From the NCBI GenBank assembly GCA_022791775.1, contig JAAVZT010000003.1, positions 38,980 through 102,979 on the forward strand: DNA of 64,000 nucleotides. The letters run 5' to 3'. The DNA is from Bacilli bacterium (GTDB taxonomy: Bacteria > Bacillota_I > Bacilli_A > RF39 > UBA660). The notes beneath the pieces are model-generated. The model was not told the origin of the DNA. It was given only the letters and a program-made list of their open reading frames with translations, and did not search any database. Within the stretch, counting starts at the first letter, position 1, and each line of letters starts with the position of its first letter. This document shows positions 1 through 64,000 of this stretch, piece by piece. The position numbers and the translations under genes are program-made.

Positions 1-17
1 AACAAATTGAGTTAAAT

Positions 18-779
18 ATGGAAAGTGCTTTACAAAAACAGGAATTTAAAATTTATTATCAACCTAAAGTGTATGTACGAAATGGCTCTCTTGCTGGAGC
101 AGAAGCACTAGTTAGATGGGAGAAAGATGAAACTTTAATTCCACCAAATCATTTTATTCCTCTTTTTGAGAAAAATAAATTCATTATTAAATTAGATTTA
201 TATGTATTTGAAACAGTTTGTAAACACATGAAAGAATGGCGAGAAAAGTGGGAGCATTTTCCTGTGATATCAGTAAATATTTCAAAAGAGCATTTTACGG
301 ATGAAAATTTTATAATAAAATATGCTAAAATTGCCGATAAATATAGCATTCCCCACGAAATGATTGACTTAGAAATAACGGAAAGTGCAACATCTGATGA
401 AAGTATTAATATTGTTCAAATCATCAATAATATCAAAAAACAGGGATTTTTAATCTCTTTAGACGATTTCGGGGTAGGATCCTCATCTTTAGGTATGCTA
501 CAACAATTAAATATTGATATTATCAAAATTGATAAGACCTTTATTGATCAAGCCAATTTAAAAAGTGATCGAAATATTATTAATTACATTGCCTTGATGT
601 CTCAAAAATTAGGTGTCAAAACAATCGTAGAAGGGATCGAAAAAAAAGATCAAGTAGAATTTATCCAAAAATTAAAATGTGATATGATTCAGGGATATTA
701 TTATTCGAAACCGCTACCCAAAAAAGATTTTGAAGAATATCTTCAAGAAAATAAATATTATAAAAAAGGTAAGAAATAA
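18..779 (+). CDS. EAL-domain protein (c-di-GMP phosphodiesterase-like). The reading frame is open back to the window edge, so the gene may be 5'-truncated here
   Basis: Motifs YYQP, EALVRW, DDFGVGSSSL, KIDKTFI, EGIE and QGYYYS are typical of EAL domains. There is no in-frame stop between position 3 and the ATG at 18. Confidence 0.75.
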   Translation: MESALQKQEFKIYYQPKVYVRNGSLAGAEALVRWEKDETLIPPNHFIPLFEKNKFIIKLDLYVFETVCKHMKEWREKWEHFPVISVNISKEHFTDENFIIKYAKIADKYSIPHEMIDLEITESATSDESINIVQIINNIKKQGFLISLDDFGVGSSSLGMLQQLNIDIIKIDKTFIDQANLKSDRNIINYIALMSQKLGVKTIVEGIEKKDQVEFIQKLKCDMIQGYYYSKPLPKKDFEEYLQENKYYKKGKK

Positions 780-857
780 AATAGATCATGATTCATTTCA
801 TGATTTTTTCTTTGCTATACATGAAAAAAAGCATTGATTTATCATCAATGCCTCATA

Positions 858-1103
858 TTATAGCGTTATTTCACCTAGTTTAAGCAATTCCACAACTGCT
901 TGAGCACGACCTTTTACCCCAAGCTTCTGCATTGCATTTGAAATATGATTTCGAACTGTTTTTTCGCTAATTCCAAGAAAATCAGCAATCTCCTTTGTCG
1001 ATTTATTTAATACCAAAAGTTCAAAAACCTCTTGTTCTCGTATTGTTAGTATTTTTTTGTTCATAACTTCCCTCACTTTCTTGATGATACTTCTAATACT
1101 CAT
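858..1103 (-). CDS. gerE: GerE, a LuxR-family HTH sporulation transcription regulator
   Basis: 81 aa consisting of the HTH only. The stretch REQEVFELLV..KEIA..ISEKTVRNHISNAMQKLGVKGRAQAVVELLKLGE is near-identical to Bacillus GerE as remembered. Confidence 0.8.
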   Translation of the reverse strand: MSIRSIIKKVREVMNKKILTIREQEVFELLVLNKSTKEIADFLGISEKTVRNHISNAMQKLGVKGRAQAVVELLKLGEITL

Positions 1104-1155
1104 AATATTTTATGAAATAAAAAAAGAGTTGTGAGAGAAACCGCCCAAAATTACG

Positions 1156-1662
1156 TTATTTTTGAAACTTAACAGTAATATACATTTTTTTAGAATATAG
1201 TGATTGAATACTTCGTATAATATTATTTGCTGTTTCTACACTATGATCTTTTGATTCAACAACCACACTTATTTGATCATTTTGTACTTTTACAAAACTA
1301 TTCAACTGAAATTCATCTTTAATTTTCTTTTCTAATTCTTCTTCTTTACCCTTATTCGCATTTAAGGCAATGAGTTCGTCGTATGCATCATTTTTTTCTT
1401 GTAAGGTAGCTGTATCATCCAATAAAATAGTCTGTAGTTCATTCATAGCTTTTAACATTTCTTCTTCATCATCTACTCTTAAAGCAGCCAAAATACTAGA
1501 TTCTTCAATATTAACATTTGCTGGAGTCGTGTTTTCGTTGATGTCATTGTTATTATCCAAAATTCGGGAAAGCGTATCATCACTCATAGTGACGTAATAG
1601 ATACTAAGTACTAAAATTAAACTAAAAAGCGTTACAAACCATAATCCTTGTTTATTAATCAT
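1156..1662 (-). CDS. spoIIIAH: SpoIIIAH-like membrane-anchored protein. It stands alone, with no other spoIIIA genes adjacent
   Basis: The N-terminus MINKQGLWFVTLFSLILVLSIYYVTMS closely parallels B. subtilis SpoIIIAH (MLKKQTVWLLTMLSLVVVLSVYYIMS). It has a single TM segment, an acidic linker and a conserved C-terminal domain. Confidence 0.55.
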   Translation of the reverse strand: MINKQGLWFVTLFSLILVLSIYYVTMSDDTLSRILDNNNDINENTTPANVNIEESSILAALRVDDEEEMLKAMNELQTILLDDTATLQEKNDAYDELIALNANKGKEEELEKKIKDEFQLNSFVKVQNDQISVVVESKDHSVETANNIIRSIQSLYSKKMYITVKFQK

Positions 1663-1767
1663 ATGATCCCTCCATAGAACTATTATAATATATGGGATTG
1701 TTTGGCAATTTATTACATGAAATGAAAGTTATATGTTATAATAAAAAAATAGAAGAGTGGTGCCACT

Positions 1768-2499
1768 ATGTATGAAATTTCCAAAGTGTTTTTGGTGTTC
1801 TTATTATATTGTTTATTCGGATATATTGCAGAAATGACCATGTGTATTATCGTCGATCATAAAATAACAAATCGTGGATTTTTATGTGGGCCCGTTATTC
1901 CAATTTATGGAGTTGGAAGCGTTTTTTTAACTTTAATATTGGAACCATTTAAACATAATCCTTTCATTATTTTTTTCTTTGGAATTATCATTACCACAGT
2001 AATTGAATATATCACCAGCTATTTATTAGAAAAGATATTTCATAATCGTTGGTGGGATTATAGTAATAATAAATTTAATATTAATGGTCGAATATGTCTT
2101 TTAAACAGTACTTTATTTGGAATCGGATCCTTAATAATTATTTATTTAGCCAATCCAATTTTTCATGATTTTTTAAATCAAATGAATCGTATTGCATTAA
2201 TTATTACTGCCATTGTTTTATTTATTATCTTTTGTGCAGATGTAGTTTATTCCTGTATTGTGGCATATAATTTACGAAATCAAATCATTATTTTTAGTGA
2301 ATTAAAAAATGAAAAATTAGCTCGAATTCCAGGAATGCTAGAACGTATGTTAAAAAAACGAGTAAAAAAACTAAAAAAATATCCAAATCGTTTATTAAAA
2401 GCTTTTCCTTATTTACAAAAAAGCAATGAAAAAGAATTTGAAATTATTAAAAAATTACAAAATAATGCAAAGAAAAAGAAAGCAAAAAAGAAAAAATAA
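1768..2499 (+). CDS. polytopic membrane protein, possibly of the putative ABC-transporter type IV / CmpB-like family, with a Lys-rich C-terminal tail
   Basis: Several predicted TM helices; CGPVIPIYG motif; the C-terminus is KK-rich. Confidence 0.4.
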   Translation: MYEISKVFLVFLLYCLFGYIAEMTMCIIVDHKITNRGFLCGPVIPIYGVGSVFLTLILEPFKHNPFIIFFFGIIITTVIEYITSYLLEKIFHNRWWDYSNNKFNINGRICLLNSTLFGIGSLIIIYLANPIFHDFLNQMNRIALIITAIVLFIIFCADVVYSCIVAYNLRNQIIIFSELKNEKLARIPGMLERMLKKRVKKLKKYPNRLLKAFPYLQKSNEKEFEIIKKLQNNAKKKKAKKKK

Positions 2500-2510
2500 A
2501 GATTGCCAAA

Positions 2511-2537
2511 TAGCCCTCTGCTGGCTATTTTTTTTTT
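2511..2537 (+). terminator. rho-independent terminator
   Basis: Stem tagcc/ggcta followed by T10. Confidence 0.6.
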
Positions 2538-2644
2538 GCCTAATTGCAATAGATAAGTTTTAAGGTAACAAATTGTAACATAAAAAATAAAAATAAAAAA
2601 GGAAATGAGCTTTTTTTATTGTATATGAATAGTGGAGGGAGAAA

Positions 2645-4717
2645 ATGCAAAAAAGAGTAATTATTAAGCAACAAGATCAAAAGGACTGCGGACCTTGTTG
2701 TTTATTATCTTTTATTAAATATTATGGCGGTTATGTTCCACTAGAAAAAATTCGAATAGATTGCAACACCTCATCTAGGGGAACAAGTGCTTTTCATATG
2801 ATCGAAGGATTAAAATCATATGGCTTTGATGCATATGGTACCAAAATAAAAAAAGATCTTTTTTTTAAAACTAATTTTCCACTGCCAGCAATTGTTCATG
2901 TGGTATTAGATAATGGGCTAAATCATTATATGGTCTTATATGAAAAGCGAAAAGACAAAGTGATATTAATGGATCCAAGTAGTGGAAAGAAGGTGATGAA
3001 TGACACTGAATTTTTTTGGATATGGTCTGAATTTTTGTTAGTAGCTTATCCAAAAGAGAAAATTAAAATACTTGATGAAGAAAAAAGTTTTTTTCAATTA
3101 AGTAAACAATACTTAGGTCAAGAGAAATTATTACTGTGGAAAAATTTAAAAACACATTTTTTGTTTGCTTTAATCGGTTTAATATTAACATTTTATGTCA
3201 GGACATCCTTAAATTATTTAGATCAAAAAGAAAAACTAATCGCTTGTATGATTTTATTTGGGGTTCTTCTGATTTTCAAATTACTTTTAACACAAGAGTA
3301 TTTATTAGAACAAAAAGAATTAAACAAAAAATTAGAATTGACCCATGCTTCAAATTATTTAGAACATATTTTTAAACTCCCTCTATTATATTATAAATTG
3401 CGCAGTTCCAGTGATTATTTAATCCGCTTTTGGGAAGCTATGGAATTAAAATTAATATATAGTGATGTAATGCAAAAGATTATTTTAGGTAGTGTTACCA
3501 TTGTAATATGTTTTTATTTCATATATTTTTTATTTCCTACCTTTTTCCCATTTTTAGGGATTACCGCTGGAATATACTATATATTTCACGTTTTAATAGT
3601 AAAAATAAGCTACCAACAAGAGCAAAAGTTTTTAAAGGCCAAAGTAAAATTTCAACAAGAATTATTAGAAAATATAGAAGGATATGAAGTTTATTATTAT
3701 TTAAATCAAAGAAAAATTCAAAAGCAAAAGGTAGAAGAGGAATTTATTTCGTTTTTAGAAATAAAGGATGAGAAAACTGTTTTTTATCAAAGAGTATCTT
3801 TTATACAGCATGTATTAAAAGAATGTATTCATTTTAGCGTCTTAACATTAGGCATTATAGCGATCTATAAAAAAGAGATTCCCATTGTAAATTTTCTGTT
3901 CCTTCAAGAAATGACCTCTTACTTAATTCAATCCTTAGAAAGTTTAGCCAGTCAAATTCCTAAAGAAAAATATTTGTTATCTCTATTGAGAAAGAATGCC
4001 GAATTTTTAACTATTCCAGTAGAAAAAGATGATACCAAAAAAGAAATATTCAAAATAAATGGCGACATATATTTTAAGCAGATATCATATTCTTATAATC
4101 AATATAATTATGTTTTAAAAAATCTGAATTTACATATTATATTCGGATCGCACGTGCAATTATTTGGACAAAGTGGCTGTGGGAAAAGTACTATTTGTAA
4201 ATTAATATTACGCCTATTAGAGCCACTAGAGGGTAAAATATTAATAGGTCCTATAAATATTTTAGACATAAACCTACCATCTATCAGATCTTCAATTCTT
4301 TATTTGAATCAGAGAAGTCATTTACTTACAGGAACAATTTGGGAAAATATAATTATGGGCCGAAATATAGATATGAAGCGTTTTTACCAAGTTTGCGAGA
4401 TTTGTCATTTAGAAGAAATCGTAGCCAAAAAGCCGTTGCGTTATGAAACCACAATCCAATGTCATGAGGAAAATTTGTCAGGAGGTGAAAAACAAAGGAT
4501 CATGTTAGCAAGAACACTATATGGAAATGCTTTCATATATTTATTTGATGAATCATTAAGTGAGGTGGATGAAAAATTAGAAAAAGATATTATCAAGCGA
4601 ATGCGAGAATTTTTGAAAGCAAAAACAATTATATATATTAGTCATAAAAATTATAAATCTTTGTTTGATGAAGTAGTAAAGTTAGAAGCATGTTATGATA
4701 GAGTCCTTATATCATAA
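2645..4717 (+). CDS. ABC transporter with an N-terminal peptidase C39 domain (bacteriocin / double-glycine peptide processing and export; LagD/ComA/LcnC type)
   Basis: N-terminal QKDCGPCCLLSF (catalytic Cys) with His/Asp further downstream. Six TM helices. Walker A GQSGCGKST and ABC signature LSGGEKQRIMLAR. Confidence 0.85.
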   Translation: MQKRVIIKQQDQKDCGPCCLLSFIKYYGGYVPLEKIRIDCNTSSRGTSAFHMIEGLKSYGFDAYGTKIKKDLFFKTNFPLPAIVHVVLDNGLNHYMVLYEKRKDKVILMDPSSGKKVMNDTEFFWIWSEFLLVAYPKEKIKILDEEKSFFQLSKQYLGQEKLLLWKNLKTHFLFALIGLILTFYVRTSLNYLDQKEKLIACMILFGVLLIFKLLLTQEYLLEQKELNKKLELTHASNYLEHIFKLPLLYYKLRSSSDYLIRFWEAMELKLIYSDVMQKIILGSVTIVICFYFIYFLFPTFFPFLGITAGIYYIFHVLIVKISYQQEQKFLKAKVKFQQELLENIEGYEVYYYLNQRKIQKQKVEEEFISFLEIKDEKTVFYQRVSFIQHVLKECIHFSVLTLGIIAIYKKEIPIVNFLFLQEMTSYLIQSLESLASQIPKEKYLLSLLRKNAEFLTIPVEKDDTKKEIFKINGDIYFKQISYSYNQYNYVLKNLNLHIIFGSHVQLFGQSGCGKSTICKLILRLLEPLEGKILIGPINILDINLPSIRSSILYLNQRSHLLTGTIWENIIMGRNIDMKRFYQVCEICHLEEIVAKKPLRYETTIQCHEENLSGGEKQRIMLARTLYGNAFIYLFDESLSEVDEKLEKDIIKRMREFLKAKTIIYISHKNYKSLFDEVVKLEACYDRVLIS

Positions 4718-5129
4718 TAAAGTATCTTACTTAAGTAAGAAGAAAAAAATAATTCCAGTGGGATTGTATTTTAGTATGATCGTAACTTGCTTTCTTTTGC
4801 TTTCATGTAGTATTTCCATATCATCAACAAATCCAATATTTGCAATTTATCAAAAAGAAAATAACACCTTGCTTTTTTCTTGGCCAATTAGCGAAATAGA
4901 AACGTTATCTTATTATGAGAAGATGAAAATAGAAAATCAAATAGTAGATTTTAAAATAAAAAATATGAGTAACTTATTGGTAGATGAGGTTACAATGCAG
5001 AATGTTCAAAAAATCGAAATAGAATCTCCTAAAAGTTTTTTAGATCAGCAAGTATTAAAAGTATACCTATTAGATCGAAAAGAAAAAATAATCTTAAAAA
5101 TTAAAAAAATAATATGGAAAGGAAAATAA
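4695..5129 (+). CDS. small putative lipoprotein encoded between the exporter and the peptide genes. The true start is probably the ATG at 4776. Candidate immunity or accessory protein
   Basis: The internal Met is followed by IVTCFLLLSCSISISS, a lipobox-like LLSC. The ORF overlaps the end of the exporter gene if started at 4695. Confidence 0.45.
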   Translation: MIESLYHNKVSYLSKKKKIIPVGLYFSMIVTCFLLLSCSISISSTNPIFAIYQKENNTLLFSWPISEIETLSYYEKMKIENQIVDFKIKNMSNLLVDEVTMQNVQKIEIESPKSFLDQQVLKVYLLDRKEKIILKIKKIIWKGK

Positions 5130-5270
5130 ATGAAATTATCCAATATACAATTGCAAGAAATATATGGAGGGGAGGCAGCAGGACTTATTATTTTAGGACT
5201 AGCTTTAATGACTACATTAATTGTAGGAATTATAGATGGTTTAGTACGTCCGTTAAAATGTCATGAATAA
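5130..5270 (+). CDS. double-glycine-leader peptide precursor (46 aa), putative class II bacteriocin peptide A
   Basis: Translation MKLSNIQLQEIYGG|EAAGLIILGLALMTTLIVGIIDGLVRPLKCHE. The leader fits the LSxxELxxIxGG consensus (L-12, S-11, L-7, I-4, GG-1). The mature part is hydrophobic with GxxxG-like motifs. A GGAAAGG ribosome-binding site lies upstream. Not in the ORF track because it is under 60 aa. Confidence 0.6.
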   Translation: MKLSNIQLQEIYGGEAAGLIILGLALMTTLIVGIIDGLVRPLKCHE

Positions 5271-5277
5271 ATTAAAA

Positions 5278-5430
5278 ATGGAAGAATTAATCCAAATAAA
5301 CGGAGGAAGTTCTTATTTAACTGCAAGTTTTATCAATGCGCTTGCGAGATGTATTGATTCAATTTTGGAGATAGGTAGATCCCTTGGTACAGCGATCGCC
5401 CGTTTAAAAAGTGGCAACATGTGCTCTTAA
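5278..5430 (+). CDS. second double-glycine-leader peptide precursor (50 aa), putative bacteriocin peptide B
   Basis: Translation MEELIQINGG|SSYLTASFINALARCIDSILEIGRSLGTAIARLKSGNMCS. The leader has E-8, L-7, I-4 and GG. The mature peptide is amphipathic with two Cys. It starts 8 nt after peptide A. Confidence 0.6.
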   Translation: MEELIQINGGSSYLTASFINALARCIDSILEIGRSLGTAIARLKSGNMCS

Positions 5431-5487
5431 ACTTGAAGATTATTTATTTTAATTATATAATAAAAATAATAAGAAAGGAGGGGTAAA

Positions 5488-6333
5488 ATGAAAAAGAAAA
5501 ATGGTTTTATTGCCGTTTCTTTAATTTACTCTTTCTTTCTAGTCTTTCTAATGTTAATGCTTTCGTCCTCCATTAAAAATGCTCAGACGCGATTATTACT
5601 AGGTACAATAAAAGAGGACATCAAAAATCAATTAGGGGCAAAATCAGAATTTATTATTACTTCTTTGCCAGCTAAAAATCCACTCACTAATGCCGATTAT
5701 CGAATTGGTGATGAAGTGAATTTTGTAGGAGAAAGTTGGTTTGTTGTGTCAAATCAAAATAATTCAGTAGTTTTAGTTTTAAAAAGAGCCTTAAACAAAG
5801 AAGAAGTGACGCAAGCTTTAGAAGTTTCTGAAACCAATAACAATTTCTTTGCTGGACAATGCAATGATACAAGTTGTCAAGTTCGCATGTGTATGTCCAC
5901 GTATTTTGATAATCTTTGCTATTATCAATCTAATAGCAACTTTGTATATTATAATTGGGATAAAAGTATCGCCAAACGAATTGTAGAATCTTGGTTTGAA
6001 AATAATCAAAATCTTCAAAAAGTTTGCCGTTTACAATATAATGCCACACTAGGAAAACGGATGTGTAGTAAAGATACCTTAATTCATATGACCTTTCATG
6101 ATGGAGTTCAAAATAACACTGGATATATTAGAATAGCTAGCAATAATGAAGCAGCAGCTGGTAGAACAACTTGGGTAAATAATAATGGAGGGTATTTAGC
6201 AACTGAATCATGGACTTTAACAAGACAAAATGCGACGAACGGAAAAAGTTTCATATATGATATAAAGGGCAATATTAGGCAAAATGAAAATGTAATGGCT
6301 ATAAGACCTGTAATTGAAGTGCGAAAAAGCTAG
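5488..6333 (+). CDS. hypothetical membrane-anchored, Cys-rich, Asn-rich extracytoplasmic protein
   Basis: N-terminal TM segment, then a roughly 250-aa domain with at least 8 Cys. No family recognised. Promoter-like TTGAAG and TATAAT elements and an AGGAGG site lie upstream. Confidence 0.4.
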   Translation: MKKKNGFIAVSLIYSFFLVFLMLMLSSSIKNAQTRLLLGTIKEDIKNQLGAKSEFIITSLPAKNPLTNADYRIGDEVNFVGESWFVVSNQNNSVVLVLKRALNKEEVTQALEVSETNNNFFAGQCNDTSCQVRMCMSTYFDNLCYYQSNSNFVYYNWDKSIAKRIVESWFENNQNLQKVCRLQYNATLGKRMCSKDTLIHMTFHDGVQNNTGYIRIASNNEAAAGRTTWVNNNGGYLATESWTLTRQNATNGKSFIYDIKGNIRQNENVMAIRPVIEVRKS

Positions 6334-6383
6334 AAGTAAAAAAGAAGTTGTGATAATATAATTAATATAAAGGAGGAAAAAAT

Positions 6384-6932
6384 ATGTGGTGGATTATTCC
6401 AATCGTTTTCATTATCATAATTGTTATTTATATAATCGGAATATATAATAAATTAATCGTCTTACGTAATAGAGTAAAAGATCAGTGGGCACAAATCGAT
6501 GTTCAATTAAAACGTCGTTTTGATTTAATTCCAAATTTAGTAAATACAATTAAAGGATATGCCAAGCATGAAAGTGAAACATTCGAAAATGTCATTAAAG
6601 CTCGAAATACATTCTTAAGCGCATCTTCAAAAGAAGAAGAGATCGAAGCAAACGGTGAACTTACAAATGCTATTTCAAAATTATTTGCCTTAACAGAGAG
6701 TTATCCTGACTTAAAAGCCAATCAAAACTTTCTAGATTTACAAGCGGATTTAAAGGATACTGAAAATAAAATAGCAGCAGCTAGACAATTTTATAACGAT
6801 ACAGTATTAAACTATAATAATCGAGTTGAATTATTTCCAAGTAATTTAATAGCAGGCTTGTTTCATTTTAAAAAAGAGTCTTTCTTTGAAGTAAACAAAC
6901 AAGAAAGAGAAAATGTAAAAGTTGAATTTTAA
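6384..6932 (+). CDS. lemA: LemA family protein
   Basis: N-terminal TM helix; QWAQIDVQLKRRFDLIPNLV matches the LemA signature. Confidence 0.85.
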   Translation: MWWIIPIVFIIIIVIYIIGIYNKLIVLRNRVKDQWAQIDVQLKRRFDLIPNLVNTIKGYAKHESETFENVIKARNTFLSASSKEEEIEANGELTNAISKLFALTESYPDLKANQNFLDLQADLKDTENKIAAARQFYNDTVLNYNNRVELFPSNLIAGLFHFKKESFFEVNKQERENVKVEF

Positions 6933-6971
6933 GCTTACAAAATGTAAGCTTATATTTTTGAGAGGAATTAT

Positions 6972-8879
6972 ATGAAAAAATTTTTATTTAGTTTAATAGT
7001 TTTCTTCCTACCGATAATTGTTCGAGCTTCATCCATTAATTATGATATTACTAATTTTTTAATTGATGCAACCGTTCAACCAAATGGCGATTTAAGTGTA
7101 AAAGAATTAATTGTTTTAGATGGAAATTTTAATGGATATGTGCGTGAATTACAATATAAAAATTTAAAATTAGATACCTATACTCCTGGCAATATTAATT
7201 TTGCTAATAGCGCAATTTATAATGCAGAAGGAATATATAATGTTCAGCTCGCAACTAAAAAAATGCGAACAAACGAAGTGGATTTTGAAACATTCCAAGA
7301 AACTTTTACCCCTTTAACAAAAGTAAGTAATGAAAAAATCGCTCAAAATGGAAATTACATTTTTAAAAATGACGAGCAAGTATTAAGTTATAAAATGTAT
7401 CAACGAGCAGAAGATGAAATGATAGCATTTTTAATCACTTACACGATTGATAAAGCTGTAGTAATTCATCAAGACATTGCTGAATTATACTGGACCTTTA
7501 TTGGTAGTGGATTTACAGATAAAATATATAATTTAAAAATTAGAGTTAACTTACCAAATTATCAAAAACCAGAATTTTATTTTTGGGCCCATGGTGATAT
7601 TACTGGAGAAATAGATAAGATTAGTTCTAGCCAAGTTTTAGCACAAATGAAGTCAGTCGATAAAAATTCTCCGATCGATCTAAGAATTCTATTTGCCAAA
7701 GATTGGCTGATAGAACCAAATGATTTGCGAAAATCAGAAGAAGAAGCTTTACCAAAAATTCGGGCAATTGAGGAGGAGCGAGCAGAAAGTGTAAATAAGC
7801 AACGAGAGTTTATAAGAGCTTTAGTAAAAATTGCAAGAGCTGGAACAAACTTTTATTATATCTTTCTGTTCAGTTTATGGATTTATATTTATTGGAAATT
7901 TGACCGAGAATACAAAAGCGATTTTAATTCAAAATATTATCGCGAATTTACTGGCGAATATAATGTTGAAGTAATTGATTATTTAATGAAGCATACCATT
8001 ACCCCAAATGCCATGAGTGCTTCAATCATGAATTTGATTTATAAAAAGAACATCAAAGTAGAAGAGTTAGACAATGAGAAAAAAAAGCAATATCGATTTT
8101 ATTATCTCAATAATGAAAATGTAAATGATACAGAACAAATTTTACTTGATTTTTTATTCGAACAGGTTGGAAAAAATGGAGAATTTACTACAAAAGACTT
8201 AGAAAAATATGCTAAATCTACGAAAACATATACTGATTTTTCGAAGCATTATTTAGAATGGGAGAATTGTGTCAAAAAAGACGCAGAGAAAGAACAATTC
8301 TATGAAACAAATGGCATACCAGTTGTAATGGGAATATTAGTTCTTTTATTCACTATCTTACTTTTTATGGTAGTGATGTATTATCATATAGATTACTTTC
8401 CTTGTTATTTTTTACTTCCAGTATCTATTGTTTTTTTAATATATACTATTGTAATCAAAAAAAGAACTAGAAAGGGAAACGAGCATTATTTAAGATGGAA
8501 AGCTTTTAAAAACTTTTTAGCTGACTTTGGAAATTTTAAAATAAAAGAATTACCTGAGATCATTTTATGGGAAAAATATTTGGTATATGCAACCTTATTT
8601 GGATTAGCCTCTGAAGTAGAAAAAAGCATGAATGTAAAGATAGCAGAATATGAGAGAACCCCTATGCATACAGAAGTTTATAATGGTTGGCATCCTTATA
8701 TTGATTTTCAAATTTTCCAAGCCATTAATCATTCTGTGAATCATGCAGTCTCAAGTAATATCCGCGCTACAACCGCTAATGCAAATAGTCGAAATAGCAG
8801 TGGATCAGGCTTGGGTGGTGGCGGATTCTCTGGCGGATCAGGTTTTGGAGGTGGCGGCGGCGGTGGCCACGGATTCTAA
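6972..8879 (+). CDS. DUF2207-type membrane protein, the usual partner of LemA, with a Gly-rich C-terminal tail
   Basis: Signal peptide, large N-terminal ectodomain, central TM helices and a C-terminal GGGGFSGGSGFGGGGGGGHGF. It sits immediately downstream of lemA. Confidence 0.7.
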   Translation: MKKFLFSLIVFFLPIIVRASSINYDITNFLIDATVQPNGDLSVKELIVLDGNFNGYVRELQYKNLKLDTYTPGNINFANSAIYNAEGIYNVQLATKKMRTNEVDFETFQETFTPLTKVSNEKIAQNGNYIFKNDEQVLSYKMYQRAEDEMIAFLITYTIDKAVVIHQDIAELYWTFIGSGFTDKIYNLKIRVNLPNYQKPEFYFWAHGDITGEIDKISSSQVLAQMKSVDKNSPIDLRILFAKDWLIEPNDLRKSEEEALPKIRAIEEERAESVNKQREFIRALVKIARAGTNFYYIFLFSLWIYIYWKFDREYKSDFNSKYYREFTGEYNVEVIDYLMKHTITPNAMSASIMNLIYKKNIKVEELDNEKKKQYRFYYLNNENVNDTEQILLDFLFEQVGKNGEFTTKDLEKYAKSTKTYTDFSKHYLEWENCVKKDAEKEQFYETNGIPVVMGILVLLFTILLFMVVMYYHIDYFPCYFLLPVSIVFLIYTIVIKKRTRKGNEHYLRWKAFKNFLADFGNFKIKELPEIILWEKYLVYATLFGLASEVEKSMNVKIAEYERTPMHTEVYNGWHPYIDFQIFQAINHSVNHAVSSNIRATTANANSRNSSGSGLGGGGFSGGSGFGGGGGGGHGF

Positions 8880-8899
8880 GCATAATTTATGCTTTTTTT
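8878..8899 (+). terminator. rho-independent terminator
   Basis: aagcata/tatgctt hairpin followed by T7. Confidence 0.5.
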
Positions 8900-8951
8900 C
8901 TTGTTATTTTAAACGAAATAAGTTAAAATATAAGCGAAAAGAAGTGAGAAA

Positions 8952-9368
8952 ATGATTAAAGAATTTAAAGAGTTTATTCATCGTGGAAATGTAATGGATT
9001 TAGCCGTGGGAGTCATCGTTGGTGGAGCTTTTTCCAGTATTGTTACATCTTTAGTTAATAACATATTAACCCCTATTTTGGGAATCTTTTTAGGAGGAGT
9101 AGATTTTAGTGGCTTAACTATAACCATTAAAGATGCTACCATTAGCTATGGCTTATTTGTTCAAAGTGTCATCGACTTTTTAATTGTAGCGTTTTGCATT
9201 TTCTTATTTGTTAAAATGATAAACAAGATTATGTCAGTCGGAAAGAAAGAAACAAAAGAAGAGCCAATTGTCTTAAAAAAGAAGGAAGAAGTCTTATTAT
9301 TAGAAGAGATTCGAGATTTGTTAAAAAAGAAGAGCCCAAAAAAAACGAAGCTAAAAAAGCAGGAATAA
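8952..9368 (+). CDS. mscL: large-conductance mechanosensitive channel MscL
   Basis: [31 protein letters not shown] is the canonical MscL N-terminus. Confidence 0.9.
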
Positions 9369-9369
9369 A

Positions 9370-10002
9370 ATGGAACTAATCATTCTTGGCGAAAAAATTG
9401 AAGTAGTTATTGAAAGAAAAAAAAATAAAAATGTGTATCTTCGATTCATAGATGAATATACACTTCAAATCACATGTAATTCATTCATAAGTAAACATCA
9501 AATAGAAAAAATTATAAAACAAAATGAAACTTCAATAACCAAAATGTATCTTCAAAAGAAAAAAGAAAGAAGCGATTCTAAATACTTTAAATATTTAGGC
9601 AAAAACTATACTCCTATTTATGAAAGTAATAATTCTGAGATTAGATTTACTACAGACACGATTTATGCTAAAAATGAAAAAAGTTTACAAAAATTTTATC
9701 ATGCAGAATGTTTTCGTATTTTTCAAAATGAACTAGAACGCATTTTACCTTGCTTTACTAATATTCCAAAATTTACATTAAAAGTAAGAACCATGAAAAC
9801 AAGATGGGGAGTAAATAATTTTGGAAGCCATACGATTACATTAAATAGTGAGTTATTAAAAAAGGATTTAGATTTAATTGATTATGTAATCATTCATGAA
9901 TTGTGTCATTTTTATGAGCCAAATCACAGTCCAAGCTTTTGGAGACATGTAGAAGAATTTTATCCAAAATACAAAGACGCTAGAAAGCGGTTAAGAGGTT
10001 AA
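9370..10002 (+). CDS. YgjP/DUF45-family metal-dependent hydrolase (M48-like)
   Basis: HELCHF zinc motif near the C-terminus with WRHVEEFYP, which is typical of DUF45. Confidence 0.6.
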   Translation: MELIILGEKIEVVIERKKNKNVYLRFIDEYTLQITCNSFISKHQIEKIIKQNETSITKMYLQKKKERSDSKYFKYLGKNYTPIYESNNSEIRFTTDTIYAKNEKSLQKFYHAECFRIFQNELERILPCFTNIPKFTLKVRTMKTRWGVNNFGSHTITLNSELLKKDLDLIDYVIIHELCHFYEPNHSPSFWRHVEEFYPKYKDARKRLRG

Positions 10003-10004
10003 AA

Positions 10005-10745
10005 ATGAAAATAGAATCCTTACAAAACAAAAAAGTAAAAGAATGGCAAAAATTAAAAGAAAAAAAATATCGTGATCAAAATAAATGCTTTTTGATAGAA
10101 GGTGATCATCTTCTAAAAGAAGCCTTAAAAAAAGACTTAGTCCTAGAGATTATTTCTATAAACTCGCATTATGCGAATTTAAATCTTCCATTTTTTGAAG
10201 TAACGCCTAATATTTTGCAAAAGATATCGCAACAAAAAAGCATACCAGAAGTAATAGCTATTTGTAAAAAAATAGAAAGTCATGAAATATCAGGAAGCGT
10301 TTGTATTTTGGATGGAATCCAAGACCCAGGAAATTTAGGAACAATTATTCGAAGCGCTATAGCTTTTCATGTAGAAACGCTTATATTGAGCAAAGATACA
10401 GTTGATATATATAATGAAAAAGTATTACGAGCAACAGAAGGAATGATATTTCATATAAATTTTATTCGCGAAGATCTTGACAAAATAATTCCCCTATTAA
10501 AACAACAAAAATATAAAATATATGGAACCGATGTACAAACAGGTATTCCCTTAAATGAAGTGACTTTTTCTAAAAAAAAATGTATTATAATCGGAAATGA
10601 AGGAAACGGAATGAAGGAAAAACAAAAAAAAGAATGTGATTCATTAATTCATATTCCAATTAATCCTGAATGCGAAAGTTTAAATGCTGCGATTGCTACA
10701 AGTATTATATTTTATGAAATGAATAGAAGTGTTGGGATATCATGA
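10005..10745 (+). CDS. TrmH/SpoU-family RNA 2'-O-methyltransferase
   Basis: SpoU methylase motifs (GIQDPGNLGTIIRSA, IIGNEGNGM, ESLNAAIA). Adjacent to rimM. Confidence 0.7.
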   Translation: MKIESLQNKKVKEWQKLKEKKYRDQNKCFLIEGDHLLKEALKKDLVLEIISINSHYANLNLPFFEVTPNILQKISQQKSIPEVIAICKKIESHEISGSVCILDGIQDPGNLGTIIRSAIAFHVETLILSKDTVDIYNEKVLRATEGMIFHINFIREDLDKIIPLLKQQKYKIYGTDVQTGIPLNEVTFSKKKCIIIGNEGNGMKEKQKKECDSLIHIPINPECESLNAAIATSIIFYEMNRSVGIS

Positions 10746-11236
10746 CAAAAGTATATGTGGGGAAAATTGTAAACACTCATGGAATTAAAGGTGAACTGAG
10801 ACTATTAAGTGATTTTGACTATAAAGAACGAATTTTTGTTTCGGGAAGTAAGATATTTATTGGAACAGAGTATCAAAAAGAAATAATAAAATCATATCGT
10901 CGTCATAAAAAGTTCGATATGATTGAATTAGAAGGATACCAAAATATAAATGAAGTGTTAGCTTATGTAGGAAAAAAAGTATATTGCAATCGAGAGGATC
11001 TTTATTTAAATCAGAAGGAATATTTGCTAGAGGACTTACTCCATTGCCATATTATAGAAAATCGAATAAATTATGGAGAAGTAACAGAAATTGTCTATAA
11101 TAATAACAATATTTTATTAAAAGTAAAGTATCAGAATAAATTCTTTTATATTCCAAAACAAGAGTACTTTATAGAAAAAATAAATATAAATGAAAAAAAG
11201 ATTTATGTAAATCACGTGAAAGGTTTGATCTTATGA
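10742..11236 (+). CDS. rimM: 16S rRNA processing protein RimM
   Basis: VGKIVNTHGIKGELRL N-terminus. In an operon with trmD, with overlapping stop and start. Confidence 0.85.
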   Translation: MTKVYVGKIVNTHGIKGELRLLSDFDYKERIFVSGSKIFIGTEYQKEIIKSYRRHKKFDMIELEGYQNINEVLAYVGKKVYCNREDLYLNQKEYLLEDLLHCHIIENRINYGEVTEIVYNNNNILLKVKYQNKFFYIPKQEYFIEKININEKKIYVNHVKGLIL

Positions 11237-11910
11237 GAATTGATATCCTGACACTTTTTCCAACTATGTTTCAAGGATTTTTAAGTGAATCCATCATTCA
11301 TCGAGCAATCGAGCAAAAAATAGTAGAAATCAATTTAATTAATTTTCGAGAATTCTCAACTTTAAACAATCATCAAGTAGATGATACTCCTTATGGAGGA
11401 GGAGGAGGAATGGTTTTAAGAATAGAACCATTGGTTTCTGCATTAGAATCTGTGAAAAGTGAAAATTCAAAAGTAATTTTATTATCTCCACAAGGAAAAA
11501 CTTGGAACCAAAAAAAAGCTGAATCTTTAAGTCAAGAAAAACATCTGATTTTAATCTGTGGTCATTATGAAGGCTTTGATGAGCGAATTTATCACTATAT
11601 TGATGAAGAAATTTCTATCGGTGATTACGTACTAACAGGAGGAGAAATTCCCGCTATGGTACTTTCAGATAGTATCATTCGCTTACTTCCTGGAGTTATA
11701 AAAGAAAATTCATTTAAAAATGAGTCCTTTCAAAACAATTTATTAGATTTTCCAACTTATACAAAGCCATATGAATTTCAAGGATTAAAAGTACCAGATA
11801 TTTTATTAAGTGGAGATCATGCTAAAATTGCTTCTTGGCGTTATGAAATGCAAGTGAAAAAAACCAAAGAAAATCGCCAAGATTTACTAAGGAGCGAAAG
11901 TGATGAATAA
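11233..11910 (+). CDS. trmD: tRNA (guanine37-N1)-methyltransferase TrmD
   Basis: MRIDILTLFPTMF plus GGGGGMVL and the SPQG motif. Confidence 0.9.
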   Translation: MRIDILTLFPTMFQGFLSESIIHRAIEQKIVEINLINFREFSTLNNHQVDDTPYGGGGGMVLRIEPLVSALESVKSENSKVILLSPQGKTWNQKKAESLSQEKHLILICGHYEGFDERIYHYIDEEISIGDYVLTGGEIPAMVLSDSIIRLLPGVIKENSFKNESFQNNLLDFPTYTKPYEFQGLKVPDILLSGDHAKIASWRYEMQVKKTKENRQDLLRSESDE

Positions 11911-12364
11911 ATTTATTTTAGAGTCAGAAAAAAAGAAAATGAAATGTAAAAAAGTACTCAATAATTTGAATGGGCTTCGAATGCATCCGCATTTTAAAAA
12001 TAAACCAGCATTAATTTCTATTAAAGAAATTATAATTATAAGAGAAGATTTAAAAAAAATCATTATTATAAAGCGCTTCAATAAAACCTATCGTTCCTTA
12101 ATTTCAATTGTCTTAGATGTTACAAGTAGCGATAATGCGACATCTTCTGATTGTATGATAGCTTTAAACGAAGTACGAAAGTTAGGCAATATACTTGATC
12201 AAAAATATCAATGTGATCTAGAAAAGAAAGAATACGATAAATTACAGAAGAAATTAGAAATATTACAAACAAAATTAAAAGAGAAATTAGTAGAAATACG
12301 CACGAATATTTTGCTTGAACAAATGAAAGAAATGCAAGAAAAAGAAAAAGGAAAAAGCCGTTAA
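11900..12364 (+). CDS. hypothetical coiled-coil protein
   Basis: ORF only. Lys/Glu-rich C-terminal coiled coil. No recognisable family. Confidence 0.3.
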   Translation: MMNKFILESEKKKMKCKKVLNNLNGLRMHPHFKNKPALISIKEIIIIREDLKKIIIIKRFNKTYRSLISIVLDVTSSDNATSSDCMIALNEVRKLGNILDQKYQCDLEKKEYDKLQKKLEILQTKLKEKLVEIRTNILLEQMKEMQEKEKGKSR

Positions 12365-12394
12365 TAGAAAAACTTGGCAGTATAATAAAAATAT

Positions 12395-12473
12395 GGTATA
12401 CTAAAAAAATAAAATTTCTTCATCCGCTGAAAAAATTCATGATGAAGAGGAAAAAAGAAAGGAAATGATTTAA
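12395..12473 (+). promoter_or_regulatory. rplS 5' leader with a promoter-like TTGGCA...TATAAT and a hairpin (cttcatc...gatgaag). Possible L19 autoregulatory leader
   Basis: 7-bp inverted repeat at about 12421-12453, immediately upstream of the L19 gene. Firmicutes are known to carry an L19 leader structure upstream of rplS. Confidence 0.3.
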
Positions 12474-12815
12474 ATGACAAATCTCGTAGACAAAATTAAT
12501 AAGAAACATTTAAGACCTGATGTACCAGAATTCCGTGTTGGAGATACTGTTCGGGTTGATGTTTGGGTTAAAGAAGGAAAAAAGGAAAGAATCCAAGCTT
12601 TTGAGGGTTTAGTAGTAGCTAAAAAAGGCGGAAGTATATCAGAAACTTTCACCGTACGTAAAAAAAGTGGTGGTATTGGAGTAATTCGTGTATTTCCTGT
12701 AAATGCACCAACAATCGACAAAATCACAGTAGTGAAAAAAGGTAAAGTACGCCGTGCAAAACTAAACTTCATCAAAGGTATGAGAAAAGAATATAAAGTA
12801 AAAGAAAGAAATTAG
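12474..12815 (+). CDS. rplS: 50S ribosomal protein L19
   Basis: Full-length match to the L19 consensus (RPDVPEFRVGDTVRV...GGIGVIRVFPVNAP). Confidence 0.95.
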   Translation: MTNLVDKINKKHLRPDVPEFRVGDTVRVDVWVKEGKKERIQAFEGLVVAKKGGSISETFTVRKKSGGIGVIRVFPVNAPTIDKITVVKKGKVRRAKLNFIKGMRKEYKVKERN

Positions 12816-12838
12816 GGGTAAAAACCTAATTTTTTTTA
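12811..12838 (+). terminator. rho-independent terminator after rplS
   Basis: attagg/cctaat stem followed by T8. Confidence 0.55.
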
Positions 12839-12939
12839 CTGTTTCAAAAAGCTTCAAAGAAAAATGTAAATTTCAAAAACAATTATTGCTTTTTGTAAAA
12901 GAGGAAAAAATAAGATATAATGATAAAGGAAGTGATAAA

Positions 12940-13419
12940 GTGAAATTAGGAAAAGAGTTATTACCTTATATTGGCATCTTACTTATTGTAATATTAGTGC
13001 GAACATTTATTGTCACCCCCATTAAAGTAAATGGGTCTAGTATGTATAAAACTTTAAATGGAAATGAAATTATGTTATTGTGGAAAAACAAAAAATGGGA
13101 ACGATTTGATATTATAGTAGCCAAAACACCGACAGATACCTTAATTAAAAGACTATATGCTTTTCCAAATGAAAGCATTGAATGTAAAAATGGAGACATT
13201 TATATTAATGATACAAAAATAGAAGATCCTTATGGATTCGGAGAAACAGAAGATTTTGAAAAAATCATTTTAAAAGAGGATGAATATTTTATAATGGGTG
13301 ACAATCGCCTTATTTCATTAGATAGTAGAAGAATTGGTGCCATCACAAAAGATCAAATTGAAGGAGTCACAGATTTTATCTTATTTCCATTTTCAAAATT
13401 TGGAAAGACAAAAAATTAG
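12940..13419 (+). CDS. lepB: signal peptidase I. The probable start is the GTG at 12940. The six-frame ORF begins at 12886
   Basis: GSSMYKTL box B (catalytic Ser) and GDNRLISLDSR box E. AAGGAAG lies 7 nt before the GTG. Confidence 0.8.
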   Translation: MKLGKELLPYIGILLIVILVRTFIVTPIKVNGSSMYKTLNGNEIMLLWKNKKWERFDIIVAKTPTDTLIKRLYAFPNESIECKNGDIYINDTKIEDPYGFGETEDFEKIILKEDEYFIMGDNRLISLDSRRIGAITKDQIEGVTDFILFPFSKFGKTKN

Positions 13420-13422
13420 GAA

Positions 13423-14028
13423 GTGAAAAAGATGAAAAAATTGTTATTTGCTACAAACAATGAAAGTAAAATTAATATATTTCGTGAGAAATTATCAAAA
13501 CATGGAATTAAGCTTTTAAGTTTAAAAGATGTAAATATAACATTAGAACTAGAAGAAGACGGAACGTCTGCCATTGAAAATGCATTAAAAAAAGCTCGAG
13601 AAGGATATCTTAAAACTGGATTACCAACAATAGGAATGGACGATACGTTATATTTAGAAAACATACCAAAATCGAAACAACCTGGTTTATTTGTAAGAAG
13701 AGTAAATGGTAAAACTTTAACGGATGAAGAAATGATAAAATATTATACAAACTTAGTAAAAGAATATGGAAAAAAAGGCAAAATAAATAGTAAATGGATA
13801 TATGGTTTCGCAATTATAAATGAAAATGGCATAGAAAAAACTTATTCATGGGAAAAAAGCGACTTTTTTCTAGTAGAATCAGCATCAAAAGTAAGAAATT
13901 TAGGCTATCCTTTAAATTCTATTTCAATAGACAAAAAATCACAAAAATACTTTTCCGAAATGAAACAAGAAGAAAAAACAGTAACAACATACGATAGAGT
14001 AATTCAATTTATTAAAGAAAATATTTGA
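13423..14028 (+). CDS. divergent Ham1/RdgB-like non-canonical purine NTP pyrophosphatase family protein
   Basis: LFATNNESKINIF resembles ATxNxGKxxE, and GMDDTL resembles ADDSGL. The C-terminal half is divergent. Confidence 0.4.
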   Translation: MKKMKKLLFATNNESKINIFREKLSKHGIKLLSLKDVNITLELEEDGTSAIENALKKAREGYLKTGLPTIGMDDTLYLENIPKSKQPGLFVRRVNGKTLTDEEMIKYYTNLVKEYGKKGKINSKWIYGFAIINENGIEKTYSWEKSDFFLVESASKVRNLGYPLNSISIDKKSQKYFSEMKQEEKTVTTYDRVIQFIKENI

Positions 14029-14702
14029 TAAAAGAAACGGTGAAGCGAATGGCTAAAATAATTCAAAAAGAAGAAATGAATTCTGCCCAAATCTTAGAAA
14101 TAGCAGAAGCTTTAAAAAATGGAAAATTAATTGTTTTCCCCACAGATACTGTTTATGGAATTGGAACCAATGCTTTTGATTCAGTAGCTTGTGAAAAGAT
14201 TTATCAAGCAAAAAATAGACCAAAACATAAACCTCTACTTGTTTTAATTTCAGATATATCCATGTTAAAAGAAATGGTAAACGAAATATCTTTAACAGAA
14301 CAAAAATTAATGGCTCATTTTTGGCCAGGTTCTTTAACAATAAAGTTTAAAAAAAAGAATAAAATACTACCTGATATCATATCTGCCAATGACGATTATG
14401 TCAGAGTACGAATGATCAAAGAAGGAGTTATTTTTAAAATAATTCAAACCGCTAAAATTCCTATCGTCGCCCCTAGTGCAAACTTATCCGGAAGTTTAAC
14501 TGGTACAAAAATTGAAAATATAAAAAGAGAATTAGAAGATAAAGTGGATTATATTTTAGATTACGGTGATATAGAAAGTGATATTACTTCAACTATTGTT
14601 CAGGTAGAAAAAGAAGAAATAATGATCTTGCGAGAAGGAAAAATAACAAAAGAAGAATTAGCTAAAATAGCCCCAATAAAAGAAGAGGATATGGAATTAT
14701 AG
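14025..14702 (+). CDS. tsaC: L-threonylcarbamoyladenylate synthase, YrdC/TsaC/YwlC family (short form)
   Basis: VFPTDTVYGIGTNAFD and IVAPSANLSG motifs of the YrdC domain. Confidence 0.75.
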   Translation: MIKETVKRMAKIIQKEEMNSAQILEIAEALKNGKLIVFPTDTVYGIGTNAFDSVACEKIYQAKNRPKHKPLLVLISDISMLKEMVNEISLTEQKLMAHFWPGSLTIKFKKKNKILPDIISANDDYVRVRMIKEGVIFKIIQTAKIPIVAPSANLSGSLTGTKIENIKRELEDKVDYILDYGDIESDITSTIVQVEKEEIMILREGKITKEELAKIAPIKEEDMEL

Positions 14703-14760
14703 AGGTCTTGTAAATAGAAATTGTTAAAAATTTATATAAATAATAGAAAAGGATGAAAAT

Positions 14761-15288
14761 ATGATAATCAATTATTCGGATCAAGAGATTATAAAGGGAA
14801 AAAAATCTATATTTTTAGCGGGGCCAACTCCACGAGCTGATAAAGATGCTTCATGGCGAACAGAGGCTTGTCAAATTTTAGAACAAATGGGATTTGATGG
14901 AGTAGTTTATGTTCCCGAATACTCTACTTGGAAACCTAAAGAAGATTATGTTGATCAAGCAATGTGGGAAAGAATTGCTTTAACGAATGCTACAGTAATA
15001 TCATTTTGGGTGCCTAGAAAATTACCAGAAATGTCAGCTTTTACTACAAATGTTGAATTTGGATATTGGCTACATAGTGGAAAAGTTATTTATGGAAGGC
15101 CAAATAATGCTTCTAAAATCAAATATCTTGACTGGTTATATAGATTAGACTATGATCAAAATCCTTATGAAAATCTACAACCGTTATTAGAGGCATCAGT
15201 AGAATTAGTAAATAATTTATATGATGAACAAATAAGTGAAATAATACCATTAGGAGAAAGAAAAATGATAAAAAAACTAAGGAAGTGA
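14761..15288 (+). CDS. nucleoside 2-deoxyribosyltransferase-like (YtoQ/NDT-type Rossmann) protein
   Basis: FLAGP near the N-terminus and NVEFGYW, which resembles the ELGYA active-site region of NDTs. Weak. Confidence 0.35.
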   Translation: MIINYSDQEIIKGKKSIFLAGPTPRADKDASWRTEACQILEQMGFDGVVYVPEYSTWKPKEDYVDQAMWERIALTNATVISFWVPRKLPEMSAFTTNVEFGYWLHSGKVIYGRPNNASKIKYLDWLYRLDYDQNPYENLQPLLEASVELVNNLYDEQISEIIPLGERKMIKKLRK

Positions 15289-16148
15289 TAAAAATGAACA
15301 ATAATCAACAAAAAACGATAATTAACTGGTTTCCTGGTCATATGGCCAAAGCAAGAAGATTAATTCAAGAAAAATATGATTTAATTGATATTGTTTATGA
15401 AGTAGTAGATGCAAGAATACCGTTATCTTCAAAAATTAAAGATATTTATAATATTATTGGGAAAAAGCCAAAAATATTAATTATGACTAAAAAAGATTTG
15501 TGCGACGAAAAAGCAACAAATTATTGGGTAAAATATTACGAAAATTTAGGAAATAATGTATTATTAGTAGATCTCAATAACAAAGACGACTATCAAAAAA
15601 TTACAGATATGACAAAAAAATTAATGAAAGACACACAAGATAAGCGCTTAAAAAAAGGGATGAAAGAAAAAGAAATTAAAGCCTTAGTAATAGGTATTCC
15701 AAATGTAGGAAAAAGTACATTAATTAATCGAATGTGTGAACGGAAAGCAGCTATGGTAGGAAATAATCCTGGAGTCACACAAAGTTTAACTTGGCTGAAA
15801 ACCAAAAGTGACATTTTATTACTAGATACTCCCGGAATTTTGTGGCCTAAATTAGAAAATCAGGAAATTGCTTTAAATCTAGCAACATTTGCAGCAATTA
15901 AACAAGAAATACTGCCTATTGATGATGTAGCTATACATATTATTAAGAAACTGCACACGTACTATCCCAAAATTTTAAAAGAGCGATATGATGTCAAAAA
16001 TATAGAAGATTTTGAAGAAGTTTATGAAATTATTGGCAAAAAAATCGGTGCAATGAAAAATCATGAACCTGATTATGAGCGAATTAGTAGTCGAATTGTA
16101 AATGATATAAAATCAGAATATATTAAAGGAGTAACATTTGACCGGTGA
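15285..16148 (+). CDS. rbgA: ribosome biogenesis GTPase A (YlqF)
   Basis: INWFPGHMAKA, G4-G1-G3 circular permutation (TKKDL...GIPNVGKST...DTPG). Confidence 0.85.
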   Translation: MIKMNNNQQKTIINWFPGHMAKARRLIQEKYDLIDIVYEVVDARIPLSSKIKDIYNIIGKKPKILIMTKKDLCDEKATNYWVKYYENLGNNVLLVDLNNKDDYQKITDMTKKLMKDTQDKRLKKGMKEKEIKALVIGIPNVGKSTLINRMCERKAAMVGNNPGVTQSLTWLKTKSDILLLDTPGILWPKLENQEIALNLATFAAIKQEILPIDDVAIHIIKKLHTYYPKILKERYDVKNIEDFEEVYEIIGKKIGAMKNHEPDYERISSRIVNDIKSEYIKGVTFDR

Positions 16149-16798
16149 AAACAAAAGAAAAAATTGACTTACGTTCTTATGAAAAAAGATTATGGTTAGA
16201 AGGATTTGAATACATTGCAGGAGTAGATGAAGCAGGAAGAGGTCCATTGGTAGGACCAGTTGTTGCAGGAGCTGTTATTCTTCCTAAAAACTATGATTTA
16301 GAAGGATTGAATGATTCCAAACAATTAAGTGAAAAAAAAAGAGAAAAGTATTATGAAATAATTTTAAAAGATGCCATTGCATATGGAATCGGAATTGTGG
16401 ACGCAAAAACAATTGACGAAATAAACATTTATAACGCCAGTCGATTAGCTATGAATAAGGCCTTAGAAAATTTACAAATAAAACCCCAATATGTGCTTTC
16501 AGATGCCATGCCTTTATCCTTAGAAATTCCATCCGTTCCAATTATCCATGGGGATGCATTATCCATAAGTATTGCGGCCGGCAGTGTAATAGCGAAAGTG
16601 ACAAGAGACCGATTAATGGTGGAATTGGACAAATTACATCCAGAGTATGAATTTAAAAATCACAAAGGATATCCAACGAAAAGACATTTAGAATTACTAA
16701 AAAAATATGGGCCCTTAGATAATTATCGGTTTACATATAAGCCTGTTCGTGATTTAATGGGAAAAGAAGAAAGACAAAAGGAGGAAGAGAAACGTTGA
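16145..16798 (+). CDS. rnhB: ribonuclease HII
   Basis: AGVDEAGRGPLVGPVVAGAVIL is the canonical RNase HII motif. Confidence 0.9.
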   Translation: MKTKEKIDLRSYEKRLWLEGFEYIAGVDEAGRGPLVGPVVAGAVILPKNYDLEGLNDSKQLSEKKREKYYEIILKDAIAYGIGIVDAKTIDEINIYNASRLAMNKALENLQIKPQYVLSDAMPLSLEIPSVPIIHGDALSISIAAGSVIAKVTRDRLMVELDKLHPEYEFKNHKGYPTKRHLELLKKYGPLDNYRFTYKPVRDLMGKEERQKEEEKR

Positions 16799-18828
16799 AA
16801 AAATTAGTAATTGTCGAATCCCCACATAAATGCAAACCAATTGGGGCATACTTGGGTTCAGAATATAAAGTAGTATCATCCAAAGGTCACATTAGAGATT
16901 TGGCTACCACTGGAAAATTTGGCCTTGGAGTTGATGTGGAAAATGAATTTGAGCCAAATTATGTCCCGATTAAAGGAAAAAAACAAGTAATTACAGAATT
17001 AAAAAAAGATGTCAAAAACGCCAGTTTTGTTTATCTAGCTACCGACCCAGATCGAGAAGGTGAAGCCATTAGTTGGCATCTAAAAGAAGCATTAGAGATT
17101 AAAGAAGAAAATTATGAACGTGTTACCTTTAACGAAATTACTAAAAATGTAGTGCAAAACGCTTTTAATGAAACACGAAAGATAGATGACAATTTAGTAA
17201 AAAGTCAAGAGACAAGAAGAATATTAGACCGAATTATAGGTTTTCGCTTAAGTAAATTAATGCAAGCTAAAACAGGCGGAAAAAGTGCAGGGCGTGTTCA
17301 AAGTGTTGCCTTAAAGCTAATTGTGGATCGAGAAAGAGAAATCGAAGCATTTAAACCAGAAGAGTATTGGACGATTGAAGCAGATTTTAAAGAATTTGTA
17401 GCAACATTAGAAAAATATCGTGGCAAAAAAATAGAAATTCATGGTGAAAAAGAAGCTGATGACATTTTATCACAATTATCAAAATCATTTCGTATAGAAA
17501 GTGTAGATTCAAAAGATACCAAAAAAGCTAGCAAACCAGCATTCATTACATCTACTCTTCAACGAATGGCTGCGACAAGTATTAATTTTGCTCCATCTAA
17601 AACAATGCGAATTGCTCAAAAATTGTATGAAGGAGTAGAATTAGAACATGAAACAGTAGGATTGATTACTTATATGAGAACCGACTCGGAAAGATTATCT
17701 CCAGAATTTGTAACGGATACCATGAATTATATAAAAAACAAATACGGAGAACAATATGTTGGAAGTGTGAAAATTCCAAAAGGTAAAAAAAACATGCAAG
17801 ATGCACACGAAGCCATTCGTCCAACTAGTATTTTAAGAACTCCCGATTCGATTAAAGCTTATATATCAAATGAAGAATATAAATTATATAAACTAATTTA
17901 TGATCGCACCCTAGCTAGTTTAATGGCAAGTGCAACATCACTATCTACAACAGTTATCTTAGAAAATAATGGATATACCTTTAAAACGACAGGAAGTATA
18001 TTAAAATTTGACGGATATTTAAAAATATATTCTCCTTATGAAGAAACCAAAGATGTTATCTTACCAAATTTTGCAAACTACAAAAGCGAAGTAATCATTG
18101 CGAATGATATTTTAAAATATCAGCATTTTACAAAACCTCTTCCAAGATTTTCAGAAAGTTCTTTAATTAAAGAATTAGAAAGTTTAGGAATTGGTCGCCC
18201 TAGTACTTATGCTACCATTGTCCAAACAATTAAAGAACGGGGTTACGTAATATTAGAAGATAAAAAGTTTCAACCGACCGAAATCGGAAGAGAAACTACC
18301 GATAAACTTCAAGAATTTTTTAGTGATATCGTTAATGTCAAATATACAGCAAATATGGAATCAGATTTGGACGAAATAGCAGAAGATAAAATGGAAAGCC
18401 TTCAAGTTTTACAAGAATTCTATGATCAATTTGAACCGTTAGTAGAAAAGGCATTCCAGCAAATGGAAAAGAAAGAAGCAGAAAAAACAGGAGAAATATG
18501 TCCTGAATGTGGAAGTGACTTAGTAATCCGAAAAGGAAAGTATGGCGAATTTGTAGCGTGCTCAAATTATCCAAATTGTAAATATATCAAAAAAGAAGAG
18601 ATAGAAAAAAAATCTATCATAGATTGTCCAAAATGTGGAAAAGAAATTATTGAAAAAAGAACGCGAAAAGGGAAGATTTTTTATGGCTGTACAGGATATC
18701 CGAATTGTGATTTTGCAACTTGGTATAAACCAACCAATGAAAAATGTACAAATTGCGGAAATATTTTAGTGGAAAAAAAAGATGGACTAGAATGCTTAGA
18801 ATGTAAAAATAAAAACGAGGCAAAATAA
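16795..18828 (+). CDS. topA: DNA topoisomerase I
   Basis: TOPRIM N-terminus (LVIVESPHKCKPI, DPDREGEAISWH), catalytic-Tyr region and C-terminal CxxC zinc ribbons. Confidence 0.9.
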   Translation: MKKLVIVESPHKCKPIGAYLGSEYKVVSSKGHIRDLATTGKFGLGVDVENEFEPNYVPIKGKKQVITELKKDVKNASFVYLATDPDREGEAISWHLKEALEIKEENYERVTFNEITKNVVQNAFNETRKIDDNLVKSQETRRILDRIIGFRLSKLMQAKTGGKSAGRVQSVALKLIVDREREIEAFKPEEYWTIEADFKEFVATLEKYRGKKIEIHGEKEADDILSQLSKSFRIESVDSKDTKKASKPAFITSTLQRMAATSINFAPSKTMRIAQKLYEGVELEHETVGLITYMRTDSERLSPEFVTDTMNYIKNKYGEQYVGSVKIPKGKKNMQDAHEAIRPTSILRTPDSIKAYISNEEYKLYKLIYDRTLASLMASATSLSTTVILENNGYTFKTTGSILKFDGYLKIYSPYEETKDVILPNFANYKSEVIIANDILKYQHFTKPLPRFSESSLIKELESLGIGRPSTYATIVQTIKERGYVILEDKKFQPTEIGRETTDKLQEFFSDIVNVKYTANMESDLDEIAEDKMESLQVLQEFYDQFEPLVEKAFQQMEKKEAEKTGEICPECGSDLVIRKGKYGEFVACSNYPNCKYIKKEEIEKKSIIDCPKCGKEIIEKRTRKGKIFYGCTGYPNCDFATWYKPTNEKCTNCGNILVEKKDGLECLECKNKNEAK

Positions 18829-18865
18829 TTACAAATGTTAAAGTAATGAAAGAGAAAGGAATATT

Positions 18866-19498
18866 ATGCAATACTTTTTATGTCTAGAATATAAAGAACC
18901 TAAAAAAGATTATGGAAAAAGCTATATCTCATTTGACCAAAATGGACTAATCTTTGAAAAATTGTATAGTTATTCCTTAGAACAAATTGATGCTTTTTTA
19001 GCAAAGCATCCCTTATTAGAAATTCTAAAGTCATTGCAAGAAGCAAATGTAATATACTTTTTAAAGGAAATACCTGATTTAAGATATATAACATTATCCA
19101 TTCATTATTTTGAAGAAAAAAAAGAACGACATTTAAACGTGCTAGAAAATGGAGTTTTTGCTTTTGATTTAAATAATTTTTTGCAGCAAGAATTAACCTA
19201 TGAGATGAGAAAAAATTTATTCAATCATTTTGGAGGTTATTATAACAAAAATAGCACAAGCGAAAAAATGAAATGCTTTATTCGAAGTTTAAAGACAGAA
19301 GATATTAAAATAATCTTCCAAAATTATCAACTGTTGCAATATGAAGAGCAAAGAAAAGTAAAAAGTATTATCTATAAATTTGCACCATCAAAATATCAAC
19401 AAAAATTTGAAAGATTACATAATTTTAAATTAAATGGTGATCAAAAAGATGTTTTAAAACCCACTTATTCTTTAAAAAAGTACCAAAGAGAGGAGTAG
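18866..19498 (+). CDS. hypothetical protein
   Basis: ORF only. No recognisable motifs. Confidence 0.35.
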   Translation: MQYFLCLEYKEPKKDYGKSYISFDQNGLIFEKLYSYSLEQIDAFLAKHPLLEILKSLQEANVIYFLKEIPDLRYITLSIHYFEEKKERHLNVLENGVFAFDLNNFLQQELTYEMRKNLFNHFGGYYNKNSTSEKMKCFIRSLKTEDIKIIFQNYQLLQYEEQRKVKSIIYKFAPSKYQQKFERLHNFKLNGDQKDVLKPTYSLKKYQREE

Positions 19499-19506
19499 AA
19501 GTCAAA

Positions 19507-20130
19507 ATGAACGAAAATGAAAAAGTAGAAGTCGTAAAAGCAATCTTAGAAATGAACAGATTGAAATGGAATGAGGACCCAAGTTTTACCAAAGAATTAA
19601 TGGATTGTACAGATGCAAAATTAGCTTATTTCTTTTTCAAAAATTTGCAAATTTTAAAAAGTCAAAAACAAACTAAGATTAGACAAAATTATGTTTCTAA
19701 TGAATTATTTCAATATATGCTCCTGTTAATAAAGCATACGAAAAGAAGCGATCTAGAACAAGAAGAAATGGAACAAATTCGAAAAGAATTAATCAATATG
19801 AGACGAAAAGATTTTATACCAACCGAAGATAAAAATATGCCATTATTTAATCCTATTAAACTATATTTCAATTCACCAGAAGAGCTAGATGATATTCTAG
19901 CACTATGTCTATATTTTCAAATTCAGCAAAAACCATTCAAAGAAAATGATTTCGTCATTCAAAAAATCAAACAGTATTTTCCATTTATCACTGATTTTCG
20001 CCAAAGTTTAATTCGTATGCAAGTTGCAAATTGGGAAAACAAAACATTAGAAGAAAAACGCAAAGCTGTAATGAAATGCCTAGATAAAAACCTATCTTAT
20101 CCTGATTTAAGAAAAACGAGACAAAAATAG
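19507..20130 (+). CDS. hypothetical protein
   Basis: ORF only. Tightly linked to the previous ORF (8-nt gap). Confidence 0.35.
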   Translation: MNENEKVEVVKAILEMNRLKWNEDPSFTKELMDCTDAKLAYFFFKNLQILKSQKQTKIRQNYVSNELFQYMLLLIKHTKRSDLEQEEMEQIRKELINMRRKDFIPTEDKNMPLFNPIKLYFNSPEELDDILALCLYFQIQQKPFKENDFVIQKIKQYFPFITDFRQSLIRMQVANWENKTLEEKRKAVMKCLDKNLSYPDLRKTRQK

Positions 20131-20171
20131 AAAGATAATTTACTTTCTATTTTTAGTTTGCTAAACTAAAG

Positions 20172-21065
20172 ATGAGGGATAAAATGAAATATCAACAGAA
20201 ATTTATCGAATACTTACAATATGAACGGAATTATTCGGATCATACTATTATAAGCTATCAAAAAGAATTAGAAAAATTTTTTGAATATTTAAAAAGCAAT
20301 CATATTCCGTATGAACAAATCACCAAAAAAGAAATTCGCACCTATTTAAAACATTTAGACAGCTTAAATTATACCAATACTACAATCGCTCATCATGTTA
20401 GCACCATCCGTACTTTTTACAGTTACCTAGTACGAAAAGGATATTTAAAAACAAATATTTGGACGCAAATTGAAAATCCTAAAATTACGCGTCAAATTCC
20501 GAATTTTCTTACTACAATGGAATTAGAACAATTATTTACCCCAAAGTATTTCACAAATAGTTTTGAAATTCGAAATCGATTCATCTTAGAATTACTATTT
20601 GCAACTGGACTACGAGTTTCGGAGTTGATAAATATTAAAGAAAAGGATATCGATTTATCCGAAAATTGCATTCGTACATTAGGAAAGGGCAGAAAAGAAA
20701 GAATTGTTTTTTTTGGAGATTATGCAAAAGATATGTTAATTCTTTATCAAACAAAATCTCGCTCAGAACTACTTGGAAATATAAAAAGTGAATATTTAAT
20801 GGTAGGAAAAAAAAGGCCCAAACTTACGCGTCAAAGAATTTCTGAAATATTAAACGAAGAAGTAAAAAAAATAGGTCTTCAGCACCATATTTCTCCTCAT
20901 GTATTAAGACATACTTTTGCGACACAATTATTAAATGGAGGAGCTGATATTAGAAGTGTCCAAGAATTATTAGGACATGAAAGCCTTAGCACTACACAAA
21001 TTTATACTCATATTACCAATGATCAGCTTCGAAAATCATATTTAGATAATATGCCTAGAAAATAA
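20172..21065 (+). CDS. xerC: tyrosine recombinase XerC/CodV
   Basis: Phage-integrase N-terminal SAM-like domain, catalytic core with the R...HxxR...Y arrangement (LRHTFATQLL, ...IYTHIT). Sits in the conserved position after topA. Confidence 0.8.
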   Translation: MRDKMKYQQKFIEYLQYERNYSDHTIISYQKELEKFFEYLKSNHIPYEQITKKEIRTYLKHLDSLNYTNTTIAHHVSTIRTFYSYLVRKGYLKTNIWTQIENPKITRQIPNFLTTMELEQLFTPKYFTNSFEIRNRFILELLFATGLRVSELINIKEKDIDLSENCIRTLGKGRKERIVFFGDYAKDMLILYQTKSRSELLGNIKSEYLMVGKKRPKLTRQRISEILNEEVKKIGLQHHISPHVLRHTFATQLLNGGADIRSVQELLGHESLSTTQIYTHITNDQLRKSYLDNMPRK

Positions 21066-21238
21066 TATTTTCTATTTAAATGTCATATAAATGATTTAAT
21101 TAAATATATTCTACCAAAAGATAACATAAAGAGTATTATAGAGTATGAAAAGTAATATACATGTTTTTATTTATATATATATTCTAATTTCTATAGTTAT
21201 ATGATACAATAAAAAAAGAATAGAAAGTGGGAATATAA

Positions 21239-23860
21239 ATGAAATACGTATACTCTTTCGTAGAAGGTAATAAAGATATGAAAGAAATCTTAGGTGGAAA
21301 AGGTGCTAATCTAGCTGAGATGACAAATCTAGGTCTTCCAGTTCCCCAAGGATTTACAATCACAACGATAGCTTGTCAAAATTATTATGAAAGTGCAGGA
21401 CGTATCAAAGCTGATATTGTAAACGAAATCATATTAAATATCAAAAAATTAGAAACAAATACAGGTAAAACGTTTGGACAAGGAAAAAATCCCTTATTAT
21501 TAAGTATCCGTTCAGGTTCTCCTATAAGTATGCCTGGAATGATGGATACCATTTTAAATTTGGGAATGAATGAAGAAGTGGCAAATTCATTGATAGATTT
21601 AACTCAAAATCCAAAGTTCGTCTATGATTCTTATCGTCGTTTTATTATGATGTTTTCCGAAGTAGTGAAAGGATTCCCAAGAGATATTTTTGAATCTCGA
21701 TTAGAAGAATATAAAGTAGCTAGAAATGTGCAAAAAGATATTGATTTGAGTGCCGAAGATTTACAAAGTTTAACAAAAGATTATTTAAAAATATATGAAG
21801 CATTAAATAAAAAGCCATTTCCAACAGATCCAACCCGTCAGTTACTTGAAGCCGTATCCGCCGTATTTAGAAGCTGGAATAATGAAAGAGCAATTTATTA
21901 TCGAAAAATAAATAATATACCAAATAATTTAGGAACAGCAGTGAATGTACAAGAAATGGTTTATGGAAACATTGGTACCAATTCGGGTTCCGGGGTTGCT
22001 TTTACAAGGAATCCTTCAACTGGTGAAAATGAATTATATGGGGAATATTTAATGAATGCTCAAGGAGAAGATGTGGTCGCAGGAATACGTACGCCATCTC
22101 CCATTCAAAATTTACAAATTCAAATGCCAAACGTTTATCAAGAATTTCAAATATATGCCAAGCGCTTAGAAATGCATTATAAAGAGATGCAAGATATGGA
22201 GTTTACGATTGAAAACGGAAAATTATATTTATTGCAGACAAGAAATGGAAAAAGAGCCCCAAAAGCAGCCTTAAAAATAGCAGTAGATATGAAAGAAGAA
22301 GGATTAATTAGTGAGACAGAAGCCCTAATGAAATTAAATCCCCTTGATTTAGAGCATATTCTTCATCCTAACTTTGCCTCTATAGACAAATTGCCAATTG
22401 CCAAAGGGTTAGCAGCCAGTCCTGGTGCAGCAGTAGGAAACATATTTTTTAGTGCGAAAGATGTCATTCTTGCTCAAAATTCTGGCCTCAGTCCGATTTT
22501 AGTTCGAATGGAAACAAGTCCAGAAGATATTGAAGGAATGAATCATGCTAGAGGAATTCTAACAATCCGTGGTGGGGTGACTTCTCATGCAGCTGTAGTT
22601 GCTAGAGGTATGGGAATTTGCTGTATTTGTGGTTGTGAAGAAATCGAAATAAATATCGATAAAAAAGAACTGTATTTGAAAAATGGAACAATTTTAAGAG
22701 AAGGTGATTTGTTATCGCTAGATGGCAATACTGGAAATGTATATTTAGGAGAACTTCCGTTAGCAGAAAATAAAGAAAACTTAGAATTAGAAAAATTTCT
22801 AACTTGGGCTGATTCAAATGCTTCCATTAAAGTTCACGCTAATGCAGATACTGAAAAAGATTGTATAATGGCCAAAAAGCTAGGAGCAAAAGGAATTGGA
22901 TTATGTCGTACAGAACATATGTTTTTTGAAACAAATCGTATTTTTTCTTTTCGGAAAATGATTTTAGCCAAAACTATGCCAGAAAGAGTTAAATATTTAA
23001 ATGAGTTATTGCCATTTCAAAGAGAAGATTTTTATAAGTTATTTAAAATTATGACTCCAAATTCTGTGGTAATTCGTTATTTAGATCCTCCTCTTCATGA
23101 GTTTTTACCGAAAAACGAAGAAGAGAAAAACACTTTGGCCCAAGCGCTTAATATTAGCAAGCAAGAACTAGAAATTAGAATTGACTCCTTAAAAGAGTTT
23201 AATCCAATGATGGGCCACCGAGGCTGTAGATTAGCAGTAACATATCCAGAAATAGCGATCATGCAAACAAAAGCAATTATGGAAGCGGTAATTTTATTAA
23301 ACCAAGAAAATAAAACGATTTCTCCAGAAATTATGATTCCGCTCACTTCTGATCAAAAAGAATTTGATTACGTAAAAAAAATGATCGAAGATACTGCCAA
23401 TAAAATAATGACGGATCATCACGTTAAAATTGACTACAAAATTGGAACAATGATAGAGCTTCCTAGAGCATGTATTCTTGCTGACCAAATCGCTACAACT
23501 GCTGAATTTTTTAGCTTTGGAACCAATGATTTAACTCAATTAACTTATGGTTTTAGTCGTGACGACTCTCCAAAATTTTTAAAAGAATATCAAAATCGAG
23601 AAATTCTAGAAATAGATCCATTTAAAACAATTGATCAAAAGGGCGTAGGATCACTCATGAAAGTTGCTGTAGAAATTGCTAGGCAAGAAAGACCAAACAT
23701 TTCGTTAGGGATTTGCGGAGAACATGCAGGAGATCCAGAAAGCATTGCCTTTTGCGATGAGATAGGACTAGATTATGTTTCTTGCAGTCCATATCGAATT
23801 CCCATTGCTCGTCTAGCCGCAGCCCAATCAAAAATAAAACAAAGCCAAAAGAAGATATAA
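21239..23860 (+). CDS. ppdK: pyruvate, phosphate dikinase
   Basis: 873 aa; PEP-utilising phospho-His region GGVTSHAAVVARGMG; N-terminal ATP-grasp and C-terminal PEP/pyruvate-binding domains. Confidence 0.9.
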   Translation: MKYVYSFVEGNKDMKEILGGKGANLAEMTNLGLPVPQGFTITTIACQNYYESAGRIKADIVNEIILNIKKLETNTGKTFGQGKNPLLLSIRSGSPISMPGMMDTILNLGMNEEVANSLIDLTQNPKFVYDSYRRFIMMFSEVVKGFPRDIFESRLEEYKVARNVQKDIDLSAEDLQSLTKDYLKIYEALNKKPFPTDPTRQLLEAVSAVFRSWNNERAIYYRKINNIPNNLGTAVNVQEMVYGNIGTNSGSGVAFTRNPSTGENELYGEYLMNAQGEDVVAGIRTPSPIQNLQIQMPNVYQEFQIYAKRLEMHYKEMQDMEFTIENGKLYLLQTRNGKRAPKAALKIAVDMKEEGLISETEALMKLNPLDLEHILHPNFASIDKLPIAKGLAASPGAAVGNIFFSAKDVILAQNSGLSPILVRMETSPEDIEGMNHARGILTIRGGVTSHAAVVARGMGICCICGCEEIEINIDKKELYLKNGTILREGDLLSLDGNTGNVYLGELPLAENKENLELEKFLTWADSNASIKVHANADTEKDCIMAKKLGAKGIGLCRTEHMFFETNRIFSFRKMILAKTMPERVKYLNELLPFQREDFYKLFKIMTPNSVVIRYLDPPLHEFLPKNEEEKNTLAQALNISKQELEIRIDSLKEFNPMMGHRGCRLAVTYPEIAIMQTKAIMEAVILLNQENKTISPEIMIPLTSDQKEFDYVKKMIEDTANKIMTDHHVKIDYKIGTMIELPRACILADQIATTAEFFSFGTNDLTQLTYGFSRDDSPKFLKEYQNREILEIDPFKTIDQKGVGSLMKVAVEIARQERPNISLGICGEHAGDPESIAFCDEIGLDYVSCSPYRIPIARLAAAQSKIKQSQKKI

Positions 23861-23878
23861 AAAGAAAGGATGTAAAAA

Positions 23879-24856
23879 ATGATCGCATTAAGTATAGGTC
23901 AAACGACATATGATATTAATTTACCAATAGATAGTTACCCCTTGGAAAATGGAAAATATTATTTAAAAGAAAAATTTGAAAGTGTTGGGGGAGGAGCAGC
24001 TATTGTAGCTTGTTTACTTGCTAAATGGAATGTAGAAACTTATTTTTCTAGTGTAGTAGGATATGACGAATTTGGAACATCTATCAAAAAAGAAATGGAA
24101 AAATCAGGAATTAAAACTTCTTTTTTGGAAACCATTTATGATAAAAAAACGTCCTCTTCCTTTATTTTAATGAATCAAACCAATCATAGCCACACAATTT
24201 TTAATATTCAACCTGAAGAGTATCATTTAAAAAAATATGAATATGATATGAATCCAGATGTCATTTATTTAGATGGTTACGAATATTCTGCTACAATGGC
24301 AGCCATTAATAAATATCAAACTGCTAAAACAATATTCGATGCTTCAATTCCATCTAAACAAATTATAACTATGGCTAGAACAGCTAAATATTTAGTTTGC
24401 TCTTTAGAATTTGTAGAAAATATAGCAGGAATGAGAGCAGACTTTAATAATCCAGTATCTCTTTTAACCATCTATAAACGTGTAAAAGACACTTTTCCAA
24501 ATAATGAAATTATTATCACATTAAAACAGTATGGAGCGTTATATTGCATGAACAAAGAAGTGAAAGTCATGCCACCTTTAAATGTAGCAGAAGTAGATAG
24601 GACAGGAGTAGGAGATATTTTTCGTGGTGCTTTTACTTATGCAATTGGTCAAAATTATGATATAGAGAAATGCGTTCGTATTGCAAATATTGCAGCAGGA
24701 CTTTCCACAACCAAAAGGGGAGGAAAAGATTCCATTCCGTTATTAAGTGAAGTGATTCAAAATTATGAAAGTCGCTTTGGTTCTATAAATCCTCCAGAAA
24801 TTCAGCAACCGAATTCATCACAAGTATCGGAACCACCTAAACAAAATACAATATGA
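23879..24856 (+). CDS. PfkB-family carbohydrate/nucleoside kinase
   Basis: GGGAA N-terminal motif and DRTGVGD anion hole near the C-terminus. Confidence 0.7.
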   Translation: MIALSIGQTTYDINLPIDSYPLENGKYYLKEKFESVGGGAAIVACLLAKWNVETYFSSVVGYDEFGTSIKKEMEKSGIKTSFLETIYDKKTSSSFILMNQTNHSHTIFNIQPEEYHLKKYEYDMNPDVIYLDGYEYSATMAAINKYQTAKTIFDASIPSKQIITMARTAKYLVCSLEFVENIAGMRADFNNPVSLLTIYKRVKDTFPNNEIIITLKQYGALYCMNKEVKVMPPLNVAEVDRTGVGDIFRGAFTYAIGQNYDIEKCVRIANIAAGLSTTKRGGKDSIPLLSEVIQNYESRFGSINPPEIQQPNSSQVSEPPKQNTI

Positions 24857-25116
24857 ACAACTCATTTTATCCCACTTTAGATGTTCATGGAGAAACAAGA
24901 GATACAGTCGTATATCCTGTAAAAAGTTTTATTCAAGATAACCTAAAACTTCAAAAAAAAAGAATTGTTATTATCCATGGAAGAGGCGAAGGCATTTTAA
25001 AAAAACAAGTTCATGAAATTTTAAAAAAACATCCGAAAGTATTAAATTATTATATAGATGGAATGAACCTAGGAGCTACTATGGTAGAACTTAAAATCGC
25101 GAAATTTGACAAATAA
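24853..25116 (+). CDS. Smr-domain protein
   Basis: LDVHGETRDT...IIHGRGEGILKK, the Smr signature. Confidence 0.6.
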   Translation: MNNSFYPTLDVHGETRDTVVYPVKSFIQDNLKLQKKRIVIIHGRGEGILKKQVHEILKKHPKVLNYYIDGMNLGATMVELKIAKFDK

Positions 25117-25171
25117 AGAGAAACGTGGTATATTAAAAAAGCAATAGGAAATAATAAAATTATACAGAAAT

Positions 25172-25200
25172 TTGACAATTTATTAATTATATGTTATAAT
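25172..25200 (+). promoter_or_regulatory. near-consensus sigma-A promoter (TTGACA - 17 nt - TATAAT)
   Basis: Exact -35 and -10 hexamers with a 17-nt spacer, 34 nt upstream of the 25234 ORF. Confidence 0.5.
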
Positions 25201-25233
25201 TAGCATATCAAAGAATTTTTTAGGGGGTAAAAA

Positions 25234-25653
25234 ATGAAAGGTTATGTTTTAGATTATATTGATGAAAATGAATTTCGCAAATTAGAAAGAGCTTTAAAAA
25301 AGTATAATATGTTAGCTTTTAAAAAGCTAAACTTTGAATATTATCCAGCATTAAGAAGTGGACAATTTTTAGGAGAATTAGTTTCACAAAATAAGAAAAA
25401 TGGAACTGAAACTTATGAATTAAAACTTCCAAGTGACAAAATGTTTGCTCAAGTTCATGGAGAAGTAAAATTAGTATATACCGTTTATAAAAAAGAAGAG
25501 ACAGTAATGTTAGATAAGATTACACCTACAGATATTTTACTAGAAGGACATAAATCTGAACTTACTACTTATAAAGGTATCATGATTTCTAAAGCGAATG
25601 CTTCAAAAGATATTTTTAAAATAGATTTATTAAATCGATTACAAGAAAAATAA
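25234..25653 (+). CDS. hypothetical protein in a standalone transcription unit
   Basis: ORF with a GGGGG ribosome-binding site, its own consensus promoter and a strong terminator. The C-terminal region KLVYTVYKKEETVMLDKI..GHKSELTTYKG loosely resembles the RelE/ParE C-terminus. Not confirmed. Confidence 0.4.
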   Translation: MKGYVLDYIDENEFRKLERALKKYNMLAFKKLNFEYYPALRSGQFLGELVSQNKKNGTETYELKLPSDKMFAQVHGEVKLVYTVYKKEETVMLDKITPTDILLEGHKSELTTYKGIMISKANASKDIFKIDLLNRLQEK

Positions 25654-25685
25654 AAGCTATTAATAAAAAATTGCCAGTAATTTTA

Positions 25686-25720
25686 CTCCAATTGAGTTTT
25701 ATCCTCAATTGGAGTTTTAT
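25686..25720 (+). terminator. rho-independent terminator with a perfect 11-bp stem
   Basis: ctccaattgag / ctcaattggag inverted repeat followed by TTTTAT. Confidence 0.65.
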
Positions 25721-25922
25721 AATTTAAAGAACAATCTTAAGATCTGCAGATCATTTATAAACTCCCGTTATGCAATTATTTATATTCATAATGAAAAAGA
25801 AAAAACAATATTTTTCTTACATATAGGTTTTTTACAATTTATTATCCCAATTTGCATAATAATTAAAATAATTCTAGATTCTAATTTTAGTAAAATAGTC
25901 TTTAAATTTTAAGTTTATTAAT

Positions 25923-26063
25923 TATTTCTCTATATTTTAAAAAATCTTTATTTTCTTTATCAAAATGAATAGATTCATATATAGTTCTAAATTTACCATT
26001 ATTTTTTAATACTTTATATATTCTTTGGAATATTATCATTTAATCATCATAATAACTCTAAAC
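25923..26063 (-). pseudogene. remnant of a class I SAM-dependent methyltransferase gene (C-terminal fragment only)
   Basis: The minus-strand translation MIIFQRIYKVLKNNGKFRTIYESIHFDKEN... looks like a methyltransferase post-motif region (RVLKPGG-like). The upstream frames are broken by stops. Confidence 0.3.
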
Positions 26064-26140
26064 CATAACGACTGATTAAAATAGGAAAAGAGTTCGAGTT
26101 AATCAATCAATGGCCTAAAAAAGGACGTTCAACAACTTTT

Positions 26141-26737
26141 TTAAGAATATATATGTTCTATTCCTAATTCTTTGTATGTGTAGTATTTCTTTAAAATTTT
26201 CCCTATAACAATTATATTATCTTCTTGATAAGTTTCTAGGTGCTCAAGGTATTCGGAATCTAACAGTATTAATTCTCCATTTTTTTTCATTTGTAAAATA
26301 AATTTATTTGCTGGATCTATAATATACTTATTATTCAATAAGATTGCTTGATGGTTAGCTTTTTCGATTGCAGGATTTACTTTATACCAAAGTCCAGTTT
26401 CATTATCTACTAAAATGTATATTAAAGATGGATGAAAATTTAAAATACACAATAAATCATAAAGAAATTCTGCAGCATGTCTACAGCAACAAATACCATA
26501 CATAACTTGGACTCTTTGATTTATTTCTACAGGTAATCCCAAATAGTGGAAGTTATTATCAAAATTAATTGTTCTGTTTATGCTAAAAAAACCACTATGA
26601 AGCATGTGAAAAACTATTTTTGAATATTCTAATGCATCTTTCGCATCGTATTGTTGCAAATAATTTCTTAGATTAAGTAAAATTATTTTATAAGCATCTT
26701 TAATAACTTTCTTATCATCATCAGTAAAATTTAACAT
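26141..26737 (-). CDS. hypothetical protein with a Cys...His...Asp arrangement (possible papain/transglutaminase-like cysteine peptidase)
   Basis: YGICCCRHAAEF, later KANHQAILLNNKYIIDPAN. No TM segment. The fold assignment is an inference. Confidence 0.4.
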   Translation of the reverse strand: MLNFTDDDKKVIKDAYKIILLNLRNYLQQYDAKDALEYSKIVFHMLHSGFFSINRTINFDNNFHYLGLPVEINQRVQVMYGICCCRHAAEFLYDLLCILNFHPSLIYILVDNETGLWYKVNPAIEKANHQAILLNNKYIIDPANKFILQMKKNGELILLDSEYLEHLETYQEDNIIVIGKILKKYYTYKELGIEHIYS

Positions 26738-27032
26738 ATTAATATCTCCTTAAAAAAATTATTTATCACACGTTCATGGATGAGGCAATGTACAAGTGTG
26801 TTTACTAAATTGATATAATTTAGTAGAATGATTGTTTCAAGAATAATATTTGCAATAATATATTTGGAGCATTTAATATTAGGGGATTGCCAATTATACT
26901 ATTAATAAAAAAATCACCTAACTCAGCAAAGACTTAGGTGAAATCAAATATCTTGGCAGCAATCAACTCAGCAAAATGGAATGTTCCATTTTTGTTTTAT
27001 GCAAGTTCTATTGATGAATACATAATATCATA

Positions 27033-27064
27033 AAACGACTTTTTAACAAGTCGTTTCTTTTATA
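27033..27064 (+). terminator. rho-independent terminator (9-bp stem)
   Basis: aaacgactt / aagtcgttt stem, loop tttaac, then CTTTTAT. Confidence 0.5.
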
Positions 27065-27092
27065 CTCGAAAAATTCGCGTTTAATATCAATT

Positions 27093-27177
27093 TGGTGCAG
27101 GCGAAGGGACTTGAACCCCCATGGATCACTCCGCTAGATCCTAAGTCTAGTGCGTCTACCAATTTCGCCACGCCTGC
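27093..27177 (-). tRNA. tRNA-Leu (anticodon TAG)
   Basis: The reverse complement folds as a cloverleaf: GCAGGCG acceptor stem, anticodon loop CTTAGGA, long variable arm, encoded CCA. Confidence 0.85.
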
Positions 27178-27188
27178 ATATTTTAAAA

Positions 27189-27265
27189 TGGTGGACCTTG
27201 TAGGACTCGAACCTACGACCGACCGGTTATGAGCCGGTTGCTCTAACCAACTGAGCTAAAGGTCC
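27189..27265 (-). tRNA. tRNA with a CAT anticodon, probably tRNA-Ile2 (lysidine), possibly elongator Met
   Basis: Reverse complement GGACCTTTAGCTCAGTTGGTTAGAGC...CTCATAA...GGTTCGAGTCCTACAAGGTCCACCA. The acceptor C4/C5 resembles ileX-type tRNAs. Confidence 0.8.
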
Positions 27266-27390
27266 ATTGCTATTTAATGATAGCACAAAAAGAAATTGCA
27301 TGCAAGTAAAAGATAACACAGTTTTAAATCGAATCCAAATTAGAATTAAATTGATAATTTTGGGAACTATGATATAATAAATATCGATAA

Positions 27391-29103
27391 GTGAGTGATG
27401 AAGAAGTGAAAAATAATATTGTCAAAAAAATAAGTGTTATTTTAATAGGATTTTTAGCTTTTTTTGGAGTGAATCAAGTAAATGCAGGAATTAATTATTC
27501 AGATGGTTTAAAATGTGGTCCAGATAAAGTTGAATCAGATGGCAGAGTTTCGAAAACTTGTACATTAGGATTTACGGTTACAGAAAAAGATGCGAATTAT
27601 AACAAAATAACAGCCAAATTTACTTTGAAAAACGCAATTTTATCTAAATTTGAAGTAGAAAATGGTTGGAATATAAGCAATTCTAGCACAAATGCTTATA
27701 CATTAGAAACAGGTTCTCCTTCACTAAGTGTAGGTTATCACAAATTAGCAACCGTTGTATTTTATAAAGTAGATACAGCAGCAGAATGTACAATTACTTT
27801 TCAATATCAATTTGCTAAGATTAATCGTTCTTGTTCTATTTATCAAAATAATTATTATGGAAAAAATGGAACTATTGTAGATAAATTGACGTATCAAAAA
27901 GAATGTGAACGAAATGTTTGTACGATCCTATCTGATGGTACGAGATATGGAAAAAATGGAACCATCGTTGATGAACTAACGTACCAAAAAGAATGTGAAC
28001 AAAATGTTTGTAGGATTCTATCCGATGGCACAAGATATGGAAAAAATGGAACCATTGTAGATGAATTAACATACCAAAAAGAATGTGAACGAAATGTCTG
28101 TAAAATATTATCCGATGGTACAAGATATGGAAAAAATGGAACCATTGTTGATGAACTAACATACCAAAAAGAATGTGAGCGAAATGTCTGCAAGATATTA
28201 TCCGATGGCACCAGATATGGAAAAAATGGAACTATTGTAGATGAATTAACGTATCAAAAAGAGTGTGGAGAAAATGTCTGTAAAATATTACCAGATGGCA
28301 CCAGATATGGAAAAAATGGAACTATTGTAGATGAACTAACCTATCAAAAAGAATGTGAGCGAAATGTCTGTAGAATATTATCAGATGGGACCATCTATGG
28401 TAAAGATGGTATCATTGTCGATAAATTAACCTATCAAAAAGAATGTGAAACAAATATCTGTAAAGTATTACCAGATGGAACAAGATACGGAAAGAATGGA
28501 ACCATCGTGGATGAACTAACCTATCAAAAAGAATGTGAACGAAATGTCTGTAAAATCTTATCAGATGGTACGAGATATGGAAAAGATGGAATCATTGTGG
28601 ATGAGTTAACTTATCAAAAAGAATGTGAAAAAAATATTTGTAAAATCTTATCAGATGGGACTATTTATGGTCCAACTGGAAGCATTATTGATAAATTAAC
28701 ATACCAAAAAGAATGTGAAGAAAATTATTGTAGAATCTTAACCGATGGTACCATTTATGGAAAAGATGGACTAATTGTAGATCAAGAGACCTATGATAAA
28801 GATTGTAGTGAAAAACTTTACTGTGAAAAGATCGATGGAAATTATTATGGGAAAAATGGCGAAAAAGTATCAGAAGCGCAATATAAACTGGAATGTTTTA
28901 AACATTATTGTGAACAAATAGGAGACAAATACTTTGATAATCAAGGAAAAGAAGTTTCAAAAGCAGATTATCAAAAAGCCTGTTTAAACGAAATAGATAA
29001 TCCGCAAACTGGTTCTATGATTCCAGGTTTATACTTAGTAGCAGCAATCGCAATTGGAAGTGGCATGATCTATATTTCAAAAAAGAAAAATCGTTTCTTA
29101 TAA
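27391..29103 (+). CDS. cell-surface repeat protein: signal peptide, about eleven tandem 30-aa Cys-containing repeats and a C-terminal NPQTG cell-wall sorting signal
   Basis: Repeat unit YGKNGTIVDELTYQKECERNVCKILSDGTR. The C-terminus NPQTG + GSMIPGLYLVAAIAIGSGMIYI + SKKKNRFL is sortase-B-like (S. aureus NPQTN, B. anthracis NPKTG) followed by a hydrophobic segment and a basic tail. Confidence 0.7.
   Translation: MSDEEVKNNIVKKISVILIGFLAFFGVNQVNAGINYSDGLKCGPDKVESDGRVSKTCTLGFTVTEKDANYNKITAKFTLKNAILSKFEVENGWNISNSSTNAYTLETGSPSLSVGYHKLATVVFYKVDTAAECTITFQYQFAKINRSCSIYQNNYYGKNGTIVDKLTYQKECERNVCTILSDGTRYGKNGTIVDELTYQKECEQNVCRILSDGTRYGKNGTIVDELTYQKECERNVCKILSDGTRYGKNGTIVDELTYQKECERNVCKILSDGTRYGKNGTIVDELTYQKECGENVCKILPDGTRYGKNGTIVDELTYQKECERNVCRILSDGTIYGKDGIIVDKLTYQKECETNICKVLPDGTRYGKNGTIVDELTYQKECERNVCKILSDGTRYGKDGIIVDELTYQKECEKNICKILSDGTIYGPTGSIIDKLTYQKECEENYCRILTDGTIYGKDGLIVDQETYDKDCSEKLYCEKIDGNYYGKNGEKVSEAQYKLECFKHYCEQIGDKYFDNQGKEVSKADYQKACLNEIDNPQTGSMIPGLYLVAAIAIGSGMIYISKKKNRFL
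27856..28845 (+). repeat. tandem 90-bp coding repeats (about 11 copies, 85-95 % identical)
   Basis: The repeated DNA unit tatggaaaaaatggaac...gatggtacgaga is visible directly in the sequence. More degenerate copies continue to about 28990. Confidence 0.8.
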
Positions 29104-29107
29104 CAAA

Positions 29108-29144
29108 AAGTTAATACAAATGAAAAAAGTATTAACTTTTTTTG
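29108..29144 (+). terminator. rho-independent terminator (10-bp stem)
   Basis: aagttaatac / gtattaactt stem followed by a T-run. Confidence 0.6.
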
Positions 29145-29169
29145 TAAGTATGATATAATAAAAAAGAAT

Positions 29170-29245
29170 TGTCCTATAGCCAAGCGGTAAGGCAACGGGC
29201 TCTGACCCCGTCATTTCATTGGTTCGAATCCAATTAGGACAGCCA
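29170..29245 (+). tRNA. tRNA-Gln (anticodon CTG)
   Basis: TGTCCTA/TAGGACA acceptor, D-loop AGCCAAGCGGTAAGGC typical of Gln/Glu, anticodon loop CTCTGAC, encoded CCA. Confidence 0.8.
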
Positions 29246-29256
29246 AATAAATAAAA

Positions 29257-29279
29257 AAGCTCTCAAAAGGAGCTTTTTA
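29257..29279 (+). terminator. short terminator hairpin after tRNA-Gln
   Basis: agctc/gagct stem followed by T4. Confidence 0.35.
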
Positions 29280-29280
29280 A

Positions 29281-30540
29281 ATGGAAAGAATAAATTACTA
29301 TTTATATAAAATATTTGGTATACTAAAAGTAGGTGGAAACATGAAAAAAGTGTTAAATTTCAAAAAAGAAAATTTAAAAATTTGCTTGACTGTAATAAGT
29401 GTACTTTTAATGCTAATGGGTTTTGGCTTTTATTATTACCAAAATAATTCTGTAAATCAAGCCAAAGAATTAGAACGAAAAAGAGCGGAAAAAATAGCAG
29501 AAATCTTGCAAAAAGAAATCAATTCCTCTTTAATAGAACAAACGGAAATACAAAACACAATTATTCAAATGGTATTTCAAACAAAAGATCAAGAAAGAAA
29601 AACTTATCTAATTCGAATGCAAGATGGAGAAGAAGTAGGTTTAAAAGAATTAATTAAAGAAGAGCACATGGAAAATTTTAAAAAAAAGGTTAGAGAGTTA
29701 ATCAATTTAAAATATCCTAAATTTATTGCTGATGTTTTAAACTATGGGAATGGGACTGTATCTTACCAACTAAAAGAAAACGAATTAATTTTATATTTTT
29801 ACCAATTTATAATAAACCCGAAATTAGAAGAAGAGATAAACTTGCATGTTAATTATAACGAAATAAAAGATTACATTTCCGTTCCTGTGAAATTAGATGA
29901 TGAATATGAGGTAGAGAATGGCTATCATTATCAAAAGGATAAAAAAACAATTGCTTTAACATTTGATGATGGTCCAAATGGAAAAAGAACTCGAAAATTA
30001 TTAGAATTATTAAGTCAAAATAAAATGCACGCAACATTTTTTATGGTAGGAAATCGAATGGCTGCATCTCCGGATTTGGTAAAAGAAGTATTACAAAGCG
30101 AAAACGAAATAGGAAGTCATTCTTACAATCATAAAAATTTAAGTCGTTTACAAGTGGAAGAATTAAAAAAAGATGCAGAAAATATCAACCATATTTATGA
30201 AAGTATTACTGGCCAAAACTTACATTTATTAAGACCACCTTATGGTAGTGTAAATAATCGAATGAAAGAAAATTTAAATTACGCTTTTGTAAACTGGAAT
30301 TTAGATACAGAAGATTGGCGATATCGTGATTCAAATCATGTATATAATGCAGTGCTAAATAAAGTAGGAGATGGAGATATTATACTAATGCATGACTTAT
30401 ATGATAGCACAGTAGAAGCCGTAGAAAAATTATTGCCCGAATTATATGTACGCGGCTTTCAGGTAGTTAGTGTAACCGAGTTAGCAACCTTAAAAGGAAA
30501 AACATTAGAGCTTCATAATACATATCATTCTTTTAAATAA
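29281..30540 (+). CDS. polysaccharide deacetylase (NodB / carbohydrate esterase 4 domain) with an N-terminal TM helix and a long N-terminal extension. The likely start is the Met at 29341
   Basis: TFDDGP, HSYNH and LRPPYG NodB motifs in the C-terminal half. MKKVLNFKKENLKICLTVISVLLMLMGF is the TM anchor. Confidence 0.8.
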   Translation: MERINYYLYKIFGILKVGGNMKKVLNFKKENLKICLTVISVLLMLMGFGFYYYQNNSVNQAKELERKRAEKIAEILQKEINSSLIEQTEIQNTIIQMVFQTKDQERKTYLIRMQDGEEVGLKELIKEEHMENFKKKVRELINLKYPKFIADVLNYGNGTVSYQLKENELILYFYQFIINPKLEEEINLHVNYNEIKDYISVPVKLDDEYEVENGYHYQKDKKTIALTFDDGPNGKRTRKLLELLSQNKMHATFFMVGNRMAASPDLVKEVLQSENEIGSHSYNHKNLSRLQVEELKKDAENINHIYESITGQNLHLLRPPYGSVNNRMKENLNYAFVNWNLDTEDWRYRDSNHVYNAVLNKVGDGDIILMHDLYDSTVEAVEKLLPELYVRGFQVVSVTELATLKGKTLELHNTYHSFK

Positions 30541-30913
30541 GTTCGTCAGGTTCAGTATCAATCGTGGTACTAAAAATCTCTGTAAATAAATAAATGATAC
30601 CACCAATTAAAAACAAACAAGCTGCCACAAAATTTGCTTCTTGTAAAAATAATTGCTTTAAAGAAACGTTATTTCTAGTCTCCTTAATATGTTTGTAATT
30701 TAAATAAACAAAATATAAATAGATTAAAAAACTGACAAAAAAAATAGTAATATTAATGAAACGAAATTCTTTTCGTGATTTATCCTCGTGCTTTATAATC
30801 CAATCCCGTTCTAAGACATTAGAAATGATTGCTCCTAAAACAATAAAGGAGTAAACAATCCAAATAAAATCCTCTGTTTCCAATTCTTGCAATATTTGAG
30901 ATAGATTTGCCAT
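30533..30913 (-). CDS. hypothetical small membrane protein
   Basis: ORF with 3-4 predicted TM helices. Confidence 0.4.
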   Translation of the reverse strand: MANLSQILQELETEDFIWIVYSFIVLGAIISNVLERDWIIKHEDKSRKEFRFINITIFFVSFLIYLYFVYLNYKHIKETRNNVSLKQLFLQEANFVAACLFLIGGIIYLFTEIFSTTIDTEPDELI

Positions 30914-30999
30914 AATAAAAATATATGATATCTATGAAATAAGTATTAAATTTGATTGACTATATAAAATATATAGTGTAAAATGAAAAAGTAAGAAAT

Positions 31000-31090
31000 G
31001 GAGCAGTACTCAAGAGGCCGAAGAGGGCGCCCTGCTAAGGCGTTAGGTCGGGTAACCGGCGCGGAGGTTCAAATCCTCTCTGCTCCGCCA
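31000..31090 (+). tRNA. tRNA-Ser (anticodon GCT)
   Basis: GGAGCAG acceptor, anticodon loop CTGCTAA, long variable arm, encoded CCA. Confidence 0.85.
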
Positions 31091-31100
31091 TAAAAAAAAT

Positions 31101-31123
31101 AACCGTAAATAACGGTTTTTTTG
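31101..31123 (+). terminator. rho-independent terminator after tRNA-Ser
   Basis: aaccgt/acggtt stem followed by T7. Confidence 0.55.
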
Positions 31124-31135
31124 TTTTTCTAAAAA

Positions 31136-31447
31136 TTACCTATTCTTAAATCGTGGAATTTTTATGGCAAATTGATTTAATACTTTTATTCGAATAAAAT
31201 AGGATCCTCCTAAAAATATGAACGAAAAAATTAACAAAGAAATAGCGGAAAAATAATTCCAAATGGTGTGTTCATTTTTTAAGAAAATTTGTCCAAATAA
31301 GAAAACAGAAAACAAAATTCCTAAAATTCCAAGCCAACTAAGCCGAATTAATCTTAAATGCATTTCTTTTCCTTTGGGAGTAGAATAATACATTTTTTGG
31401 CACTCCTTTTTTTCTTCTTTTGTTAATCTTTGATACTTATTTTTCAT
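31136..31447 (-). CDS. hypothetical small membrane protein
   Basis: ORF with 2 TM helices. The N-terminal region is KE-rich. Confidence 0.4.
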   Translation of the reverse strand: MKNKYQRLTKEEKKECQKMYYSTPKGKEMHLRLIRLSWLGILGILFSVFLFGQIFLKNEHTIWNYFSAISLLIFSFIFLGGSYFIRIKVLNQFAIKIPRFKNR

Positions 31448-31639
31448 GTTATGACCTCACCGTTATTCTACCATACAAATTATGAAAAAAACAACTATTA
31501 ATACAATAAGATAGAAGATAAATATATATTTTTTAAAAAGTCATAAACAGAAATCTTATTAGAAAAAGAAATAAAAAATGTATGAAAGTATTTTCATATT
31601 CTTTTTTTTATGCTATACTAAACAAGTAATCAAATTTAT

Positions 31640-31715
31640 GGGCTGTTAGCTCAGCTGGTAGAGCAACTGACTCTTAATCAGTGGGTCTAGGGTTCGAATC
31701 CCTAACAGCCCACCA
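31640..31715 (+). tRNA. tRNA-Lys (anticodon CTT)
   Basis: GGGCTGTTAGCTCAGCTGGTAGAGC...CTCTTAA...GGTTCGAATCCCTAACAGCCCACCA. Confidence 0.85.
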
Positions 31716-31730
31716 TTTATTTGATTAAGA

Positions 31731-31749
31731 AAGCCCTTAAGGCTTTTTT
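31731..31749 (+). terminator. terminator hairpin after tRNA-Lys
   Basis: aagcc/ggctt stem followed by T-rich sequence. Confidence 0.45.
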
Positions 31750-31799
31750 ATTTTAGCATAGAAATAATAAAAACTGACATCCTATCAGTAGGAGGAAGT

Positions 31800-32993
31800 A
31801 TGAAAAAAATTTATACAATACTAATTACGATTTTAGTCGTTATACTTTTAGGTGGAAGTTTTTTTTGGTTTACAAATGCTTCCAAAGAAATAGATGAAGT
31901 TGCGATATGGGCAGAAGAACAACTAAAAACACTATCCTTAGATGAAAAAATAGGTCAAATGTTAATTATATCTGATCGAACCCCTACCATGACAGAAAAC
32001 TTATTAAATACTTTAGAAATGACCAAACCAGGTGGCTTTATTTTATTTAGCGAAAACTTTACAACTTATGAAAACACACTTCAATTGATTCAAGCGTTGG
32101 AAGAAACTGCTACAATTCCCTTAATAATGTCCATCGATCAAGAAGGTGGAAGGGTACAACGACTAAAAAATTTAATCAACCAACAAGTGACCAATTTTCC
32201 ATCAATGAATGAACTAAGTTTATTTGGAACAGAAGAAAAAGCTTATCAAGTCGGAAAAGCAATAGGGGAAGAATTACGGGTATTTGGAGTTAATGTTGAT
32301 TTTGCACCCATTTTAGATGTATTAAATACTCCAAATAATGTAATTGGTAATCGTAGCTTCGGAAATAATCCATACTTAGTTTCGAAATTTGGATTAGCAT
32401 TGGCAAAAGGATTGAAAGAAGTCGGCGTAACACCTACATACAAACATTTTCCAGGCCATGGAAGTACGAGCGAAGATTCTCATCAAGAATTACCTATAAT
32501 TGAAAAAACAATCGAGGAATTAAAATCAAATGATCTCATTCCTTTTCAAAATGCTATTGAAAATGGAGCAGAAATTATTATGGTGGGACATTTAGCTTTA
32601 CCAAAAATAACCAATGACAACGTACCTGCTTCGATTTCTTCGAAAATCATAACAGAATTATTAAAAAAAGATATGAATTATCAAGGACTTGTAATTACGG
32701 ATGCCTTAAACATGAAAGCTTTAACAAATCATTTTAGCGAAAAAGAAATTATTATAAAAGCTATTAATGCTGGAGTGGATCTACTATTAATGCCTACGGA
32801 TCCAAAAAGAACCATTAAAATTATAAAACAAGGAATTTTAGATCATGAAATAACAGAAGAGCAAATTAATGACTCTGTCAATAAAATATTACAATTTAAA
32901 AAAAGAAATATAACCAATTTAAAATTAAATCGAGAATATTTAGGAAAGAAAGAACATCAAGAACTAATAGAAAGTTTGAAAAAAAATGAGTAA
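31800..32993 (+). CDS. nagZ: glycoside hydrolase family 3 N-terminal domain protein (beta-N-acetylhexosaminidase NagZ-like), membrane-anchored
   Basis: KIGQMLII, DQEGGRVQRL and KHFPGHG motifs of GH3. N-terminal TM anchor. Confidence 0.8.
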   Translation: MKKIYTILITILVVILLGGSFFWFTNASKEIDEVAIWAEEQLKTLSLDEKIGQMLIISDRTPTMTENLLNTLEMTKPGGFILFSENFTTYENTLQLIQALEETATIPLIMSIDQEGGRVQRLKNLINQQVTNFPSMNELSLFGTEEKAYQVGKAIGEELRVFGVNVDFAPILDVLNTPNNVIGNRSFGNNPYLVSKFGLALAKGLKEVGVTPTYKHFPGHGSTSEDSHQELPIIEKTIEELKSNDLIPFQNAIENGAEIIMVGHLALPKITNDNVPASISSKIITELLKKDMNYQGLVITDALNMKALTNHFSEKEIIIKAINAGVDLLLMPTDPKRTIKIIKQGILDHEITEEQINDSVNKILQFKKRNITNLKLNREYLGKKEHQELIESLKKNE

Positions 32994-33145
32994 TATTTTG
33001 TTTTAAACCAATTTTTTATAAGTATGAGATAGAACGTTAGTTCATTTATCGTTCGATTTCTCATACTTTTTTATTTTATCTTACAGGAAAGAATATATTG
33101 CATTTATTCCAAATATTATATCGAAAGCAAAAAAGAAAATAAAAA

Positions 33146-33172
33146 AACGAACCATAACTAGTTCGTATATAA
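33146..33172 (-). terminator. terminator hairpin downstream of the minus-strand tRNA pair
   Basis: cgaac/gttcg stem. On the minus strand it is followed by a T-run. Confidence 0.4.
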
Positions 33173-33177
33173 CTTTT

Positions 33178-33254
33178 TGGTGACCCGTACGGGATTTGAA
33201 CCCATGAATGCATGCGTGAAAGGCATGTGTGTTCAACCACTTCACCAACGGGCC
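33178..33254 (-). tRNA. tRNA-Glu (anticodon TTC)
   Basis: Reverse complement GGCCCGTTGGT...CCTTTCAC...GGGTTCAAATCCCGTACGGGTCACCA, which matches the Bacillus tRNA-Glu pattern. Confidence 0.85.
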
Positions 33255-33264
33255 AATTAACAAA

Positions 33265-33341
<77 letters not shown>

Positions 33342-33453
33342 ATTATCTGTCAAGGACTATTTCATTTTATCGTATAAATATTCATTTGGCAAGTCTTTTT
33401 TTTAATTTTTACTAATATTTTTGGAAGAAAATAAAATTCAAAATAAAAAATGC

Positions 33454-34320
33454 CTAATTTAAAACAGCATTTTTAATATTATCAATAAATTCTTGCATCA
33501 AAATGAAATAATTATCATTATTTTTTCGGTTTTCATCAGATAAAGTAGTCATTGTATGCACAGTTATAATATTCGCACCATTATTTTTCATTTCGTGAAT
33601 AACATCATTAGAATCTTCTGTATTTTTCATAAATAAATATTTATAAGTGCCATTTTTAAAATCTTTTTTTAAAATATTTAGACTATTTTCTGAACTATTA
33701 TCTTCTAACGAAATAATGTGAAATCCATAATCTTCTAAAAATTTAAACATATTAGATGAGACGATTAGCGTATTTTTACCCTTATCTTGCGCATTTCTAG
33801 AAATATTTCTTAATTCTGCGTCTTGAACGGATAATGTTTCTTCTAAAGTTTTATATTTTGTATTAATTTCTTCATTAATAAATTTATTGCCAATAAAAGT
33901 CTCTAGATTATTTTTTATAGTTGAAGCAAGCATTAAAGCATTACTAGGACTTAACCATAATTCTTCCATACCATATTTATATTTTAGTCCATAAGCGACA
34001 TCAATAATTTGTAAATGGCGATTAGAATTACTAAAGTCTTTTGCGATTTGTTTTTCATCTGATAAACCATTGTAAATAAAAACGTTTCCTTTACTATATT
34101 CAGCTTTTTGCTTATCTGTAAGTTGATAAGTTAAAATATTTGCGCCATCTGGGTAAATACTATTGATTTTGGAATGAGTCCCATACAAAACTTCCGTAAA
34201 ATAACTAATTGGATATACTGTAGTATAAATAGTCGCATTATCCAAATTATTTTTTTCCAAACACCCTGATGATAGCAAAACAAGTGCCCCCAAAAAAGTT
34301 GCTAAAATAGTTTTTTTCAA
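33454..34320 (-). CDS. lipoprotein, possibly a TroA/ZnuA-like solute-binding protein (divergent)
   Basis: Lipobox LLSSGC. TTVYPISYFTEVL resembles the N-terminal strand of cluster-A-I solute-binding proteins. Metal-binding His residues are not obvious. Confidence 0.4.
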   Translation of the reverse strand: MKKTILATFLGALVLLSSGCLEKNNLDNATIYTTVYPISYFTEVLYGTHSKINSIYPDGANILTYQLTDKQKAEYSKGNVFIYNGLSDEKQIAKDFSNSNRHLQIIDVAYGLKYKYGMEELWLSPSNALMLASTIKNNLETFIGNKFINEEINTKYKTLEETLSVQDAELRNISRNAQDKGKNTLIVSSNMFKFLEDYGFHIISLEDNSSENSLNILKKDFKNGTYKYLFMKNTEDSNDVIHEMKNNGANIITVHTMTTLSDENRKNNDNYFILMQEFIDNIKNAVLN

Positions 34321-34541
34321 AATTTTTCCTCCTTTTTTGGAACCGGATCATACCCGCATGTTCCAAAGGGACGACATTTATTTATTCGCTTTAAACCCAT
34401 CCAAAAACCCTTCCAAGCACCAAAAGATTCAATCGCCTCAATCATATAATTAGAACATGTTGGCATATGACGGCAAAATTGATGAGAAGAAAAAGGGATG
34501 ATCTGATAAACTCGAATAAAAAAAATGAGAATACGTCCCAT
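34317..34541 (-). CDS. yidD: membrane protein insertion efficiency factor YidD
   Basis: YQIIPFSS...CRHMPTCSNY...GYDPVP, the YidD signature. Confidence 0.8.
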   Translation of the reverse strand: MGRILIFFIRVYQIIPFSSHQFCRHMPTCSNYMIEAIESFGAWKGFWMGLKRINKCRPFGTCGYDPVPKKEEKF

Positions 34542-34646
34542 AAAACCACCTATGAGATATTTTACTATAGAAAAAAAAAATTGTAAAATACCTTTTGCTT
34601 ATTCCGAGCTTTTTCGATATAATTATATAAGAAAAGAGGCTTAAAA

Positions 34647-35303
34647 ATGAACTTTCTAAACCAATTTAACATCAAATTTAAGGACCCAAATCTGTTAGAT
34701 CAAGCTTTAACACACAGTTCCTATTCCAATGAACACCAATGTAAGAATTATGAACGCTTAGAATTTTTAGGAGATGCTGTATTAGAATTAGCCACAAGCG
34801 ACTATTTTTATCGAATGACAACTTATAAAGAGGGCGAAATGAGCAAGATTCGTGCTTCCTTTGTATGCGAAAAAGCGTTAGCTACTTATGCCCGAAATTT
34901 AAAAATGAATGAATATATACGGGTTGGTCATGGGCAAGAGCAAAATATTAACGATACCATCATTGCTGACGTTTTTGAAGCTGTTGTTGGAGCAATTTAT
35001 TTAGATCAAGGGTATGAAGCTGCTAAAAAATATATAGATGCCATTTTAATTCCTTATATTAATTCAGGGACTTATTTTTTAGAAGATTATAAATCTGCAT
35101 TACAAGAAATGGTTCAAACTGATAAAAAATCATTAGAATATATCTTAATATCTGATAAAGGTCCCGCTCATAATAAAGAATTTGAAATGGAAGTTCGGAT
35201 TGATGGGATGGTTTATGGAACTGGAATTGGAAAAAGTAAAAAAGAGGCAGAACAAAATGCAGCTCTAAATGCCATTAAAAAAAGTGCCGGGAGAAAACTA
35301 TGA
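34647..35303 (+). CDS. rnc: ribonuclease III
   Basis: ERLEFLGDAVLEL signature plus a C-terminal dsRBD. Confidence 0.9.
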   Translation: MNFLNQFNIKFKDPNLLDQALTHSSYSNEHQCKNYERLEFLGDAVLELATSDYFYRMTTYKEGEMSKIRASFVCEKALATYARNLKMNEYIRVGHGQEQNINDTIIADVFEAVVGAIYLDQGYEAAKKYIDAILIPYINSGTYFLEDYKSALQEMVQTDKKSLEYILISDKGPAHNKEFEMEVRIDGMVYGTGIGKSKKEAEQNAALNAIKKSAGRKL

Positions 35304-38242
35304 AATTAACAAGTATTAAAGCCTGGGGATTTAAATCTTTTGCTGATAAAATTGATATTCAAATCAAACATAATATTACAGCCATAGTAGGGCCAAATGG
35401 TTCAGGTAAAAGTAATATAGTAGACGCAGTTCGTTGGGTATTAGGAAGTCAATCTTTAAAATCCTTAAGAGGAGTCGGCAGTATGACAGACTGTATTTTT
35501 GCAGGAAGTAAAACAAGAGAGCCTTCTAAACGAGCAGAAGTTTCGTTAGAATTTGATAATACAGATCACACCCTAAACAGTGATTTAAATGAAATTGAAA
35601 TTAAAAGAGTTTTATATCATACTGGAGAAAATGAATATTTCATTAACAACACTCGTGTAAGGTTAAAAGATATTACTGATTTGTTCTTAGATTCAGGAGC
35701 AGGGGTAGAATCTTTTAACATTATTAGTCAAGGAAATATTGAAAACGTGATTAATAGTAAGCCAGAAGAGCGACGAACAATTATAGAAGAAGCCGCTGGA
35801 GTGATTAAATATAAAAAAAGGAAAGAAGAATCTTTAAAAAAGTTAGACAAAACAAAAGAAAATTTAGAAAAAGTTGGACTTGTAATTGCCGAATTGGAAA
35901 ACAGTGTCTTCCCACTGAAAGAACAAAGTGAAAAAGCAGAAAAATATTTAAAATTAAAAAAAGAATTAGAAGAATTAGAAATTTCTTTTATGGCTACAGA
36001 TATTAAAGAAAAAAATGAAGAATATCAAATTTTAAAATCGGAAGTAGAAGAATTAGAAAAAAAAGTATTAGAAGGCCACAGCAAAACAACGCAAAATAAT
36101 AGTAAAACAGAAAGTCTTCGTTTAACAAATTTAAAATTAGAAGAAGAAATTGGCCAAAAAAATGCAAAATTGTTAAAAATAACCGAAGAATTAGCAGCAA
36201 AAAGTAGTGAAAAAGAAATTACATTAGAACGACAAAAATATTCCTATGAAAAAGACAAAATAAATGAGGGAATTTTAAATTTAAAAGAAGAAGTCTTACA
36301 ATTTCAAAAACAAGAGCAAATTTTAACAATTGATGTAAAAAATGCCGAAGAAGATTTGAAACAAACAGAACAATTATTGCAGCAATTAGAAGAAGATATC
36401 TCTTTAAACCGAGTGAAAGAAAAAAGTGTAGCGACTGGAAAAAATAATTTAATGCGAGAAATGTGGGAATTAAAAAATAAAATAGATATCTTAGAGAACA
36501 ATTTAACAAACGATAGCAAGTTACCTATAGCGGTTAAAAATGTTTTAAATAATCCTCGTTTAGAAGGAATCCACGGCACAATAGGAAAATTAATTACCAC
36601 AGATGACCACTTGTTATTAGCTATGGAAACCGCTTTAGGAGCAAGCACGAATTTCATTGTAGTAGAAAATGAAACACATGCTCAAAAATCCATTCAATAT
36701 TTAAAAGAAAATCATTTAGGAAGAGCCACTTTTTTTCCATTAAATATTATAAAAGGACGAAAATTAGAGGAAAAAATTTTAATAGAATTAAAGAAAGAGC
36801 AAGGCTATTTGGGAGTAGCATCTGATTTAGTAAAATATGATTCGCAATATAAAAATATTATAGACAATCAATTAGGGAACATTATTGTAGTAAATAATAT
36901 GGATAATATGAATCGCCTTGGGAAAAAATTATCTTATAAATATCGAATTGTAACTTTAGAAGGAGAAATTTTACATACTGGAGGTTCTCTTACAGGAGGA
37001 ACACAGAAAAATACCAATAGTAGTTTAAGCGATAAATTAGAGCTAGAAAAAAGTCAGTCAAAATATCAAACTACGAAAGTAAAGTTAGATAAAGTGGAAC
37101 AAGAATGGGAACAAATCACGAAAAAATTAAATCATGCATACAATAATCGTCTAGAAATTGAAACTCAGAAAGTCTTAAAAAATGAAGAATGGCAGCAAAA
37201 AAAATTACAGATGGAAGAAATTATTCGAAAAAAAGAAGAGAAACAAAAAGAGTTAGAAGGAATGGCGAATATCCTAGAAAACAAACTAGACAAACATTTA
37301 ATTAAGATTTTAGAAGAATTAAGTGAATTAGAAAAAGAAAATGAAATACTAAAAAAAGAATTACTAGTTCTAAAAAATCGTAAGCAAGATATAATGGCTT
37401 TAATTCTAGAGCAGGAAAAAGAACTTCGCGAAAGAAATTCTGCTCAAAACCAAATCGAACAAGAATTAAAACAAAAAGAAATTCGATTAGGAAAATTGGA
37501 TATATTTCTAAATCATTTATTAACTAGTTTAAGTGCCAACTATAATCTAACTTATGAAAAAGCTATTCAAGATTATCCATTAGAAATAGAATATAATACT
37601 GCTAAAGAACAAGTAAACAATTTGAAAAGAAAAATAGAACTTCTAGGCAGTGTGAATTTAGGTAGTATAGAAGAGTATGAACGAATCAATGGTCGATATC
37701 AATTTTTAATGACTCAAAAAGAAGACCTAGAGCAGAGTAGTCAAAATTTACATCAAGTGATTTCAGAAATGGATGAAATCATGAAAGAAAAATTTGCAAC
37801 CGCTTTTGAACAAATAAAGGAAGAATTTCAAGGTGTTTTTAAACAATTATTTAAAGGTGGTAATGGTGTTTTAAAACTGACTAATCCAAATGATTTATTA
37901 ACTACTGGAATCGAAATAATTGCCGAACCCCCAGGAAAAAAATTAAATAATATTACATTATTAAGTGGAGGAGAAAAAACGCTTACTGCGATTTCTTTAT
38001 TATTTGCTATATTAAACGTTAAACCCGTGCCATTTTGTATTTTAGATGAAGTAGAAGCAGCTTTAGATGAAGCCAATGTTGACACATTTGGAGCATATTT
38101 ACAAAGTAAAAAAGAAAAAAGTGAATATCTTTTAATTACTCATAAAAAAAGAACAATGGAATACGCAGATACTTTATACGGAATCACAATGCAAGAGTCA
38201 GGAGTTAGCAAAATTGTAAGTGTAGAATTAGAAAAAATATAA
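35300..38242 (+). CDS. smc: chromosome partition protein SMC
   Basis: N-terminal Walker A GPNGSGKSN, long coiled coils, hinge, C-terminal LSGGEK signature and DE. Confidence 0.9.
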   Translation: MKLTSIKAWGFKSFADKIDIQIKHNITAIVGPNGSGKSNIVDAVRWVLGSQSLKSLRGVGSMTDCIFAGSKTREPSKRAEVSLEFDNTDHTLNSDLNEIEIKRVLYHTGENEYFINNTRVRLKDITDLFLDSGAGVESFNIISQGNIENVINSKPEERRTIIEEAAGVIKYKKRKEESLKKLDKTKENLEKVGLVIAELENSVFPLKEQSEKAEKYLKLKKELEELEISFMATDIKEKNEEYQILKSEVEELEKKVLEGHSKTTQNNSKTESLRLTNLKLEEEIGQKNAKLLKITEELAAKSSEKEITLERQKYSYEKDKINEGILNLKEEVLQFQKQEQILTIDVKNAEEDLKQTEQLLQQLEEDISLNRVKEKSVATGKNNLMREMWELKNKIDILENNLTNDSKLPIAVKNVLNNPRLEGIHGTIGKLITTDDHLLLAMETALGASTNFIVVENETHAQKSIQYLKENHLGRATFFPLNIIKGRKLEEKILIELKKEQGYLGVASDLVKYDSQYKNIIDNQLGNIIVVNNMDNMNRLGKKLSYKYRIVTLEGEILHTGGSLTGGTQKNTNSSLSDKLELEKSQSKYQTTKVKLDKVEQEWEQITKKLNHAYNNRLEIETQKVLKNEEWQQKKLQMEEIIRKKEEKQKELEGMANILENKLDKHLIKILEELSELEKENEILKKELLVLKNRKQDIMALILEQEKELRERNSAQNQIEQELKQKEIRLGKLDIFLNHLLTSLSANYNLTYEKAIQDYPLEIEYNTAKEQVNNLKRKIELLGSVNLGSIEEYERINGRYQFLMTQKEDLEQSSQNLHQVISEMDEIMKEKFATAFEQIKEEFQGVFKQLFKGGNGVLKLTNPNDLLTTGIEIIAEPPGKKLNNITLLSGGEKTLTAISLLFAILNVKPVPFCILDEVEAALDEANVDTFGAYLQSKKEKSEYLLITHKKRTMEYADTLYGITMQESGVSKIVSVELEKI

Positions 38243-38250
38243 TCAAAAAA

Positions 38251-38276
38251 GTCTTAAAATTTCTTTAAGACTTTTT
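38251..38276. terminator. bidirectional terminator between smc (+) and def (-)
   Basis: gtcttaaa/tttaagac stem flanked by A- and T-runs. Confidence 0.5.
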
Positions 38277-38826
38277 ATATTTCTCGCATCATTTCTGCAT
38301 TTTTAAAAGGTTCTTTGGAATCAATATAATCTGTGAATAATTTTCCGTTTAAATGATCAATTTCATGTTGAAAAGCAATTGAAATATCTTCTCGTACTCG
38401 AATAGAAAAAGGATTTCCATTGACATCATAAGCTTCCACATTCATTCTAGCATGTCTTGGAACAATTCCTTCGATCTCGCGATTAATGCTTAAACATCCT
38501 TCTCCTTCTCCTACATATATAAGCTCTTCACTTACGCTTTTTATTTTTGGATTAATAACAATATAATTTTTGAATTGACCTTTCTCATATTCATCGACAA
38601 TAACAAAAATTCGCTTTAATATTCCCAATTGAACAGCAGATAAACCCATTCCAGCTCGCAAATCATATTTCTCTCGTTCCTCATCTATTTGACTCATTTT
38701 TAAATATAATAACATATCTTCTATCATATTTTTGTCAGCTTGAGAAAGCGGAAAAGAAACCTCTTTACTCACTTGTCGAAGACGTTTATCTTTTTCATCT
38801 AAAATCGTAATATTTGGTAACTTCAT
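38275..38826 (-). CDS. def: peptide deformylase
   Basis: GxGLAAxQ-like GMGLSAVQ, EGCLS and QHEIDHLNG motifs. Confidence 0.9.
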   Translation of the reverse strand: MKLPNITILDEKDKRLRQVSKEVSFPLSQADKNMIEDMLLYLKMSQIDEEREKYDLRAGMGLSAVQLGILKRIFVIVDEYEKGQFKNYIVINPKIKSVSEELIYVGEGEGCLSINREIEGIVPRHARMNVEAYDVNGNPFSIRVREDISIAFQHEIDHLNGKLFTDYIDSKEPFKNAEMMREI

Positions 38827-38856
38827 AAAAATTCTCCCCTCATAACTTACGATTTA

Positions 38857-39843
38857 TTGTATCATAATTTAAAAAAATTGGAAGGAAAAGATAAAATAAG
38901 ATATAATAAAAAAGATTTTAGAAATGAGGACTGTATGATAAAATTAGTAAACACATTAAAAGAAGCGAATGCCGTTACACATAGTGGCTCTTTTCATGCG
39001 GACGATATTTTTTCTACCATATTTTTGGCCCAATTAAAACCAATTTATTTATATCGTATGAAAGAATTTTTAAGCGCAGAAGATTATCAAAATAAAATCG
39101 TATTTGATATCGGAATGGGAGAGTTTGACCATCATGATATAGATGCTAAAAAAAGAGAAAATGGTTTGAAGTATTCTGCCTTTGGTCTTTTGTTTGAAAA
39201 ATTTGGCCGAAATTATATAGCAAAAAAAGGAATAGAAGATATTGAATTGGCTTATCAAATGTTTTTAAATGAATTGGTCTATCAAATTGATGCAATTGAT
39301 AATGGAATATTTCCTCTTAATTCCTCTAATCATAAAATTACAACTTTATCCGAAACGATCGAGTTATTTAATTGTACTTGGAAAGAAGAGCAAGATAGCG
39401 ATTTGGCCTTTTCTTCTTGTCTAAGCGTTGCAGAAAAAATATTTAACCGAGTAGAAACACGAATAAAAGATAAAATAGCAGCTAGAAATATAGTAGAGAA
39501 ATCGATTTTAGCAAGCCAAAATGGAATATTGATATTAGAACAGTACGTACCTTTTATGGACTATTTATTAGCGAGCAGTGATAAGAAAGCTCAAGAAATC
39601 GTATTCGCTATTTTTCCATCCAATCGAGGTGGTTATAATATTAGAGCCATTCCAAAAGAATCAAATAGCTTAGAAAATCGTTTTAATTTTCCAATAGATT
39701 GGGGAGGAAAAACAAAAGAAGAATTGGTAAAATTAACTGCCATATCATCCTTTCGATTTTGCCATATTAATTTATTTCTTTGTGCATGTGATACTCTAGA
39801 AGATGCAATTAAAATAGCTCAATTAGCTATAAAAAAAGAATAA
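38857..39843 (+). CDS. MYG1/UPF0160-family metal-dependent hydrolase-like protein
   Basis: THSGSFHADDIF near the N-terminus resembles the MYG1 HxGxFHxDE motif. Confidence 0.45.
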   Translation: MYHNLKKLEGKDKIRYNKKDFRNEDCMIKLVNTLKEANAVTHSGSFHADDIFSTIFLAQLKPIYLYRMKEFLSAEDYQNKIVFDIGMGEFDHHDIDAKKRENGLKYSAFGLLFEKFGRNYIAKKGIEDIELAYQMFLNELVYQIDAIDNGIFPLNSSNHKITTLSETIELFNCTWKEEQDSDLAFSSCLSVAEKIFNRVETRIKDKIAARNIVEKSILASQNGILILEQYVPFMDYLLASSDKKAQEIVFAIFPSNRGGYNIRAIPKESNSLENRFNFPIDWGGKTKEELVKLTAISSFRFCHINLFLCACDTLEDAIKIAQLAIKKE

Positions 39844-39875
39844 TTAAATCCAATTATTCTTTTTTTTAGTTAAAA

Positions 39876-40067
39876 TTAATTATTGTTACAGTTACCGCCG
39901 AAACTCCAGCCTGCTCCAATTATAATAACAAGTAAGATAAATAACACAATCCAAATTGCAGCGCCAACACCATAGCCAGAAGTATAACCAGCATATCCAG
40001 TATTACAACAAGGTTGTTGATAGCCATATCCGCCACCATAGTATCCATTATTTCCGTAATAATACAT
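39876..40067 (-). CDS. tiny Gly/Tyr-rich membrane protein of the YjcZ-like (sporulation-associated) type
   Basis: MYYYGNNGYYGGGYGYQQPCC...AAIWIVLFILLVIIIGAGW resembles the tiny_TM_bacill family (FALIVVLFILLIIVG). Confidence 0.5.
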   Translation of the reverse strand: MYYYGNNGYYGGGYGYQQPCCNTGYAGYTSGYGVGAAIWIVLFILLVIIIGAGWSFGGNCNNN

Positions 40068-40214
40068 TTTTTTACCTCCTTTATGTATCTAATATAGTGT
40101 ATTAATATTCCTTCTATTTTGACAATGAAAAACGCAAATTTTTTTAAAATAATCAATTTGATATTTAGTTTTCATTTAAATATATTTATGCTACAATGAA
40201 TAATAGGTGAGGAT

Positions 40215-41378
40215 ATGAAAAACTTAATAAGTAAAATGGATAAGCCGCTACTTATTTTAATGATCCTATATTCCGTATTAGGATTAGTTATGATTTTAAG
40301 TGCTTCTAGTGTTTCAGCAGTACTGAGATATCATGTATCATCTTATTATTTTTTTATACGTCAAGCAATTTTTATAATCGGTTCTTTTATGATTGGCTTT
40401 GGTTTTGTACTCCGCTTTCCAACCAGCAAATATAAGTATGTTACACCTTTAATGGTTTTTGGAATTATAATTGCTTTAGCTGGATTATTTATATACGGTA
40501 AAATATCAAATGGAGCGCAAAGTTGGTATCGTTTAGGTTTTTTTAATTTACAACCCACCGAATTTGCCAAATCGGTTATTATTATTTATATGGCAGTTTT
40601 TTATGGAAAGAGTCTCAAAAAGAAAAAAACTTTATACTATAATTTAATTCCTGTGGCAGTTGCAATTTGCTTTTTTGTTTTAATAGCGATGCAACCAGAT
40701 TTAGGTGGTGCAATCATCATTGCTGGGATTTCCTTTTTTCTATTTAATATTGTTCCTCTTGATAAAGCTGGTAAAACGAAATTAATTAAAGTGTTAGGTA
40801 TTGGAGGAGTCTTAGTAGGAGTACTGGTTTTATATAGTGGAACCGAACTTTTAAATGCTATGCAAATGAGTCGTCTTCAATTTAAAAATCCTTGCAGCCG
40901 CTATGCTGAAAATACGGGGTATCAAGTTTGTAATGGTTTTATTGCCATTCATAATGGCGGGGTATTTGGTGTAGGCCTTGGAAATTCCTCGCAAAAATAT
41001 TTATATTTACCTGAAGCACATACTGATTTTATTTTTCCCATCATAGTCGAAGAATTGGGATTGTTATTTGGAATTATAGTTATAATAGGATATGGTTATA
41101 TGTTATATCGTATCTTAAAAATTGCCAAGCATGCGGATAATCCTCGAGGATCGATATTAGCTTATGGTACCTTTTTGTTGATTTTATTCCATTTATTAGT
41201 AAATTTAATGGGTATTTTAGCTTTAATTCCCTTAACAGGTGTTCCATTGCCATATTTAAGTTATGGTGGTTCTTTTACCATTAATGTTGTTTTAATGACG
41301 TTTGTAGTTCAAAGAGTAGCTATTGAAACCAAAATGAATCAAACCAAAAGAGAAATTTCAAAACTTGGTCAAAATTAA
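40215..41378 (+). CDS. SEDS-family peptidoglycan glycosyltransferase (FtsW/RodA/SpoVE)
   Basis: 10-TM topology. HNGGVFGVGLGNS and the PLTGVPLPYLSYGGS C-terminal motif. Confidence 0.85.
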   Translation: MKNLISKMDKPLLILMILYSVLGLVMILSASSVSAVLRYHVSSYYFFIRQAIFIIGSFMIGFGFVLRFPTSKYKYVTPLMVFGIIIALAGLFIYGKISNGAQSWYRLGFFNLQPTEFAKSVIIIYMAVFYGKSLKKKKTLYYNLIPVAVAICFFVLIAMQPDLGGAIIIAGISFFLFNIVPLDKAGKTKLIKVLGIGGVLVGVLVLYSGTELLNAMQMSRLQFKNPCSRYAENTGYQVCNGFIAIHNGGVFGVGLGNSSQKYLYLPEAHTDFIFPIIVEELGLLFGIIVIIGYGYMLYRILKIAKHADNPRGSILAYGTFLLILFHLLVNLMGILALIPLTGVPLPYLSYGGSFTINVVLMTFVVQRVAIETKMNQTKREISKLGQN

Positions 41379-41398
41379 AAGGAAAAAAGAAACTTACC

Positions 41399-42124
41399 TT
41401 GTATATGTATAATAGGAGGTTTCTTATGGAAATAACAGAATTTATTTATCATCATAAAATCACCTTGTTGGTGGTACTATTACTGGGAATAGGGTGTGTT
41501 TTTGTTGGATATACATTATTTACGGAAGAGCAAAAAAATGAATTAACAGAAATAAGCGATAGTACAGAAATAGAAGAACAAAAAGAAGAAGAAATTTTAC
41601 CAAAAGAGCTAGAATTGACAGAAACTCAAAAAGAAATGATAAGTGTGGATATAAAAGGAGCCATAGAAAAACCAGGAGTCTATCAAGTGCCAAAAGATAC
41701 GCGTATTCATGAAGGAATTGATTTAGCAGGTGGATTAACAGAAACAGCTTATACAGGTAATCTAAATTTGAGTAAGAAAATGCATGATGAAATGGTAATT
41801 TATATTTATACCTTAAAAGAATATCAAAAAAAAATCACCTGTATTCCGAAAAATGATTATGAAGGGGAAATAACACAAGAGATTTTAGAAAAAGAATCCA
41901 TAACAGAGAAGAAAGAGAGTAGTTCCTTAAATTTTCCCATTTCTATCAATGAAGCAAAAATGGAAGATTTGTTAGAAATAGATGGGATTGGGAAATCAAA
42001 AGCGGAAAATATTATTCAATATAGAGAAACCAACGGACCCTTTAAAAACTTAGAAGAATTAAAAGAAGTTAGTGGAATAGGGGAAGCGATTTACGAAAAA
42101 ATTAAAGATCGATTGGTCCTTTAA
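41399..42124 (+). CDS. comEA: competence protein ComEA (helix-hairpin-helix DNA receptor)
   Basis: N-terminal TM segment, SLBB-like middle and C-terminal tandem HhH (LLEIDGIGKSKAENII, VSGIGEAIYEKI). Confidence 0.8.
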   Translation: MYMYNRRFLMEITEFIYHHKITLLVVLLLGIGCVFVGYTLFTEEQKNELTEISDSTEIEEQKEEEILPKELELTETQKEMISVDIKGAIEKPGVYQVPKDTRIHEGIDLAGGLTETAYTGNLNLSKKMHDEMVIYIYTLKEYQKKITCIPKNDYEGEITQEILEKESITEKKESSSLNFPISINEAKMEDLLEIDGIGKSKAENIIQYRETNGPFKNLEELKEVSGIGEAIYEKIKDRLVL

Positions 42125-42287
42125 TCACTTTCTAGCTTGGTGCCTTTTCTTCACCAGTTGTTATATTATATGGAATATTCAGAATCCTCAGAAATCTTCA
42201 TTTTCTTCCAATCAATTTGTTTTTATAAGTGGTAAGGTATTAGAATACTCTTGGTCAGAAAAAAATCAATTATCCGTAAAATTAAAA

Positions 42288-44120
42288 TTGCCACAAGAAA
42301 ATATGATTGGATATTATTCTAATGAAAAAGAAAATTTCTTTTTAAAACAAAATATTATGATCGGTTCTACGATAAGAATAAAAGGAAAATTAAAAGCTCC
42401 AAGTCATAATACTATTCCCAATACTTTTTCCTATCGTAAATATTTGAAAAGTCAAAATATTTTCTTTGAAATAGAAATAGAAGAAATAGAGCTCATAAAA
42501 CAAGGGGGATTATTAGCCCAAGTGCGAAAATGGATCATCAATCGTTGCAACCGGTTTCCATACGCTTCCTATTTAAAGCAAATTTTGCTAGGAATAAAAG
42601 AGAAAACTGATATCGAAGAGGTGTATCGTCAAAATGGTTTAAGCCACATCTTTGTCATTTCTGGAATGCACATGGGGATGATTTACCAATGGTTTCAAAA
42701 ATTTTGCTCCCGAAAAGTATCTACAAAAAAATCTCAATTAATAGCACTCATTATCTTAACGATTTATCGTTTATTAATTATTCCATCTGCTTCAAGTAAA
42801 CGTGCATATTCTTTTTTTGTTTTTCTGAGTTGGAATAAATGGTCAAAGATAAACTTATCTACGAAACAAATATTTTGGTTTAATTTATGTTTTCATCTGA
42901 TACAAAATCCCAGCTCTATATTCCAAATTAGTTTTCAATATTCATTTTTATTGTCTTTTGCTTTTCTCTATTTTAAAAAGAAATCCTCCAATCAAATATG
43001 GAATCTTTTTTATCATAGTTTATTAGCCTTTTTATTTAGTCTTCCAATTACAGCCTATTATCAATATGCAATAAATCCATGGTCGATTCTAATCAATTGT
43101 ATTATGCTTCCTATTATCACAAAAGTTCTATTTCCATGTTTAATCCTCAGTTTTGCTATTTTCCCTCTTCAGATTTTCGCTTCTAAATGGATCCATATTA
43201 TTGAGAAACTCAATACATATTTTTTTAAGATGCCTGAAAGAGAGTGGATATTACCGAAAGTTCATCCGATTTTACCCATTTTATATTTTCTAATTTTAAT
43301 TTTATTATTGAAGTTTAAAAAAAGAATATTTCGATTTATCTTAGTTTTAATTTTGTTATTTTGGCATTATTATTATAAATTAGATTACCATGGATATCTT
43401 TTCTTTTTGGATGTAGGACAAGGGGATAGTTGTCTCATTATATCACCCTATCAAAAAGAAGTTATTTTGTTAGATACTGGATATAAAAATAAATATTTAA
43501 CAGATAATTTCCTAGTGTTTTTAAAAAGCTATGGTCTTCAAAAAATAAACTTATTAATACTATCACACGGGGATAATGATCATCTAGGAAATGCCAAGGA
43601 ACTTTTAAAAAAAATAGAAATAGATTACATTTGGATGAATGAGGGAAGAAAAAATGCAGCAGAAATAGAACTTGAAGAAACGTATCCCTCAAAAATTATT
43701 ACAAAATATCAACCAATTAATTTAAGTTTTCATAACTTAAGCCATGTAAAAAGAACCACCGAAAATGAAAATAGTCTTGTATTTCATATTTGTATCTATA
43801 AGATGTGTACGTTATTTTTAGGAGATTTAGATAGGACTGGTGAAGAAGAAATTATAAGAAAATATCATCTAAATGCCTCCTTATTAAAAGTAGCACATCA
43901 TGGAGCAAAAACAAGCACAAGTGAAGAACTTTTAAGAAAAATACAGTTTAAAATGGCAATTATTAGCGCTGGGAGAAATAATCAATATCTTCATCCCCAT
44001 AATGAAGTACTAAAAAAACTGGCAAAGTATCAAATTACTATTTTAAATACTCAAGAACAAGGAACCATAAGTTGGAAAATAACCCCTAAAAGATACACCA
44101 TAATAACAAATCCACCATAA
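42288..44120 (+). CDS. comEC: DNA internalisation competence protein ComEC/Rec2. The listed ORF starts at TTG. The in-frame N-terminal TM/OB region extends upstream to about 42081 without a canonical start codon
   Basis: Competence domain with many TM helices and a C-terminal metallo-beta-lactamase domain (FLDVGQGDSCLI...HHGAKTSTS). Upstream in frame is FNHFLAWCLFFTSCYIIW (a TM segment) and a DUF4131-like stretch. Confidence 0.75.
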   Translation: MPQENMIGYYSNEKENFFLKQNIMIGSTIRIKGKLKAPSHNTIPNTFSYRKYLKSQNIFFEIEIEEIELIKQGGLLAQVRKWIINRCNRFPYASYLKQILLGIKEKTDIEEVYRQNGLSHIFVISGMHMGMIYQWFQKFCSRKVSTKKSQLIALIILTIYRLLIIPSASSKRAYSFFVFLSWNKWSKINLSTKQIFWFNLCFHLIQNPSSIFQISFQYSFLLSFAFLYFKKKSSNQIWNLFYHSLLAFLFSLPITAYYQYAINPWSILINCIMLPIITKVLFPCLILSFAIFPLQIFASKWIHIIEKLNTYFFKMPEREWILPKVHPILPILYFLILILLLKFKKRIFRFILVLILLFWHYYYKLDYHGYLFFLDVGQGDSCLIISPYQKEVILLDTGYKNKYLTDNFLVFLKSYGLQKINLLILSHGDNDHLGNAKELLKKIEIDYIWMNEGRKNAAEIELEETYPSKIITKYQPINLSFHNLSHVKRTTENENSLVFHICIYKMCTLFLGDLDRTGEEEIIRKYHLNASLLKVAHHGAKTSTSEELLRKIQFKMAIISAGRNNQYLHPHNEVLKKLAKYQITILNTQEQGTISWKITPKRYTIITNPP

Positions 44121-44211
44121 AATATAATACATTATATATAATGTTGAGATATAGAAAAAGGGGCTCCCTTTTTCCTTTTATTATGCTAAAATAAAAAAGA
44201 TGGTGGTATAG

Positions 44212-45150
44212 ATGAATATTTATTTAATCGAAGCAACAAGTCATATTTTATTAGAAGAAGAAGTTCAAAAAATTGTAAAGGATTCACAAAACAAAATCAT
44301 ATATAATGCAGAAGAATGTGAAATAGAAGAGATTTTAAATGAGGCTTCTTATGTATCCATGTTTCAGGAGATGAAGTATATAATTGTGAAAAATGCAAAT
44401 TTTTTTGGAACTCAGAAACGAAAAGAAGAAGAAATGCTTTTCAAATATTTAGAACAACCTTATCCTTTATGTACAATAATTTTTACAACTTATAATCCAG
44501 TCGATCAAAGAAAGAAAACAACCAAGCTTATAAAAGAAAATTATAAATGTATTAACATAGTTTCTCCAAAAGGACTAGAATTATACAATAAAGTCGCTTC
44601 TTTGTTAGTAGAAAAAAAATTTTTGGCAGAAAAAGAAGTCATAAACTACATTATAAATGCTTGTTTAGGGAATTATGACCTAATTTATAATGAAATATCA
44701 AAAATAGATTTATATTATGAAAAACCGACTAAGCTTACAATCGAAATGATAAAACAAATTATATCCAAAGGAATGGTAGACAATAATTTTAAATTTATAG
44801 ATGCCGTAATTCTAAAGGATTTAAAAAAAGCTCTTCAATATTTAGAAGAACTGATGATTCAAAAAATAGAACCCTTGTCATTAATAAATTTATTAGCTAG
44901 AGAATATCGTAATATGTTATTAATCAAAACAATGGTAGAAAAAAAATATTCCAAAAAAGAGATCACTTTGAAACTCCACATTCAGGATTGGCAGTATGAA
45001 AAAACTTATCAAAATTCTCAAAATTATCACAAGGACGACTTAAAAGATTACTTAATTAAAATGGAAAAATTAGATTATCAAATAAAATCAGGAGAAATTG
45101 ATAAAGTAATTGGATTGAAGATATTTTTATTGGAACTCTATGAATATTAA
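44212..45150 (+). CDS. holA: DNA polymerase III delta subunit
   Basis: The position after comEC is conserved in Firmicutes. Size and helical C-terminus fit HolA. Sequence signature weak. Confidence 0.6.
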   Translation: MNIYLIEATSHILLEEEVQKIVKDSQNKIIYNAEECEIEEILNEASYVSMFQEMKYIIVKNANFFGTQKRKEEEMLFKYLEQPYPLCTIIFTTYNPVDQRKKTTKLIKENYKCINIVSPKGLELYNKVASLLVEKKFLAEKEVINYIINACLGNYDLIYNEISKIDLYYEKPTKLTIEMIKQIISKGMVDNNFKFIDAVILKDLKKALQYLEELMIQKIEPLSLINLLAREYRNMLLIKTMVEKKYSKKEITLKLHIQDWQYEKTYQNSQNYHKDDLKDYLIKMEKLDYQIKSGEIDKVIGLKIFLLELYEY

Positions 45151-45151
45151 G

Positions 45152-46117
45152 CTAAGATTCTTGAATTTTTTGCGTATTTTTAAAATTTAACTTAGCAATT
45201 TCTCGTAACTTTTCAAAACCATATTTTTGAACAATTTCTTTTCCAATTTGATCTACCACATGATTCGCACCTTTAGGTAAAGTAATTTGAATATTTTTAC
45301 TCATTTCTTCCATTTGCATTAAAAAAATGTATCTGCTAATACAACTAGCAGCAGCTACACTCGCACATTTGCTTTCGGCTTTCGTCGTAAAAGTAATATT
45401 ACTAACAATATCTTTCGCCTCTTTAATATGCTCAAAATATTTTTTGGGATATACAAATTGATCTACTACAATTCGATCAGCTGGATAATTTCTTTCTTTT
45501 ATTTGATATAAAACTTTGTTATGTAAAATGGCTTTGATTTGATTCATATTATATCCTTTTTCCTGCCAATTATTATAATCTTGATTATTCAGTGTATAAG
45601 TAACATATGGAATACGTTTGATAAGTTTTGGAATAATTTTTTTAATTTTATCATCCGTTAATTTTTTAGAATCTTTCACTCCAAGTTCATCTAAAAAAGC
45701 AATATTTTCTTTCGAAACATAAGCAGCTGTTACTACAATGGGGCCAAAAAAATCGCCGGTGCCCACTTCATCGGATCCAATCGTACTTTGATAAAAATAA
45801 CAACCATTTTCTTTTTCTTCTTTTTTCTTCGGTTCGTTAATATCAATAACACGTTGATTTAAATGTTTTTCCATATCTACCCATAGATGAGCATCAACAT
45901 CAGCACTCACGCCTTGAAACATAGCTTTACCAGATTCATAAAGCGTAATGATAGTATCAGCTTCTTCCGCCTGAAAAATTGCATAGGGTGGAGTTTTCGG
46001 TCTCATTTTATCTTTATAAAATTCTTTCATTTTTTCTTGCACATTCTTACTTACTTGAAATACGATTGTCATAAAACACCTCAAAACCATTTTATCATAG
46101 TTCAAAGATTCTAACAA
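45152..46117 (-). CDS. rnhC: ribonuclease HIII
   Basis: N-terminal TBP-like domain plus IGSDEVGTGDFFGPIVV catalytic motif. Confidence 0.85.
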   Translation of the reverse strand: MLESLNYDKMVLRCFMTIVFQVSKNVQEKMKEFYKDKMRPKTPPYAIFQAEEADTIITLYESGKAMFQGVSADVDAHLWVDMEKHLNQRVIDINEPKKKEEKENGCYFYQSTIGSDEVGTGDFFGPIVVTAAYVSKENIAFLDELGVKDSKKLTDDKIKKIIPKLIKRIPYVTYTLNNQDYNNWQEKGYNMNQIKAILHNKVLYQIKERNYPADRIVVDQFVYPKKYFEHIKEAKDIVSNITFTTKAESKCASVAAASCISRYIFLMQMEEMSKNIQITLPKGANHVVDQIGKEIVQKYGFEKLREIAKLNFKNTQKIQES

Positions 46118-46206
46118 AAAAATATATATTCTGACAAAAAAAGTTATTTCGTGTTTTCTTTTTCAAATTAATATAATATAATGAAATAGGAATAGGAGAG
46201 TATCAT

Positions 46207-46920
46207 ATGTTTTCAATTGTAGATGCTATTATCATCTTATTTTTACTTTTAGGTGCCGCTATTGGATTTAAACGAGGCGTAATTAAAAGTGCCACAATAT
46301 TTATAGGAATCATTATAGTTATTGTATTGTCCTACTACTTAAAAAATCCTCTTTCCAAATTAATGTATACTTACTTGCCATTTTTTCAATTTAAAGGATT
46401 TTTAGAAGGAGTAACCGTATTAAATATTTTAATTTATGAAGCATTAGCTTTTTTGATTGTATTTTTAATTTTAAACACGTTATTACATGTAGTGATTAAA
46501 ATTACAGGAATTGTGGAAATGATTCTAAAATTCACAATTATTCTTGGCATTCCATCCAAAATGTTAGGTGCTATTTTTGGACTTTTAGAACAATTTATTT
46601 ACTTGTTTGTATTTTTATTTTTATTATCTAGATTAAGTATTACAGCACCCTATATACAGGAAAGTATGTTAGGAAATAAAATATTAAATAGTACGCCAAT
46701 ATTATCAAATGTAGTTGAGGCATCTTATCAATCATTTCAAGAAATTTATAGTTTAAAAGAAAAATATCAAAATACACCAAATAAAAATGAATATAATAAG
46801 GAAGCTTTAGACATACTATTAAAATATTCAATAATTACTCCAGAAGGAGCGGAAAATTTAGTGGAAAATAAAAAATTAGATATAGATGGTGTAGACGATA
46901 TCATTCAAAAATACAAATAG
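46207..46920 (+). CDS. cvpA: CvpA-family membrane protein
   Basis: MFSIVDAIIILFLLLGAAIGFKRG is the CvpA N-terminus. 4 TM helices. Sits in the conserved position next to rnhC. Confidence 0.8.
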   Translation: MFSIVDAIIILFLLLGAAIGFKRGVIKSATIFIGIIIVIVLSYYLKNPLSKLMYTYLPFFQFKGFLEGVTVLNILIYEALAFLIVFLILNTLLHVVIKITGIVEMILKFTIILGIPSKMLGAIFGLLEQFIYLFVFLFLLSRLSITAPYIQESMLGNKILNSTPILSNVVEASYQSFQEIYSLKEKYQNTPNKNEYNKEALDILLKYSIITPEGAENLVENKKLDIDGVDDIIQKYK

Positions 46921-46924
46921 GAGA

Positions 46925-47218
46925 GTGAATATGATTAAATATTTAAAAGAAGAAAAGTTAGAAAACCTTGTGCAAGATGGAACGCACATTGTTGATTTTT
47001 ATGCGGATTGGTGTGGTCCATGTAAAATGCTTGGAAGTGTTTTAGAGAGTATGGAAGATGTTAGTATTATCAAAGTAAATGTAGATGAACATCCAGAATT
47101 AGCCACTAAATTCGGAGTAATGAGTATTCCAACCATTATTATTTTTAAAAATGGAGTAGAGACCAAAAAACAAATTGGCTTTGTAAATGCGGATACTCTT
47201 CGAGAATTATTAAAATAG
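46925..47218 (+). CDS. trxA: thioredoxin
   Basis: WCGPCK active site. Confidence 0.85.
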   Translation: MNMIKYLKEEKLENLVQDGTHIVDFYADWCGPCKMLGSVLESMEDVSIIKVNVDEHPELATKFGVMSIPTIIIFKNGVETKKQIGFVNADTLRELLK

Positions 47219-47224
47219 CGGACA

Positions 47225-47590
47225 TTAGTCCGTTTTTTTTATAGATTCCACTACTTGCTTTGCAGCCAAGCGATAACTATGCATTAAGCCTCCAGCCCCT
47301 AACTTTATTCCACCAAAATAGCGCACCACAAAAATAGCATGATTACGATAACAAGAGTTTTCTAATACATAAAAAATAGGAGTGCCAGCTGTGTTGGAAG
47401 GTTCTTTATCATCACTTTTGCCAGCAGTTGTATCTAGAAAATACGCATATGGAATGTGACGAGCCTTTTTATGTTCTTTTTTTAACTGTCCTAAAATAAC
47501 TTTTATTTCTTCTTTAGCTTGGATATGATAAAAGTAAGCAATAAATTTTGATCTTTTTACTTCCAAAGTTACCGAATTTAATAATTGCAT
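47225..47590 (-). CDS. IMPACT/YigZ-family (UPF0029) protein, N-terminal domain only
   Basis: RYFGGIKLGAGGL motif. Confidence 0.7.
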   Translation of the reverse strand: MQLLNSVTLEVKRSKFIAYFYHIQAKEEIKVILGQLKKEHKKARHIPYAYFLDTTAGKSDDKEPSNTAGTPIFYVLENSCYRNHAIFVVRYFGGIKLGAGGLMHSYRLAAKQVVESIKKTD

Positions 47591-47689
47591 AGTATCACCT
47601 CATCCAAATTATAACGATTTAGAAACCATTCGTAAAGTTATTAGAAAAAAAAGAAAGAAAATTCAAAATTATAGTATACTAAAACGTAG

Positions 47690-49486
47690 GTGATTTTTAT
47701 GTTTAAAGATAAATTAAGTCTTGTACCTCATTTACCAGGATCTTATCAAATGAAAAATAAAGATGGGATTATTATTTATGTGGGAAAAGCAAAAGATTTA
47801 CATCGTCGCGTCTCATCCAATTTTAACAGAGCGCATACTGGAAAAACGGCTAAAATGGTGAGTGAAATAGCTGATTTTACCTATATTGTCGCAAATAGTG
47901 AAACAGAAGCCTTTATCATCGAAATCAACTTAATTAAACAGTACGATCCAAAGTACAATATTTTACTAAAAGATGATAAAAGTTATCCCTATATCGAATA
48001 CATTGCGAAACCTTATCCCAAATTAAAAGTATCTCGTTATTTGAATATAAAAAAAAGAGATAACAAAAAATTATTTGGACCATACCCCAATGCCTATGCA
48101 GCTCGTAAAATTGTCAACTTATTAAATCGGCTCTATCCCTTAAAAAAATGTGATCAAAATCCCAAAAAGGTTTGTTTGTATTATCACATCGAAGAATGTT
48201 TAGGCTATTGTGAAAAAAATGTAGATAATATCAAACAAACAAATATGGAAAAAGAAATTTTAAGTTTTTTAAATGGGAATGATAAAATATTAACAGATAA
48301 AATTAAAGAAAAAATGAATTTATATAGCGAAGCATTAAACTTCGAAATGGCTTTAGAATTAAAAAAAGAACTAGATTACATCAATATTGTGTTAGATAAA
48401 CAAAAAGTAGAATTACATGATTTGACCAATCGAGACATAATAGGTTATTTTTTTGACAAAGGATATATTAGTATGCAAATTTTCTTTATAAGGAATGGAA
48501 AATTGGTAGGAGGACATACAGATATTTTTCCAGTAATTAGTGAACCTACAGATGAAATAGAAACATATATTTTAAATTTTTATACTCGTCATGAAATACC
48601 GAAAGAAATATTAATGTCAATCGATTTAAAACTAGAAATTTTAGCTTCGATTTTAAAGACAAAATGTCTATATCCAACGAGAGGACCAAAGAAAAAATTA
48701 CTAGATATGGCTCAATTAAATGCTAAAATAAATTTAGAAAATGAATTAGAATTAACTTTAAAAGAAGAATACAAAACGGAAGAAGCAAATCAAGAATTAA
48801 GAAAAATACTTAGATTACCTATTTTAGATCGGATTGATTTATTTGATAATTCAAATTTATTTGGAGACTTTTCGGTAAGCGGAATGGTTGTATTTAAAAA
48901 TGGAAGAGAAGCCAAAAACGAATATCGAAAATATAAAATTAGTGTAGATAAAAATGACGATTTTAATACCATGAAAGAAGTAGTTTATCGTAGATATTAC
49001 CGGGCTTTAGTAGAAAAAAGTGAACTCCCAAATTTAATTATTGTAGATGGTGGCATCAATCAAATAAATGCCTGTAAAAGCGTTTTAGAAGAATTAAATT
49101 TGAAAATAAAAGTTTGTGGTCTTCGAAAAAATGATAAACACCGTACGAATGATTTAATTGATGGCTCTACTTATGAAGAAATTCCGATCGAAAAAAATAG
49201 CAATGTTTTTCACTATTTAACACGAATGCAAGATGAAGTGCATCGCTATACCATAACATATCATCGAACCATTCGAAGTAAAGGAAGTATTAGTAGCATT
49301 TTAGATAATATAGAGGGGATTGGAACAAAGCGAAAAAAAGAACTAATCAAACGTTTTGGTAGTGTTTCAAAAATGGAACAGGCTAGGTTAGAAGACTTAG
49401 CAGAAATTTTACCTACAGATGTGGCTCTAAATCTGCAAAAGTTTTTAAAAAGTCGAAAAGAAACAATAGAAAAAAAAGCAAGTTAG
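47690..49486 (+). CDS. uvrC: excinuclease ABC subunit C
   Basis: GIY-YIG N-terminus (PGSYQMKNKDGIIIYVGKAKDL), UvrBC region, RNase-H-like endonuclease domain and C-terminal HhH. Confidence 0.9.
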   Translation: MIFMFKDKLSLVPHLPGSYQMKNKDGIIIYVGKAKDLHRRVSSNFNRAHTGKTAKMVSEIADFTYIVANSETEAFIIEINLIKQYDPKYNILLKDDKSYPYIEYIAKPYPKLKVSRYLNIKKRDNKKLFGPYPNAYAARKIVNLLNRLYPLKKCDQNPKKVCLYYHIEECLGYCEKNVDNIKQTNMEKEILSFLNGNDKILTDKIKEKMNLYSEALNFEMALELKKELDYINIVLDKQKVELHDLTNRDIIGYFFDKGYISMQIFFIRNGKLVGGHTDIFPVISEPTDEIETYILNFYTRHEIPKEILMSIDLKLEILASILKTKCLYPTRGPKKKLLDMAQLNAKINLENELELTLKEEYKTEEANQELRKILRLPILDRIDLFDNSNLFGDFSVSGMVVFKNGREAKNEYRKYKISVDKNDDFNTMKEVVYRRYYRALVEKSELPNLIIVDGGINQINACKSVLEELNLKIKVCGLRKNDKHRTNDLIDGSTYEEIPIEKNSNVFHYLTRMQDEVHRYTITYHRTIRSKGSISSILDNIEGIGTKRKKELIKRFGSVSKMEQARLEDLAEILPTDVALNLQKFLKSRKETIEKKAS

Positions 49487-49535
49487 CTAGCTTTACGATT
49501 TCGAAAAGGTTTAGTATAATAAATAAGGTGAAGCA

Positions 49536-50684
49536 ATGAAAAAAATAACCTTAAAAAAAGACTATAGCATTAAGTTAAAGAGTCAAATAACAAAACATTT
49601 TATGCCGCAGTATGTTTACTTACCCATTCCAAAAGAAGATGAGTTATTCTCTAAAATACAAGTTAAAAAAGAAGAAAAAATTTCTAAATACTTGGTTTCT
49701 CCTGTATCAGGCAAAATTGTAGGTATAAAATATTGTCAAAATGCTTTAGGGGAAATTTTAAAATGTTTAACGATTTTAAATGATTATAAAGAAACTTACA
49801 TCAAACGGACATCAATTCGAAAAAATATTCAACAGTTAAGCCTAGAACAAATAGTGTTAGAATTAAAGGAATATCAATACCATGAAATCGCCGAGAAGCT
49901 TTGGCAGCAAAAAAATGCTAAAATACTTATTTTAAATGGAATCGAAGAAGAACCTTATGTTGCCAATGAAATTTTTTGTAATTTAACGAATCCAAGTATT
50001 ATGTTAGAGATGCTAGATGCTCTAAAAGAAATGAATACATATGAAGAAGTAAAAATAGTAATAAAAAATACAGATCGAGAAAATATTGAAGCATATCATA
50101 ACTTTTTAGGTACTTATCCAAATATGGAGCTTGTATTGGTACCCGATTTTTATCTCGTATCAGAATTCTTAGAGGATTATATGGAATTAAAAAAAGATTA
50201 TCTACTTCTTAAACCCAGTGAATTAAAAATAGCCTATAATGTTTTAAAACGTCGTCATTATCAAACCGAACACTTATTTACAATTAGCGGTGATGGCATT
50301 ACCAATCCCCAAATGATAGAAGCAAAATTGGGAAGTTCTGTTACGGAAATTATGCAAACATATATTCATTTCAAAAAAGAACCATTGAAAATATATATAA
50401 ATGGTATAATGAGAGGAAGAATAACTTCTCTAGAAAATATGATTGTAACTCCAGATCTGCAAGCTATTTTAATTATGAAAGAGTCAACAATTGAAGAAAA
50501 ACTTTGCATTAATTGCGGAAAATGCTATCAAGTTTGTCCCAAAGGATGTAATCCAAGAGCATATTTAGAAAATCGGAATAAAGAAGCCATAAAAAATTGT
50601 ATAGATTGTGGATTATGTTCTTATATATGTCCATCGTTTATTAACCTAAGAAAGGAAATGCAAGATGAAAAGAGAGAAGAATAA
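49536..50684 (+). CDS. RnfC-like protein (degenerate): N-terminal barrel-sandwich domain, ILILNGIEEEPY in place of the NGAECEPY motif, and two 4Fe-4S ferredoxin motifs at the C-terminus
   Basis: VSPVSGKIVGI resembles RnfC_N. CINCGKCYQVCP and CIDCGLCSYICP are two CxxCxxCxxxCP clusters. The Cys of the ECEP motif is replaced by Glu. Confidence 0.5.
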   Translation: MKKITLKKDYSIKLKSQITKHFMPQYVYLPIPKEDELFSKIQVKKEEKISKYLVSPVSGKIVGIKYCQNALGEILKCLTILNDYKETYIKRTSIRKNIQQLSLEQIVLELKEYQYHEIAEKLWQQKNAKILILNGIEEEPYVANEIFCNLTNPSIMLEMLDALKEMNTYEEVKIVIKNTDRENIEAYHNFLGTYPNMELVLVPDFYLVSEFLEDYMELKKDYLLLKPSELKIAYNVLKRRHYQTEHLFTISGDGITNPQMIEAKLGSSVTEIMQTYIHFKKEPLKIYINGIMRGRITSLENMIVTPDLQAILIMKESTIEEKLCINCGKCYQVCPKGCNPRAYLENRNKEAIKNCIDCGLCSYICPSFINLRKEMQDEKREE

Positions 50685-51627
50685 TCGGCCTTACTTAACC
50701 CAGTTTCAACCAAATGAATACCAAAAATATATAACCTATTCCTTAATCTTTTTGCTATGCTATGGTTTTTATAAAAATGGACTTTTACCAATCTTTCATC
50801 AGGACGCCAATATTTGGTATCTACTAAAATTAATGATTTATCCAATCGGAGGCTATCTTTTTGGAAAAATATCAGAAAAATATGGAAAAAATCAAAATGG
50901 CTTTTATGCATTTTACGGATTATTGATAGGAATGAGTATGCCCATTCAGCTAAATTGGTTGCTATTTCTTCTAATATTAGGAATATTATTTTGGCTTTTT
51001 CAAATCTTTTTAGCAAACATAAAATGGTTCAGTCCCTTATTACTAAGTAGAGGTATTTTTTCGCTTTTGATTGTGATAAACTCAGTATCTTTTTTAAATC
51101 CAAGCGAAGGAAATCAGGAAATGGTGTACACCACCTTAGACATATTTTTTGGTAGAAGTATTGGAGGAATTTATACTACAAGCATTTTTTGGCTTTTTAT
51201 TACTTTTTTAATTTTATGTTTTCATGATTTGTACAAAAAAGAAATCCCTGTTTTTGTTTTAATAACCTATATCATGAGTGCTTTATGCTTTGAAATTTTT
51301 CTTCCAACTGGAAATCTTCTTTTAACTATCTTAAATTCTTCCACCATTTTTGCAAGTATATTTCTAGCTTCGGAAATAGTCTCTGCACCCTATATAGATA
51401 AAAGTAAATGGACTTATGGAATACTAGTTGGTTTCTTTGGGTTTCTGTTTGTTCGCTTTATAAATGTCCAAGAAGGGATTTATTTAAGTCTAGCCTTATG
51501 TAGTTTTCTTCCTCCTTTATTGGATAAATGGTTTTATCATAGGCAAAAAAAGAGAAGTTTTGTCGATTCATCAAAGCCAAAAATACCTTTTGCAAAAAAT
51601 AACCTTCCAAAATTAAAAAAATCTTAA
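50665..51627 (+). CDS. RnfD/NqrB-like polytopic membrane protein (divergent)
   Basis: Position directly after the RnfC-like gene (overlapping by 20 nt). 8-10 TM helices. The FMN-attachment and Gly-rich RnfD motifs are not evident. Confidence 0.4.
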   Translation: MKREKNNRPYLTQFQPNEYQKYITYSLIFLLCYGFYKNGLLPIFHQDANIWYLLKLMIYPIGGYLFGKISEKYGKNQNGFYAFYGLLIGMSMPIQLNWLLFLLILGILFWLFQIFLANIKWFSPLLLSRGIFSLLIVINSVSFLNPSEGNQEMVYTTLDIFFGRSIGGIYTTSIFWLFITFLILCFHDLYKKEIPVFVLITYIMSALCFEIFLPTGNLLLTILNSSTIFASIFLASEIVSAPYIDKSKWTYGILVGFFGFLFVRFINVQEGIYLSLALCSFLPPLLDKWFYHRQKKRSFVDSSKPKIPFAKNNLPKLKKS

Positions 51628-51755
51628 ATAAATTTTCTTAAATCGTCAAAAAAAGGACTTTAATTTTATAAATTAGAGTCCTTTTTTCATGTCTTTACAA
51701 ATAAAAAAAACGATTTTATAGTATGACTGCGATTCGCAAATAGAAAGGAAAAATT

Positions 51756-53198
51756 ATGAAAAAGCTATTAAAATATCTCTTGTTGGGAGTTGGAATTTTT
51801 TTCATTGGGAAAGAAATAAGTTCTGCAGGAAGTGCTTTTTATTTAGAGCCAGCACCAAATGGATTAACCTATAAGATTAACAAAGGCTATAAAACAGTAA
51901 GACTTTATTTTCAAATGGTGCAAGATCGGATAACAAAAGAATATATTTATTGTTTAGAACCAGGGGTTCAGTTAAGTAATCAAACATATGAAGAATGGAA
52001 TGAATGGGATTACAATAAATTTAACTTAAGCAAAGAGCAAAAAGATTTTATTGTAAGAGTAGCATATTATGGTTATGGATATCAAAATCATACTAGCCTA
52101 GATTATTACTATGCAGCTCAATTATTAATATGGGAGAAAATTATTCCAAAAGATTGGGACATTTACTATACAACATCTTTAGACGGAGAACGCATTTTAC
52201 TTTATCAAAAAGAGCGAGAAGATATATTAACTTTAATTGAAAATGATCAAAAAAATTCTGCCTTTGAAAATCAAGTATTTGAGTGGAATGACAAAGAATC
52301 TCTTTATATAGAAGATCAAAATGGAGTGTTAAAAGATTATCGGCTTTTAACCAATTCAAGTTGGAAAATTACTCATAGCGGAAATTCGCTTCAAATTCAA
52401 AATACAAATTTACAAGAACAAGTTTTAGAATTTGAAAAAACATATGAAGGAGAACCTTTAAAATTTTATTGGCAAGAAGAAGGTCAAAAGGTATTAAAGC
52501 GAGGAAGTATCATTCCAAGACGATTTCGTATGACGCTAAAGCCGTTTCACATAAAGTTAGAAATAGATAAACAAAATGAAGAAAAAGAACCACTTGAAAA
52601 AGTTTTGTTTCACTTATATGCTAAGGAAGATATTAAAGATAAAGAAGAAAATATTCGTTTCCAAAAAAATGACAAAGTAGCAGAAGGTTGGACTGATCAA
52701 AACGGCAAAATAATTTTTGATAATTTATGGTCTGGAAATTACTACTTAAAAGAAATGGAATCTCCTAAGGATTACCAGTTATTAGAAGAAGACATACCAA
52801 TTACATTAGAAAAAGAATCAAAACATATCGTCATTCAAAATGAAAAAAAGAAACAAGATTTAATTCTTCAAAAAGTGGATAGCGATTCCAATGTTCCGTT
52901 GTCAAAAGTACGCTTTCAAATCAAAAATGCTCAAGAAGAGATCGTGTTTGATGGTCGAACAGACGAAAACGGGCAAATAATTTTAAAAGACCTACCAGTT
53001 GGAGATTATATAATTTTGGAAATAGAAACGATCGAAGATTACATCTTATTAAAAGAACCGCTTCGGATTACTTTGAACGGAGAAACATCGAAAACAGAAA
53101 TCAAAATTACTAATCGTAAAATAAAAAAAGTTCCAGATACCTACCAAAAAAGAATATGGATAGAATGGTTTTGGATTGATAGGAAAAGATACACATGA
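51756..53198 (+). CDS. secreted adhesin/pilin-like protein: signal peptide, putative thioester domain (YCLEP...AQLLIW), CnaB/SpaA-type domains and a C-terminal non-canonical sorting signal VPDTYQ + hydrophobic segment + DRKRYT
   Basis: CnaB signatures WTDQNGKIIFDNLWSGNYYLKEMESPKDY and TDENGQIILKDLPVGDYIILE. The C-terminal architecture mimics an LPXTG sorting signal. A sortase gene lies downstream. Confidence 0.6.
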   Translation: MKKLLKYLLLGVGIFFIGKEISSAGSAFYLEPAPNGLTYKINKGYKTVRLYFQMVQDRITKEYIYCLEPGVQLSNQTYEEWNEWDYNKFNLSKEQKDFIVRVAYYGYGYQNHTSLDYYYAAQLLIWEKIIPKDWDIYYTTSLDGERILLYQKEREDILTLIENDQKNSAFENQVFEWNDKESLYIEDQNGVLKDYRLLTNSSWKITHSGNSLQIQNTNLQEQVLEFEKTYEGEPLKFYWQEEGQKVLKRGSIIPRRFRMTLKPFHIKLEIDKQNEEKEPLEKVLFHLYAKEDIKDKEENIRFQKNDKVAEGWTDQNGKIIFDNLWSGNYYLKEMESPKDYQLLEEDIPITLEKESKHIVIQNEKKKQDLILQKVDSDSNVPLSKVRFQIKNAQEEIVFDGRTDENGQIILKDLPVGDYIILEIETIEDYILLKEPLRITLNGETSKTEIKITNRKIKKVPDTYQKRIWIEWFWIDRKRYT

Positions 53199-54169
53199 AA
53201 AAAAATTTATTAATCATCTTTTGTTTTCTTTTTCTCTTTTTAAAAAATACGAAAGCTAGCATGTTAAATTTTCATGTCACAGAATGGGTTCCAACTACTT
53301 ATCAAATAAATGATACATTAACTTCATTTCAAATTTATCAGAGCAATAATACAGAGCATTTTATGTATCAAGTAAGTCCTTTAGAAAAAATAAAATACCA
53401 AACAGATTATAAACAAAGTTCTCATTTAGAAGAAATGGATCGCACCGAATTAAATAAAATTAAATATTGGATTAGCGAGACCGAAAAATCAGAAGACATT
53501 AATGATAAATATTACTTTTATGTTAATATTCAACTTCTGATATGGAAACTCTTTCACCCCGACATTGAGGTGGAAATGGTAGGAAATAAAGAGTTGGTCG
53601 AAAAATATTATGATAAATTATTATTACTTCTTCCGAATCCACCAAATTGGGTACATGACTATGAAATGCAAGAAGAAATCATCTTAGAAGTCAGTGACCA
53701 ATATGAGATTATTTCAAATCAGTGTGAGGTAGAAAAAAACGAAAACCAAATCATTTTAACCAAATGTGAAGACAATGCCAAAATTGAAGTAAAAGAAAAA
53801 GGAGAAGATACCATCTTAGCGTTAGAAGATAAAACTGGAGAATTAAAAGTATTAGAAGGAGGAAATTTCCCTTGGACTTGGGAATTTCAGATCCTGCCTT
53901 CTAAACGGCCTGAAATTCCAGAAGAAAAGCCAAATCCTCCGATAAAAGAGGAAGAAGAAAAGCCAAATTCTCAACCGGAAGAGAAACCAGAGGACTCCAA
54001 TGACAATTTAAATTCGGATAAAATAGATAAGTCAGAAAATTTACCCAATCAATCAGAGTATGAAGAAGAAAAAAGAGTAATTACAAATGTTCCTAATACT
54101 TATCAAAGTTCTTTTGAAATTTTATGGCTCTTTCTCTTCCTCCTAGGAATTTATCAGTGGAAAAAATAA
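53195..54169 (+). CDS. paralogous secreted protein with a C-terminal VPNTYQ sorting-signal-like tail and a Pro/Glu-rich linker. It lacks the thioester Cys (YQVSP instead of YCLEP)
   Basis: Shares ...TYQIN..., ...QLLIW... and the C-terminal (K/N)VPxTYQ + hydrophobic segment + KK with the upstream gene. PEEKPNPPIKEEEEKPNSQPEEKPE is the stalk-like linker. Confidence 0.55.
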   Translation: MKKNLLIIFCFLFLFLKNTKASMLNFHVTEWVPTTYQINDTLTSFQIYQSNNTEHFMYQVSPLEKIKYQTDYKQSSHLEEMDRTELNKIKYWISETEKSEDINDKYYFYVNIQLLIWKLFHPDIEVEMVGNKELVEKYYDKLLLLLPNPPNWVHDYEMQEEIILEVSDQYEIISNQCEVEKNENQIILTKCEDNAKIEVKEKGEDTILALEDKTGELKVLEGGNFPWTWEFQILPSKRPEIPEEKPNPPIKEEEEKPNSQPEEKPEDSNDNLNSDKIDKSENLPNQSEYEEEKRVITNVPNTYQSSFEILWLFLFLLGIYQWKK

Positions 54170-54699
54170 AATATTTTCTGATCTTGCTTCTGATTTTTCT
54201 TTTATTTTGGGGATCAAGTATCAATTTCAGCAAAGAAATATTAAGAACTGAAACTCAGCAAAAAGACATGAATGAATATCTAAATCAAACGAATAATCAG
54301 CCTTTATTTGGAATTTTAGAAATCCCTAAAATTAATTTAAAACAACCCATTTATCCCAAAGATGACCCAAAAAATCAAGTGGATAAAAATATTACACTTT
54401 TAGAAGAAGACGTAACTCAAAATGTACCAAACCCAGTTATCATCCTGGCCTCTCATTCTGGAAATGGTCCATATGCATACTTTAAAAATTTGACATCCTT
54501 AAAAGAAGGAGATGCCATTTTTTTATGGCTAAAAAGCGAGCAAAAAGAATATCGGTTGATAAAGAAAGAAGAAGTAATGAAAAATGAAACCCTATATGTA
54601 AAAACATTTTCTTTTTCTCATTTAATTTTAATAACTTGTAGTAAAACAAATTCGAAAATTCAAGAGATATATTATGCCAAATATATTTCAAATAAATAA
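54124..54699 (+). CDS. srtA: sortase (class A-like transpeptidase). The probable start is the GTG at 54157
   Basis: Aligns by eye with S. aureus SrtA: GILEIPKINLKQPIYPK, LASHSG (His), FKNLTSLKEGDAIFL, LILITC (TLxTC catalytic Cys). N-terminal TM anchor KIKYFLILLLIFLLFW. AGGAA lies 9 nt before the GTG. Confidence 0.8.
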   Translation: MALSLPPRNLSVEKIKYFLILLLIFLLFWGSSINFSKEILRTETQQKDMNEYLNQTNNQPLFGILEIPKINLKQPIYPKDDPKNQVDKNITLLEEDVTQNVPNPVIILASHSGNGPYAYFKNLTSLKEGDAIFLWLKSEQKEYRLIKKEEVMKNETLYVKTFSFSHLILITCSKTNSKIQEIYYAKYISNK

Positions 54700-54737
54700 A
54701 AAATGCAAAAAAAATGGTTATTTTGCATTTTTTTGTT
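54700..54737 (+). terminator. rho-independent terminator after the sortase gene
   Basis: aaaatgcaaaa / ttttgcatttt 11-bp stem followed by T-run. Confidence 0.6.
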
Positions 54738-54797
54738 TAAAAAAAAAGGAAATTGGGCTTTTATCAGTAATGTATAATATTGTAAGGAGGTTTACAA

Positions 54798-56540
54798 ATG
54801 TTTCACATTGAAGAATCTGAAATTAATCAGATTCGTGAAAATGCTGATATTGTTGAGATAATTAGTAGTTATATACCTCTCACCCAAAAAGGAAAAAATT
54901 ATTTTGGTGTGTGCCCATTTCATAATGATCATGCTCCAAGTATGAGTGTATCCAAAGAAAAAGGAATTTTCAAATGTTTTTCTTGTGGAGCAACTGGAAA
55001 TGTATTTAAATTTGTCGCCGATTTTGAAAATATAGGATTTGTACAAGCCGTCAAAAGAGTCGCCGAAAAAATAGGAATGAATTTAAAAAGCGATATACCA
55101 ATCAAAACAGAAACGAAGCACCAAAAAGAATATCAAATTATGGAATTAAGTACGCTGTTTTTTCAAAATAATCTTTTAACGAGTGAAGGCGAAAGAGCTA
55201 TGAGGTATCTAAAGTCGCGCGGATTAAATGAAACCATAGTAAAAGAGTTTCAAATTGGTTTAGCGCTAGATAAAAATAGTTTATACCAATTATTACATCA
55301 GAAAAAATACCAAGATCAGCTCTTATTCAATTTAGGATTAATCAATCAAAATGGATTAAACTTTTATGATGTTTTTAAGAATCGAATTATGTTTCCGATT
55401 CATAATATAAATGGAGAACCAGTTGGTTTTACTGGGCGTATCTATCTACCAACCAGCCCTCCACCAAAATATCTAAATAGTAAAGAGACCATAATATTTA
55501 AAAAGGGAAACATTTTATTTAATTACCATCGAGCAAAAGATGCGGTTCGTTTAGAAAAAAAATTAATTATTGTTGAAGGAAATATGGATGCGATTCGTAT
55601 GTCTGCAAATGGCTTTAAAAATACGATCGCTTTAATGGGAGTTAGCTTAACAAATTATCAAATAAGTGAAATTAAAAAACTGCGAGTTCCAGTGATTTTA
55701 ATGTTAGATAATGATCGAGCAGGGGCTACAGCAACCTACCAATTAGGTACCATACTAGAAAAAGAAAAGATTGTAGTAAATGTCGTGCGTTTAAGTGGGG
55801 AAAAAGATCCAGATGAATACATTGTTAAAAATGGTATTGATGCAATGCAAGAAAATTTAAATGCCGCAATTTCCTTTTTAGAATTTAAATTATCCTATTT
55901 AAAACAAGATAAAAATTTAGAAGATAGTGAAGAATTAGCTAATTATTTAAAAGAAGTATTAAATAATTTAAAAGAGACTAACGATCCGATTTTACAAGAT
56001 ATAACCTTAAAAAAATTAAACCAAGAGTATAATTTATCCTATGATATATTAAAAGAAGAACTAAATCGCTATGAAAAAAAGAAGCAATTACAAGAAGAAA
56101 TCATCAAACAAAATTTACCAAAAAAAGAGCGAAAGAATAAATATCAAGATGGGTTAAATCACATTTTATATTTTATGATGAATGATAGTAAATATATTAA
56201 AATGTATAAAAGCAAATTAGGATTTATAGAAAATCCAATTTATCGAAATATAGCTAATGAGATTTTAGGATATTATGAAATAAAGAAAAAGATAGAATTA
56301 GCAGACTTTTTATCCTATATTGAAACGAGTAAATTAAAAGATGAAGTTTATGAATTAATAAAAAATATAAAAGATGATAACATGAGTGAAAAAATTATGG
56401 AAGAATATATTATTTCCATCAAAAGAATACGAAAAGAAAAAGAAATTGAACGTTTAAAAGAAGAACAACGAAATGAATTAGATGCCAATAAAAAAATTGA
56501 AATTGGAATGCGAATTCAACAAATCAAGAAAGAAGTGTAG
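54798..56540 (+). CDS. dnaG: DNA primase
   Basis: Zinc-ribbon CPFHNDHAPSMSV...CFSCG, TOPRIM domain (EGNMDAI, DNDRAG). Confidence 0.9.
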   Translation: MFHIEESEINQIRENADIVEIISSYIPLTQKGKNYFGVCPFHNDHAPSMSVSKEKGIFKCFSCGATGNVFKFVADFENIGFVQAVKRVAEKIGMNLKSDIPIKTETKHQKEYQIMELSTLFFQNNLLTSEGERAMRYLKSRGLNETIVKEFQIGLALDKNSLYQLLHQKKYQDQLLFNLGLINQNGLNFYDVFKNRIMFPIHNINGEPVGFTGRIYLPTSPPPKYLNSKETIIFKKGNILFNYHRAKDAVRLEKKLIIVEGNMDAIRMSANGFKNTIALMGVSLTNYQISEIKKLRVPVILMLDNDRAGATATYQLGTILEKEKIVVNVVRLSGEKDPDEYIVKNGIDAMQENLNAAISFLEFKLSYLKQDKNLEDSEELANYLKEVLNNLKETNDPILQDITLKKLNQEYNLSYDILKEELNRYEKKKQLQEEIIKQNLPKKERKNKYQDGLNHILYFMMNDSKYIKMYKSKLGFIENPIYRNIANEILGYYEIKKKIELADFLSYIETSKLKDEVYELIKNIKDDNMSEKIMEEYIISIKRIRKEKEIERLKEEQRNELDANKKIEIGMRIQQIKKEV

Positions 56541-56543
56541 AGA

Positions 56544-57836
56544 ATGAAGAAAAAAAATAGTATGGCTGTCAAAAATTTAATGGAACTTCAAAAAATACAA
56601 GGATATTTAACCATTGCAGATTTAAAAGAACAACAAGAAATTGGCTCTTTACAAGAAGAGGATGTAAAAGAAGTAATTGAGAGTTTAAAAAAAGTACAAA
56701 TAGAATTTTTAGAAAAAGCTCCGAAACAAGAAAAAAAGAAAGTAAGTAAATTAGTAGAAGTAAAAACATTTGAAGAACGAAAAGAAGAACTAATTCAAAA
56801 AGGAAAAGAAAAAGGAGCCATTACTTTTGAAGAATTGGCCGCAGCTTTAAAAGGCTTAGATGTTGATAATGATTCTTTAGATGAATTATATAATGCATTA
56901 ATGGAAAATAATATTGAAGTAGTTTCAGAAGAGGATAGTGCTTCTGCAGGAAAGAGCATGGAAGAACCTGTTATTTTGAGTGATAATGAAATTACAAAGG
57001 ATGTAAATATTAATGATCCAGTTCGGATGTATTTAAAAGAAATTGGAAGGATTCCTTTATTAAGTGCTGAGGAAGAATTAGCGTTATCAGTTCGAGTAGC
57101 AAATGGAGAAGAAGAAGCTAAAAATCGTCTTGCCGAATCTAACTTACGTTTGGTAGTTAGCATTGCCAAGCGATATGTGGGTAGGGGATTATTATTTTTA
57201 GATTTAATTCAAGAAGGAAATATTGGACTAATGAAAGCTGTTGATAAATTTGATTACGATAAAGGGTATAAGTTTTCAACTTATGCTACTTGGTGGATCA
57301 GACAAGCAATAACAAGAGCCCTAGCAGATCAAGCGAGAACGATTCGGGTTCCTGTTCATATGGTGGAAACCATAAATAAAATGGCTCGAATTCAAAGACA
57401 ATTGACACTAGAATTAAATCGAGAACCAAGTGAAGAAGAAATTGCGAAAAAAATGGGAATAACAGTCGAAAAAGTACGAGAAGTCATTAAAATTAGTCAA
57501 GACCCCGTTTCGCTTGAAACACCGATTGGGGAAGAAGATGATTCTCATTTAGGAGATTTTGTCAAAGATATTAATGCTATGACACCAGAAGAATATGCCA
57601 CAAATGAGATTTTAAAAGAGGAAATTAAAGCGGTATTAGAAACATTACAAGAAAGAGAACAAGAAGTATTAGAATTACGTTTTGGACTAATAGATGGAAC
57701 GAGTCATACCTTAGAAGAAGTAGGAAAAAAATTCAATGTAACGAGAGAACGTATTCGACAAATAGAAGCCAAAGCCTTGCGAAAATTACGTCATCCTTCT
57801 CGGGCCAAAAAATTGAAAGATTTCTTGACAGATTAA
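56544..57836 (+). CDS. sigA: RNA polymerase primary sigma factor
   Basis: Regions 1.2-4.2 including [19 protein letters not shown] and the region 4.2 HTH. In an operon with dnaG. Confidence 0.9.
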
Positions 57837-58519
57837 TGAAACAAAAGAGATTAGACGCCATTTGTGCGTTTTTAGATCCCAACGATTGTATTATCGATAT
57901 TGGTTGTGATCATGCTTATGTACCAATTGAAATGGCGAAAAGAGGAGCAAAAAAAATACTTGCTACCGATATTCATGAAAAAGCTTTGGAAATAGCCAAA
58001 AAAAACATTCAAAGAGAGCATTTGGAAAAAAAAATTACCTGTTTGGTAGCTGACGGTCTAAAAAAAGTAGATGTAAACGGATATGATACCCTTGTAATCG
58101 CTGGTATGGGAACAAATACTATAAAAAAGATACTAAATAATCCCAAAAAATTACAAGCAATTCAAAAAGTAATCATTCAATCAAATAACGACTTAAAAGA
58201 ACTGCGTCAGTTTTTGTCATCTTTACGATTTCAATTAATCGACGAAATTGTTTTACTTGAAAAAAATCATTACTATACGATTATGAAATGGAAAAAGGGC
58301 ACGTCTAAATTATCCAAAACAGAAGAAGAGTTAGGGATTTGGAGACAAGAAAATTTAGAATATTATCAAGTCTTAGAAGCAAAGTTTTTGGAAATAAAAC
58401 AAAAAATACCTCTTTTTCATATCAAAAAGCGATTCCAAATTTGGAGAAAAAAAACAAAAATAAAAACTTATATAAAAAAATCACAGAAAAAAAACAGGGG
58501 CATGATCGGACTGTTGTGA
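57836..58519 (+). CDS. trmK: tRNA (adenine22-N1)-methyltransferase TrmK (YqfN)
   Basis: DIGCDHAYVPI SAM-binding motif. Sits in the conserved position after sigA. Confidence 0.7.
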   Translation: MKQKRLDAICAFLDPNDCIIDIGCDHAYVPIEMAKRGAKKILATDIHEKALEIAKKNIQREHLEKKITCLVADGLKKVDVNGYDTLVIAGMGTNTIKKILNNPKKLQAIQKVIIQSNNDLKELRQFLSSLRFQLIDEIVLLEKNHYYTIMKWKKGTSKLSKTEEELGIWRQENLEYYQVLEAKFLEIKQKIPLFHIKKRFQIWRKKTKIKTYIKKSQKKNRGMIGLL

Positions 58520-58783
58520 GCCGATTGGTTCCGAAATTTGCTGTACTTTTGAAGATGTAGTAACCGGAATAGAAGGCGTTTTGCTTTCTTTTTTGATAGG
58601 ATTTTTTTCACTCGGAGTCGAAAATTCTTTTAAAACACGAAAAGCACTTTTCGCATTTTGAATCATGGGTTTAGCTTGTTGATAGATAGGGATTACTTGA
58701 TTTGCAATGGATAATGTTTTATTTAATCCAGATAATATTTTAACAAAGGAAAGACCTTTTCCAACAGCTTCAGTACCAAACAT
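58481..58783 (-). CDS. hypothetical protein (doubtful)
   Basis: ORF only. Low complexity. Convergent with trmK. Confidence 0.2.
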   Translation of the reverse strand: MFGTEAVGKGLSFVKILSGLNKTLSIANQVIPIYQQAKPMIQNAKSAFRVLKEFSTPSEKNPIKKESKTPSIPVTTSSKVQQISEPIGSQQSDHAPVFFL

Positions 58784-58907
58784 ACTATCACTTCCTTATT
58801 ATAATATATGAAAAAAAAGAAAAAAATTCTCCTTTCAAAAAATAGTCTTTTAAGCGTCAGACGAATGTGTTATAATAAAAAATAAGAAAAGAATAGGGAG
58901 GAAACTT

Positions 58908-60530
58908 ATGAATATGAATCCAACCACTGTAGAATCTAATAATAAAAATCCTTTCAAATTGCCATCTTTAGGTCTATTTATTACCTTTAAAACTATTGTG
59001 GAATATGTTATCTTAATTATTCAATTTGCTTTTCGCGGCTTTAAATTTTTAACAATTGATTTATTCATGGCTCTTTATAACGCTCTAAGTGGAGGAGTCG
59101 ATCATGCCTATCAAAAAACAAAACATATCGTCACAAAGGATAATATTGCTCCATCTACAGCTCCTAAAAAAGAAAGCATTTTAAATGCAGATCTATCAAC
59201 ATTATTTAAAAATTCCTTTTTTATGAAAAAAAAATTAGCCAAATTAGAAGCTCAGAAAATAGCCTTAGCAGAAGAACTAAAAGGAAATGGAGCTATCCGT
59301 TCTAAAGAACCCAAAGTATTTAAATTTACTGCCAAAAACAAAAATGGTAAAATTGAATCAGGGGTAATTAGTGGGTTTAGTAAATTAGATGTTAATACGT
59401 TCTTAGTTCAAGAAGAATACGAAGTATATAATATTATATCAAACGAGTGGACCGAATTTATATATGGACAAACAAGCATCTTTACTCCAAAAATGAAAAC
59501 GAAAGACTTATTATTTTGGTTAACACAATTATCTACTTATATTAAAAGTGGAATTACTTTAACAGACTCAATTAAAATCTTAAATAACCAAATGGGCAAA
59601 AACAAAAATTATAAAAGAGCTTTTCAGTCAATTGTTTACGAGTTAACCATGGGGGAATCATTCTCGAAAGCTTTAGAAAAACAAGGTGTCATGTTTCCAG
59701 CCTTACTCATCAATATGATTAAAGCTGCAGAGGCAACTGGTGAATTAGAAGAAACGTTGAGTGATATGGCCAATTATTACGATGAAATTGATAAAACCCA
59801 TAAACAAATGATCAGTGCAATTACCTATCCATCTGTTATTTTAGTATTTTCCATTGCAGTTATTACATTTATCTTAGTTTTTATCATTCCGCAATTTGTT
59901 GAAATTTATAAAGAATCTGAAGTAGAAATAAATGGTTTAACCTTATTTATTATCCATATGAGTGATTTCTTGAAAGAAAATATAGGATTTTTATTGATCA
60001 TTGCTATAGCGAGCATTGCAGTATTAATCTTTTCTTATCAAAAAGTAAAAGCATTTCGAAAAAGTATGCAAACTTTTTTAATGCATGTTCCCGTTTTTGG
60101 CAAAATTATGATATATAATGAAATGGCTGTTTTTGCCAAAACATTTTCTTCCTTATTACGAAATAATGTATTTATTACCGAAAGTATTGATATTTTGAGT
60201 AAGATTACAAATAATGAGATTTATAAAGAAATTATGTATAATACCATTAATAATATTGTAAAAGGGGAAAAAATAAGCGAAGCCTTTAAAAACCAATGGG
60301 CTGTTCCAGAAGTGGCATATTATATGATCGTAACAGGAGAATCAACTGGGCAATTAGCAGAAATGATGAGCAAAGTTAGTAGCTATTACCAAGAAATGCA
60401 TCGTAGTATTATTTCCAGCTTAAAAGCCTTCATAGAACCAGTATTGATTACCTTTCTTGCTGTAATTGTCGGAGGAATCATTTTAGCTGTTATTGTACCA
60501 ATGTTTAATTTAATGAACCAATTTGGGTAG
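58908..60530 (+). CDS. comGB: type II secretion / type IV pilus / competence platform protein (GspF/PilC/ComGB family) with a roughly 130-aa N-terminal extension
   Basis: Two T2SSF domains starting near FKFTAKNKNGKIESGVISGFS. GGGAGG ribosome-binding site before the ATG at 58908. Confidence 0.75.
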   Translation: MNMNPTTVESNNKNPFKLPSLGLFITFKTIVEYVILIIQFAFRGFKFLTIDLFMALYNALSGGVDHAYQKTKHIVTKDNIAPSTAPKKESILNADLSTLFKNSFFMKKKLAKLEAQKIALAEELKGNGAIRSKEPKVFKFTAKNKNGKIESGVISGFSKLDVNTFLVQEEYEVYNIISNEWTEFIYGQTSIFTPKMKTKDLLFWLTQLSTYIKSGITLTDSIKILNNQMGKNKNYKRAFQSIVYELTMGESFSKALEKQGVMFPALLINMIKAAEATGELEETLSDMANYYDEIDKTHKQMISAITYPSVILVFSIAVITFILVFIIPQFVEIYKESEVEINGLTLFIIHMSDFLKENIGFLLIIAIASIAVLIFSYQKVKAFRKSMQTFLMHVPVFGKIMIYNEMAVFAKTFSSLLRNNVFITESIDILSKITNNEIYKEIMYNTINNIVKGEKISEAFKNQWAVPEVAYYMIVTGESTGQLAEMMSKVSSYYQEMHRSIISSLKAFIEPVLITFLAVIVGGIILAVIVPMFNLMNQFG

Positions 60531-60538
60531 GGGGATTT

Positions 60539-61306
60539 ATGAATTATTTGAATACAACATTCTTTATCATAATTGGAGCCATTTTAGGTTCCTTTTATGC
60601 TGTAATTGGGACAAGACTTCCCAAAAACGAATCTATTATATCACCGAGAAGTCACTGTGAATATTGTGGACATATATTATCTTGGTATGAGTTGATCCCA
60701 ATTCTTTCCTTTTTCTTCCAAAAAGGAAAATGCAGAAACTGTCATCATCATTTATCATCTATGTATCCATTAACAGAATTGGCAACAGGACTATTATTTG
60801 GAATATCCTATTATTATTTTGGAATATCTGAGAAATTTTTTCATTTGCTTCTTTTATCTAGCCTAGTCATAATTATATTTGTTAGTGATATGAAATATAT
60901 GATTATACTTGATTCGCCTTTAGTAATAAGTGGAATTGGAATCTTTTTATTAAATATTAGTTTCCATGGCATAGAAAAAGCGTTATTAAGTTTAGGAGCG
61001 GGATTTCTTTCCTTTTTGACCCTTTTTTTTATTGGAAAATTAGGAAACATTTTATTTCAAAAAGAAGCGATGGGTGGGGGAGATATAAAACTATCTTTTA
61101 TTATGGGAATGAGTTTAGGATACAAAATGTATTTAATTGCATTTATCTTAGCGACTTTCTTAGCCTTACCTTATGCGTTAGGATGTCTATTTTTCCAAAA
61201 AGATCATGAAGTTCCTTTTGGACCTTTTTTAGTATCTTCATTATGGATTGTCTTTTTCTTCTATGAAAAATTTCATTATATTATAACTTTTTTATTAAAC
61301 CTTTAA
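60539..61306 (+). CDS. comC: prepilin peptidase (A24 family; PilD/ComC)
   Basis: N-terminal CxxC...CxxC zinc motif (CEYCGH...CRNCHH), 8 TM helices, and the catalytic Asp region GGGDIKL. Confidence 0.85.
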   Translation: MNYLNTTFFIIIGAILGSFYAVIGTRLPKNESIISPRSHCEYCGHILSWYELIPILSFFFQKGKCRNCHHHLSSMYPLTELATGLLFGISYYYFGISEKFFHLLLLSSLVIIIFVSDMKYMIILDSPLVISGIGIFLLNISFHGIEKALLSLGAGFLSFLTLFFIGKLGNILFQKEAMGGGDIKLSFIMGMSLGYKMYLIAFILATFLALPYALGCLFFQKDHEVPFGPFLVSSLWIVFFFYEKFHYIITFLLNL

Positions 61307-61338
61307 CGAATTCAAAACAATATGATATACTAAAGAAG

Positions 61339-61848
61339 GTGAGAAGTATGTTAGATTGGCTAACTAAAGAATTAGCTTGCATAGGATTTATTGGAAGCAT
61401 TATAGTATTTCTTCTATGCTTTCCATGGATTAAAAAAATATACAAACATTATGAAGAAATTATGAATTACTTAATCGTGGGGGTTTTAACAACCATTGTT
61501 AGCTTAGTAATTTATTATGGACTTGTATTTACGATATTAAATCCAAACAAAGCCTTAGAGTTACAAATTGCTAATATAATATCCTGGATCGGGGCAGTTT
61601 TATTTGCGTATATTACCAATCGGCGCTATGTATTTAAAAGTCAGAATAAAGAAACAAAAAAAGAATTTTGTTCCTTTTTTGGCTCTCGATTATTAACCTT
61701 AGGACTAGATATGGGAATTATGTTTTTAGGTGTAACCATATGTCATCAAAGTGATAAAAGTATGAAATTGCTCTCACAAATATTAGTAATTATAGGCAAT
61801 TATATTTTAAGTAAATTATTTGTATTTAAAAAGAAAACGGAAAAGTAA
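61339..61848 (+). CDS. GtrA-family membrane protein
   Basis: 4 TM helices. NRRYVF and the GNYILSKLFVF C-terminus are typical of GtrA. Confidence 0.65.
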   Translation: MRSMLDWLTKELACIGFIGSIIVFLLCFPWIKKIYKHYEEIMNYLIVGVLTTIVSLVIYYGLVFTILNPNKALELQIANIISWIGAVLFAYITNRRYVFKSQNKETKKEFCSFFGSRLLTLGLDMGIMFLGVTICHQSDKSMKLLSQILVIIGNYILSKLFVFKKKTEK

Positions 61849-61857
61849 TTTCCGTTT

Positions 61858-63246
61858 TTAAATGTCTAACGTTTCTAAAGCCGTTTCTTCACTGCTAGGT
61901 TCTACTTCTAAACTTTTTTTACCAAAAATAGCATCTTTAATTGCACTATCATGTTCTCCTAAGTCATCATCCACATCAATAACTCGTAATACTTCTTCGA
62001 AACTAGTAAGACCCTCTAAAACTTTATAAAGCCCGTCTTGTAAAATAGAAATCATATCTTGATTTTCATAAATCAAATGTCTCAAGTCTTCCTTTTTCAT
62101 ATTATTTACAATAGCATCTCGTAAATCTTGATTAATAATTAATACTTCATGTAAGGCTACTCGGCCATGATACCCATGATAACATTCGTTACAGCCCACA
62201 GGTGTATAAATATCAGTAATATCCATATTGAGTGCACTTTTAAAAACTTTTTGCTCATAAGGAGTTGCTTTTCGACTACTTCTACATTTTGGACACAATT
62301 TTTTACATAATCGTTGGGAAATAATACCTTCTAGGGCACTTCCTAATAAATATCGTTCTACATCCATATCGACAAGTCGTTCAATTGTATTTAGAGAGTT
62401 ATTTGTATGAATAGTAGATAAAACTAAGTGTCCAGTAATAGAAGCTCGAACGGCAATCCGGGCTGTTTCATTATCACGAATTTCTCCGATCATAATTACA
62501 TCGGGATCTTGACGAAGAATGCTTCGTAAAGCGCTCGCAAAGGTTAAACCAATTTCACTCATCGTTTGGACCTGATTGACTCCATTTAATTTCATTTCGA
62601 CTGGATCTTCAACAGTAATTACGTTGCGACTAATCGTATTTAATCGTTGTAAGATCGTATAAACTGTAGTAGACTTACCTGTCCCAGTGGCTCCAGTTAC
62701 TAATATAATTCCATTCGGCTTAGAAATCACTTTTAAGAGTTTTTCATAATTTGCTTCGGAAAATCCCAAAGTTTCCAAACCGCCAAGACTCATGGAATAA
62801 TCTAAAATACGGATAACCACTTTTTCTCCATACACAGTTGGCAGGGAACTGACACGCAAATCCAAATTAAGACCATCTACATTACTGCGAATCGCCCCAT
62901 CTTGAGGAAGACGAGATTCTGTAATATTCATTCCAGAAATAATTTTAATGCGAGTAATCAAATTCTTTTTTACAGCCATGGGTACTTCTGCATATTGAAT
63001 GAGTTCTCCATCAACTCGAATTCGCACAATTAAATTCCCAGGGGTTTGATCAAAATGAATATCACTTGCTTTTCGTCGCGCTGCATCAATTATCATATCA
63101 TTTACAATATCTACAATTGGCATATTGTCATAATCGTAATTCTTTAACACAAAATCACCAGTTCCTTTTATTCTTTCACTTATTATACAAAAAAAACCTT
63201 CAAAGAACAAGTTATAATCATAGATTTCAGATTCAAAATACGACAA
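61858..63246 (-). CDS. comGA: type II/IV secretion ATPase (GspE/PilB/ComGA family)
   Basis: Walker A VTGATGTGKSTT, Asp box, Walker B VIMIGEIRD, His box, and a C-terminal tetracysteine CxxC...CxxC. Confidence 0.85.
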   Translation of the reverse strand: MSYFESEIYDYNLFFEGFFCIISERIKGTGDFVLKNYDYDNMPIVDIVNDMIIDAARRKASDIHFDQTPGNLIVRIRVDGELIQYAEVPMAVKKNLITRIKIISGMNITESRLPQDGAIRSNVDGLNLDLRVSSLPTVYGEKVVIRILDYSMSLGGLETLGFSEANYEKLLKVISKPNGIILVTGATGTGKSTTVYTILQRLNTISRNVITVEDPVEMKLNGVNQVQTMSEIGLTFASALRSILRQDPDVIMIGEIRDNETARIAVRASITGHLVLSTIHTNNSLNTIERLVDMDVERYLLGSALEGIISQRLCKKLCPKCRSSRKATPYEQKVFKSALNMDITDIYTPVGCNECYHGYHGRVALHEVLIINQDLRDAIVNNMKKEDLRHLIYENQDMISILQDGLYKVLEGLTSFEEVLRVIDVDDDLGEHDSAIKDAIFGKKSLEVEPSSEETALETLDI

Positions 63247-63279
63247 AAAACATCAGAACATTATGGTATATCAAAAGAG

Positions 63280-63726
63280 GTGAGAAAAATGAAAAAAACA
63301 CTTATCATAATTATCATAGCGTTTCTTTTAGGAGCAAGTTTATCCTTTATTACTGTATTTGAATTAAAGGATCATTTAAATTTGTTTTGGGATGAAAATT
63401 TAGTGACTGCTTTTCAAATTGGAGTTTATAAATCAAAAGAAAATGCTTCCAAAATTGCAGAAGAATATCCAAATTCGATTACAATCCAGGATGGGGAATA
63501 TTATCGAGTTTATGTAGGAGTAGCAGCGAGTGATTCGTGGATCGAGTCTCTAGAAACCTATTTTTTAGATAAAAAAATGAATGTGTTTCCCAAAGAAGTG
63601 AAGGTAACATCTACTTTTTTTCAAGAACTAAATCAATATGAATCTCTTTTTGAAGTCACCGATACAAAGACTTATGAGCAATTAAATGGGGAAATATTAA
63701 AGAAATTTGCAGGACAACTTGTATGA
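63280..63726 (+). CDS. SPOR-domain (peptidoglycan-binding) membrane-anchored protein
   Basis: N-terminal TM segment. AFQIGVYKSKENASKIAEEY...GEYYRVYVGV fits the SPOR repeat pattern. Confidence 0.5.
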   Translation: MRKMKKTLIIIIIAFLLGASLSFITVFELKDHLNLFWDENLVTAFQIGVYKSKENASKIAEEYPNSITIQDGEYYRVYVGVAASDSWIESLETYFLDKKMNVFPKEVKVTSTFFQELNQYESLFEVTDTKTYEQLNGEILKKFAGQLV

Positions 63727-64000
63727 GTTTACTGATGAAGGAATTACCGCTTCAAGAGCGGCCGCGAGAAAAATTTAAAGAAAATGGAGTTGAGAGTTTA
63801 AGTGATGTAGATCTTTTAGCCATTTTATTAAGAACTGGAACCAAAGATATTTCCGTTCGTGATTTAGCTATGAAAATATTAATAGAACTAGAAAGTTTAG
63901 AAAATCTATCTAATACCTCATTAGAAAAACTATCTAAAATTCACGGAATAGGGGAAGTAAAAGCCATTACCCTGTTAAGTGCATTAGAGTTGGGGAAACG
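63723..64000 (+). CDS. radC: RadC-family (UPF0758, JAB-domain) protein. N-terminal part only; the gene continues beyond the window
   Basis: MKELPLQERPREKF...LSDVDLLAILLRTGTKDISV...KIHGIGEVKAITLLSALELG is the RadC N-terminal HhH region. The start overlaps the previous stop (ATGA). Confidence 0.75.
   Translation, partial: MSLLMKELPLQERPREKFKENGVESLSDVDLLAILLRTGTKDISVRDLAMKILIELESLENLSNTSLEKLSKIHGIGEVKAITLLSALELGK

Follow-up and report, generated by a model that had tools for sequence, protein, structure and literature searches.

A C39-peptidase exporter cassette with a candidate class IIb-like two-peptide bacteriocin in uncultured Bacilli

What is encoded by two very short genes that follow directly on a gene for a C39-peptidase ABC exporter (PCAT) in the genome of an uncultured member of the Bacilli? 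The original prediction was that they specify a two-peptide bacteriocin resembling those of class IIb. In the window, that is, the whole stretch of 64,000 nucleotides analysed here (G+C content 27-30%, judged by eye), four plus-strand genes are found within 2645-5430, coding for the PCAT exporter, a 144-aa membrane protein (ACC) and the two peptides (pepA and pepB). The features of this cassette and its borders are as follows.

2508-2530, plus strand: intrinsic-terminator-like hairpin with a T-run (8-bp stem), ending the upstream cmpB-like gene
2645-4717, plus strand: exporter (PCAT) gene, 690 aa, with C39, ABC_membrane and ABC_tran domains (Pfam)
4695-5129, plus strand: accessory gene ACC, 144 aa, single-pass membrane protein, starting inside the 3' end of the exporter gene
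5130-5171, plus strand: pepA double-glycine leader, MKLSNIQLQEIYGG, 14 aa
5172-5270, plus strand: pepA mature core and stop codon, EAAGLIILGLALMTTLIVGIIDGLVRPLKCHE, 32 aa, predicted transmembrane-like helix with GIIDG
5263-5307, plus strand: pepB double-glycine leader, MNKLKMEELIQINGG, 15 aa, its ATG within the last pepA codons
5308-5430, plus strand: pepB mature core and stop codon, SSYLTASFINALARCIDSILEIGRSLGTAIARLKSGNMCS, 40 aa, predicted amphipathic helix with GRSLG
5433-5461: promoter-like site ahead of the next gene
6497-6517 and 6930-6952: next terminator-like sites, past the following gene

The hairpin at 2508-2530 forms the 5' boundary of the cassette transcription unit and is separated from the exporter ATG at 2645 by an A+T-rich spacer of 114 nt with a strong GGAGGGAG ribosome-binding site. 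Successive genes overlap by 23, 0 and 8 nt, with the pepA ATG (5130) abutting the ACC stop codon. As the genes are joined in this manner and lie between the terminator at 2508-2530 and the promoter-like site, they probably constitute a four-gene operon with co-transcription and translational coupling.

The predicted layout of two short head-to-tail ORFs on the plus strand, directly 3' of the exporter gene and the 144-aa gene, was borne out, whereas the 8-nt gap described between them is in fact an overlap of 8 nt (pepA 5130-5270, pepB 5263-5430). Peptide A has the 46 aa first proposed for it; peptide B, given as 50 aa, has 55 aa when read from the conserved ATG at 5263. Because an MNKL start is common to all close pepB orthologues, this ATG, and not the one at 5278, is most likely the pepB start. 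The two genes had also been described as unannotated; GenBank holds both (HFH86_00480 and HFH86_00485) as hypothetical proteins. The exporter protein of the same source MAG is deposited as MCI8393945.1.

Scanning genomes with the exporter identified two MAGs (L001 and L002) with exporters 50% identical to that of the window. Both carry, in this order, genes for a SpoIIIAH-like protein, CmpB, the exporter and a protein of 143 aa, then for an A-type peptide (47 aa), a B-type peptide (55 aa) and a protein of 270-280 aa, and lastly for LemA and a DUF2207 protein; the same gene order is observed in L011, L012, L013, L098 and L100. In the window, a nearby GerE-type HTH gene (858-1103, minus strand) is part of a conserved sporulation-gene neighbourhood. 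Peptide orthologues are found at the equivalent position in all seven of these genomes, and pepA and pepB are real genes under purifying selection; between these lineages pN is ~0.28 against a pS of ~0.6, and dN/dS is 0.23-0.42, values that are upper bounds because dS is saturated. The L012 copy was considered as a decaying cassette, and this was rejected and given no weight as evidence, as its exporter frameshift sits in a T7/T8 homopolymer, and so may be an assembly error, and its ACC is intact with another start.

Word-indexed searches gave only 4 clusters for pepA and 8 for pepB, and the impression of a tiny family that these conveyed was overturned by an exhaustive pepB profile search, which matched 358 cluster representatives (E<=1e-3), 47 of them with E<=1e-10; almost every match is 50-57 aa long and aligned over its full length. 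In addition, 80 loci from gut, rumen, termite and digester samples (judged by contig names) were recovered from metagenomes with the motif GRS[LI]G[TNS]AI[RA]R, built on an 8-sequence alignment of B. All hosts are uncultured Bacilli MAGs. The core motifs of A and B were not found in any paper of the literature set searched, and the main text of an article on class II mining in the gut (PMC12648112) names no such family. Judged by these profile matches, the peptides belong to a large, hitherto undescribed family in uncultured gut Bacilli.

Linkage was counted from HMM searches of every ORF in about 90 loci. B is preceded by an A-type ORF at a distance of no more than 120 nt in 78 of 83 loci, and a PCAT gene lies no more than 1.2 kb upstream in 38 of 39. 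In L033, a large serine recombinase occupies the place where the upstream half of the cassette would be. The presence and absence of ACC and of a third small gene, C (described below), among 51 non-redundant loci, 12 of which consist of the bare PCAT-A-B arrangement, establish PCAT, A and B as the universal core of the cassette.

The exporter carries all three domains expected of a PCAT, with C39 at residues 5-138, the transmembrane domain at 179-431 and the ATPase at 491-637. Their Pfam scores are 110.7 bits (E 6e-32) for C39, 29.9 (E 5.9e-07) for ABC_membrane and 87.5 (E 1.6e-24) for ABC_tran, against gathering thresholds of 22, 28 and 25. The match to NCBIfam TIGR01193 (E 3.3e-85, 287 bits) falls under the subfamily cut-off of 523.85 bits, and the protein is likewise under the curated cut-offs of the other NCBIfam PCAT models. 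By its domain architecture the exporter is a PCAT and not a TIGR01193-level member. It aligns end to end with PCAT1 (4ry2, E 5e-72, residues 2-668) and ComA (8hf4, E 7.5e-70); its DQKDCG, NHYMVLY and MDPS stretches align with the matching stretches of the PCAT1 C39 domain, and the ATPase motifs are kept. We take the DCG, NHY and DP stretches to hold the catalytic Cys, His and Asp. In PCAT1, ComA and LagD, the leader of the substrate docks in the C39 domain and is cut after Gly-Gly, and export is driven by ATP. Given the full-length homology and the conserved C39 motifs, leader cleavage and export would be expected to occur here as well.

Both precursors carry the double-glycine leaders that had been predicted, which terminate in GG and are hydrophobic at positions -4, -7 and -12, and the start at ATG 5263 restores to pepB the full -12/-8/-7/-4 consensus. 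Among 74 A-type leaders, I or V is found at -4, L at -7 and E at -8, with GG in 71 of the 74; the cleavage site is GG or AG in every member of the family. The A-type consensus is ...AGxTFxIGVIDGxVRPLKCN, in which conservation over 46 sequences is complete or reaches at least 90% at G33, D36, G37, R40, P41 and C44, and a lone Cys stands 1-2 residues before the C-terminus in 68 of 74. A-type cores have 29-31 aa and a charge of mostly +1 or +2. The description of peptide A as having a very hydrophobic core with GxxxG-like spacing was confirmed: the window core carries GIIDG and the family tail D-G-x-x-R-P-x-x-C, and GxxxG is present in 73 of 74 A cores, as it is in all 75 B cores.

In B-type peptides the consensus is MxxLxxxELxxIxGG for the leader and xxSxxxxNAxxxxxxxxxxxGRxxGSxIRRxxxxxxCxx for the core, with G38, G42 and C54 at least 90% conserved; cores have 39-40 aa and a charge of +2 to +5, and a lone Cys lies 2-3 residues before the C-terminus in 68 of 75. 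An AlphaFold2 (AF2) model of pepB based on 127 sequences (pLDDT 81.7) contains a leader helix at residues 6-10 and a continuous helix at 21-50, with pLDDT >90 in the core. The hydrophobic moment (muH) of the core over 18 residues is 0.66, compared with 0.37 +/- 0.09 for shuffled sequences, of which 0.35% reach 0.66. The proposed amphipathic nature of peptide B is thus upheld by the modelled helix and its muH. The two cysteines ascribed to it need qualification, since only the C-terminal one is a feature of the family and the extra Cys of the window pepB (in ARCID) is limited to its sub-lineage. An intramolecular disulfide in pepB is not favoured, the first Cys being lineage-specific and the model a single straight helix.

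In these traits the pair has the make-up of a class IIb system: two different peptides from adjacent genes on the same strand, in A-then-B order in 78 of 83 related loci; double-glycine leaders on both precursors and a C39-peptidase ABC exporter in the locus; and GxxxG in both cores, which are helical and hydrophobic or amphiphilic. The exception is the charge of the window A core, which at -1 is unlike that of its mostly +1 or +2 relatives. Two peptides that share an exporter might also be separate weapons. Bacteriocin loci with several independent peptides are common, the blp loci being an example, and an additional gene between A and B is tolerated in L020 and L067, both of which would suit independent one-peptide (class IId-type) bacteriocins without synergy. 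We consider that arrangement improbable, as it runs against the one-to-one A-B order kept across ~80 loci, the complementary chemistry of a hydrophobic A and an amphipathic, cationic B that each have GxxxG and a single C-terminal Cys, and translational coupling through the 8-nt overlap.

Comparison with curated models places the A-type peptides in a known class IIb family. Of 46 A-type peptides, 42 match TIGR03949 (class IIb, lactobin A/cerein 7B family) at E<=0.1 (best E 1e-7), several exceed its cut-off of 21.5 bits, and the alignments span the leader and the hydrophobic core. Orthologues of the window pepA score 31.1 (L001), 24.3 (L011) and 19.3 bits (L002), and the window copy itself has no match even at E<=10. 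With orthologues above the cut-off and the window copy beyond detection, pepA is, by homology, a diverged member of this curated class IIb family. The window pepA and pepB have no Pfam match at E<=1, Bacteriocin_IIc (PF10439) included; NF038035 aligns with pepB at E 0.11 over residues 4-17 only, which belong to the leader, and the matches of pepB relatives to bacteriocin models are mostly limited to the leader and all under the family cut-offs. The original prediction that the peptides match no known bacteriocin holds for the two window peptides, on which no curated bacteriocin model scores, and fails for the A family, whose L001 and L011 members pass TIGR03949. For pepB, C and ACC these profile comparisons yielded no curated family to which they could be assigned.

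Leader-confined similarity also extends to peptide pheromones, with weak matches to the ComC, BlpC, EntF-inducer and VP1 models (E 0.001-0.04), all of them under cut-off, and PCATs are known to export pheromones of the ComC/BlpC type (PMC7018657). One or both peptides might accordingly act in quorum sensing. We regard this as very improbable: mature peptides of 30-40 aa that are membrane-like, paired and GxxxG-bearing do not fit such a role, and no histidine-kinase or response-regulator family was found among the called genes (precomputed Pfam) flanking the cassette in 11 loci, nor any histidine kinase or response regulator among the scanned proteins of window positions 1-12000. This search covered the 11 loci and the scanned window proteins, a set separate from the 80 metagenome loci.

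ACC (4695-5129), originally described as a small lipoprotein, is a conserved single-pass membrane protein of the cassette that lies between the exporter gene and pepA in most related loci, and a lipobox-like L-x-S-C is restricted to the close relatives of the window. It has one N-terminal membrane helix followed by ~95 aa predicted to be all-beta, and its sequence changes rapidly between loci. When tested for a lipobox ([LVI][ASTVI][GAS]C), the window ACC shows LLSC after the membrane helix and close orthologues show ILSC, SSC or ASC, while more distant relatives have no Cys at this place; for a lipoprotein signal, the ~25 aa that precede the helix make a long stretch. Searches of Pfam, NCBIfam and PDB sequences gave no match to ACC, and its AF2 single-sequence model (pLDDT 56) is too weak for use; on these grounds a role as a miniature accessory protein of the HlyD/LcnD type was set aside. 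ACC is a candidate for either an accessory or an immunity function.

At least 53 of the 80 related loci also carry the third gene, C, whose start overlaps the pepB stop. It encodes a leaderless protein of 36-59 aa (mostly 47-59) with a basic N-terminus and a membrane helix, followed by ...FKFGNxVGTFIRxxxxxC. Profile-profile comparison of B with C gave a probability of 93.8% (E 1.7e-7) over 36 columns that cover the whole mature B helix. By this alignment C is a paralogue of the mature B helix, and it is probably the immunity protein of the cassette in most relatives. The C profile had no match in the 64-kb window, and C is missing from the whole lineage of the window; nor does any small membrane ORF lie 3' of pepB, where an immunity gene would complete the class IIb arrangement. 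This leaves ACC as the sole immunity candidate in the window operon. Among the 51 non-redundant loci, C is present in 26 and absent from 9 of those with ACC, and present in 4 and absent from 12 of those without it (Fisher p = 0.0017, uncorrected for phylogeny). The 281-aa gene downstream was also considered, as an immunity gene or a pilin-like partner, and was rejected: its homologues occur without the cassette in L014 and L099, its N-terminus is not matched by the C profile (E>0.1), and an apparent IYS...GT resemblance is due to chance.

Some properties of the cassette are odd for class IIb, namely that the cores are better conserved than the exporter, that the chromosomal site is often stable and that the window has no immunity gene. 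Mean pairwise identity over 789 locus pairs with a PCAT identity of at most 60% is 55% for A and 52% for B, compared with 39% for PCAT and 30% for ACC. A recurrent site places the cassette between rsmD (upstream in 16 of 38 loci) and rpsU-yqeY (downstream in ~30 of 67). No copies were found in PLSDB plasmids or IMG/VR, and carriage by mobile elements was dismissed on this result. The core conservation, the stable site and the absence from plasmid and viral collections suggest that the function has long been kept and passed on vertically, unlike that of a weapon with fast turnover. All three would be in keeping with a non-antagonistic role, in which the peptides form a heterodimeric membrane or envelope component, or a self-directed effector, and the PCAT serves just for export and maturation. 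The A tail (V/I)DG(Y/F)VRPLKC(N), nearly invariant among loci whose exporters are ~30% identical, points in the same direction, as does the want of an immunity gene in the window and in minimal PCAT-A-B loci. We judge such a role unlikely, if worth keeping in mind, because the A-type peptides match a curated class IIb bacteriocin family, we are aware of no housekeeping function for any peptide pair exported by a PCAT, and the cassette, being missing beside the 281-aa gene in L014 and L099 and broken by the recombinase insertion in L033, is dispensable and movable.

Taken together, architecture and homology, and within them the A-B linkage, the GxxxG motifs and the TIGR03949 orthologues, make the class IIb-like candidate first predicted the best-supported reading. 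We think it reasonably probable that A and B act together as a membrane-active two-peptide bacteriocin exported by the PCAT operon. In such a system, the short helical leaders would dock in the C39 domain and be cut after Gly-Gly while the ABC part pumps the peptide out. Mature A (32 aa, monoisotopic mass 3341.9 Da) would form a hydrophobic helix and mature B (40 aa, 4202.2 Da) an amphipathic, cationic helix of 30 residues; the two may pair through the conserved GxxxG motifs and, in the manner of lactococcin G and plantaricins EF and JK, insert into and permeabilise target membranes. More speculatively, the single C-terminal Cys of each peptide could allow an A-B disulfide, and in most relatives C, as a leaderless, membrane-anchored paralogue of B, could bind A unproductively and so confer self-protection. 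It is rather unlikely, in our estimate, that the product is a disulfide-linked A/B heterodimer with C providing immunity by mimicry, or else a conserved, vertically inherited envelope or membrane effector and no weapon at all; the latter would account for cores that are better conserved than the exporter and for lineages, such as that of the window, that do without C.

If active, the class IIb-like pair would represent the first described bacteriocin family of widespread uncultured Bacilli from gut, rumen and digesters, with at least 358 sequence clusters matched by the pepB profile and short, unmodified peptides suited to synthesis. It would also supply families missing from curated libraries, namely those of the B-type peptides, the C protein and the 144-aa partner, all of which genome miners now see only as "hypothetical". 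The family could also serve as a test bed for three questions: whether single C-terminal cysteines make a covalent two-peptide toxin, whether an immunity protein can arise from duplication of a toxin subunit, and why a supposed weapon would outdo its exporter in conservation.

Among known systems, PCAT1 of Clostridium thermocellum (substrate CtA) and ComA of Streptococcus share full-length alignment and the C39 and ATPase motifs with the window exporter, at an identity of ~30% or less, and the leaders here weakly resemble the CtA leader of PCAT1 (7s5j_B, E 0.15). The partner of the window exporter, however, is a 144-aa single-pass protein and not an accessory protein of ~450 aa of the HlyD/LcnD type. 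With the lactobin A/cerein 7B family (TIGR03949) the cassette has in common the GG leader, a hydrophobic core rich in Gly, Ala and Ile, an adjacent partner gene and a PCAT in the locus. It differs in that the 45-position model stops short of the tail (V/I)DG(Y/F)VRPLKC(N) or only reaches it at its edge, that pepB, as the partner, belongs to no curated family and that the hosts are all uncultured Bacilli MAGs.

Lactococcin G and plantaricins EF and JK each consist of two unmodified helical peptides of 25-40 aa, encoded by adjacent genes with GG leaders and a dedicated C39 ABC exporter, and their GxxxG motifs are thought to drive helix-helix pairing in the membrane. Unlike these, the window has no immunity gene, and there is no sequence similarity past the leader (NF038034 and NF038035 under cut-off). 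Both peptides here possess a single conserved Cys close to their C-terminus, and the putative immunity gene of the relatives is a paralogue of peptide B, whereas that of lactococcin G and the plantaricins encodes an unrelated multi-pass protein. The likeness lies in the paired GG-leader peptides, the C39 exporter and the GxxxG motifs.

The cassette of exporter and double-glycine-leader peptide genes recurs at a common chromosomal site, with many divergent loci showing the arrangement rsmD, cassette, rpsU-yqeY (including L015, L017, L029, L067, L069, L076 and L078, among others). For loci compared in this way, rsmD was found upstream in 16 of 38 and rpsU-yqeY downstream in approximately 30 of 67. 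In the lineage of the window, the cassette is flanked by cmpB and a gene for a 281-aa protein.

The composition of the cassette also varies among relatives. A third small gene, C, is present in L015 (7153-7332), L017 (7159-7305) and about 50 more loci, and was not found in the window. Its product is a small, leaderless membrane protein with a C-terminal half that matches mature pepB as a paralogue (hhalign 93.8%, E 1.7e-7), and it is a candidate immunity protein. A minimal variant, in which the exporter is followed directly by pepA and pepB without either ACC (the 144-aa membrane protein) or C, accounts for 12 of 51 non-redundant loci (L022, L029, L062, L069, L084 and L089, plus others).

In two of the related loci, the cassette looks disrupted:

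L033, 2782-4464: large serine recombinase gene, in the expected place of the exporter, ACC and pepA
L012, 3540-3565: exporter frameshift, within a run of seven T residues

L033 retains pepB and C, followed by one intervening gene and then rpsU-yqeY, and its cassette seems to have been split by an integrative element. In L012, a frameshift divides the exporter gene in two, which could reflect either an assembly error or a true pseudogene; a run of eight T residues would restore the frame.

Among public gene calls, the entries P0109 and P0162 are single called “proteins” of 91-101 aa in which an A-type and a B-type peptide have been merged. These merged calls illustrate how such pairs are mis-called.

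Two further features of the window were considered:

27093-33341: seven tRNA genes (Leu, Met, Gln, Ser, Lys, Glu, Ile)
5488-6333, + strand: gene for the 281-aa protein, for which a Pfam search returned no match

No Rfam families other than tRNA were found in the window, and its RNA gene content is ordinary. The 281-aa gene was rejected as a cassette member and is regarded as a neighbour because its homologues in L014 and L099 are not accompanied by the peptide cassette; in L099, the homologue adjoins two T2SSF genes and one N_methyl gene. Across 64 clusters of this protein, the N-terminus (MKKKNGFIAVSLIYSFFLVFL) is almost unchanged, despite C-terminal domains that vary (156-296 aa). This N-terminus resembles a prepilin-type signal, but lacks the Glu at +5.

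Follow-up and report, generated by a model that had tools for sequence, protein, structure and literature searches.

A gene on the forward strand of the 64,000-nucleotide stretch of contig JAAVZT010000003.1 analyzed here (the window) appears to encode a cell-wall-anchored, fibrillar-adhesin-like protein with a disulfide-closed stalk of 13 modules. The stalk would have arisen by an old amplification in an uncultured anaerobic lineage of gut Bacilli, and we hold this reading with moderate confidence. The 570-aa protein comprises, in order, a signal peptide, a 115-aa all-beta N-terminal domain (N-domain), 13 modules, the pentapeptide NPQTG, a membrane-spanning segment, and the tail KKKNRFL. The features discussed below are the following.

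27351..27378, plus strand: promoter-like site (TTGATA, 16-nt spacer, TG-extended TATAAT; 11/12 matches)
27391..29103, plus strand: coding sequence of the surface protein (570 aa; a 570-aa gene with an identical product is called in NCBI record GCA_965115265.1, a MAG)
27391..27486, plus strand: signal peptide, aa 1-32 (ending FFGVNQVNA, followed by G; A32 invariant and hydrophobic core conserved in 26 homologues)
27487..27831, plus strand: N-terminal all-beta domain, aa 33-147, a putative tip or ligand-binding domain (AF2 pLDDT 93.4, 8 strands)
27832..28983, plus strand: 13 Cys-bounded modules, aa 148-531 (C148 to C531 in the Cys map), C-x23/24-C with 4-5-residue linkers
27856..28782, plus strand: near-identical 90-bp tandem block (Tandem Repeats Finder)
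28999..29100, plus strand: tripartite sorting signal, with NPQTG at 28999-29013, the hydrophobic stretch SMIPGLYLVAAIAIGSGMIYIS at 29014-29079, and the tail KKKNRFL at 29080-29100
29105..29145, plus strand: terminator-like AT-rich hairpin followed by a T-run (-13.4 kcal/mol, z -4.7)
54124..54699, plus strand: sole sortase-family gene of the window (recognised by tblastn with S. aureus SrtA, E 7.7e-10), given as context and not as a proven part of the system

Gene structure and N-terminal domain

The open reading frame of the original prediction, 570 aa from a GTG start, is real, and the low pN/pS between its repeats (0.07 to 0.22) indicates that the frame at 27391..29103 is coding. The true start is probably the GTG at 27406, which would give 565 aa, because homologues open with MKK, the N-terminus as called is 10 residues longer, and a Shine-Dalgarno-like GTGAT lies 6 nt upstream. 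The promoter-like site has the top score within 27000-29400 and is located 13 to 28 nt 5' of the candidate start codons. At the other end, the stability of the hairpin was matched by none of 200 shuffles; a consensus scan missed it because its stem has few G-C pairs. These predicted signals suggest that the gene is monocistronic, with its own promoter and terminator.

Residues 1 to 32 have the basic n-region, hydrophobic core, and VNA-G site of a Sec signal peptide. In alignments of the N-domain, C42, C57, and C133 are invariant and the remainder is variable. Foldseek returned weak matches of this domain to beta-sandwiches, including the CLIPPER adhesin domain 9ifr (E 3.9e-4, target-normalised TM 0.53), CBM2, cohesins, FimG, and Als. 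A Pfam search of the domain gave no match and thus no recognised adhesive family, and searches with a word index and with a 27-sequence profile were uninformative, returning almost no matches and failing to recover known members as well.

The module array and its cysteines

Tandem Repeats Finder reports a single array at 27856-28782 with a period of 90, 10.3 copies, 83% matches, and zero indels (score 1070, far above chance), in agreement with the tandem DNA array originally described. The repeat unit YGKNGTIVDELTYQKECERNVCKILSDGTR was likewise found exactly, with two Cys per 30 aa. The details differ, however, from that first description. The Cys map gives 13 modules (10 near-identical and 3 degenerate) rather than eleven, and the ten 90-bp units compared in register are 64% to 91% identical in DNA (mean 79%) rather than 85% to 95%, although the first five reach 82% to 91% in pairwise comparison. 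The longest in-register exact runs between units are mostly 29 nt or shorter, and one is 42 nt.

AF2 predicts the array with high confidence (pLDDT 94.1), linkers included, and each module as a short beta-hairpin or mini-sheet with an 8-residue helix that terminates at the second Cys. Sequence and profile searches of the module against Pfam, NCBIfam, and PDB gave no match, and PDB sequence searches with the full protein and with the module profile gave none that was usable. Matches of the full protein to PglZ (25.5 bits), Citrus_P18 (25.1), YciH (37 bits), and adenine phosphoribosyltransferase were rejected because they sum sub-threshold partial matches over the repeats, cover less than one third of the profile, and contain no stretch that passes alone; KOW matches in five relatives were set aside as likewise summed from partial matches. 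A dockerin or EF-hand-like calcium loop was considered by eye, but the spacing is not canonical for one, and Pfam support is absent.

Cysteine makes up 5.1% of the surface protein, versus 0.98% for the other open reading frames of the window. An intrarepeat disulfide had been proposed, and these cysteines are indeed very probably disulfide-forming; each bond, however, would close a C-x24-C module and so cross the boundary of the unit as originally drawn. With C-x23/24-C and its 4-5-residue linker as the structural unit, the C-x4-C cysteines of the earlier unit are split between neighboring modules. Across relatives, C-to-C spacing within modules stays constant at 23-25 residues, whereas linkers range from 2 to 10, and essentially every module keeps both Cys, natural single-Cys losses being almost absent. 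In the mature protein the cysteine total is odd (C42, C57, and C133 plus 26 in the stalk), so pairing within modules leaves one invariant Cys over. Among relatives with a thioester adhesin domain (TED), the stalk Cys number is 2n in 20 of 20, with the array opening and closing with a 24-residue gap, and 19 of the 20 mature proteins have a single Cys ahead of the stalk. Read directly (for example in P0040), this lone residue lies in a thioester-domain-like YC[IM] motif with TQxA[IV]W downstream. The counts favor a disulfide within each module. Zinc binding by the C-x4-C linkers was also rejected, since linkers can be anywhere from 2 to 10 residues long and the linker His of some relatives is missing here.

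The setting counts against oxidised stalk cysteines: the organism looks anaerobic from its Rnf genes, Firmicutes reportedly keep Cys out of the proteins they export (PMC2823432), and the window shows no exported thiol oxidase.

Relatives and the role of the modules

Of 1.84 billion protein clusters searched with a profile, only 208 contain the module. Genomes were scanned with a three-module alignment as query, and the relatives located are all in MAGs of uncultured gut Bacilli. A sortase-type signal is present in 146 of 185 module-bearing proteins, and in these the modules sit between the N-terminal region and the signal. Two architectures recur in this survey of 185 proteins: 81 end in NPxTG, 71 of them with a short N-domain, and about 43 end in VP[DN/x]Tx, 37 of them with an N-terminus of 200 to 330 aa. 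Variants of the motif among relatives include NPKTG (29) and NPQTG (27). The Pfam TED (PF08341) was matched in 21 of 76 module proteins with a long N-terminus. In both the NPxTG/beta-domain and the VP[DN]Tx/TED pairings the modules follow an N-terminal domain and precede a sortase-type signal, a placement that fits a role as stalk. A TED+SpaA protein is also encoded in the window, at 51756-53198.

The modules could instead form a functional multivalent array that binds a repetitive ligand (glycan, mucin, or cell-wall polymer), as choline-binding repeats, toxin CROPs, and glucan-binding YG repeats do, with the N-domain as an accessory; we consider this unlikely. Their hairpin motif of the form aromatic-aromatic-x-x-x-G (YYGKDG) recalls the YG repeats of choline-binding, CROP, and glucan-binding proteins. 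Foldseek ranks the choline-binding modules of LytC and LytB, TcsL, and glucansucrase at the top, and MORN_2, WG_beta_rep, and Choline_bind_3 come up weakly in Pfam, below threshold. Moreover, predicted surface positions are identical over 9-10 units despite the divergence at synonymous sites, suggesting constraint on the module surface. However, none of the structural matches reaches significance (E 0.2 or worse, TM about 0.12), profile matches in Pfam and PDB are absent, and choline-binding repeats have neither the helix nor the disulfide. Within the arrays of most relatives the modules are 40% to 60% identical, as would be the case for a spacer, and they occupy the place of a stalk behind recognised adhesive TED domains.

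Sorting signal and sortase

The C-terminus carries the tripartite signal attributed to it at the outset: NPQTG is followed by 22 hydrophobic residues and by KKKNRFL, and the protein is a secreted one with a sortase-type signal. P538, T540, and G541 are invariant among 26 relatives that share 31% to 49% overall identity with it. The description of the motif as sortase-B-like also stands, since NPxTG is the type reported for class B sortases; SrtB of B. anthracis, for instance, recognises NPKTG and requires Asp at P2' (PMC11987632). NPxTG has further been accepted as a Gram-positive anchor motif in a survey of fibrillar adhesins (PMC8286594). The NCBIfam model NF033846 ('NPXTG-anchored protein') matched at all 30 of its positions with 19.7 bits (E 7e-4), under its 23.5-bit cut-off, and among 26 family members the surface protein alone matched it at E 0.01 or better. 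TIGR01167 gave 13.7 bits against a cut-off of 15.9, and PF00746 was not reported for the surface protein in the Pfam search.

The statement that the window holds no SrtB-type gene is true for class B, as tblastn with SrtB of S. aureus and an approximate SrtB of C. difficile gave nothing better than E 1.3, but it passed over the sortase-family gene at 54124-54699. The product of this gene, a divergent sortase, matches TIGR01076 (52.6 bits, cut-off 39.35) and PF04203 (46.3 bits, cut-off 26.6), whereas the class C and D NCBIfam models all stay below cut-off and class B models give no match. Its His101 and Cys172 align with H120 and C184 of SrtA, and it comes after a pair of genes for proteins ending in VPDTY... 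and VPNTY.... It is probably not the enzyme that acts on NPQTG. Sortase genes are commonly unlinked to the genes of their substrates, and no sortase was found near other module-protein loci in the 637 kb of flanks fetched.

A C-terminal transmembrane helix might by itself tether the protein, with NPQTG merely a conserved juxtamembrane motif and no sortase processing. A class B (NPxTG-type) sortase was found neither in the window nor near homologues and the anchor HMM scores fall under their cut-offs, which is what such tethering would predict. We nevertheless regard it as distinctly improbable: the motif, hydrophobic stretch, and K/R tail are in canonical layout, three motif residues are invariant in proteins this divergent, and the same stalk is also paired with a second sortase-type motif family (VPDTG).

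Age and stability of the repeats

The high identity of the repeats was originally taken to imply ongoing expansion and contraction (phase or antigenic variation). This identity is, however, at the level of protein, as synonymous sites between units are about 50% different (pS 0.49-0.55, pN 0.035-0.12, pN/pS 0.07-0.22). Observed DNA identity between units is 0.79-0.87, versus 0.74-0.80 for independent back-translation with the codon usage of this genome, and is thus near, and slightly above, what protein identity and codon bias alone would give. Other arrays of the family show high synonymous divergence as well (pS 0.38-0.62). Module number varies from 3 to 23 across species, so expansion has happened, on an evolutionary timescale. 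Ortholog pairs at 70% to 79% identity retain the order of their repeats module by module, with gains or losses of just one or two modules, and in orthologues at 79% identity 23 modules face 23 with order kept. A metagenome scan with the N-domain yielded no same-species copies in which to look for length variation; a neighboring gene is present in runs SRR27310449, SRR27304258, and SRR27304452 of the source samples.

Frequent intragenic recombination or slippage, with length or phase/antigenic variation of the Periscope type, would account for the same-length tandem units within the protein and for species that differ in module number, related pairs by one or two; repeats of this kind define the Periscope proteins (PMC8201768). 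We judge this very improbable. Periscope variation is attributed to high DNA identity (PMC8201768), whereas the units here average 79% (64% to 91%) with pS of 0.49-0.55, and besides the short exact runs and a DNA identity near the expectation from codon bias there is the equal module number of the 79%-identical orthologues. From these sequence comparisons, the repeats are read as old and stable and not as a fast-switching device.

That the repeat number is an artefact of MAG assembly, with repeats collapsed or expanded, is the least probable explanation: although the source is a MAG and short-read assemblers often mishandle tandem repeats, the reading frame is unbroken across 13 modules, GCA_965115265.1 has the identical 570-aa product, independent assemblies of another family member concur (L028 and L043, 23 modules each), and units that differ by 9% to 36% with short exact runs can be assembled.

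Proposed function and implications

As a fibrillar-adhesin-like protein with a disulfide-closed stalk, the product would be exported by the Sec pathway, to judge from its sequence, and its signal peptide cleaved after A32. NPQTG, the membrane-spanning segment, and KKKNRFL would then keep it in the membrane until a putative sortase with class-B-like NPxTG specificity cleaves between T and G and joins it to peptidoglycan. The 13 modules of about 26 residues, each predicted to fold as a beta-hairpin or mini-sheet on one short helix, would form the stalk. A disulfide, suggested by the cysteine counts, would link the first and last residue of each module, with 4-5 residues leading to the next. Since the disulfide would join module ends, a pull would travel via the S-S bonds and not through the fold, and the oxidised stalk may therefore be inextensible and protease-resistant. 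The architecture suggests that the stalk holds the variable 115-aa beta-sandwich domain off the wall to bind a ligand. The near-identical units probably derive from an old, lineage-specific amplification of a single module, their likeness being kept by purifying selection on the protein and not by ongoing recombination. The surface residues of the units are more alike than a pure spacer needs, an observation that counts against a stalk-only role.

A further reading, to which we give slightly less than even credence, is that the 26-residue C-x24-C module is a mini-domain not described before, which folds autonomously and is stapled by its disulfide. No smaller stalk domain would have been seen so far in a sortase-anchored adhesin, and this one appears confined to one clade of uncultured gut Bacilli, where it is combined with at least two tip domains. 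Were this true, anaerobic low-GC Firmicutes would oxidise dozens of Cys extracellularly, against the reported exclusion of cysteine in the phylum, and the extensibility of the stalk would depend on redox state.

If the proposed function is confirmed, a very small disulfide-closed module joins the catalogue of bacterial surface-protein stalks, and there is a handle on attachment to host or particles in uncultured gut Bacilli, for which both cultured representatives and annotated adhesins are lacking. The 26 stalk Cys in one exported protein, versus about 1% Cys elsewhere in the window, raise the question of oxidative folding in anaerobic Firmicutes. The module could also appeal to protein engineers, as a rigid and compact scaffold unit that can be repeated. 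The array also carries a caution: near-identical protein repeats are not necessarily recombination-prone, and synonymous divergence should be checked before phase or length variation is inferred.

Comparison with known systems

Like the choline-binding, CW_binding_1, CROP, and glucan-binding YG repeats, the modules are short tandem units with an aromatic-rich beta-hairpin (YYGxxG). Those repeats, however, are of about 20 aa, free of helix and Cys, and form a continuous solenoid, and the module has neither a Pfam match above cut-off nor a Foldseek match better than E 0.2 that would place it among them. The stalk domains of isopeptide-locked pilins and of the CnaB/SpaA type carry a covalent intradomain Lys-Asn/Asp cross-link and are mechanically and proteolytically robust. 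The likeness to these is one of mechanism only, an intradomain covalent lock on a surface stalk; the lock proposed here is a redox-sensitive disulfide between module termini, in an unrelated fold.

The C-terminus shares Asn-Pro-x-Thr-Gly, a hydrophobic stretch, and a basic tail with class B substrates (IsdC of S. aureus, NPQTN; IsdC of B. anthracis, NPKTG; PMC11987632). Unlike these, the protein has no NEAT or heme-uptake domain, and the window has no srtB or isd neighborhood. P2' is Met (NPQTG-S-M), whereas the B. anthracis enzyme needs Asp there (PMC11987632). With Periscope proteins (SHIRT, Rib, and G5-E; PMC8201768) it has in common near-identical tandem repeats, a rod as proposed here, a distal domain, and a repeat number that varies among relatives. 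Their repeats, though, are near-identical in DNA and strain-variable, whereas here synonymous sites are near saturation and orthologue order is conserved.

The overall plan is that of fibrillar adhesins (PMC8286594), with a signal peptide, distal N-domain, tandem stalk, and C-terminal sortase-type signal. Stalk and anchor are thus both present, while the adhesive domain is not a recognised one; N-domain and module lie outside the adhesive and stalk Pfam families of that group, whose stalk domains are mostly Ig-like and of 70-100 aa, compared with the Cys-closed module of about 26 aa. As to TED adhesins (PF08341), the protein has no TED match, and its N-domain, which has no invariant Gln as partner, is a different 115-aa beta-sandwich; some relatives, however, place a TED ahead of the same stalk module.

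Gene structure and genomic context

The gene for the 570-aa surface protein is real and belongs to an unannotated family, and an identical product is annotated in the NCBI MAG GCA_965115265.1. A strong promoter-like site and a terminator-like hairpin suggest a surface-protein gene with its own expression signals. The N-terminus of the query is 10 residues longer than those of homologues, which begin MKK, and a GTGAT element precedes GTG 27406, making this codon the likelier start on sequence grounds.

Features of the surface-protein gene and of the sortase cluster in the window
27351-27378: strong promoter-like site (TTGATA, 16 nt, TG-TATAAT)
27391-29103, + strand: open reading frame, 570 aa, GTG start
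27514-27516, 27559-27561, 27787-27789: three invariant Cys of the N-terminal domain (aa 42, 57, 133)
27856-28782: tandem array, period 90, 10.3 copies, 83% matches, no indels, score 1070 (Tandem Repeats Finder)
~29105-29145: terminator-like hairpin, free energy -13.4 kcal/mol, z -4.7
51756-54699: three-gene cluster of a protein with a thioester adhesin domain (TED) and 2xSpaA, a 324-aa protein, and a sortase
54124-54699: divergent sortase-family gene, 191 aa, above the cut-offs of generic sortase models

The gene is flanked by tRNA-Met (-) on one side and tRNA-Gln (+) on the other, in a window of ~29% G+C. Seven tRNA genes (Leu, Met, Gln, Ser, Lys, Glu, and Ile) lie singly or paired amid protein genes at 27093-33341. 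NCBI contig CBCPBS010000011.1 (45.6 kb), which carries the gene, stops at window position ~33328, inside tRNA-Ile (33265-33341); the window runs on past this point without N, and its tRNA-Ile is intact, so it must derive from a join or from a more contiguous version of that assembly. The adjoining ORFs at 25234-25653 (+, 139 aa) and 26141-26737 (-, 198 aa) have no match in Pfam or NCBIfam; the 198-aa product contains four Cys, three of them in a CCC run. The window also encodes an ABC exporter bearing a C39 peptidase domain at its N-terminus (2645-4717; PF03412, 110.7 bits), of the kind exporting double-glycine bacteriocins or peptides, and a T2SSE-type ATPase (61858-63246; pilus or competence). 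Its Rnf and PPDK genes fit an anaerobe.

Protein layout and predicted structure

The original prediction, a surface protein of 30-aa repeats with a C-terminal anchor, is largely right in its structural reading, although the repeat needs re-phasing. The signal peptide ends in VNA before G, a repeat-free region of ~115 aa separates it from the 30-aa units, and the C-terminus reads NPQTG-SMIPGLYLVAAIAIGSGMIYIS-KKKNRFL. The array is the only one reported by Tandem Repeats Finder. Among the 29 Cys (positions 42, 57, 133, 148, 172, 177, ... 531), spacing from C148 on strictly alternates 24/25 then 5/6. Read from Cys to Cys, this gives 13 modules of the form C-x23/24-C (10 near-identical, the final three degenerate) with linkers of 4-5 residues. 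Neither the module nor the all-beta N-terminal domain (N-domain, aa 33-147) is recognized by Pfam or NCBIfam, and PDB sequence and profile searches gave no result. Nominal Pfam/NCBIfam matches on the full protein were rejected as partial matches summed over repeats.

Confident AlphaFold2 models built with family alignments comprise a beta domain of eight strands with modules behind it (aa 33-210, pLDDT 93.4) and five modules (aa 383-536, pLDDT 94.1), each of the latter with short hairpin strands and an 8-residue helix finishing exactly at the second Cys. Foldseek comparisons with the PDB yielded generic beta-sandwich matches for the N-domain, all of them weak (CLIPPER adhesin domain, E 3.9e-4; also CBM2, cohesins, FimG, and Als). 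The modules matched nothing significantly, the best rows, choline-binding modules and CROPs, having E values of 0.2 or worse and TM ~0.12. Invariant positions in an alignment of 27 N-domains are limited to their three Cys and the first Cys of module 1, sparse conservation that fits a fast-evolving tip.

Probable cysteine pairing

Cys spacing within modules is fixed, and linker length varies between 2 and 10 residues across relatives, with Pro-rich 9-residue linkers in one. All 20 TED-type relatives have 2n stalk Cys, with a 24-residue gap at both the start and the end of the array. Intra-module pairing therefore leaves no stalk Cys unpaired, whereas C-x4-C pairing would leave two. The first and last module residues should also be adjacent, since the predicted topology is three antiparallel strands and then a returning helix. 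Of these 20 relatives, 19 carry a single Cys ahead of the stalk in the mature form; in those whose sequence was inspected (e.g., P0040, a TED-type relative), this Cys is part of a thioester-type YC[IM] motif, and TQxA[IV]W follows downstream.

In mature query-type proteins the number of Cys is odd, with C42, C57, and C133 all invariant; one thiol could be free, or a disulfide could form between molecules. A sub-clade has a fourth N-domain Cys, 6 residues past the C133 equivalent. At 5.1% Cys (0.98% in the window's other ORFs), the surface protein stands out, as exclusion of Cys from exported proteins has been reported for Firmicutes (PMC2823432).

A putative stalk module shared behind different tips

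A search of 5.8 billion proteins returned 50 relatives (closest 49% identical), none of them named and none in which the repeat has a convincing Pfam assignment. With a three-module alignment profile, an exhaustive search of 1.84 billion cluster representatives recovered 208 (E 1e-3 or better). Scanning one genome per GTDB species gave 29 loci, all in MAGs of uncultured bacteria, to which metagenomes added 13. Most of the 29 are labeled Bacilli, 'Tenericutes', or Erysipelotrichaceae, and five Muribaculaceae, a label we suspect to be wrong; record names suggest gut samples from rabbit, mouse, deer (rumen), chicken, and Hadza humans. Each locus has its own genomic context, with unrelated settings in other genomes. 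Two paralogues (L032 and L038) in MAG CAYQKO01 indicate that the family can be multi-copy. Up to 23 modules (~860 aa) occur in relatives L028, L029, and L043, a count common to two diverged orthologues and to two independent assemblies.

A sortase-type C-terminal signal is present in 146 of 185 module-bearing proteins, the modules lying between it and the N-terminal region. About 81 module-bearing proteins terminate in NPxTG, mostly with a short N-domain, and ~43 in VP[D/N/x]Tx, where the N-terminus usually spans 200-330 aa; 21 of 76 long-N-terminus members match TED. One module family thus stands behind at least two tip domains.

Sortases and anchoring

Motifs of the NPxTG type are those of class B sortases (PMC11987632), in line with the proposed sortase-B-like signal. 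As predicted, no class B enzyme was found in the 64-kb window, although the divergent sortase is encoded there; no class-specific model reaches its cut-off on that protein. In an alignment to S. aureus SrtA, its H101 and C172 (LILITC) fall on the catalytic His and Cys. Only 19 residues follow C172, with no Arg among them and K186 roughly where SrtA R197 is expected, so the triad could be non-canonical or the gene truncated. The sortase gene lies directly downstream of genes for the 480-aa TED + 2xSpaA protein (ending KKVPDTYQKRIWIEWFWIDRKRYT, VPDTY-type) and the secreted acidic 324-aa protein (ending NVPNTYQSSFEILWLFLFLLGIYQWKK, VPNTY-type), and its product more likely serves the VPxTx class. 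These unusual VP[DN]TY motifs have their counterpart in the VPDTG/VPNTx signals of TED-type relatives sharing the stalk module. RnfC-like (Fer4 and Complex1_51K domains) and RnfD-family genes (49536-51627) lie directly upstream of the cluster.

No sortase was found within 637 kb of flanks of other module-protein loci, and anchor HMMs score below their cut-offs (NF033846, 19.7 vs 23.5; TIGR01167, 13.7 vs 15.9). The case for anchoring is therefore the canonical layout and motif invariance.

Age and stability of the repeats

The units had been put at 85-95% identity, an overestimate: in register, ten units average 79% at the DNA level (range 64-91%). Near-identical units have synonymous differences (pS) of 0.49-0.55 and nonsynonymous differences (pN) of 0.035-0.12 (pN/pS 0.07-0.22). 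Independent back-translation of these peptides according to the genome's codon usage predicts 74-80% DNA identity (observed 79-87%), and identical amino acids share a codon in 66-70% of cases (55% expected), suggesting that the similarity visible by eye is mostly protein constraint plus codon bias. In all family arrays pS is 0.38-0.62, whatever the protein identity (0.40-0.91).

Positional module orthology is kept in ortholog pairs 70-79% identical. L028 and L029 both have 23 modules, with identity of 0.79 at the same position versus 0.44-0.45 within arrays; other pairs differ by one or two modules (10 vs 9; 12 vs 10). This orthology and the high pS argue against the ongoing phase or antigenic variation first proposed. 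In comparisons with its nearest relatives, the window protein's modules 2-8 all correspond to one module, which indicates an apparently old, lineage-specific amplification.

Comparison with known systems

The best interpretation of the window protein is a fibrillar-adhesin-like protein anchored by a sortase, with a stalk best read as built from a previously unnamed, putatively disulfide-closed mini-module. This kind of system is already known, and one module family behind differing tips follows the same domain grammar as fibrillar adhesins (PMC8286594). New are the stalk module, the cysteine chemistry inferred for it in an anaerobic Firmicute, and repeats that combine near-identity as protein with divergence at synonymous sites. 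In Periscope proteins, length variation has been attributed to high DNA identity (PMC8201768); in contrast, the units of the window protein are synonymously diverged and module order is kept in orthologues.

What the first reader, a model, noticed from the sequence alone, without database searches (positions are those of the whole stretch)
49536..51627. Orphan, degenerate RnfC/RnfD-like gene pair directly upstream of the sortase locus
The first protein is RnfC-like: a barrel-sandwich N-domain and two intact CxxCxxCxxxCP ferredoxin motifs. Its NGAECEPY-type motif reads NGIEEEPY, so the Cys is lost.

The overlapping downstream gene is a polytopic membrane protein of RnfD/NqrB size. It lacks obvious flavin-attachment motifs.

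No rnfG/E/A/B genes follow. A two-gene Rnf remnant that keeps the Fe-S clusters but has altered nucleotide/flavin motifs could be a repurposed redox or structural module. It might even be functionally linked to the neighbouring surface-protein locus.
Basis: partly seen in the sequence, partly recalled or inferred. Interest (0 to 1): 0.55.

Follow-up and report, generated by a model that had tools for sequence, protein, structure and literature searches.

The report
Stand-alone flavin-less RnfC/RnfD gene pair
Two overlapping genes encode cut-down relatives of the RnfC and RnfD subunits of a bacterial membrane redox pump; they keep the iron-sulfur sites, have lost the NADH and flavin sites, are conserved without the other four pump subunits across many uncultured gut Bacilli, and show no dependence on the neighbouring sortase genes.

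Summary
ORF 49536-50684 has the full RnfC fold with two intact CxxCxxCxxxCP motifs. ORF 50665-51627 overlaps it by 20 nt, has the RnfD/NqrB fold, and lacks the [S/T]GAT flavinylation threonine.

- **No other Rnf genes nearby.** No rnfG/E/A/B lies in the 64-kb window, or within 10 kb in 88 related loci.
- **Not a decaying remnant.** Relatives occur in 544 species-level genomes. In 88 of 89 loci examined the RnfD-like gene directly follows the RnfC-like gene, usually with overlapping stop and start. Both Fe-S motifs are intact in 89/89. dN/dS is about 0.07-0.29. At least three lineages carry C::D fusion proteins. The lost motifs are replaced by new family-specific conserved residues.
- **Sortase link not supported.** The pilin-sortase cassette is a variable insert between rnfD' and dnaG. 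It is absent in 11 of 65 loci that have dnaG downstream and in all other contexts. In the window a terminator-like hairpin and a promoter-like site separate it from the pair.

The best reading is a stand-alone two-subunit membrane Fe-S module derived from Rnf, with unknown redox partners. It is a new variant of a known kind, of moderate interest.

The parts
49492..49520 (+). Promoter-like site (TTTACG-17-TATAAT) in the 49-nt gap between uvrC and rnfC'
   Evidence: Consensus scan, 10 of 12 matches. This is a consensus match only; such sites are not enriched over shuffled sequence.
49536..50684 (+). rnfC' : RnfC-fold cytoplasmic protein of 382 aa with two [4Fe-4S] motifs and no NADH/FMN site
   Evidence: TM 0.85 to RnfC 9eri_C. 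TIGR01945 scores 110 bits, below its 246 cut-off.
49587..49781 (+). N-terminal barrel-sandwich hybrid domain (residues about 18-82, with the SPVSGK motif)
   Evidence: Beta strands in the AF2 model. Weak RnfC_N match, E=0.01. S58 and G59 are invariant in the family.
49866..49916 (+). Position where canonical RnfC carries the Gly-rich FMN/NADH loop (GxGGAGFPT); here it is deleted or replaced (EYQYHEIAEKLWQQKN)
   Evidence: Alignment with canonical RnfC. The loop is absent from every member of the clade surveyed.
49935..49958 (+). NGIEEEPY, the altered counterpart of NGAECEPY (Cys lost, acidic residues gained)
   Evidence: Family variants are xG(I/M)(D/E)(D/E)EPY.
50505..50540 (+). First CxxCxxCxxxCP motif (CINCGKCYQVCP)
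   Evidence: Intact in 89 of 89 loci.
50598..50633 (+). Second CxxCxxCxxxCP motif (CIDCGLCSYICP)
   Evidence: Intact in 89 of 89 loci and in 122 of 123 full-length database representatives.
50665..51627 (+). rnfD' : polytopic membrane protein of 320 aa with the RnfD/NqrB fold and no flavinylation threonine; its start overlaps the end of rnfC' by 20 nt
   Evidence: PF03116 at 85 bits. Profile match to 7zc6_D at E=3e-39. AF2 pLDDT 88.3. Foldseek TM 0.65-0.73.
51085..51114 (+). Segment that replaces the [S/T]GAT FMN-attachment motif (VSFLNPSEGN); N145 and E148 are nearly invariant in the family
   Evidence: [ST]GAT is present in 0 of 83 RnfD' sequences.
51232..51249 (+). Family-specific conserved loop YKKEIP (K191 invariant in 38 of 38)
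51649..51687 (+). Terminator-like hairpin plus T-run, 22 nt after the rnfD' stop codon
   Evidence: Comparable hairpins follow rnfD' in 42 of 80 related loci (no shuffled control).
51694..51722 (+). Promoter-like site (TTTACA-17-TATAGT) ahead of the pilin gene; marks the start of the neighbouring, separate surface-protein unit
51756..54699 (+). Neighbouring variable cassette, not part of the module: SpaA/TED surface protein (51756-53198), 324-aa VPNTYQ-signal protein (53195-54169) and sortase (54124-54699)
   Evidence: Presence and absence across loci.

Best explanation
rnfC'-rnfD' is a self-contained two-gene operon whose genes are translationally coupled. It encodes a two-subunit membrane complex descended from the RnfC and RnfD subunits of a Firmicute-type Rnf pump, and it no longer works as Rnf.

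**Shown.**
- RnfC' keeps the whole RnfC fold and both [4Fe-4S] binding motifs. It has lost the Gly-rich loop and the Cys-containing motif of the NADH/FMN site.
- RnfD' keeps the RnfD/NqrB ten-helix scaffold. It has lost the threonine that carries covalent FMN. Across the family it does not conserve the Asp that flanks riboflavin and Na+ in canonical RnfD.
- The pair is conserved, under purifying selection, sometimes fused into one polypeptide, and never accompanied in cis by rnfG/E/A/B.

**Inferred.**
- RnfC' docks on the cytoplasmic face of RnfD', as RnfC docks on RnfD and NqrA on NqrB.
- Its two Fe-S clusters exchange single electrons with a soluble low-potential carrier of the ferredoxin or flavodoxin type, not with NAD(H).
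- RnfD' either tethers this Fe-S relay to the membrane or passes the electron or redox signal on through a remodelled site. That site is marked by new invariant residues (YKN near TM1, N145/E148 where the FMN site was, K191).
- It cannot pump ions in the Rnf manner, because the RnfA/E/G machinery and the flavins are missing.
- It behaves as a housekeeping module of this lineage. The adjacent pilin-sortase cassette is an unrelated, variable insertion.
For: **Homology and fold.**

**Motif loss and retention.**
- Alignments.
- 89 of 89 RnfC-like proteins keep both Fe-S motifs. The G-loop occurs only in the outlying L007 and L009 and in canonical L008. No RnfD' (0 of 83) has [ST]GAT.
- Of 123 full-length database representatives, 115 have two Fe-S motifs and no G-loop.
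- New conserved residues in RnfD' are listed.

**Conservation.**
- 544 species-level genomes carry relatives.
- C' is directly followed by D' in 88 of 89 loci, and no rnfG/E/A/B lies within 10 kb.
- Stop and start overlap by 4-20 nt in most loci.
- dN/dS is 0.07-0.12 for C' and 0.08-0.29 for D' at dS 0.16-0.5.

**Fusions.** P0178/P0319, P0186 and P0230 are C'::D' fusions. P0178/P0319 and P0230 were each seen on two contigs.

**Descent.** The closest canonical relatives sit in full rnf operons (L090, L091, L008). The G-loop-less clade is monophyletic in an NJ tree.

**Separate transcription signals in the window.**

**Cofactor roles of canonical RnfC and RnfD.** PMC12174285 and PMC9588780.
Against: - No experiment or expression data exists, and the electron donor and acceptor are unknown.
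- Only 64 kb of this genome and +/-10 kb of related loci could be inspected. rnfGEAB, apbE or an FMN_bind partner elsewhere in the genome cannot be excluded.
- The canonical riboflavin-flanking Asp is replaced by hydrophobic residues in about half of the family. Electron transfer through RnfD' is therefore doubtful, and RnfD' may be only an anchor or may have a non-redox role.
- One fused member (P0230) has lost two Cys of the second Fe-S motif.
- The promoter and terminator calls are consensus matches only.
- Complex formation is inferred from homology, gene overlap and fusions. It was not modelled.
Confidence: 0.55

Rival explanations
1. The pair is a non-redox or redox-sensing membrane module. 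RnfD' belongs structurally to the Amt/urea-transporter superfamily and has lost its flavin sites, so it may act as a channel or transporter. RnfC' would then be a cytoplasmic regulatory cap whose Fe-S clusters sense redox state or oxygen, or are purely structural, much as cofactor-less NqrA sits on NqrB.
For: - Foldseek hits after RnfD/NqrB are urea and ammonium transporters. The relationship is stated in PMC12174285.
- The flavinylation Thr is lost, and the canonical Asp248 position is variable across the family.
- New invariant polar residues N145, E148 and K191 have appeared.
- NqrA is a precedent for an RnfC homologue without catalytic cofactors.
- P0230 tolerates loss of one Fe-S motif.
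Against: - Both Fe-S motifs are otherwise almost universally kept. That fits an electron relay at least as well as a sensor.
- No substrate can be named.
- No transporter-type genomic context was seen.
Confidence: 0.2
2. The pair is part of a split Rnf complex. It assembles with rnfG/E/A/B, and possibly apbE, encoded elsewhere in the genome, and still works as a ferredoxin-dependent ion pump.
For: - Only the window and +/-10 kb of related loci could be searched.
- The family grades into canonical operons such as L090 at 32% identity.
Against: - RnfC' has no NADH/FMN site and RnfD' has no FMN threonine, so the canonical electron path FMN(G) to FMN(D) to riboflavin to Fe-S to FMN(C) to NAD+ is broken at both ends.
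- None of 88 loci has rnfG/E/A/B nearby, whereas the canonical operons seen here are contiguous.
- A survey of Tenericutes-like lineages reports Rnf preserved only in Izemoplasmatales and a wastewater group (10.1101/2020.01.21.914887).
Confidence: 0.1
3. The pair is functionally coupled to the neighbouring surface-protein and sortase locus, or more generally to surface filaments. It might, for example, supply or remove electrons for pilin maturation or extracellular electron transfer.
For: - A VPxT-signal surface protein plus a small sortase follows rnfD' in roughly 37 of 65 loci of the uvrC-dnaG type.
- In other lineages, secreted proteins or type IV pilin-like genes lie next to, or even between, rnfC and rnfD (L007, L006, L065, nfo-type loci).
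Against: - The whole region is syntenic, so adjacency is inherited and not independent evidence.
- dnaG follows rnfD' directly in 11 of 65 loci and in the fused L092.
- About 8 further loci have only a short ORF there.
- The nfo-type and other contexts have no sortase.
- A terminator-like hairpin and a separate promoter-like site lie between the pair and the pilin gene.
- No flavin-binding or cytochrome partner was found.
Confidence: 0.07
4. The pair is a decaying remnant (pseudo-paralog) of an ancestral rnf operon with no function.
For: - The catalytic NADH/FMN and flavinylation motifs are lost.
- Scores fall below the NCBIfam cut-offs.
Against: - The reading frames are intact and overlap in 88 of 89 loci.
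- The Cys motifs are invariant.
- dN/dS is 0.07-0.29.
- 100 clusters at 50% identity reach E<=1e-30.
- New family-specific conserved residues have arisen.
- The AF2 models are confident.

Supporting calls: 28, 36, 48, 49, 51, 60, 73, 84.
Confidence: 0.03

Closest known systems
RnfC and RnfD subunits of the Rnf (RnfABCDGE) ferredoxin:NAD+ oxidoreductase, Firmicute type (C. tetanomorphum 7ZC6, A. woodii 9ERI)
   Same: - The folds match over the full length: TM 0.85 for C and 0.65-0.7 for D. A family profile matches 7zc6_D at E=3e-39.
- RnfC' has the N-terminal barrel-sandwich, Rossmann-like and SLBB domains, plus a C-terminal 2x[4Fe-4S] ferredoxin domain with both Cys motifs.
- The gene order is C then D, with the two genes translationally coupled.

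Supporting calls: 15, 19, 53, 54, 58.
   Different: - There are no rnfG/E/A/B genes.
- RnfC' lacks the Gly-rich loop and the Cys of NGAECEPY, which form the FMN/NADH site.
- RnfD' lacks the [S/T]GAT threonine for covalent FMN, and the riboflavin/Na+ Asp is not conserved.
- Both proteins score far below the TIGR01945 and TIGR01946 cut-offs.
- Some lineages fuse C' and D' into one protein.

Supporting calls: 4, 20, 26-28, 48, 73-78, 84.
NqrA/NqrB of Na+-NQR
   Same: - NqrA is an RnfC homologue that has lost the NADH/FMN function and sits on NqrB as a peripheral cytoplasmic subunit.
- RnfC' looks like an intermediate on the same kind of path (Foldseek TM 0.63 to NqrA).
- NqrB is among the top fold and sequence matches for RnfD'.
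   Different: - NqrA has no cofactors at all, whereas RnfC' keeps both Fe-S motifs.
- NqrB keeps the covalent FMN (Thr236) and riboflavin, and has N-terminal helices forming a quinone site that RnfD' lacks.
- nqrC-F are absent here.

Supporting calls: 56, 58.
Two-subunit Nqr/Rnf-like complexes (NqrB/RnfD-like plus NqrC/RnfG-like) described in 10.1101/2024.03.13.584918
   Same: - It is a reduced Rnf/Nqr derivative built around an RnfD-like membrane subunit.
- Its own flavinylation threonine is not conserved.
   Different: - The partner there is an extracytosolic, flavinylated RnfG-like protein.
- Here the partner is a cytoplasmic RnfC-like Fe-S protein.
- No FMN_bind or ApbE gene was found in the window or the related loci.
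Soluble RnfC-like proteins (PrdC of proline reductase, PduS-type)
   Same: They share the Complex1_51K/SLBB/2x[4Fe-4S] architecture and are used outside the Rnf complex.
   Different: - These keep a nucleotide/flavin site and are not paired with an RnfD-like membrane protein.
- TIGR04481 PrdC scores 16 bits against a cut-off of 490.
- The PduS comparison rests on general knowledge and was not tested here.

Membership tests
Rnf complex (RnfABCDGE) | Six subunit genes rnfC, D, G, E, A, B present, normally as one operon | tested here: not met
   No RnfG/E/A/B by tblastn in the 64-kb window or within 10 kb in 88 related loci. No PF02508, PF04205 or PF04060 in the window. The rest of the genome could not be searched.
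Rnf complex (RnfABCDGE) | RnfC binds FMN and NADH (Gly-rich GxGGAGFPT loop and NGAECEPY motif) | tested here: not met
   The loop is deleted and the motif reads NGIEEEPY. Binding was not measured.
Rnf complex (RnfABCDGE) | RnfC carries two [4Fe-4S] clusters (2x CxxCxxCxxxCP) | tested here: met
   Both motifs are intact in the window and in 89 of 89 loci.
Rnf complex (RnfABCDGE) | RnfC family model score (TIGR01945, cut-off 245.95 bits) | tested here: not met
   110.1 bits. The fold is nevertheless RnfC, TM 0.85.
Rnf complex (RnfABCDGE) | RnfD carries FMN covalently on the Thr of a [S/T]GAT motif | tested here: not met
   No such motif in the window protein or in any of 83 RnfD' sequences. Canonical T153 aligns to a variable position.
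Rnf complex (RnfABCDGE) | RnfD has the strictly conserved Asp (D248 in C. tetanomorphum) flanking riboflavin and the proposed Na+ site | tested here: inconclusive
   It is Glu in the window. Across the family it is D in 14, I/L/F in 17 and E in 3 of 38. Riboflavin binding itself cannot be tested here.
Rnf complex (RnfABCDGE) | RnfD/NqrB membrane fold (PF03116; TIGR01946 cut-off 207 bits) | tested here: met
   PF03116 scores 85 bits against a cut-off of 27.7. Foldseek gives TM 0.65-0.73. The equivalog-level model TIGR01946 scores only 39.9 bits.
Na+-NQR (NqrA/NqrB) | NqrA without cofactors; NqrB with the FMN threonine and N-terminal quinone-site helices; nqrC-F present | tested here: not met
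   Fe-S motifs are present in the A-like subunit. The NqrB models score 44-51 bits against cut-offs of 350-414 and match only the C-terminal half. No nqrC-F genes were found.
Nqr/Rnf-like two-subunit complex (RnfD-like plus RnfG-like) | An adjacent flavinylated FMN_bind (RnfG/NqrC-like) partner and ApbE | tested here: not met
   No FMN_bind homologue in the window or loci. No ApbE domain in the window.
Sortase-dependent pilus/surface-protein locus | The gene is consistently co-inherited and co-transcribed with the sortase and its substrates | tested here: not met
   The cassette is absent from 11 of 65 uvrC-dnaG-type loci and from all other contexts. Terminator-like and promoter-like sites lie between the two units. 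Transcription was not measured.

The most novel reading that the evidence does not exclude
RnfC'D' is a previously undescribed minimal membrane redox device. It has two subunits, or a single polypeptide in some lineages, and probably no flavin. It may be a ferredoxin-linked Fe-S relay that hands electrons to or across the membrane through a remodelled RnfD scaffold, or a channel of Amt/urea-transporter ancestry gated by redox state. It would be a core housekeeping function of a large clade of uncultured, reduced-genome gut Bacilli, and a living intermediate on the RnfC to NqrA path of cofactor loss.
Probability: 0.35. Interest if true: 0.7.

Novelty: new variant of a known kind. Interest (0 to 1): 0.5.

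Why it matters
Rnf and Nqr are treated as obligate six-subunit pumps whose membrane electron path runs through flavins. This pair shows that the C and D subunits persist on their own, under selection, in hundreds of species after losing the NADH, FMN and covalent-flavin sites while keeping the Fe-S clusters.

- **Annotation.** These genes are currently labelled 'RnfC', 'RnfD' or '4Fe-4S dicluster protein'. In metabolic reconstructions of gut Bacilli (RF39-like and Erysipelotrichales-like MAGs) they could be miscounted as evidence for an Rnf pump.
- **Evolution.** RnfC' gives a natural intermediate for how RnfC became the cofactor-less NqrA.
- **Function.** The pair points to an uncharacterised membrane Fe-S function in abundant, uncultured gut bacteria.

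It does not bear on sortase biology.

Tried and rejected
- **Sortase link.** I tested it by surveying 89 loci. The cassette is variable, so I rejected it as a dependency.
- **DNA-repair link.** uvrC lies upstream in 67 loci, and an nfo-like gene overlaps the rnfC' start in 7. I considered this but attribute it to inherited synteny. The window order rnhC-cvpA-trxA-uvrC and dnaG-sigA-trmK matches Bacillus-type order as I remember it; this was not tested.
- **Type IV pilin link.** N_methyl genes lie within 3 genes of the pair in only 8 of 87 loci. I recorded it as an observation, not an explanation.
- **Flavin-based extracellular electron transfer.** No FMN_bind or ApbE gene was found in the window, and the riboflavin-flanking Asp is not conserved. 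I kept this only inside the novel case.
- **Literature.** Searches for an RnfC/RnfD-only module found no description. The nearest is the RnfD-like plus RnfG-like complex.
- **Technical dead ends.**
I redid it with database homologues.
  - The afdb50 fold library was unavailable.
  - Cluster look-ups gave almost no organism names.
  - My first G-loop regex was too strict and mislabelled some canonical RnfC. I corrected it.
  - The minus-strand ORF 50621-51016 inside rnfD' was not examined and is probably spurious.
Full report
**Setting.** The window has about 29% G+C and consists of housekeeping genes. They include rimM, trmD, rplS, topA, smc, comEA, comEC, holA, rnhC, cvpA, trxA, uvrC, dnaG, sigA, trmK and the type IV pilus genes pilC, pilD and pilB. 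The closest public relatives are uncultured gut MAGs labelled Bacilli, 'Tenericutes', Erysipelotrichaceae or Candidatus Caccenecus.

**Observation: RnfC'.** ORF 49536-50684 (382 aa) matches 4Fe-4S dicluster families. It matches Complex1_51K at 31.4 bits, just above the 31.2 cut-off, and RnfC_N weakly. Its best NCBIfam hit is TIGR01945 rnfC at 110 bits, far below the 246-bit cut-off.
- By sequence, the best solved structures are the RnfC chains 7zc6_C, 9eri_C and 8ahx_C.
- An AF2 model (pLDDT 91.5) superposes on those chains over its full length at TM 0.83-0.85. NqrA comes next at about 0.63, followed by NuoF-type proteins.
- The alignment with canonical RnfC shows a further and more telling change. 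The Gly-rich GxGGAGFPT loop of the FMN/NADH site is deleted.

**Observation: RnfD'.** ORF 50665-51627 (320 aa) overlaps the first gene by 20 nt.
- It matches PF03116 at 85 bits.
- A profile of the family matches RnfD 7zc6_D end to end at E=3e-39.
- Its AF2 model (pLDDT 88.3) matches RnfD and NqrB at TM 0.65-0.73.
- The flavinylation motif is absent. Canonical L008 RnfD reads DGVTGATPL, and the window protein reads FLNPSEGNQ.

**Observation: missing subunits.** No RnfG, E, A or B homologue lies anywhere in the 64-kb window.

**The pair is a conserved unit, not an orphan relic.**
- A word-indexed search found 168 homologues of RnfC' down to about 25% identity.
- A scan of one genome per species found 544 genomes with a relative. 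The best 80 were fetched with 10-kb flanks.
- Across 89 loci, the RnfD-like gene directly follows the RnfC-like gene in 88. The exception, L007, has a pilin-like gene between the two. None has rnfG/E/A/B nearby.
- The C' stop and D' start overlap by 4-20 nt in most loci.
- All 89 RnfC-like proteins keep both Fe-S motifs.
- The Gly-rich loop survives only in two outlying pair-only loci from spore-formers (L007, L009) and in canonical operons. None of 83 RnfD' proteins has [S/T]GAT.
- An exhaustive search of 1.84 billion cluster representatives gave 100 clusters at E<=1e-30. Of 123 full-length top hits, 115 have two Fe-S motifs and no G-loop.
- Nei-Gojobori dN/dS for unsaturated pairs (dS 0.16-0.5) is 0.07-0.12 for rnfC' and 0.08-0.29 for rnfD'.
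- The lost motifs are replaced by new family-specific conserved residues, not by noise. In RnfC' these are xG(I/M)(D/E)(D/E)EPY, LGTYP and VPDxY. In RnfD' they are Y36-K37-N38, N145, E148, G163, K191 and G256.

**Fusions.** Four representatives are much longer than the rest. I compared three of them with RnfD', and all three are RnfC'::RnfD' fusions.
- P0178 has a sister, P0319, on a second contig.
- P0186 is a single representative.
- P0230 was seen on two contigs. In L092 it sits directly between uvrC and dnaG.

The fusions, the gene overlap and the known RnfC-RnfD and NqrA-NqrB contacts (PMC12174285) together support a physical complex.

**Origin.** The nearest canonical relatives lie in complete operons.
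- L090 (32% identity) reads rnfC, rnfD fused to an FMN_bind domain, rnfE, rnfA and a short rnfB.
- L091 and L008 are also complete operons.
- In a neighbour-joining tree the G-loop-less proteins form one clade. It is sister to a group holding L007, L009 and L090.
- Loss of the NADH/FMN site therefore appears to have happened once. The pair-only arrangement is at least as old as that loss.

**Context and the sortase hypothesis.** In the main clade the order is uvrC, rnfC', rnfD', a variable insert, then dnaG and sigA.
- Of 65 loci with dnaG downstream, 11 have dnaG immediately after rnfD'.
- About 37 carry a surface protein with a VPxT-type sorting signal plus a small sortase.
- The rest carry other inserts or only a short ORF.
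- A second clade places the pair after an AP-endonuclease-2 (nfo-like) gene that overlaps the rnfC' start. There it is followed by a TM2/zinc-ribbon protein, ftsW/rodA and frr, with no sortase.
- Other loci show other neighbours (L006, L009, L056, L065).
- In the window, a promoter-like site precedes rnfC' at 49492-49520. A strong terminator-like hairpin follows rnfD' at 51649-51687. A second promoter-like site precedes the pilin gene at 51694-51722.
- Hairpin-plus-T-run structures follow rnfD' in 42 of 80 loci (no shuffled control).

The pair is therefore constant and the pilin-sortase cassette is optional. The data give no support for a functional dependency. Because the whole region is syntenic, adjacency alone carries little weight.

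**Mechanism.** In canonical Rnf, electrons pass from FMN of RnfG to covalent FMN of RnfD, then to riboflavin of RnfD, then to the two [4Fe-4S] clusters of RnfC, then to FMN of RnfC and finally to NAD+ (PMC12174285, PMC9588780).
- In this pair both ends of the path are missing. RnfC' has no FMN/NADH site. RnfD' has no covalent-FMN site.
- The Asp that flanks riboflavin (D248 in C. tetanomorphum) is Glu in the window. In about half of the family it is replaced by hydrophobic residues.
- What remains is a cytoplasmic two-cluster Fe-S protein on an RnfD-fold membrane protein.
- I infer a membrane-anchored one-electron relay that talks to a ferredoxin-type carrier rather than NAD(H). The partner on the membrane side is unknown.
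- The main rival is a redox-sensing or regulatory cap on a channel-like RnfD', since the RnfD/NqrB fold is related to Amt and urea transporters.
- A split Rnf with rnfGEAB elsewhere cannot be excluded with these tools. It is unlikely given the missing cofactor sites. A published survey also finds Rnf retained only in Izemoplasmatales and a wastewater group among Tenericutes-like lineages.

**Comparison with known systems.** The pair is homologous to RnfC and RnfD but fails the defining cofactor and subunit-composition tests of Rnf.
- It resembles the NqrA/NqrB situation, in which an RnfC homologue has lost its catalytic site, but it keeps Fe-S clusters.
- It parallels the RnfD-like plus RnfG-like two-subunit complexes, in which the RnfD-like threonine is also lost (10.1101/2024.03.13.584918). 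The partner subunit differs, however.
- I found no paper describing an RnfC/RnfD-only module. Those searches cover open-access literature only.

**Verdict.** The feature is real and correctly observed. The sortase link is not supported. It is a new variant of a known kind, of moderate interest.

Noticed in passing
Proteins P0178/P0319, P0186, P0230; locus L092:8001-10118: Natural single-polypeptide RnfC'::RnfD' fusions of 667-705 aa occur in at least three lineages. P0230 sits directly between uvrC and dnaG and has lost two Cys of its second Fe-S motif.
   Followed up: partly
window 53150-53198 and 54070-54169; related loci: The sortase substrates carry non-LPXTG sorting signals. The 480-aa SpaA/TED protein has VPDTYQ followed by a short, poorly hydrophobic tail. 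The 324-aa protein has VPNTYQ plus a TM segment plus KK. Relatives use VPxTG or VPxT[FNK]. The small sortase scores below the class-specific NCBIfam cut-offs.
   Followed up: partly
L007:9435-10463; L058, L064, L066, L068, L082, L087 (1.5-3.5 kb upstream of rnfC'); L084:12635-13129; window 58908-63246: Type IV pilin-like (N_methyl) genes lie within three genes of the pair in 8 of 87 loci, in three different arrangements. In one case (L007) the gene lies between rnfC and rnfD. The window has pilC, prepilin peptidase and pilB about 7 kb downstream. This may be inherited synteny.
   Followed up: partly
L006:10296-11744; L065:12436-14562 and 15280-16446; L007:9435-10463: Secreted or pilin-like proteins next to the pair share a C-terminal '(G)VRPV(I/F)(S/T)...GxG....PY' tail and have no Pfam match. 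Their family is unidentified.
   Followed up: no
L090:9280-10713 and 12044-12307; L091:1351-3885: The closest canonical rnf operons are themselves unusual. One has RnfD fused to an FMN_bind (RnfG) domain and an 87-aa RnfB with only the FeS domain. Another has an 844-aa RnfD.
   Followed up: no
L058, L064, L066, L068, L074, L082, L087 (gene just upstream of rnfC'): In a second clade, an AP-endonuclease-2 (nfo-like) gene ends 4 nt inside the rnfC' start or within a few nt before it. In the main clade uvrC sits 20-60 nt upstream. A DNA-repair nuclease therefore precedes the pair in both contexts. I read this as synteny, but it was not tested.
   Followed up: no
window 1156-1662 (-): A SpoIIIAH-like gene is present in this genome. 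L007 and L009 carry CotE, CotZ and SpoVA genes, so parts of the wider lineage are, or were, spore-formers.
   Followed up: no
window 2645-5129: A peptidase-C39 ABC exporter (bacteriocin-type) is followed by a 144-aa ORF with no Pfam match.
   Followed up: no
window 25234-29103: Three ORFs of 139, 198 and 570 aa have no Pfam match at E<=1e-6. They sit in a stretch with sparser long ORFs (about 24.9-27.4 kb).
   Followed up: no
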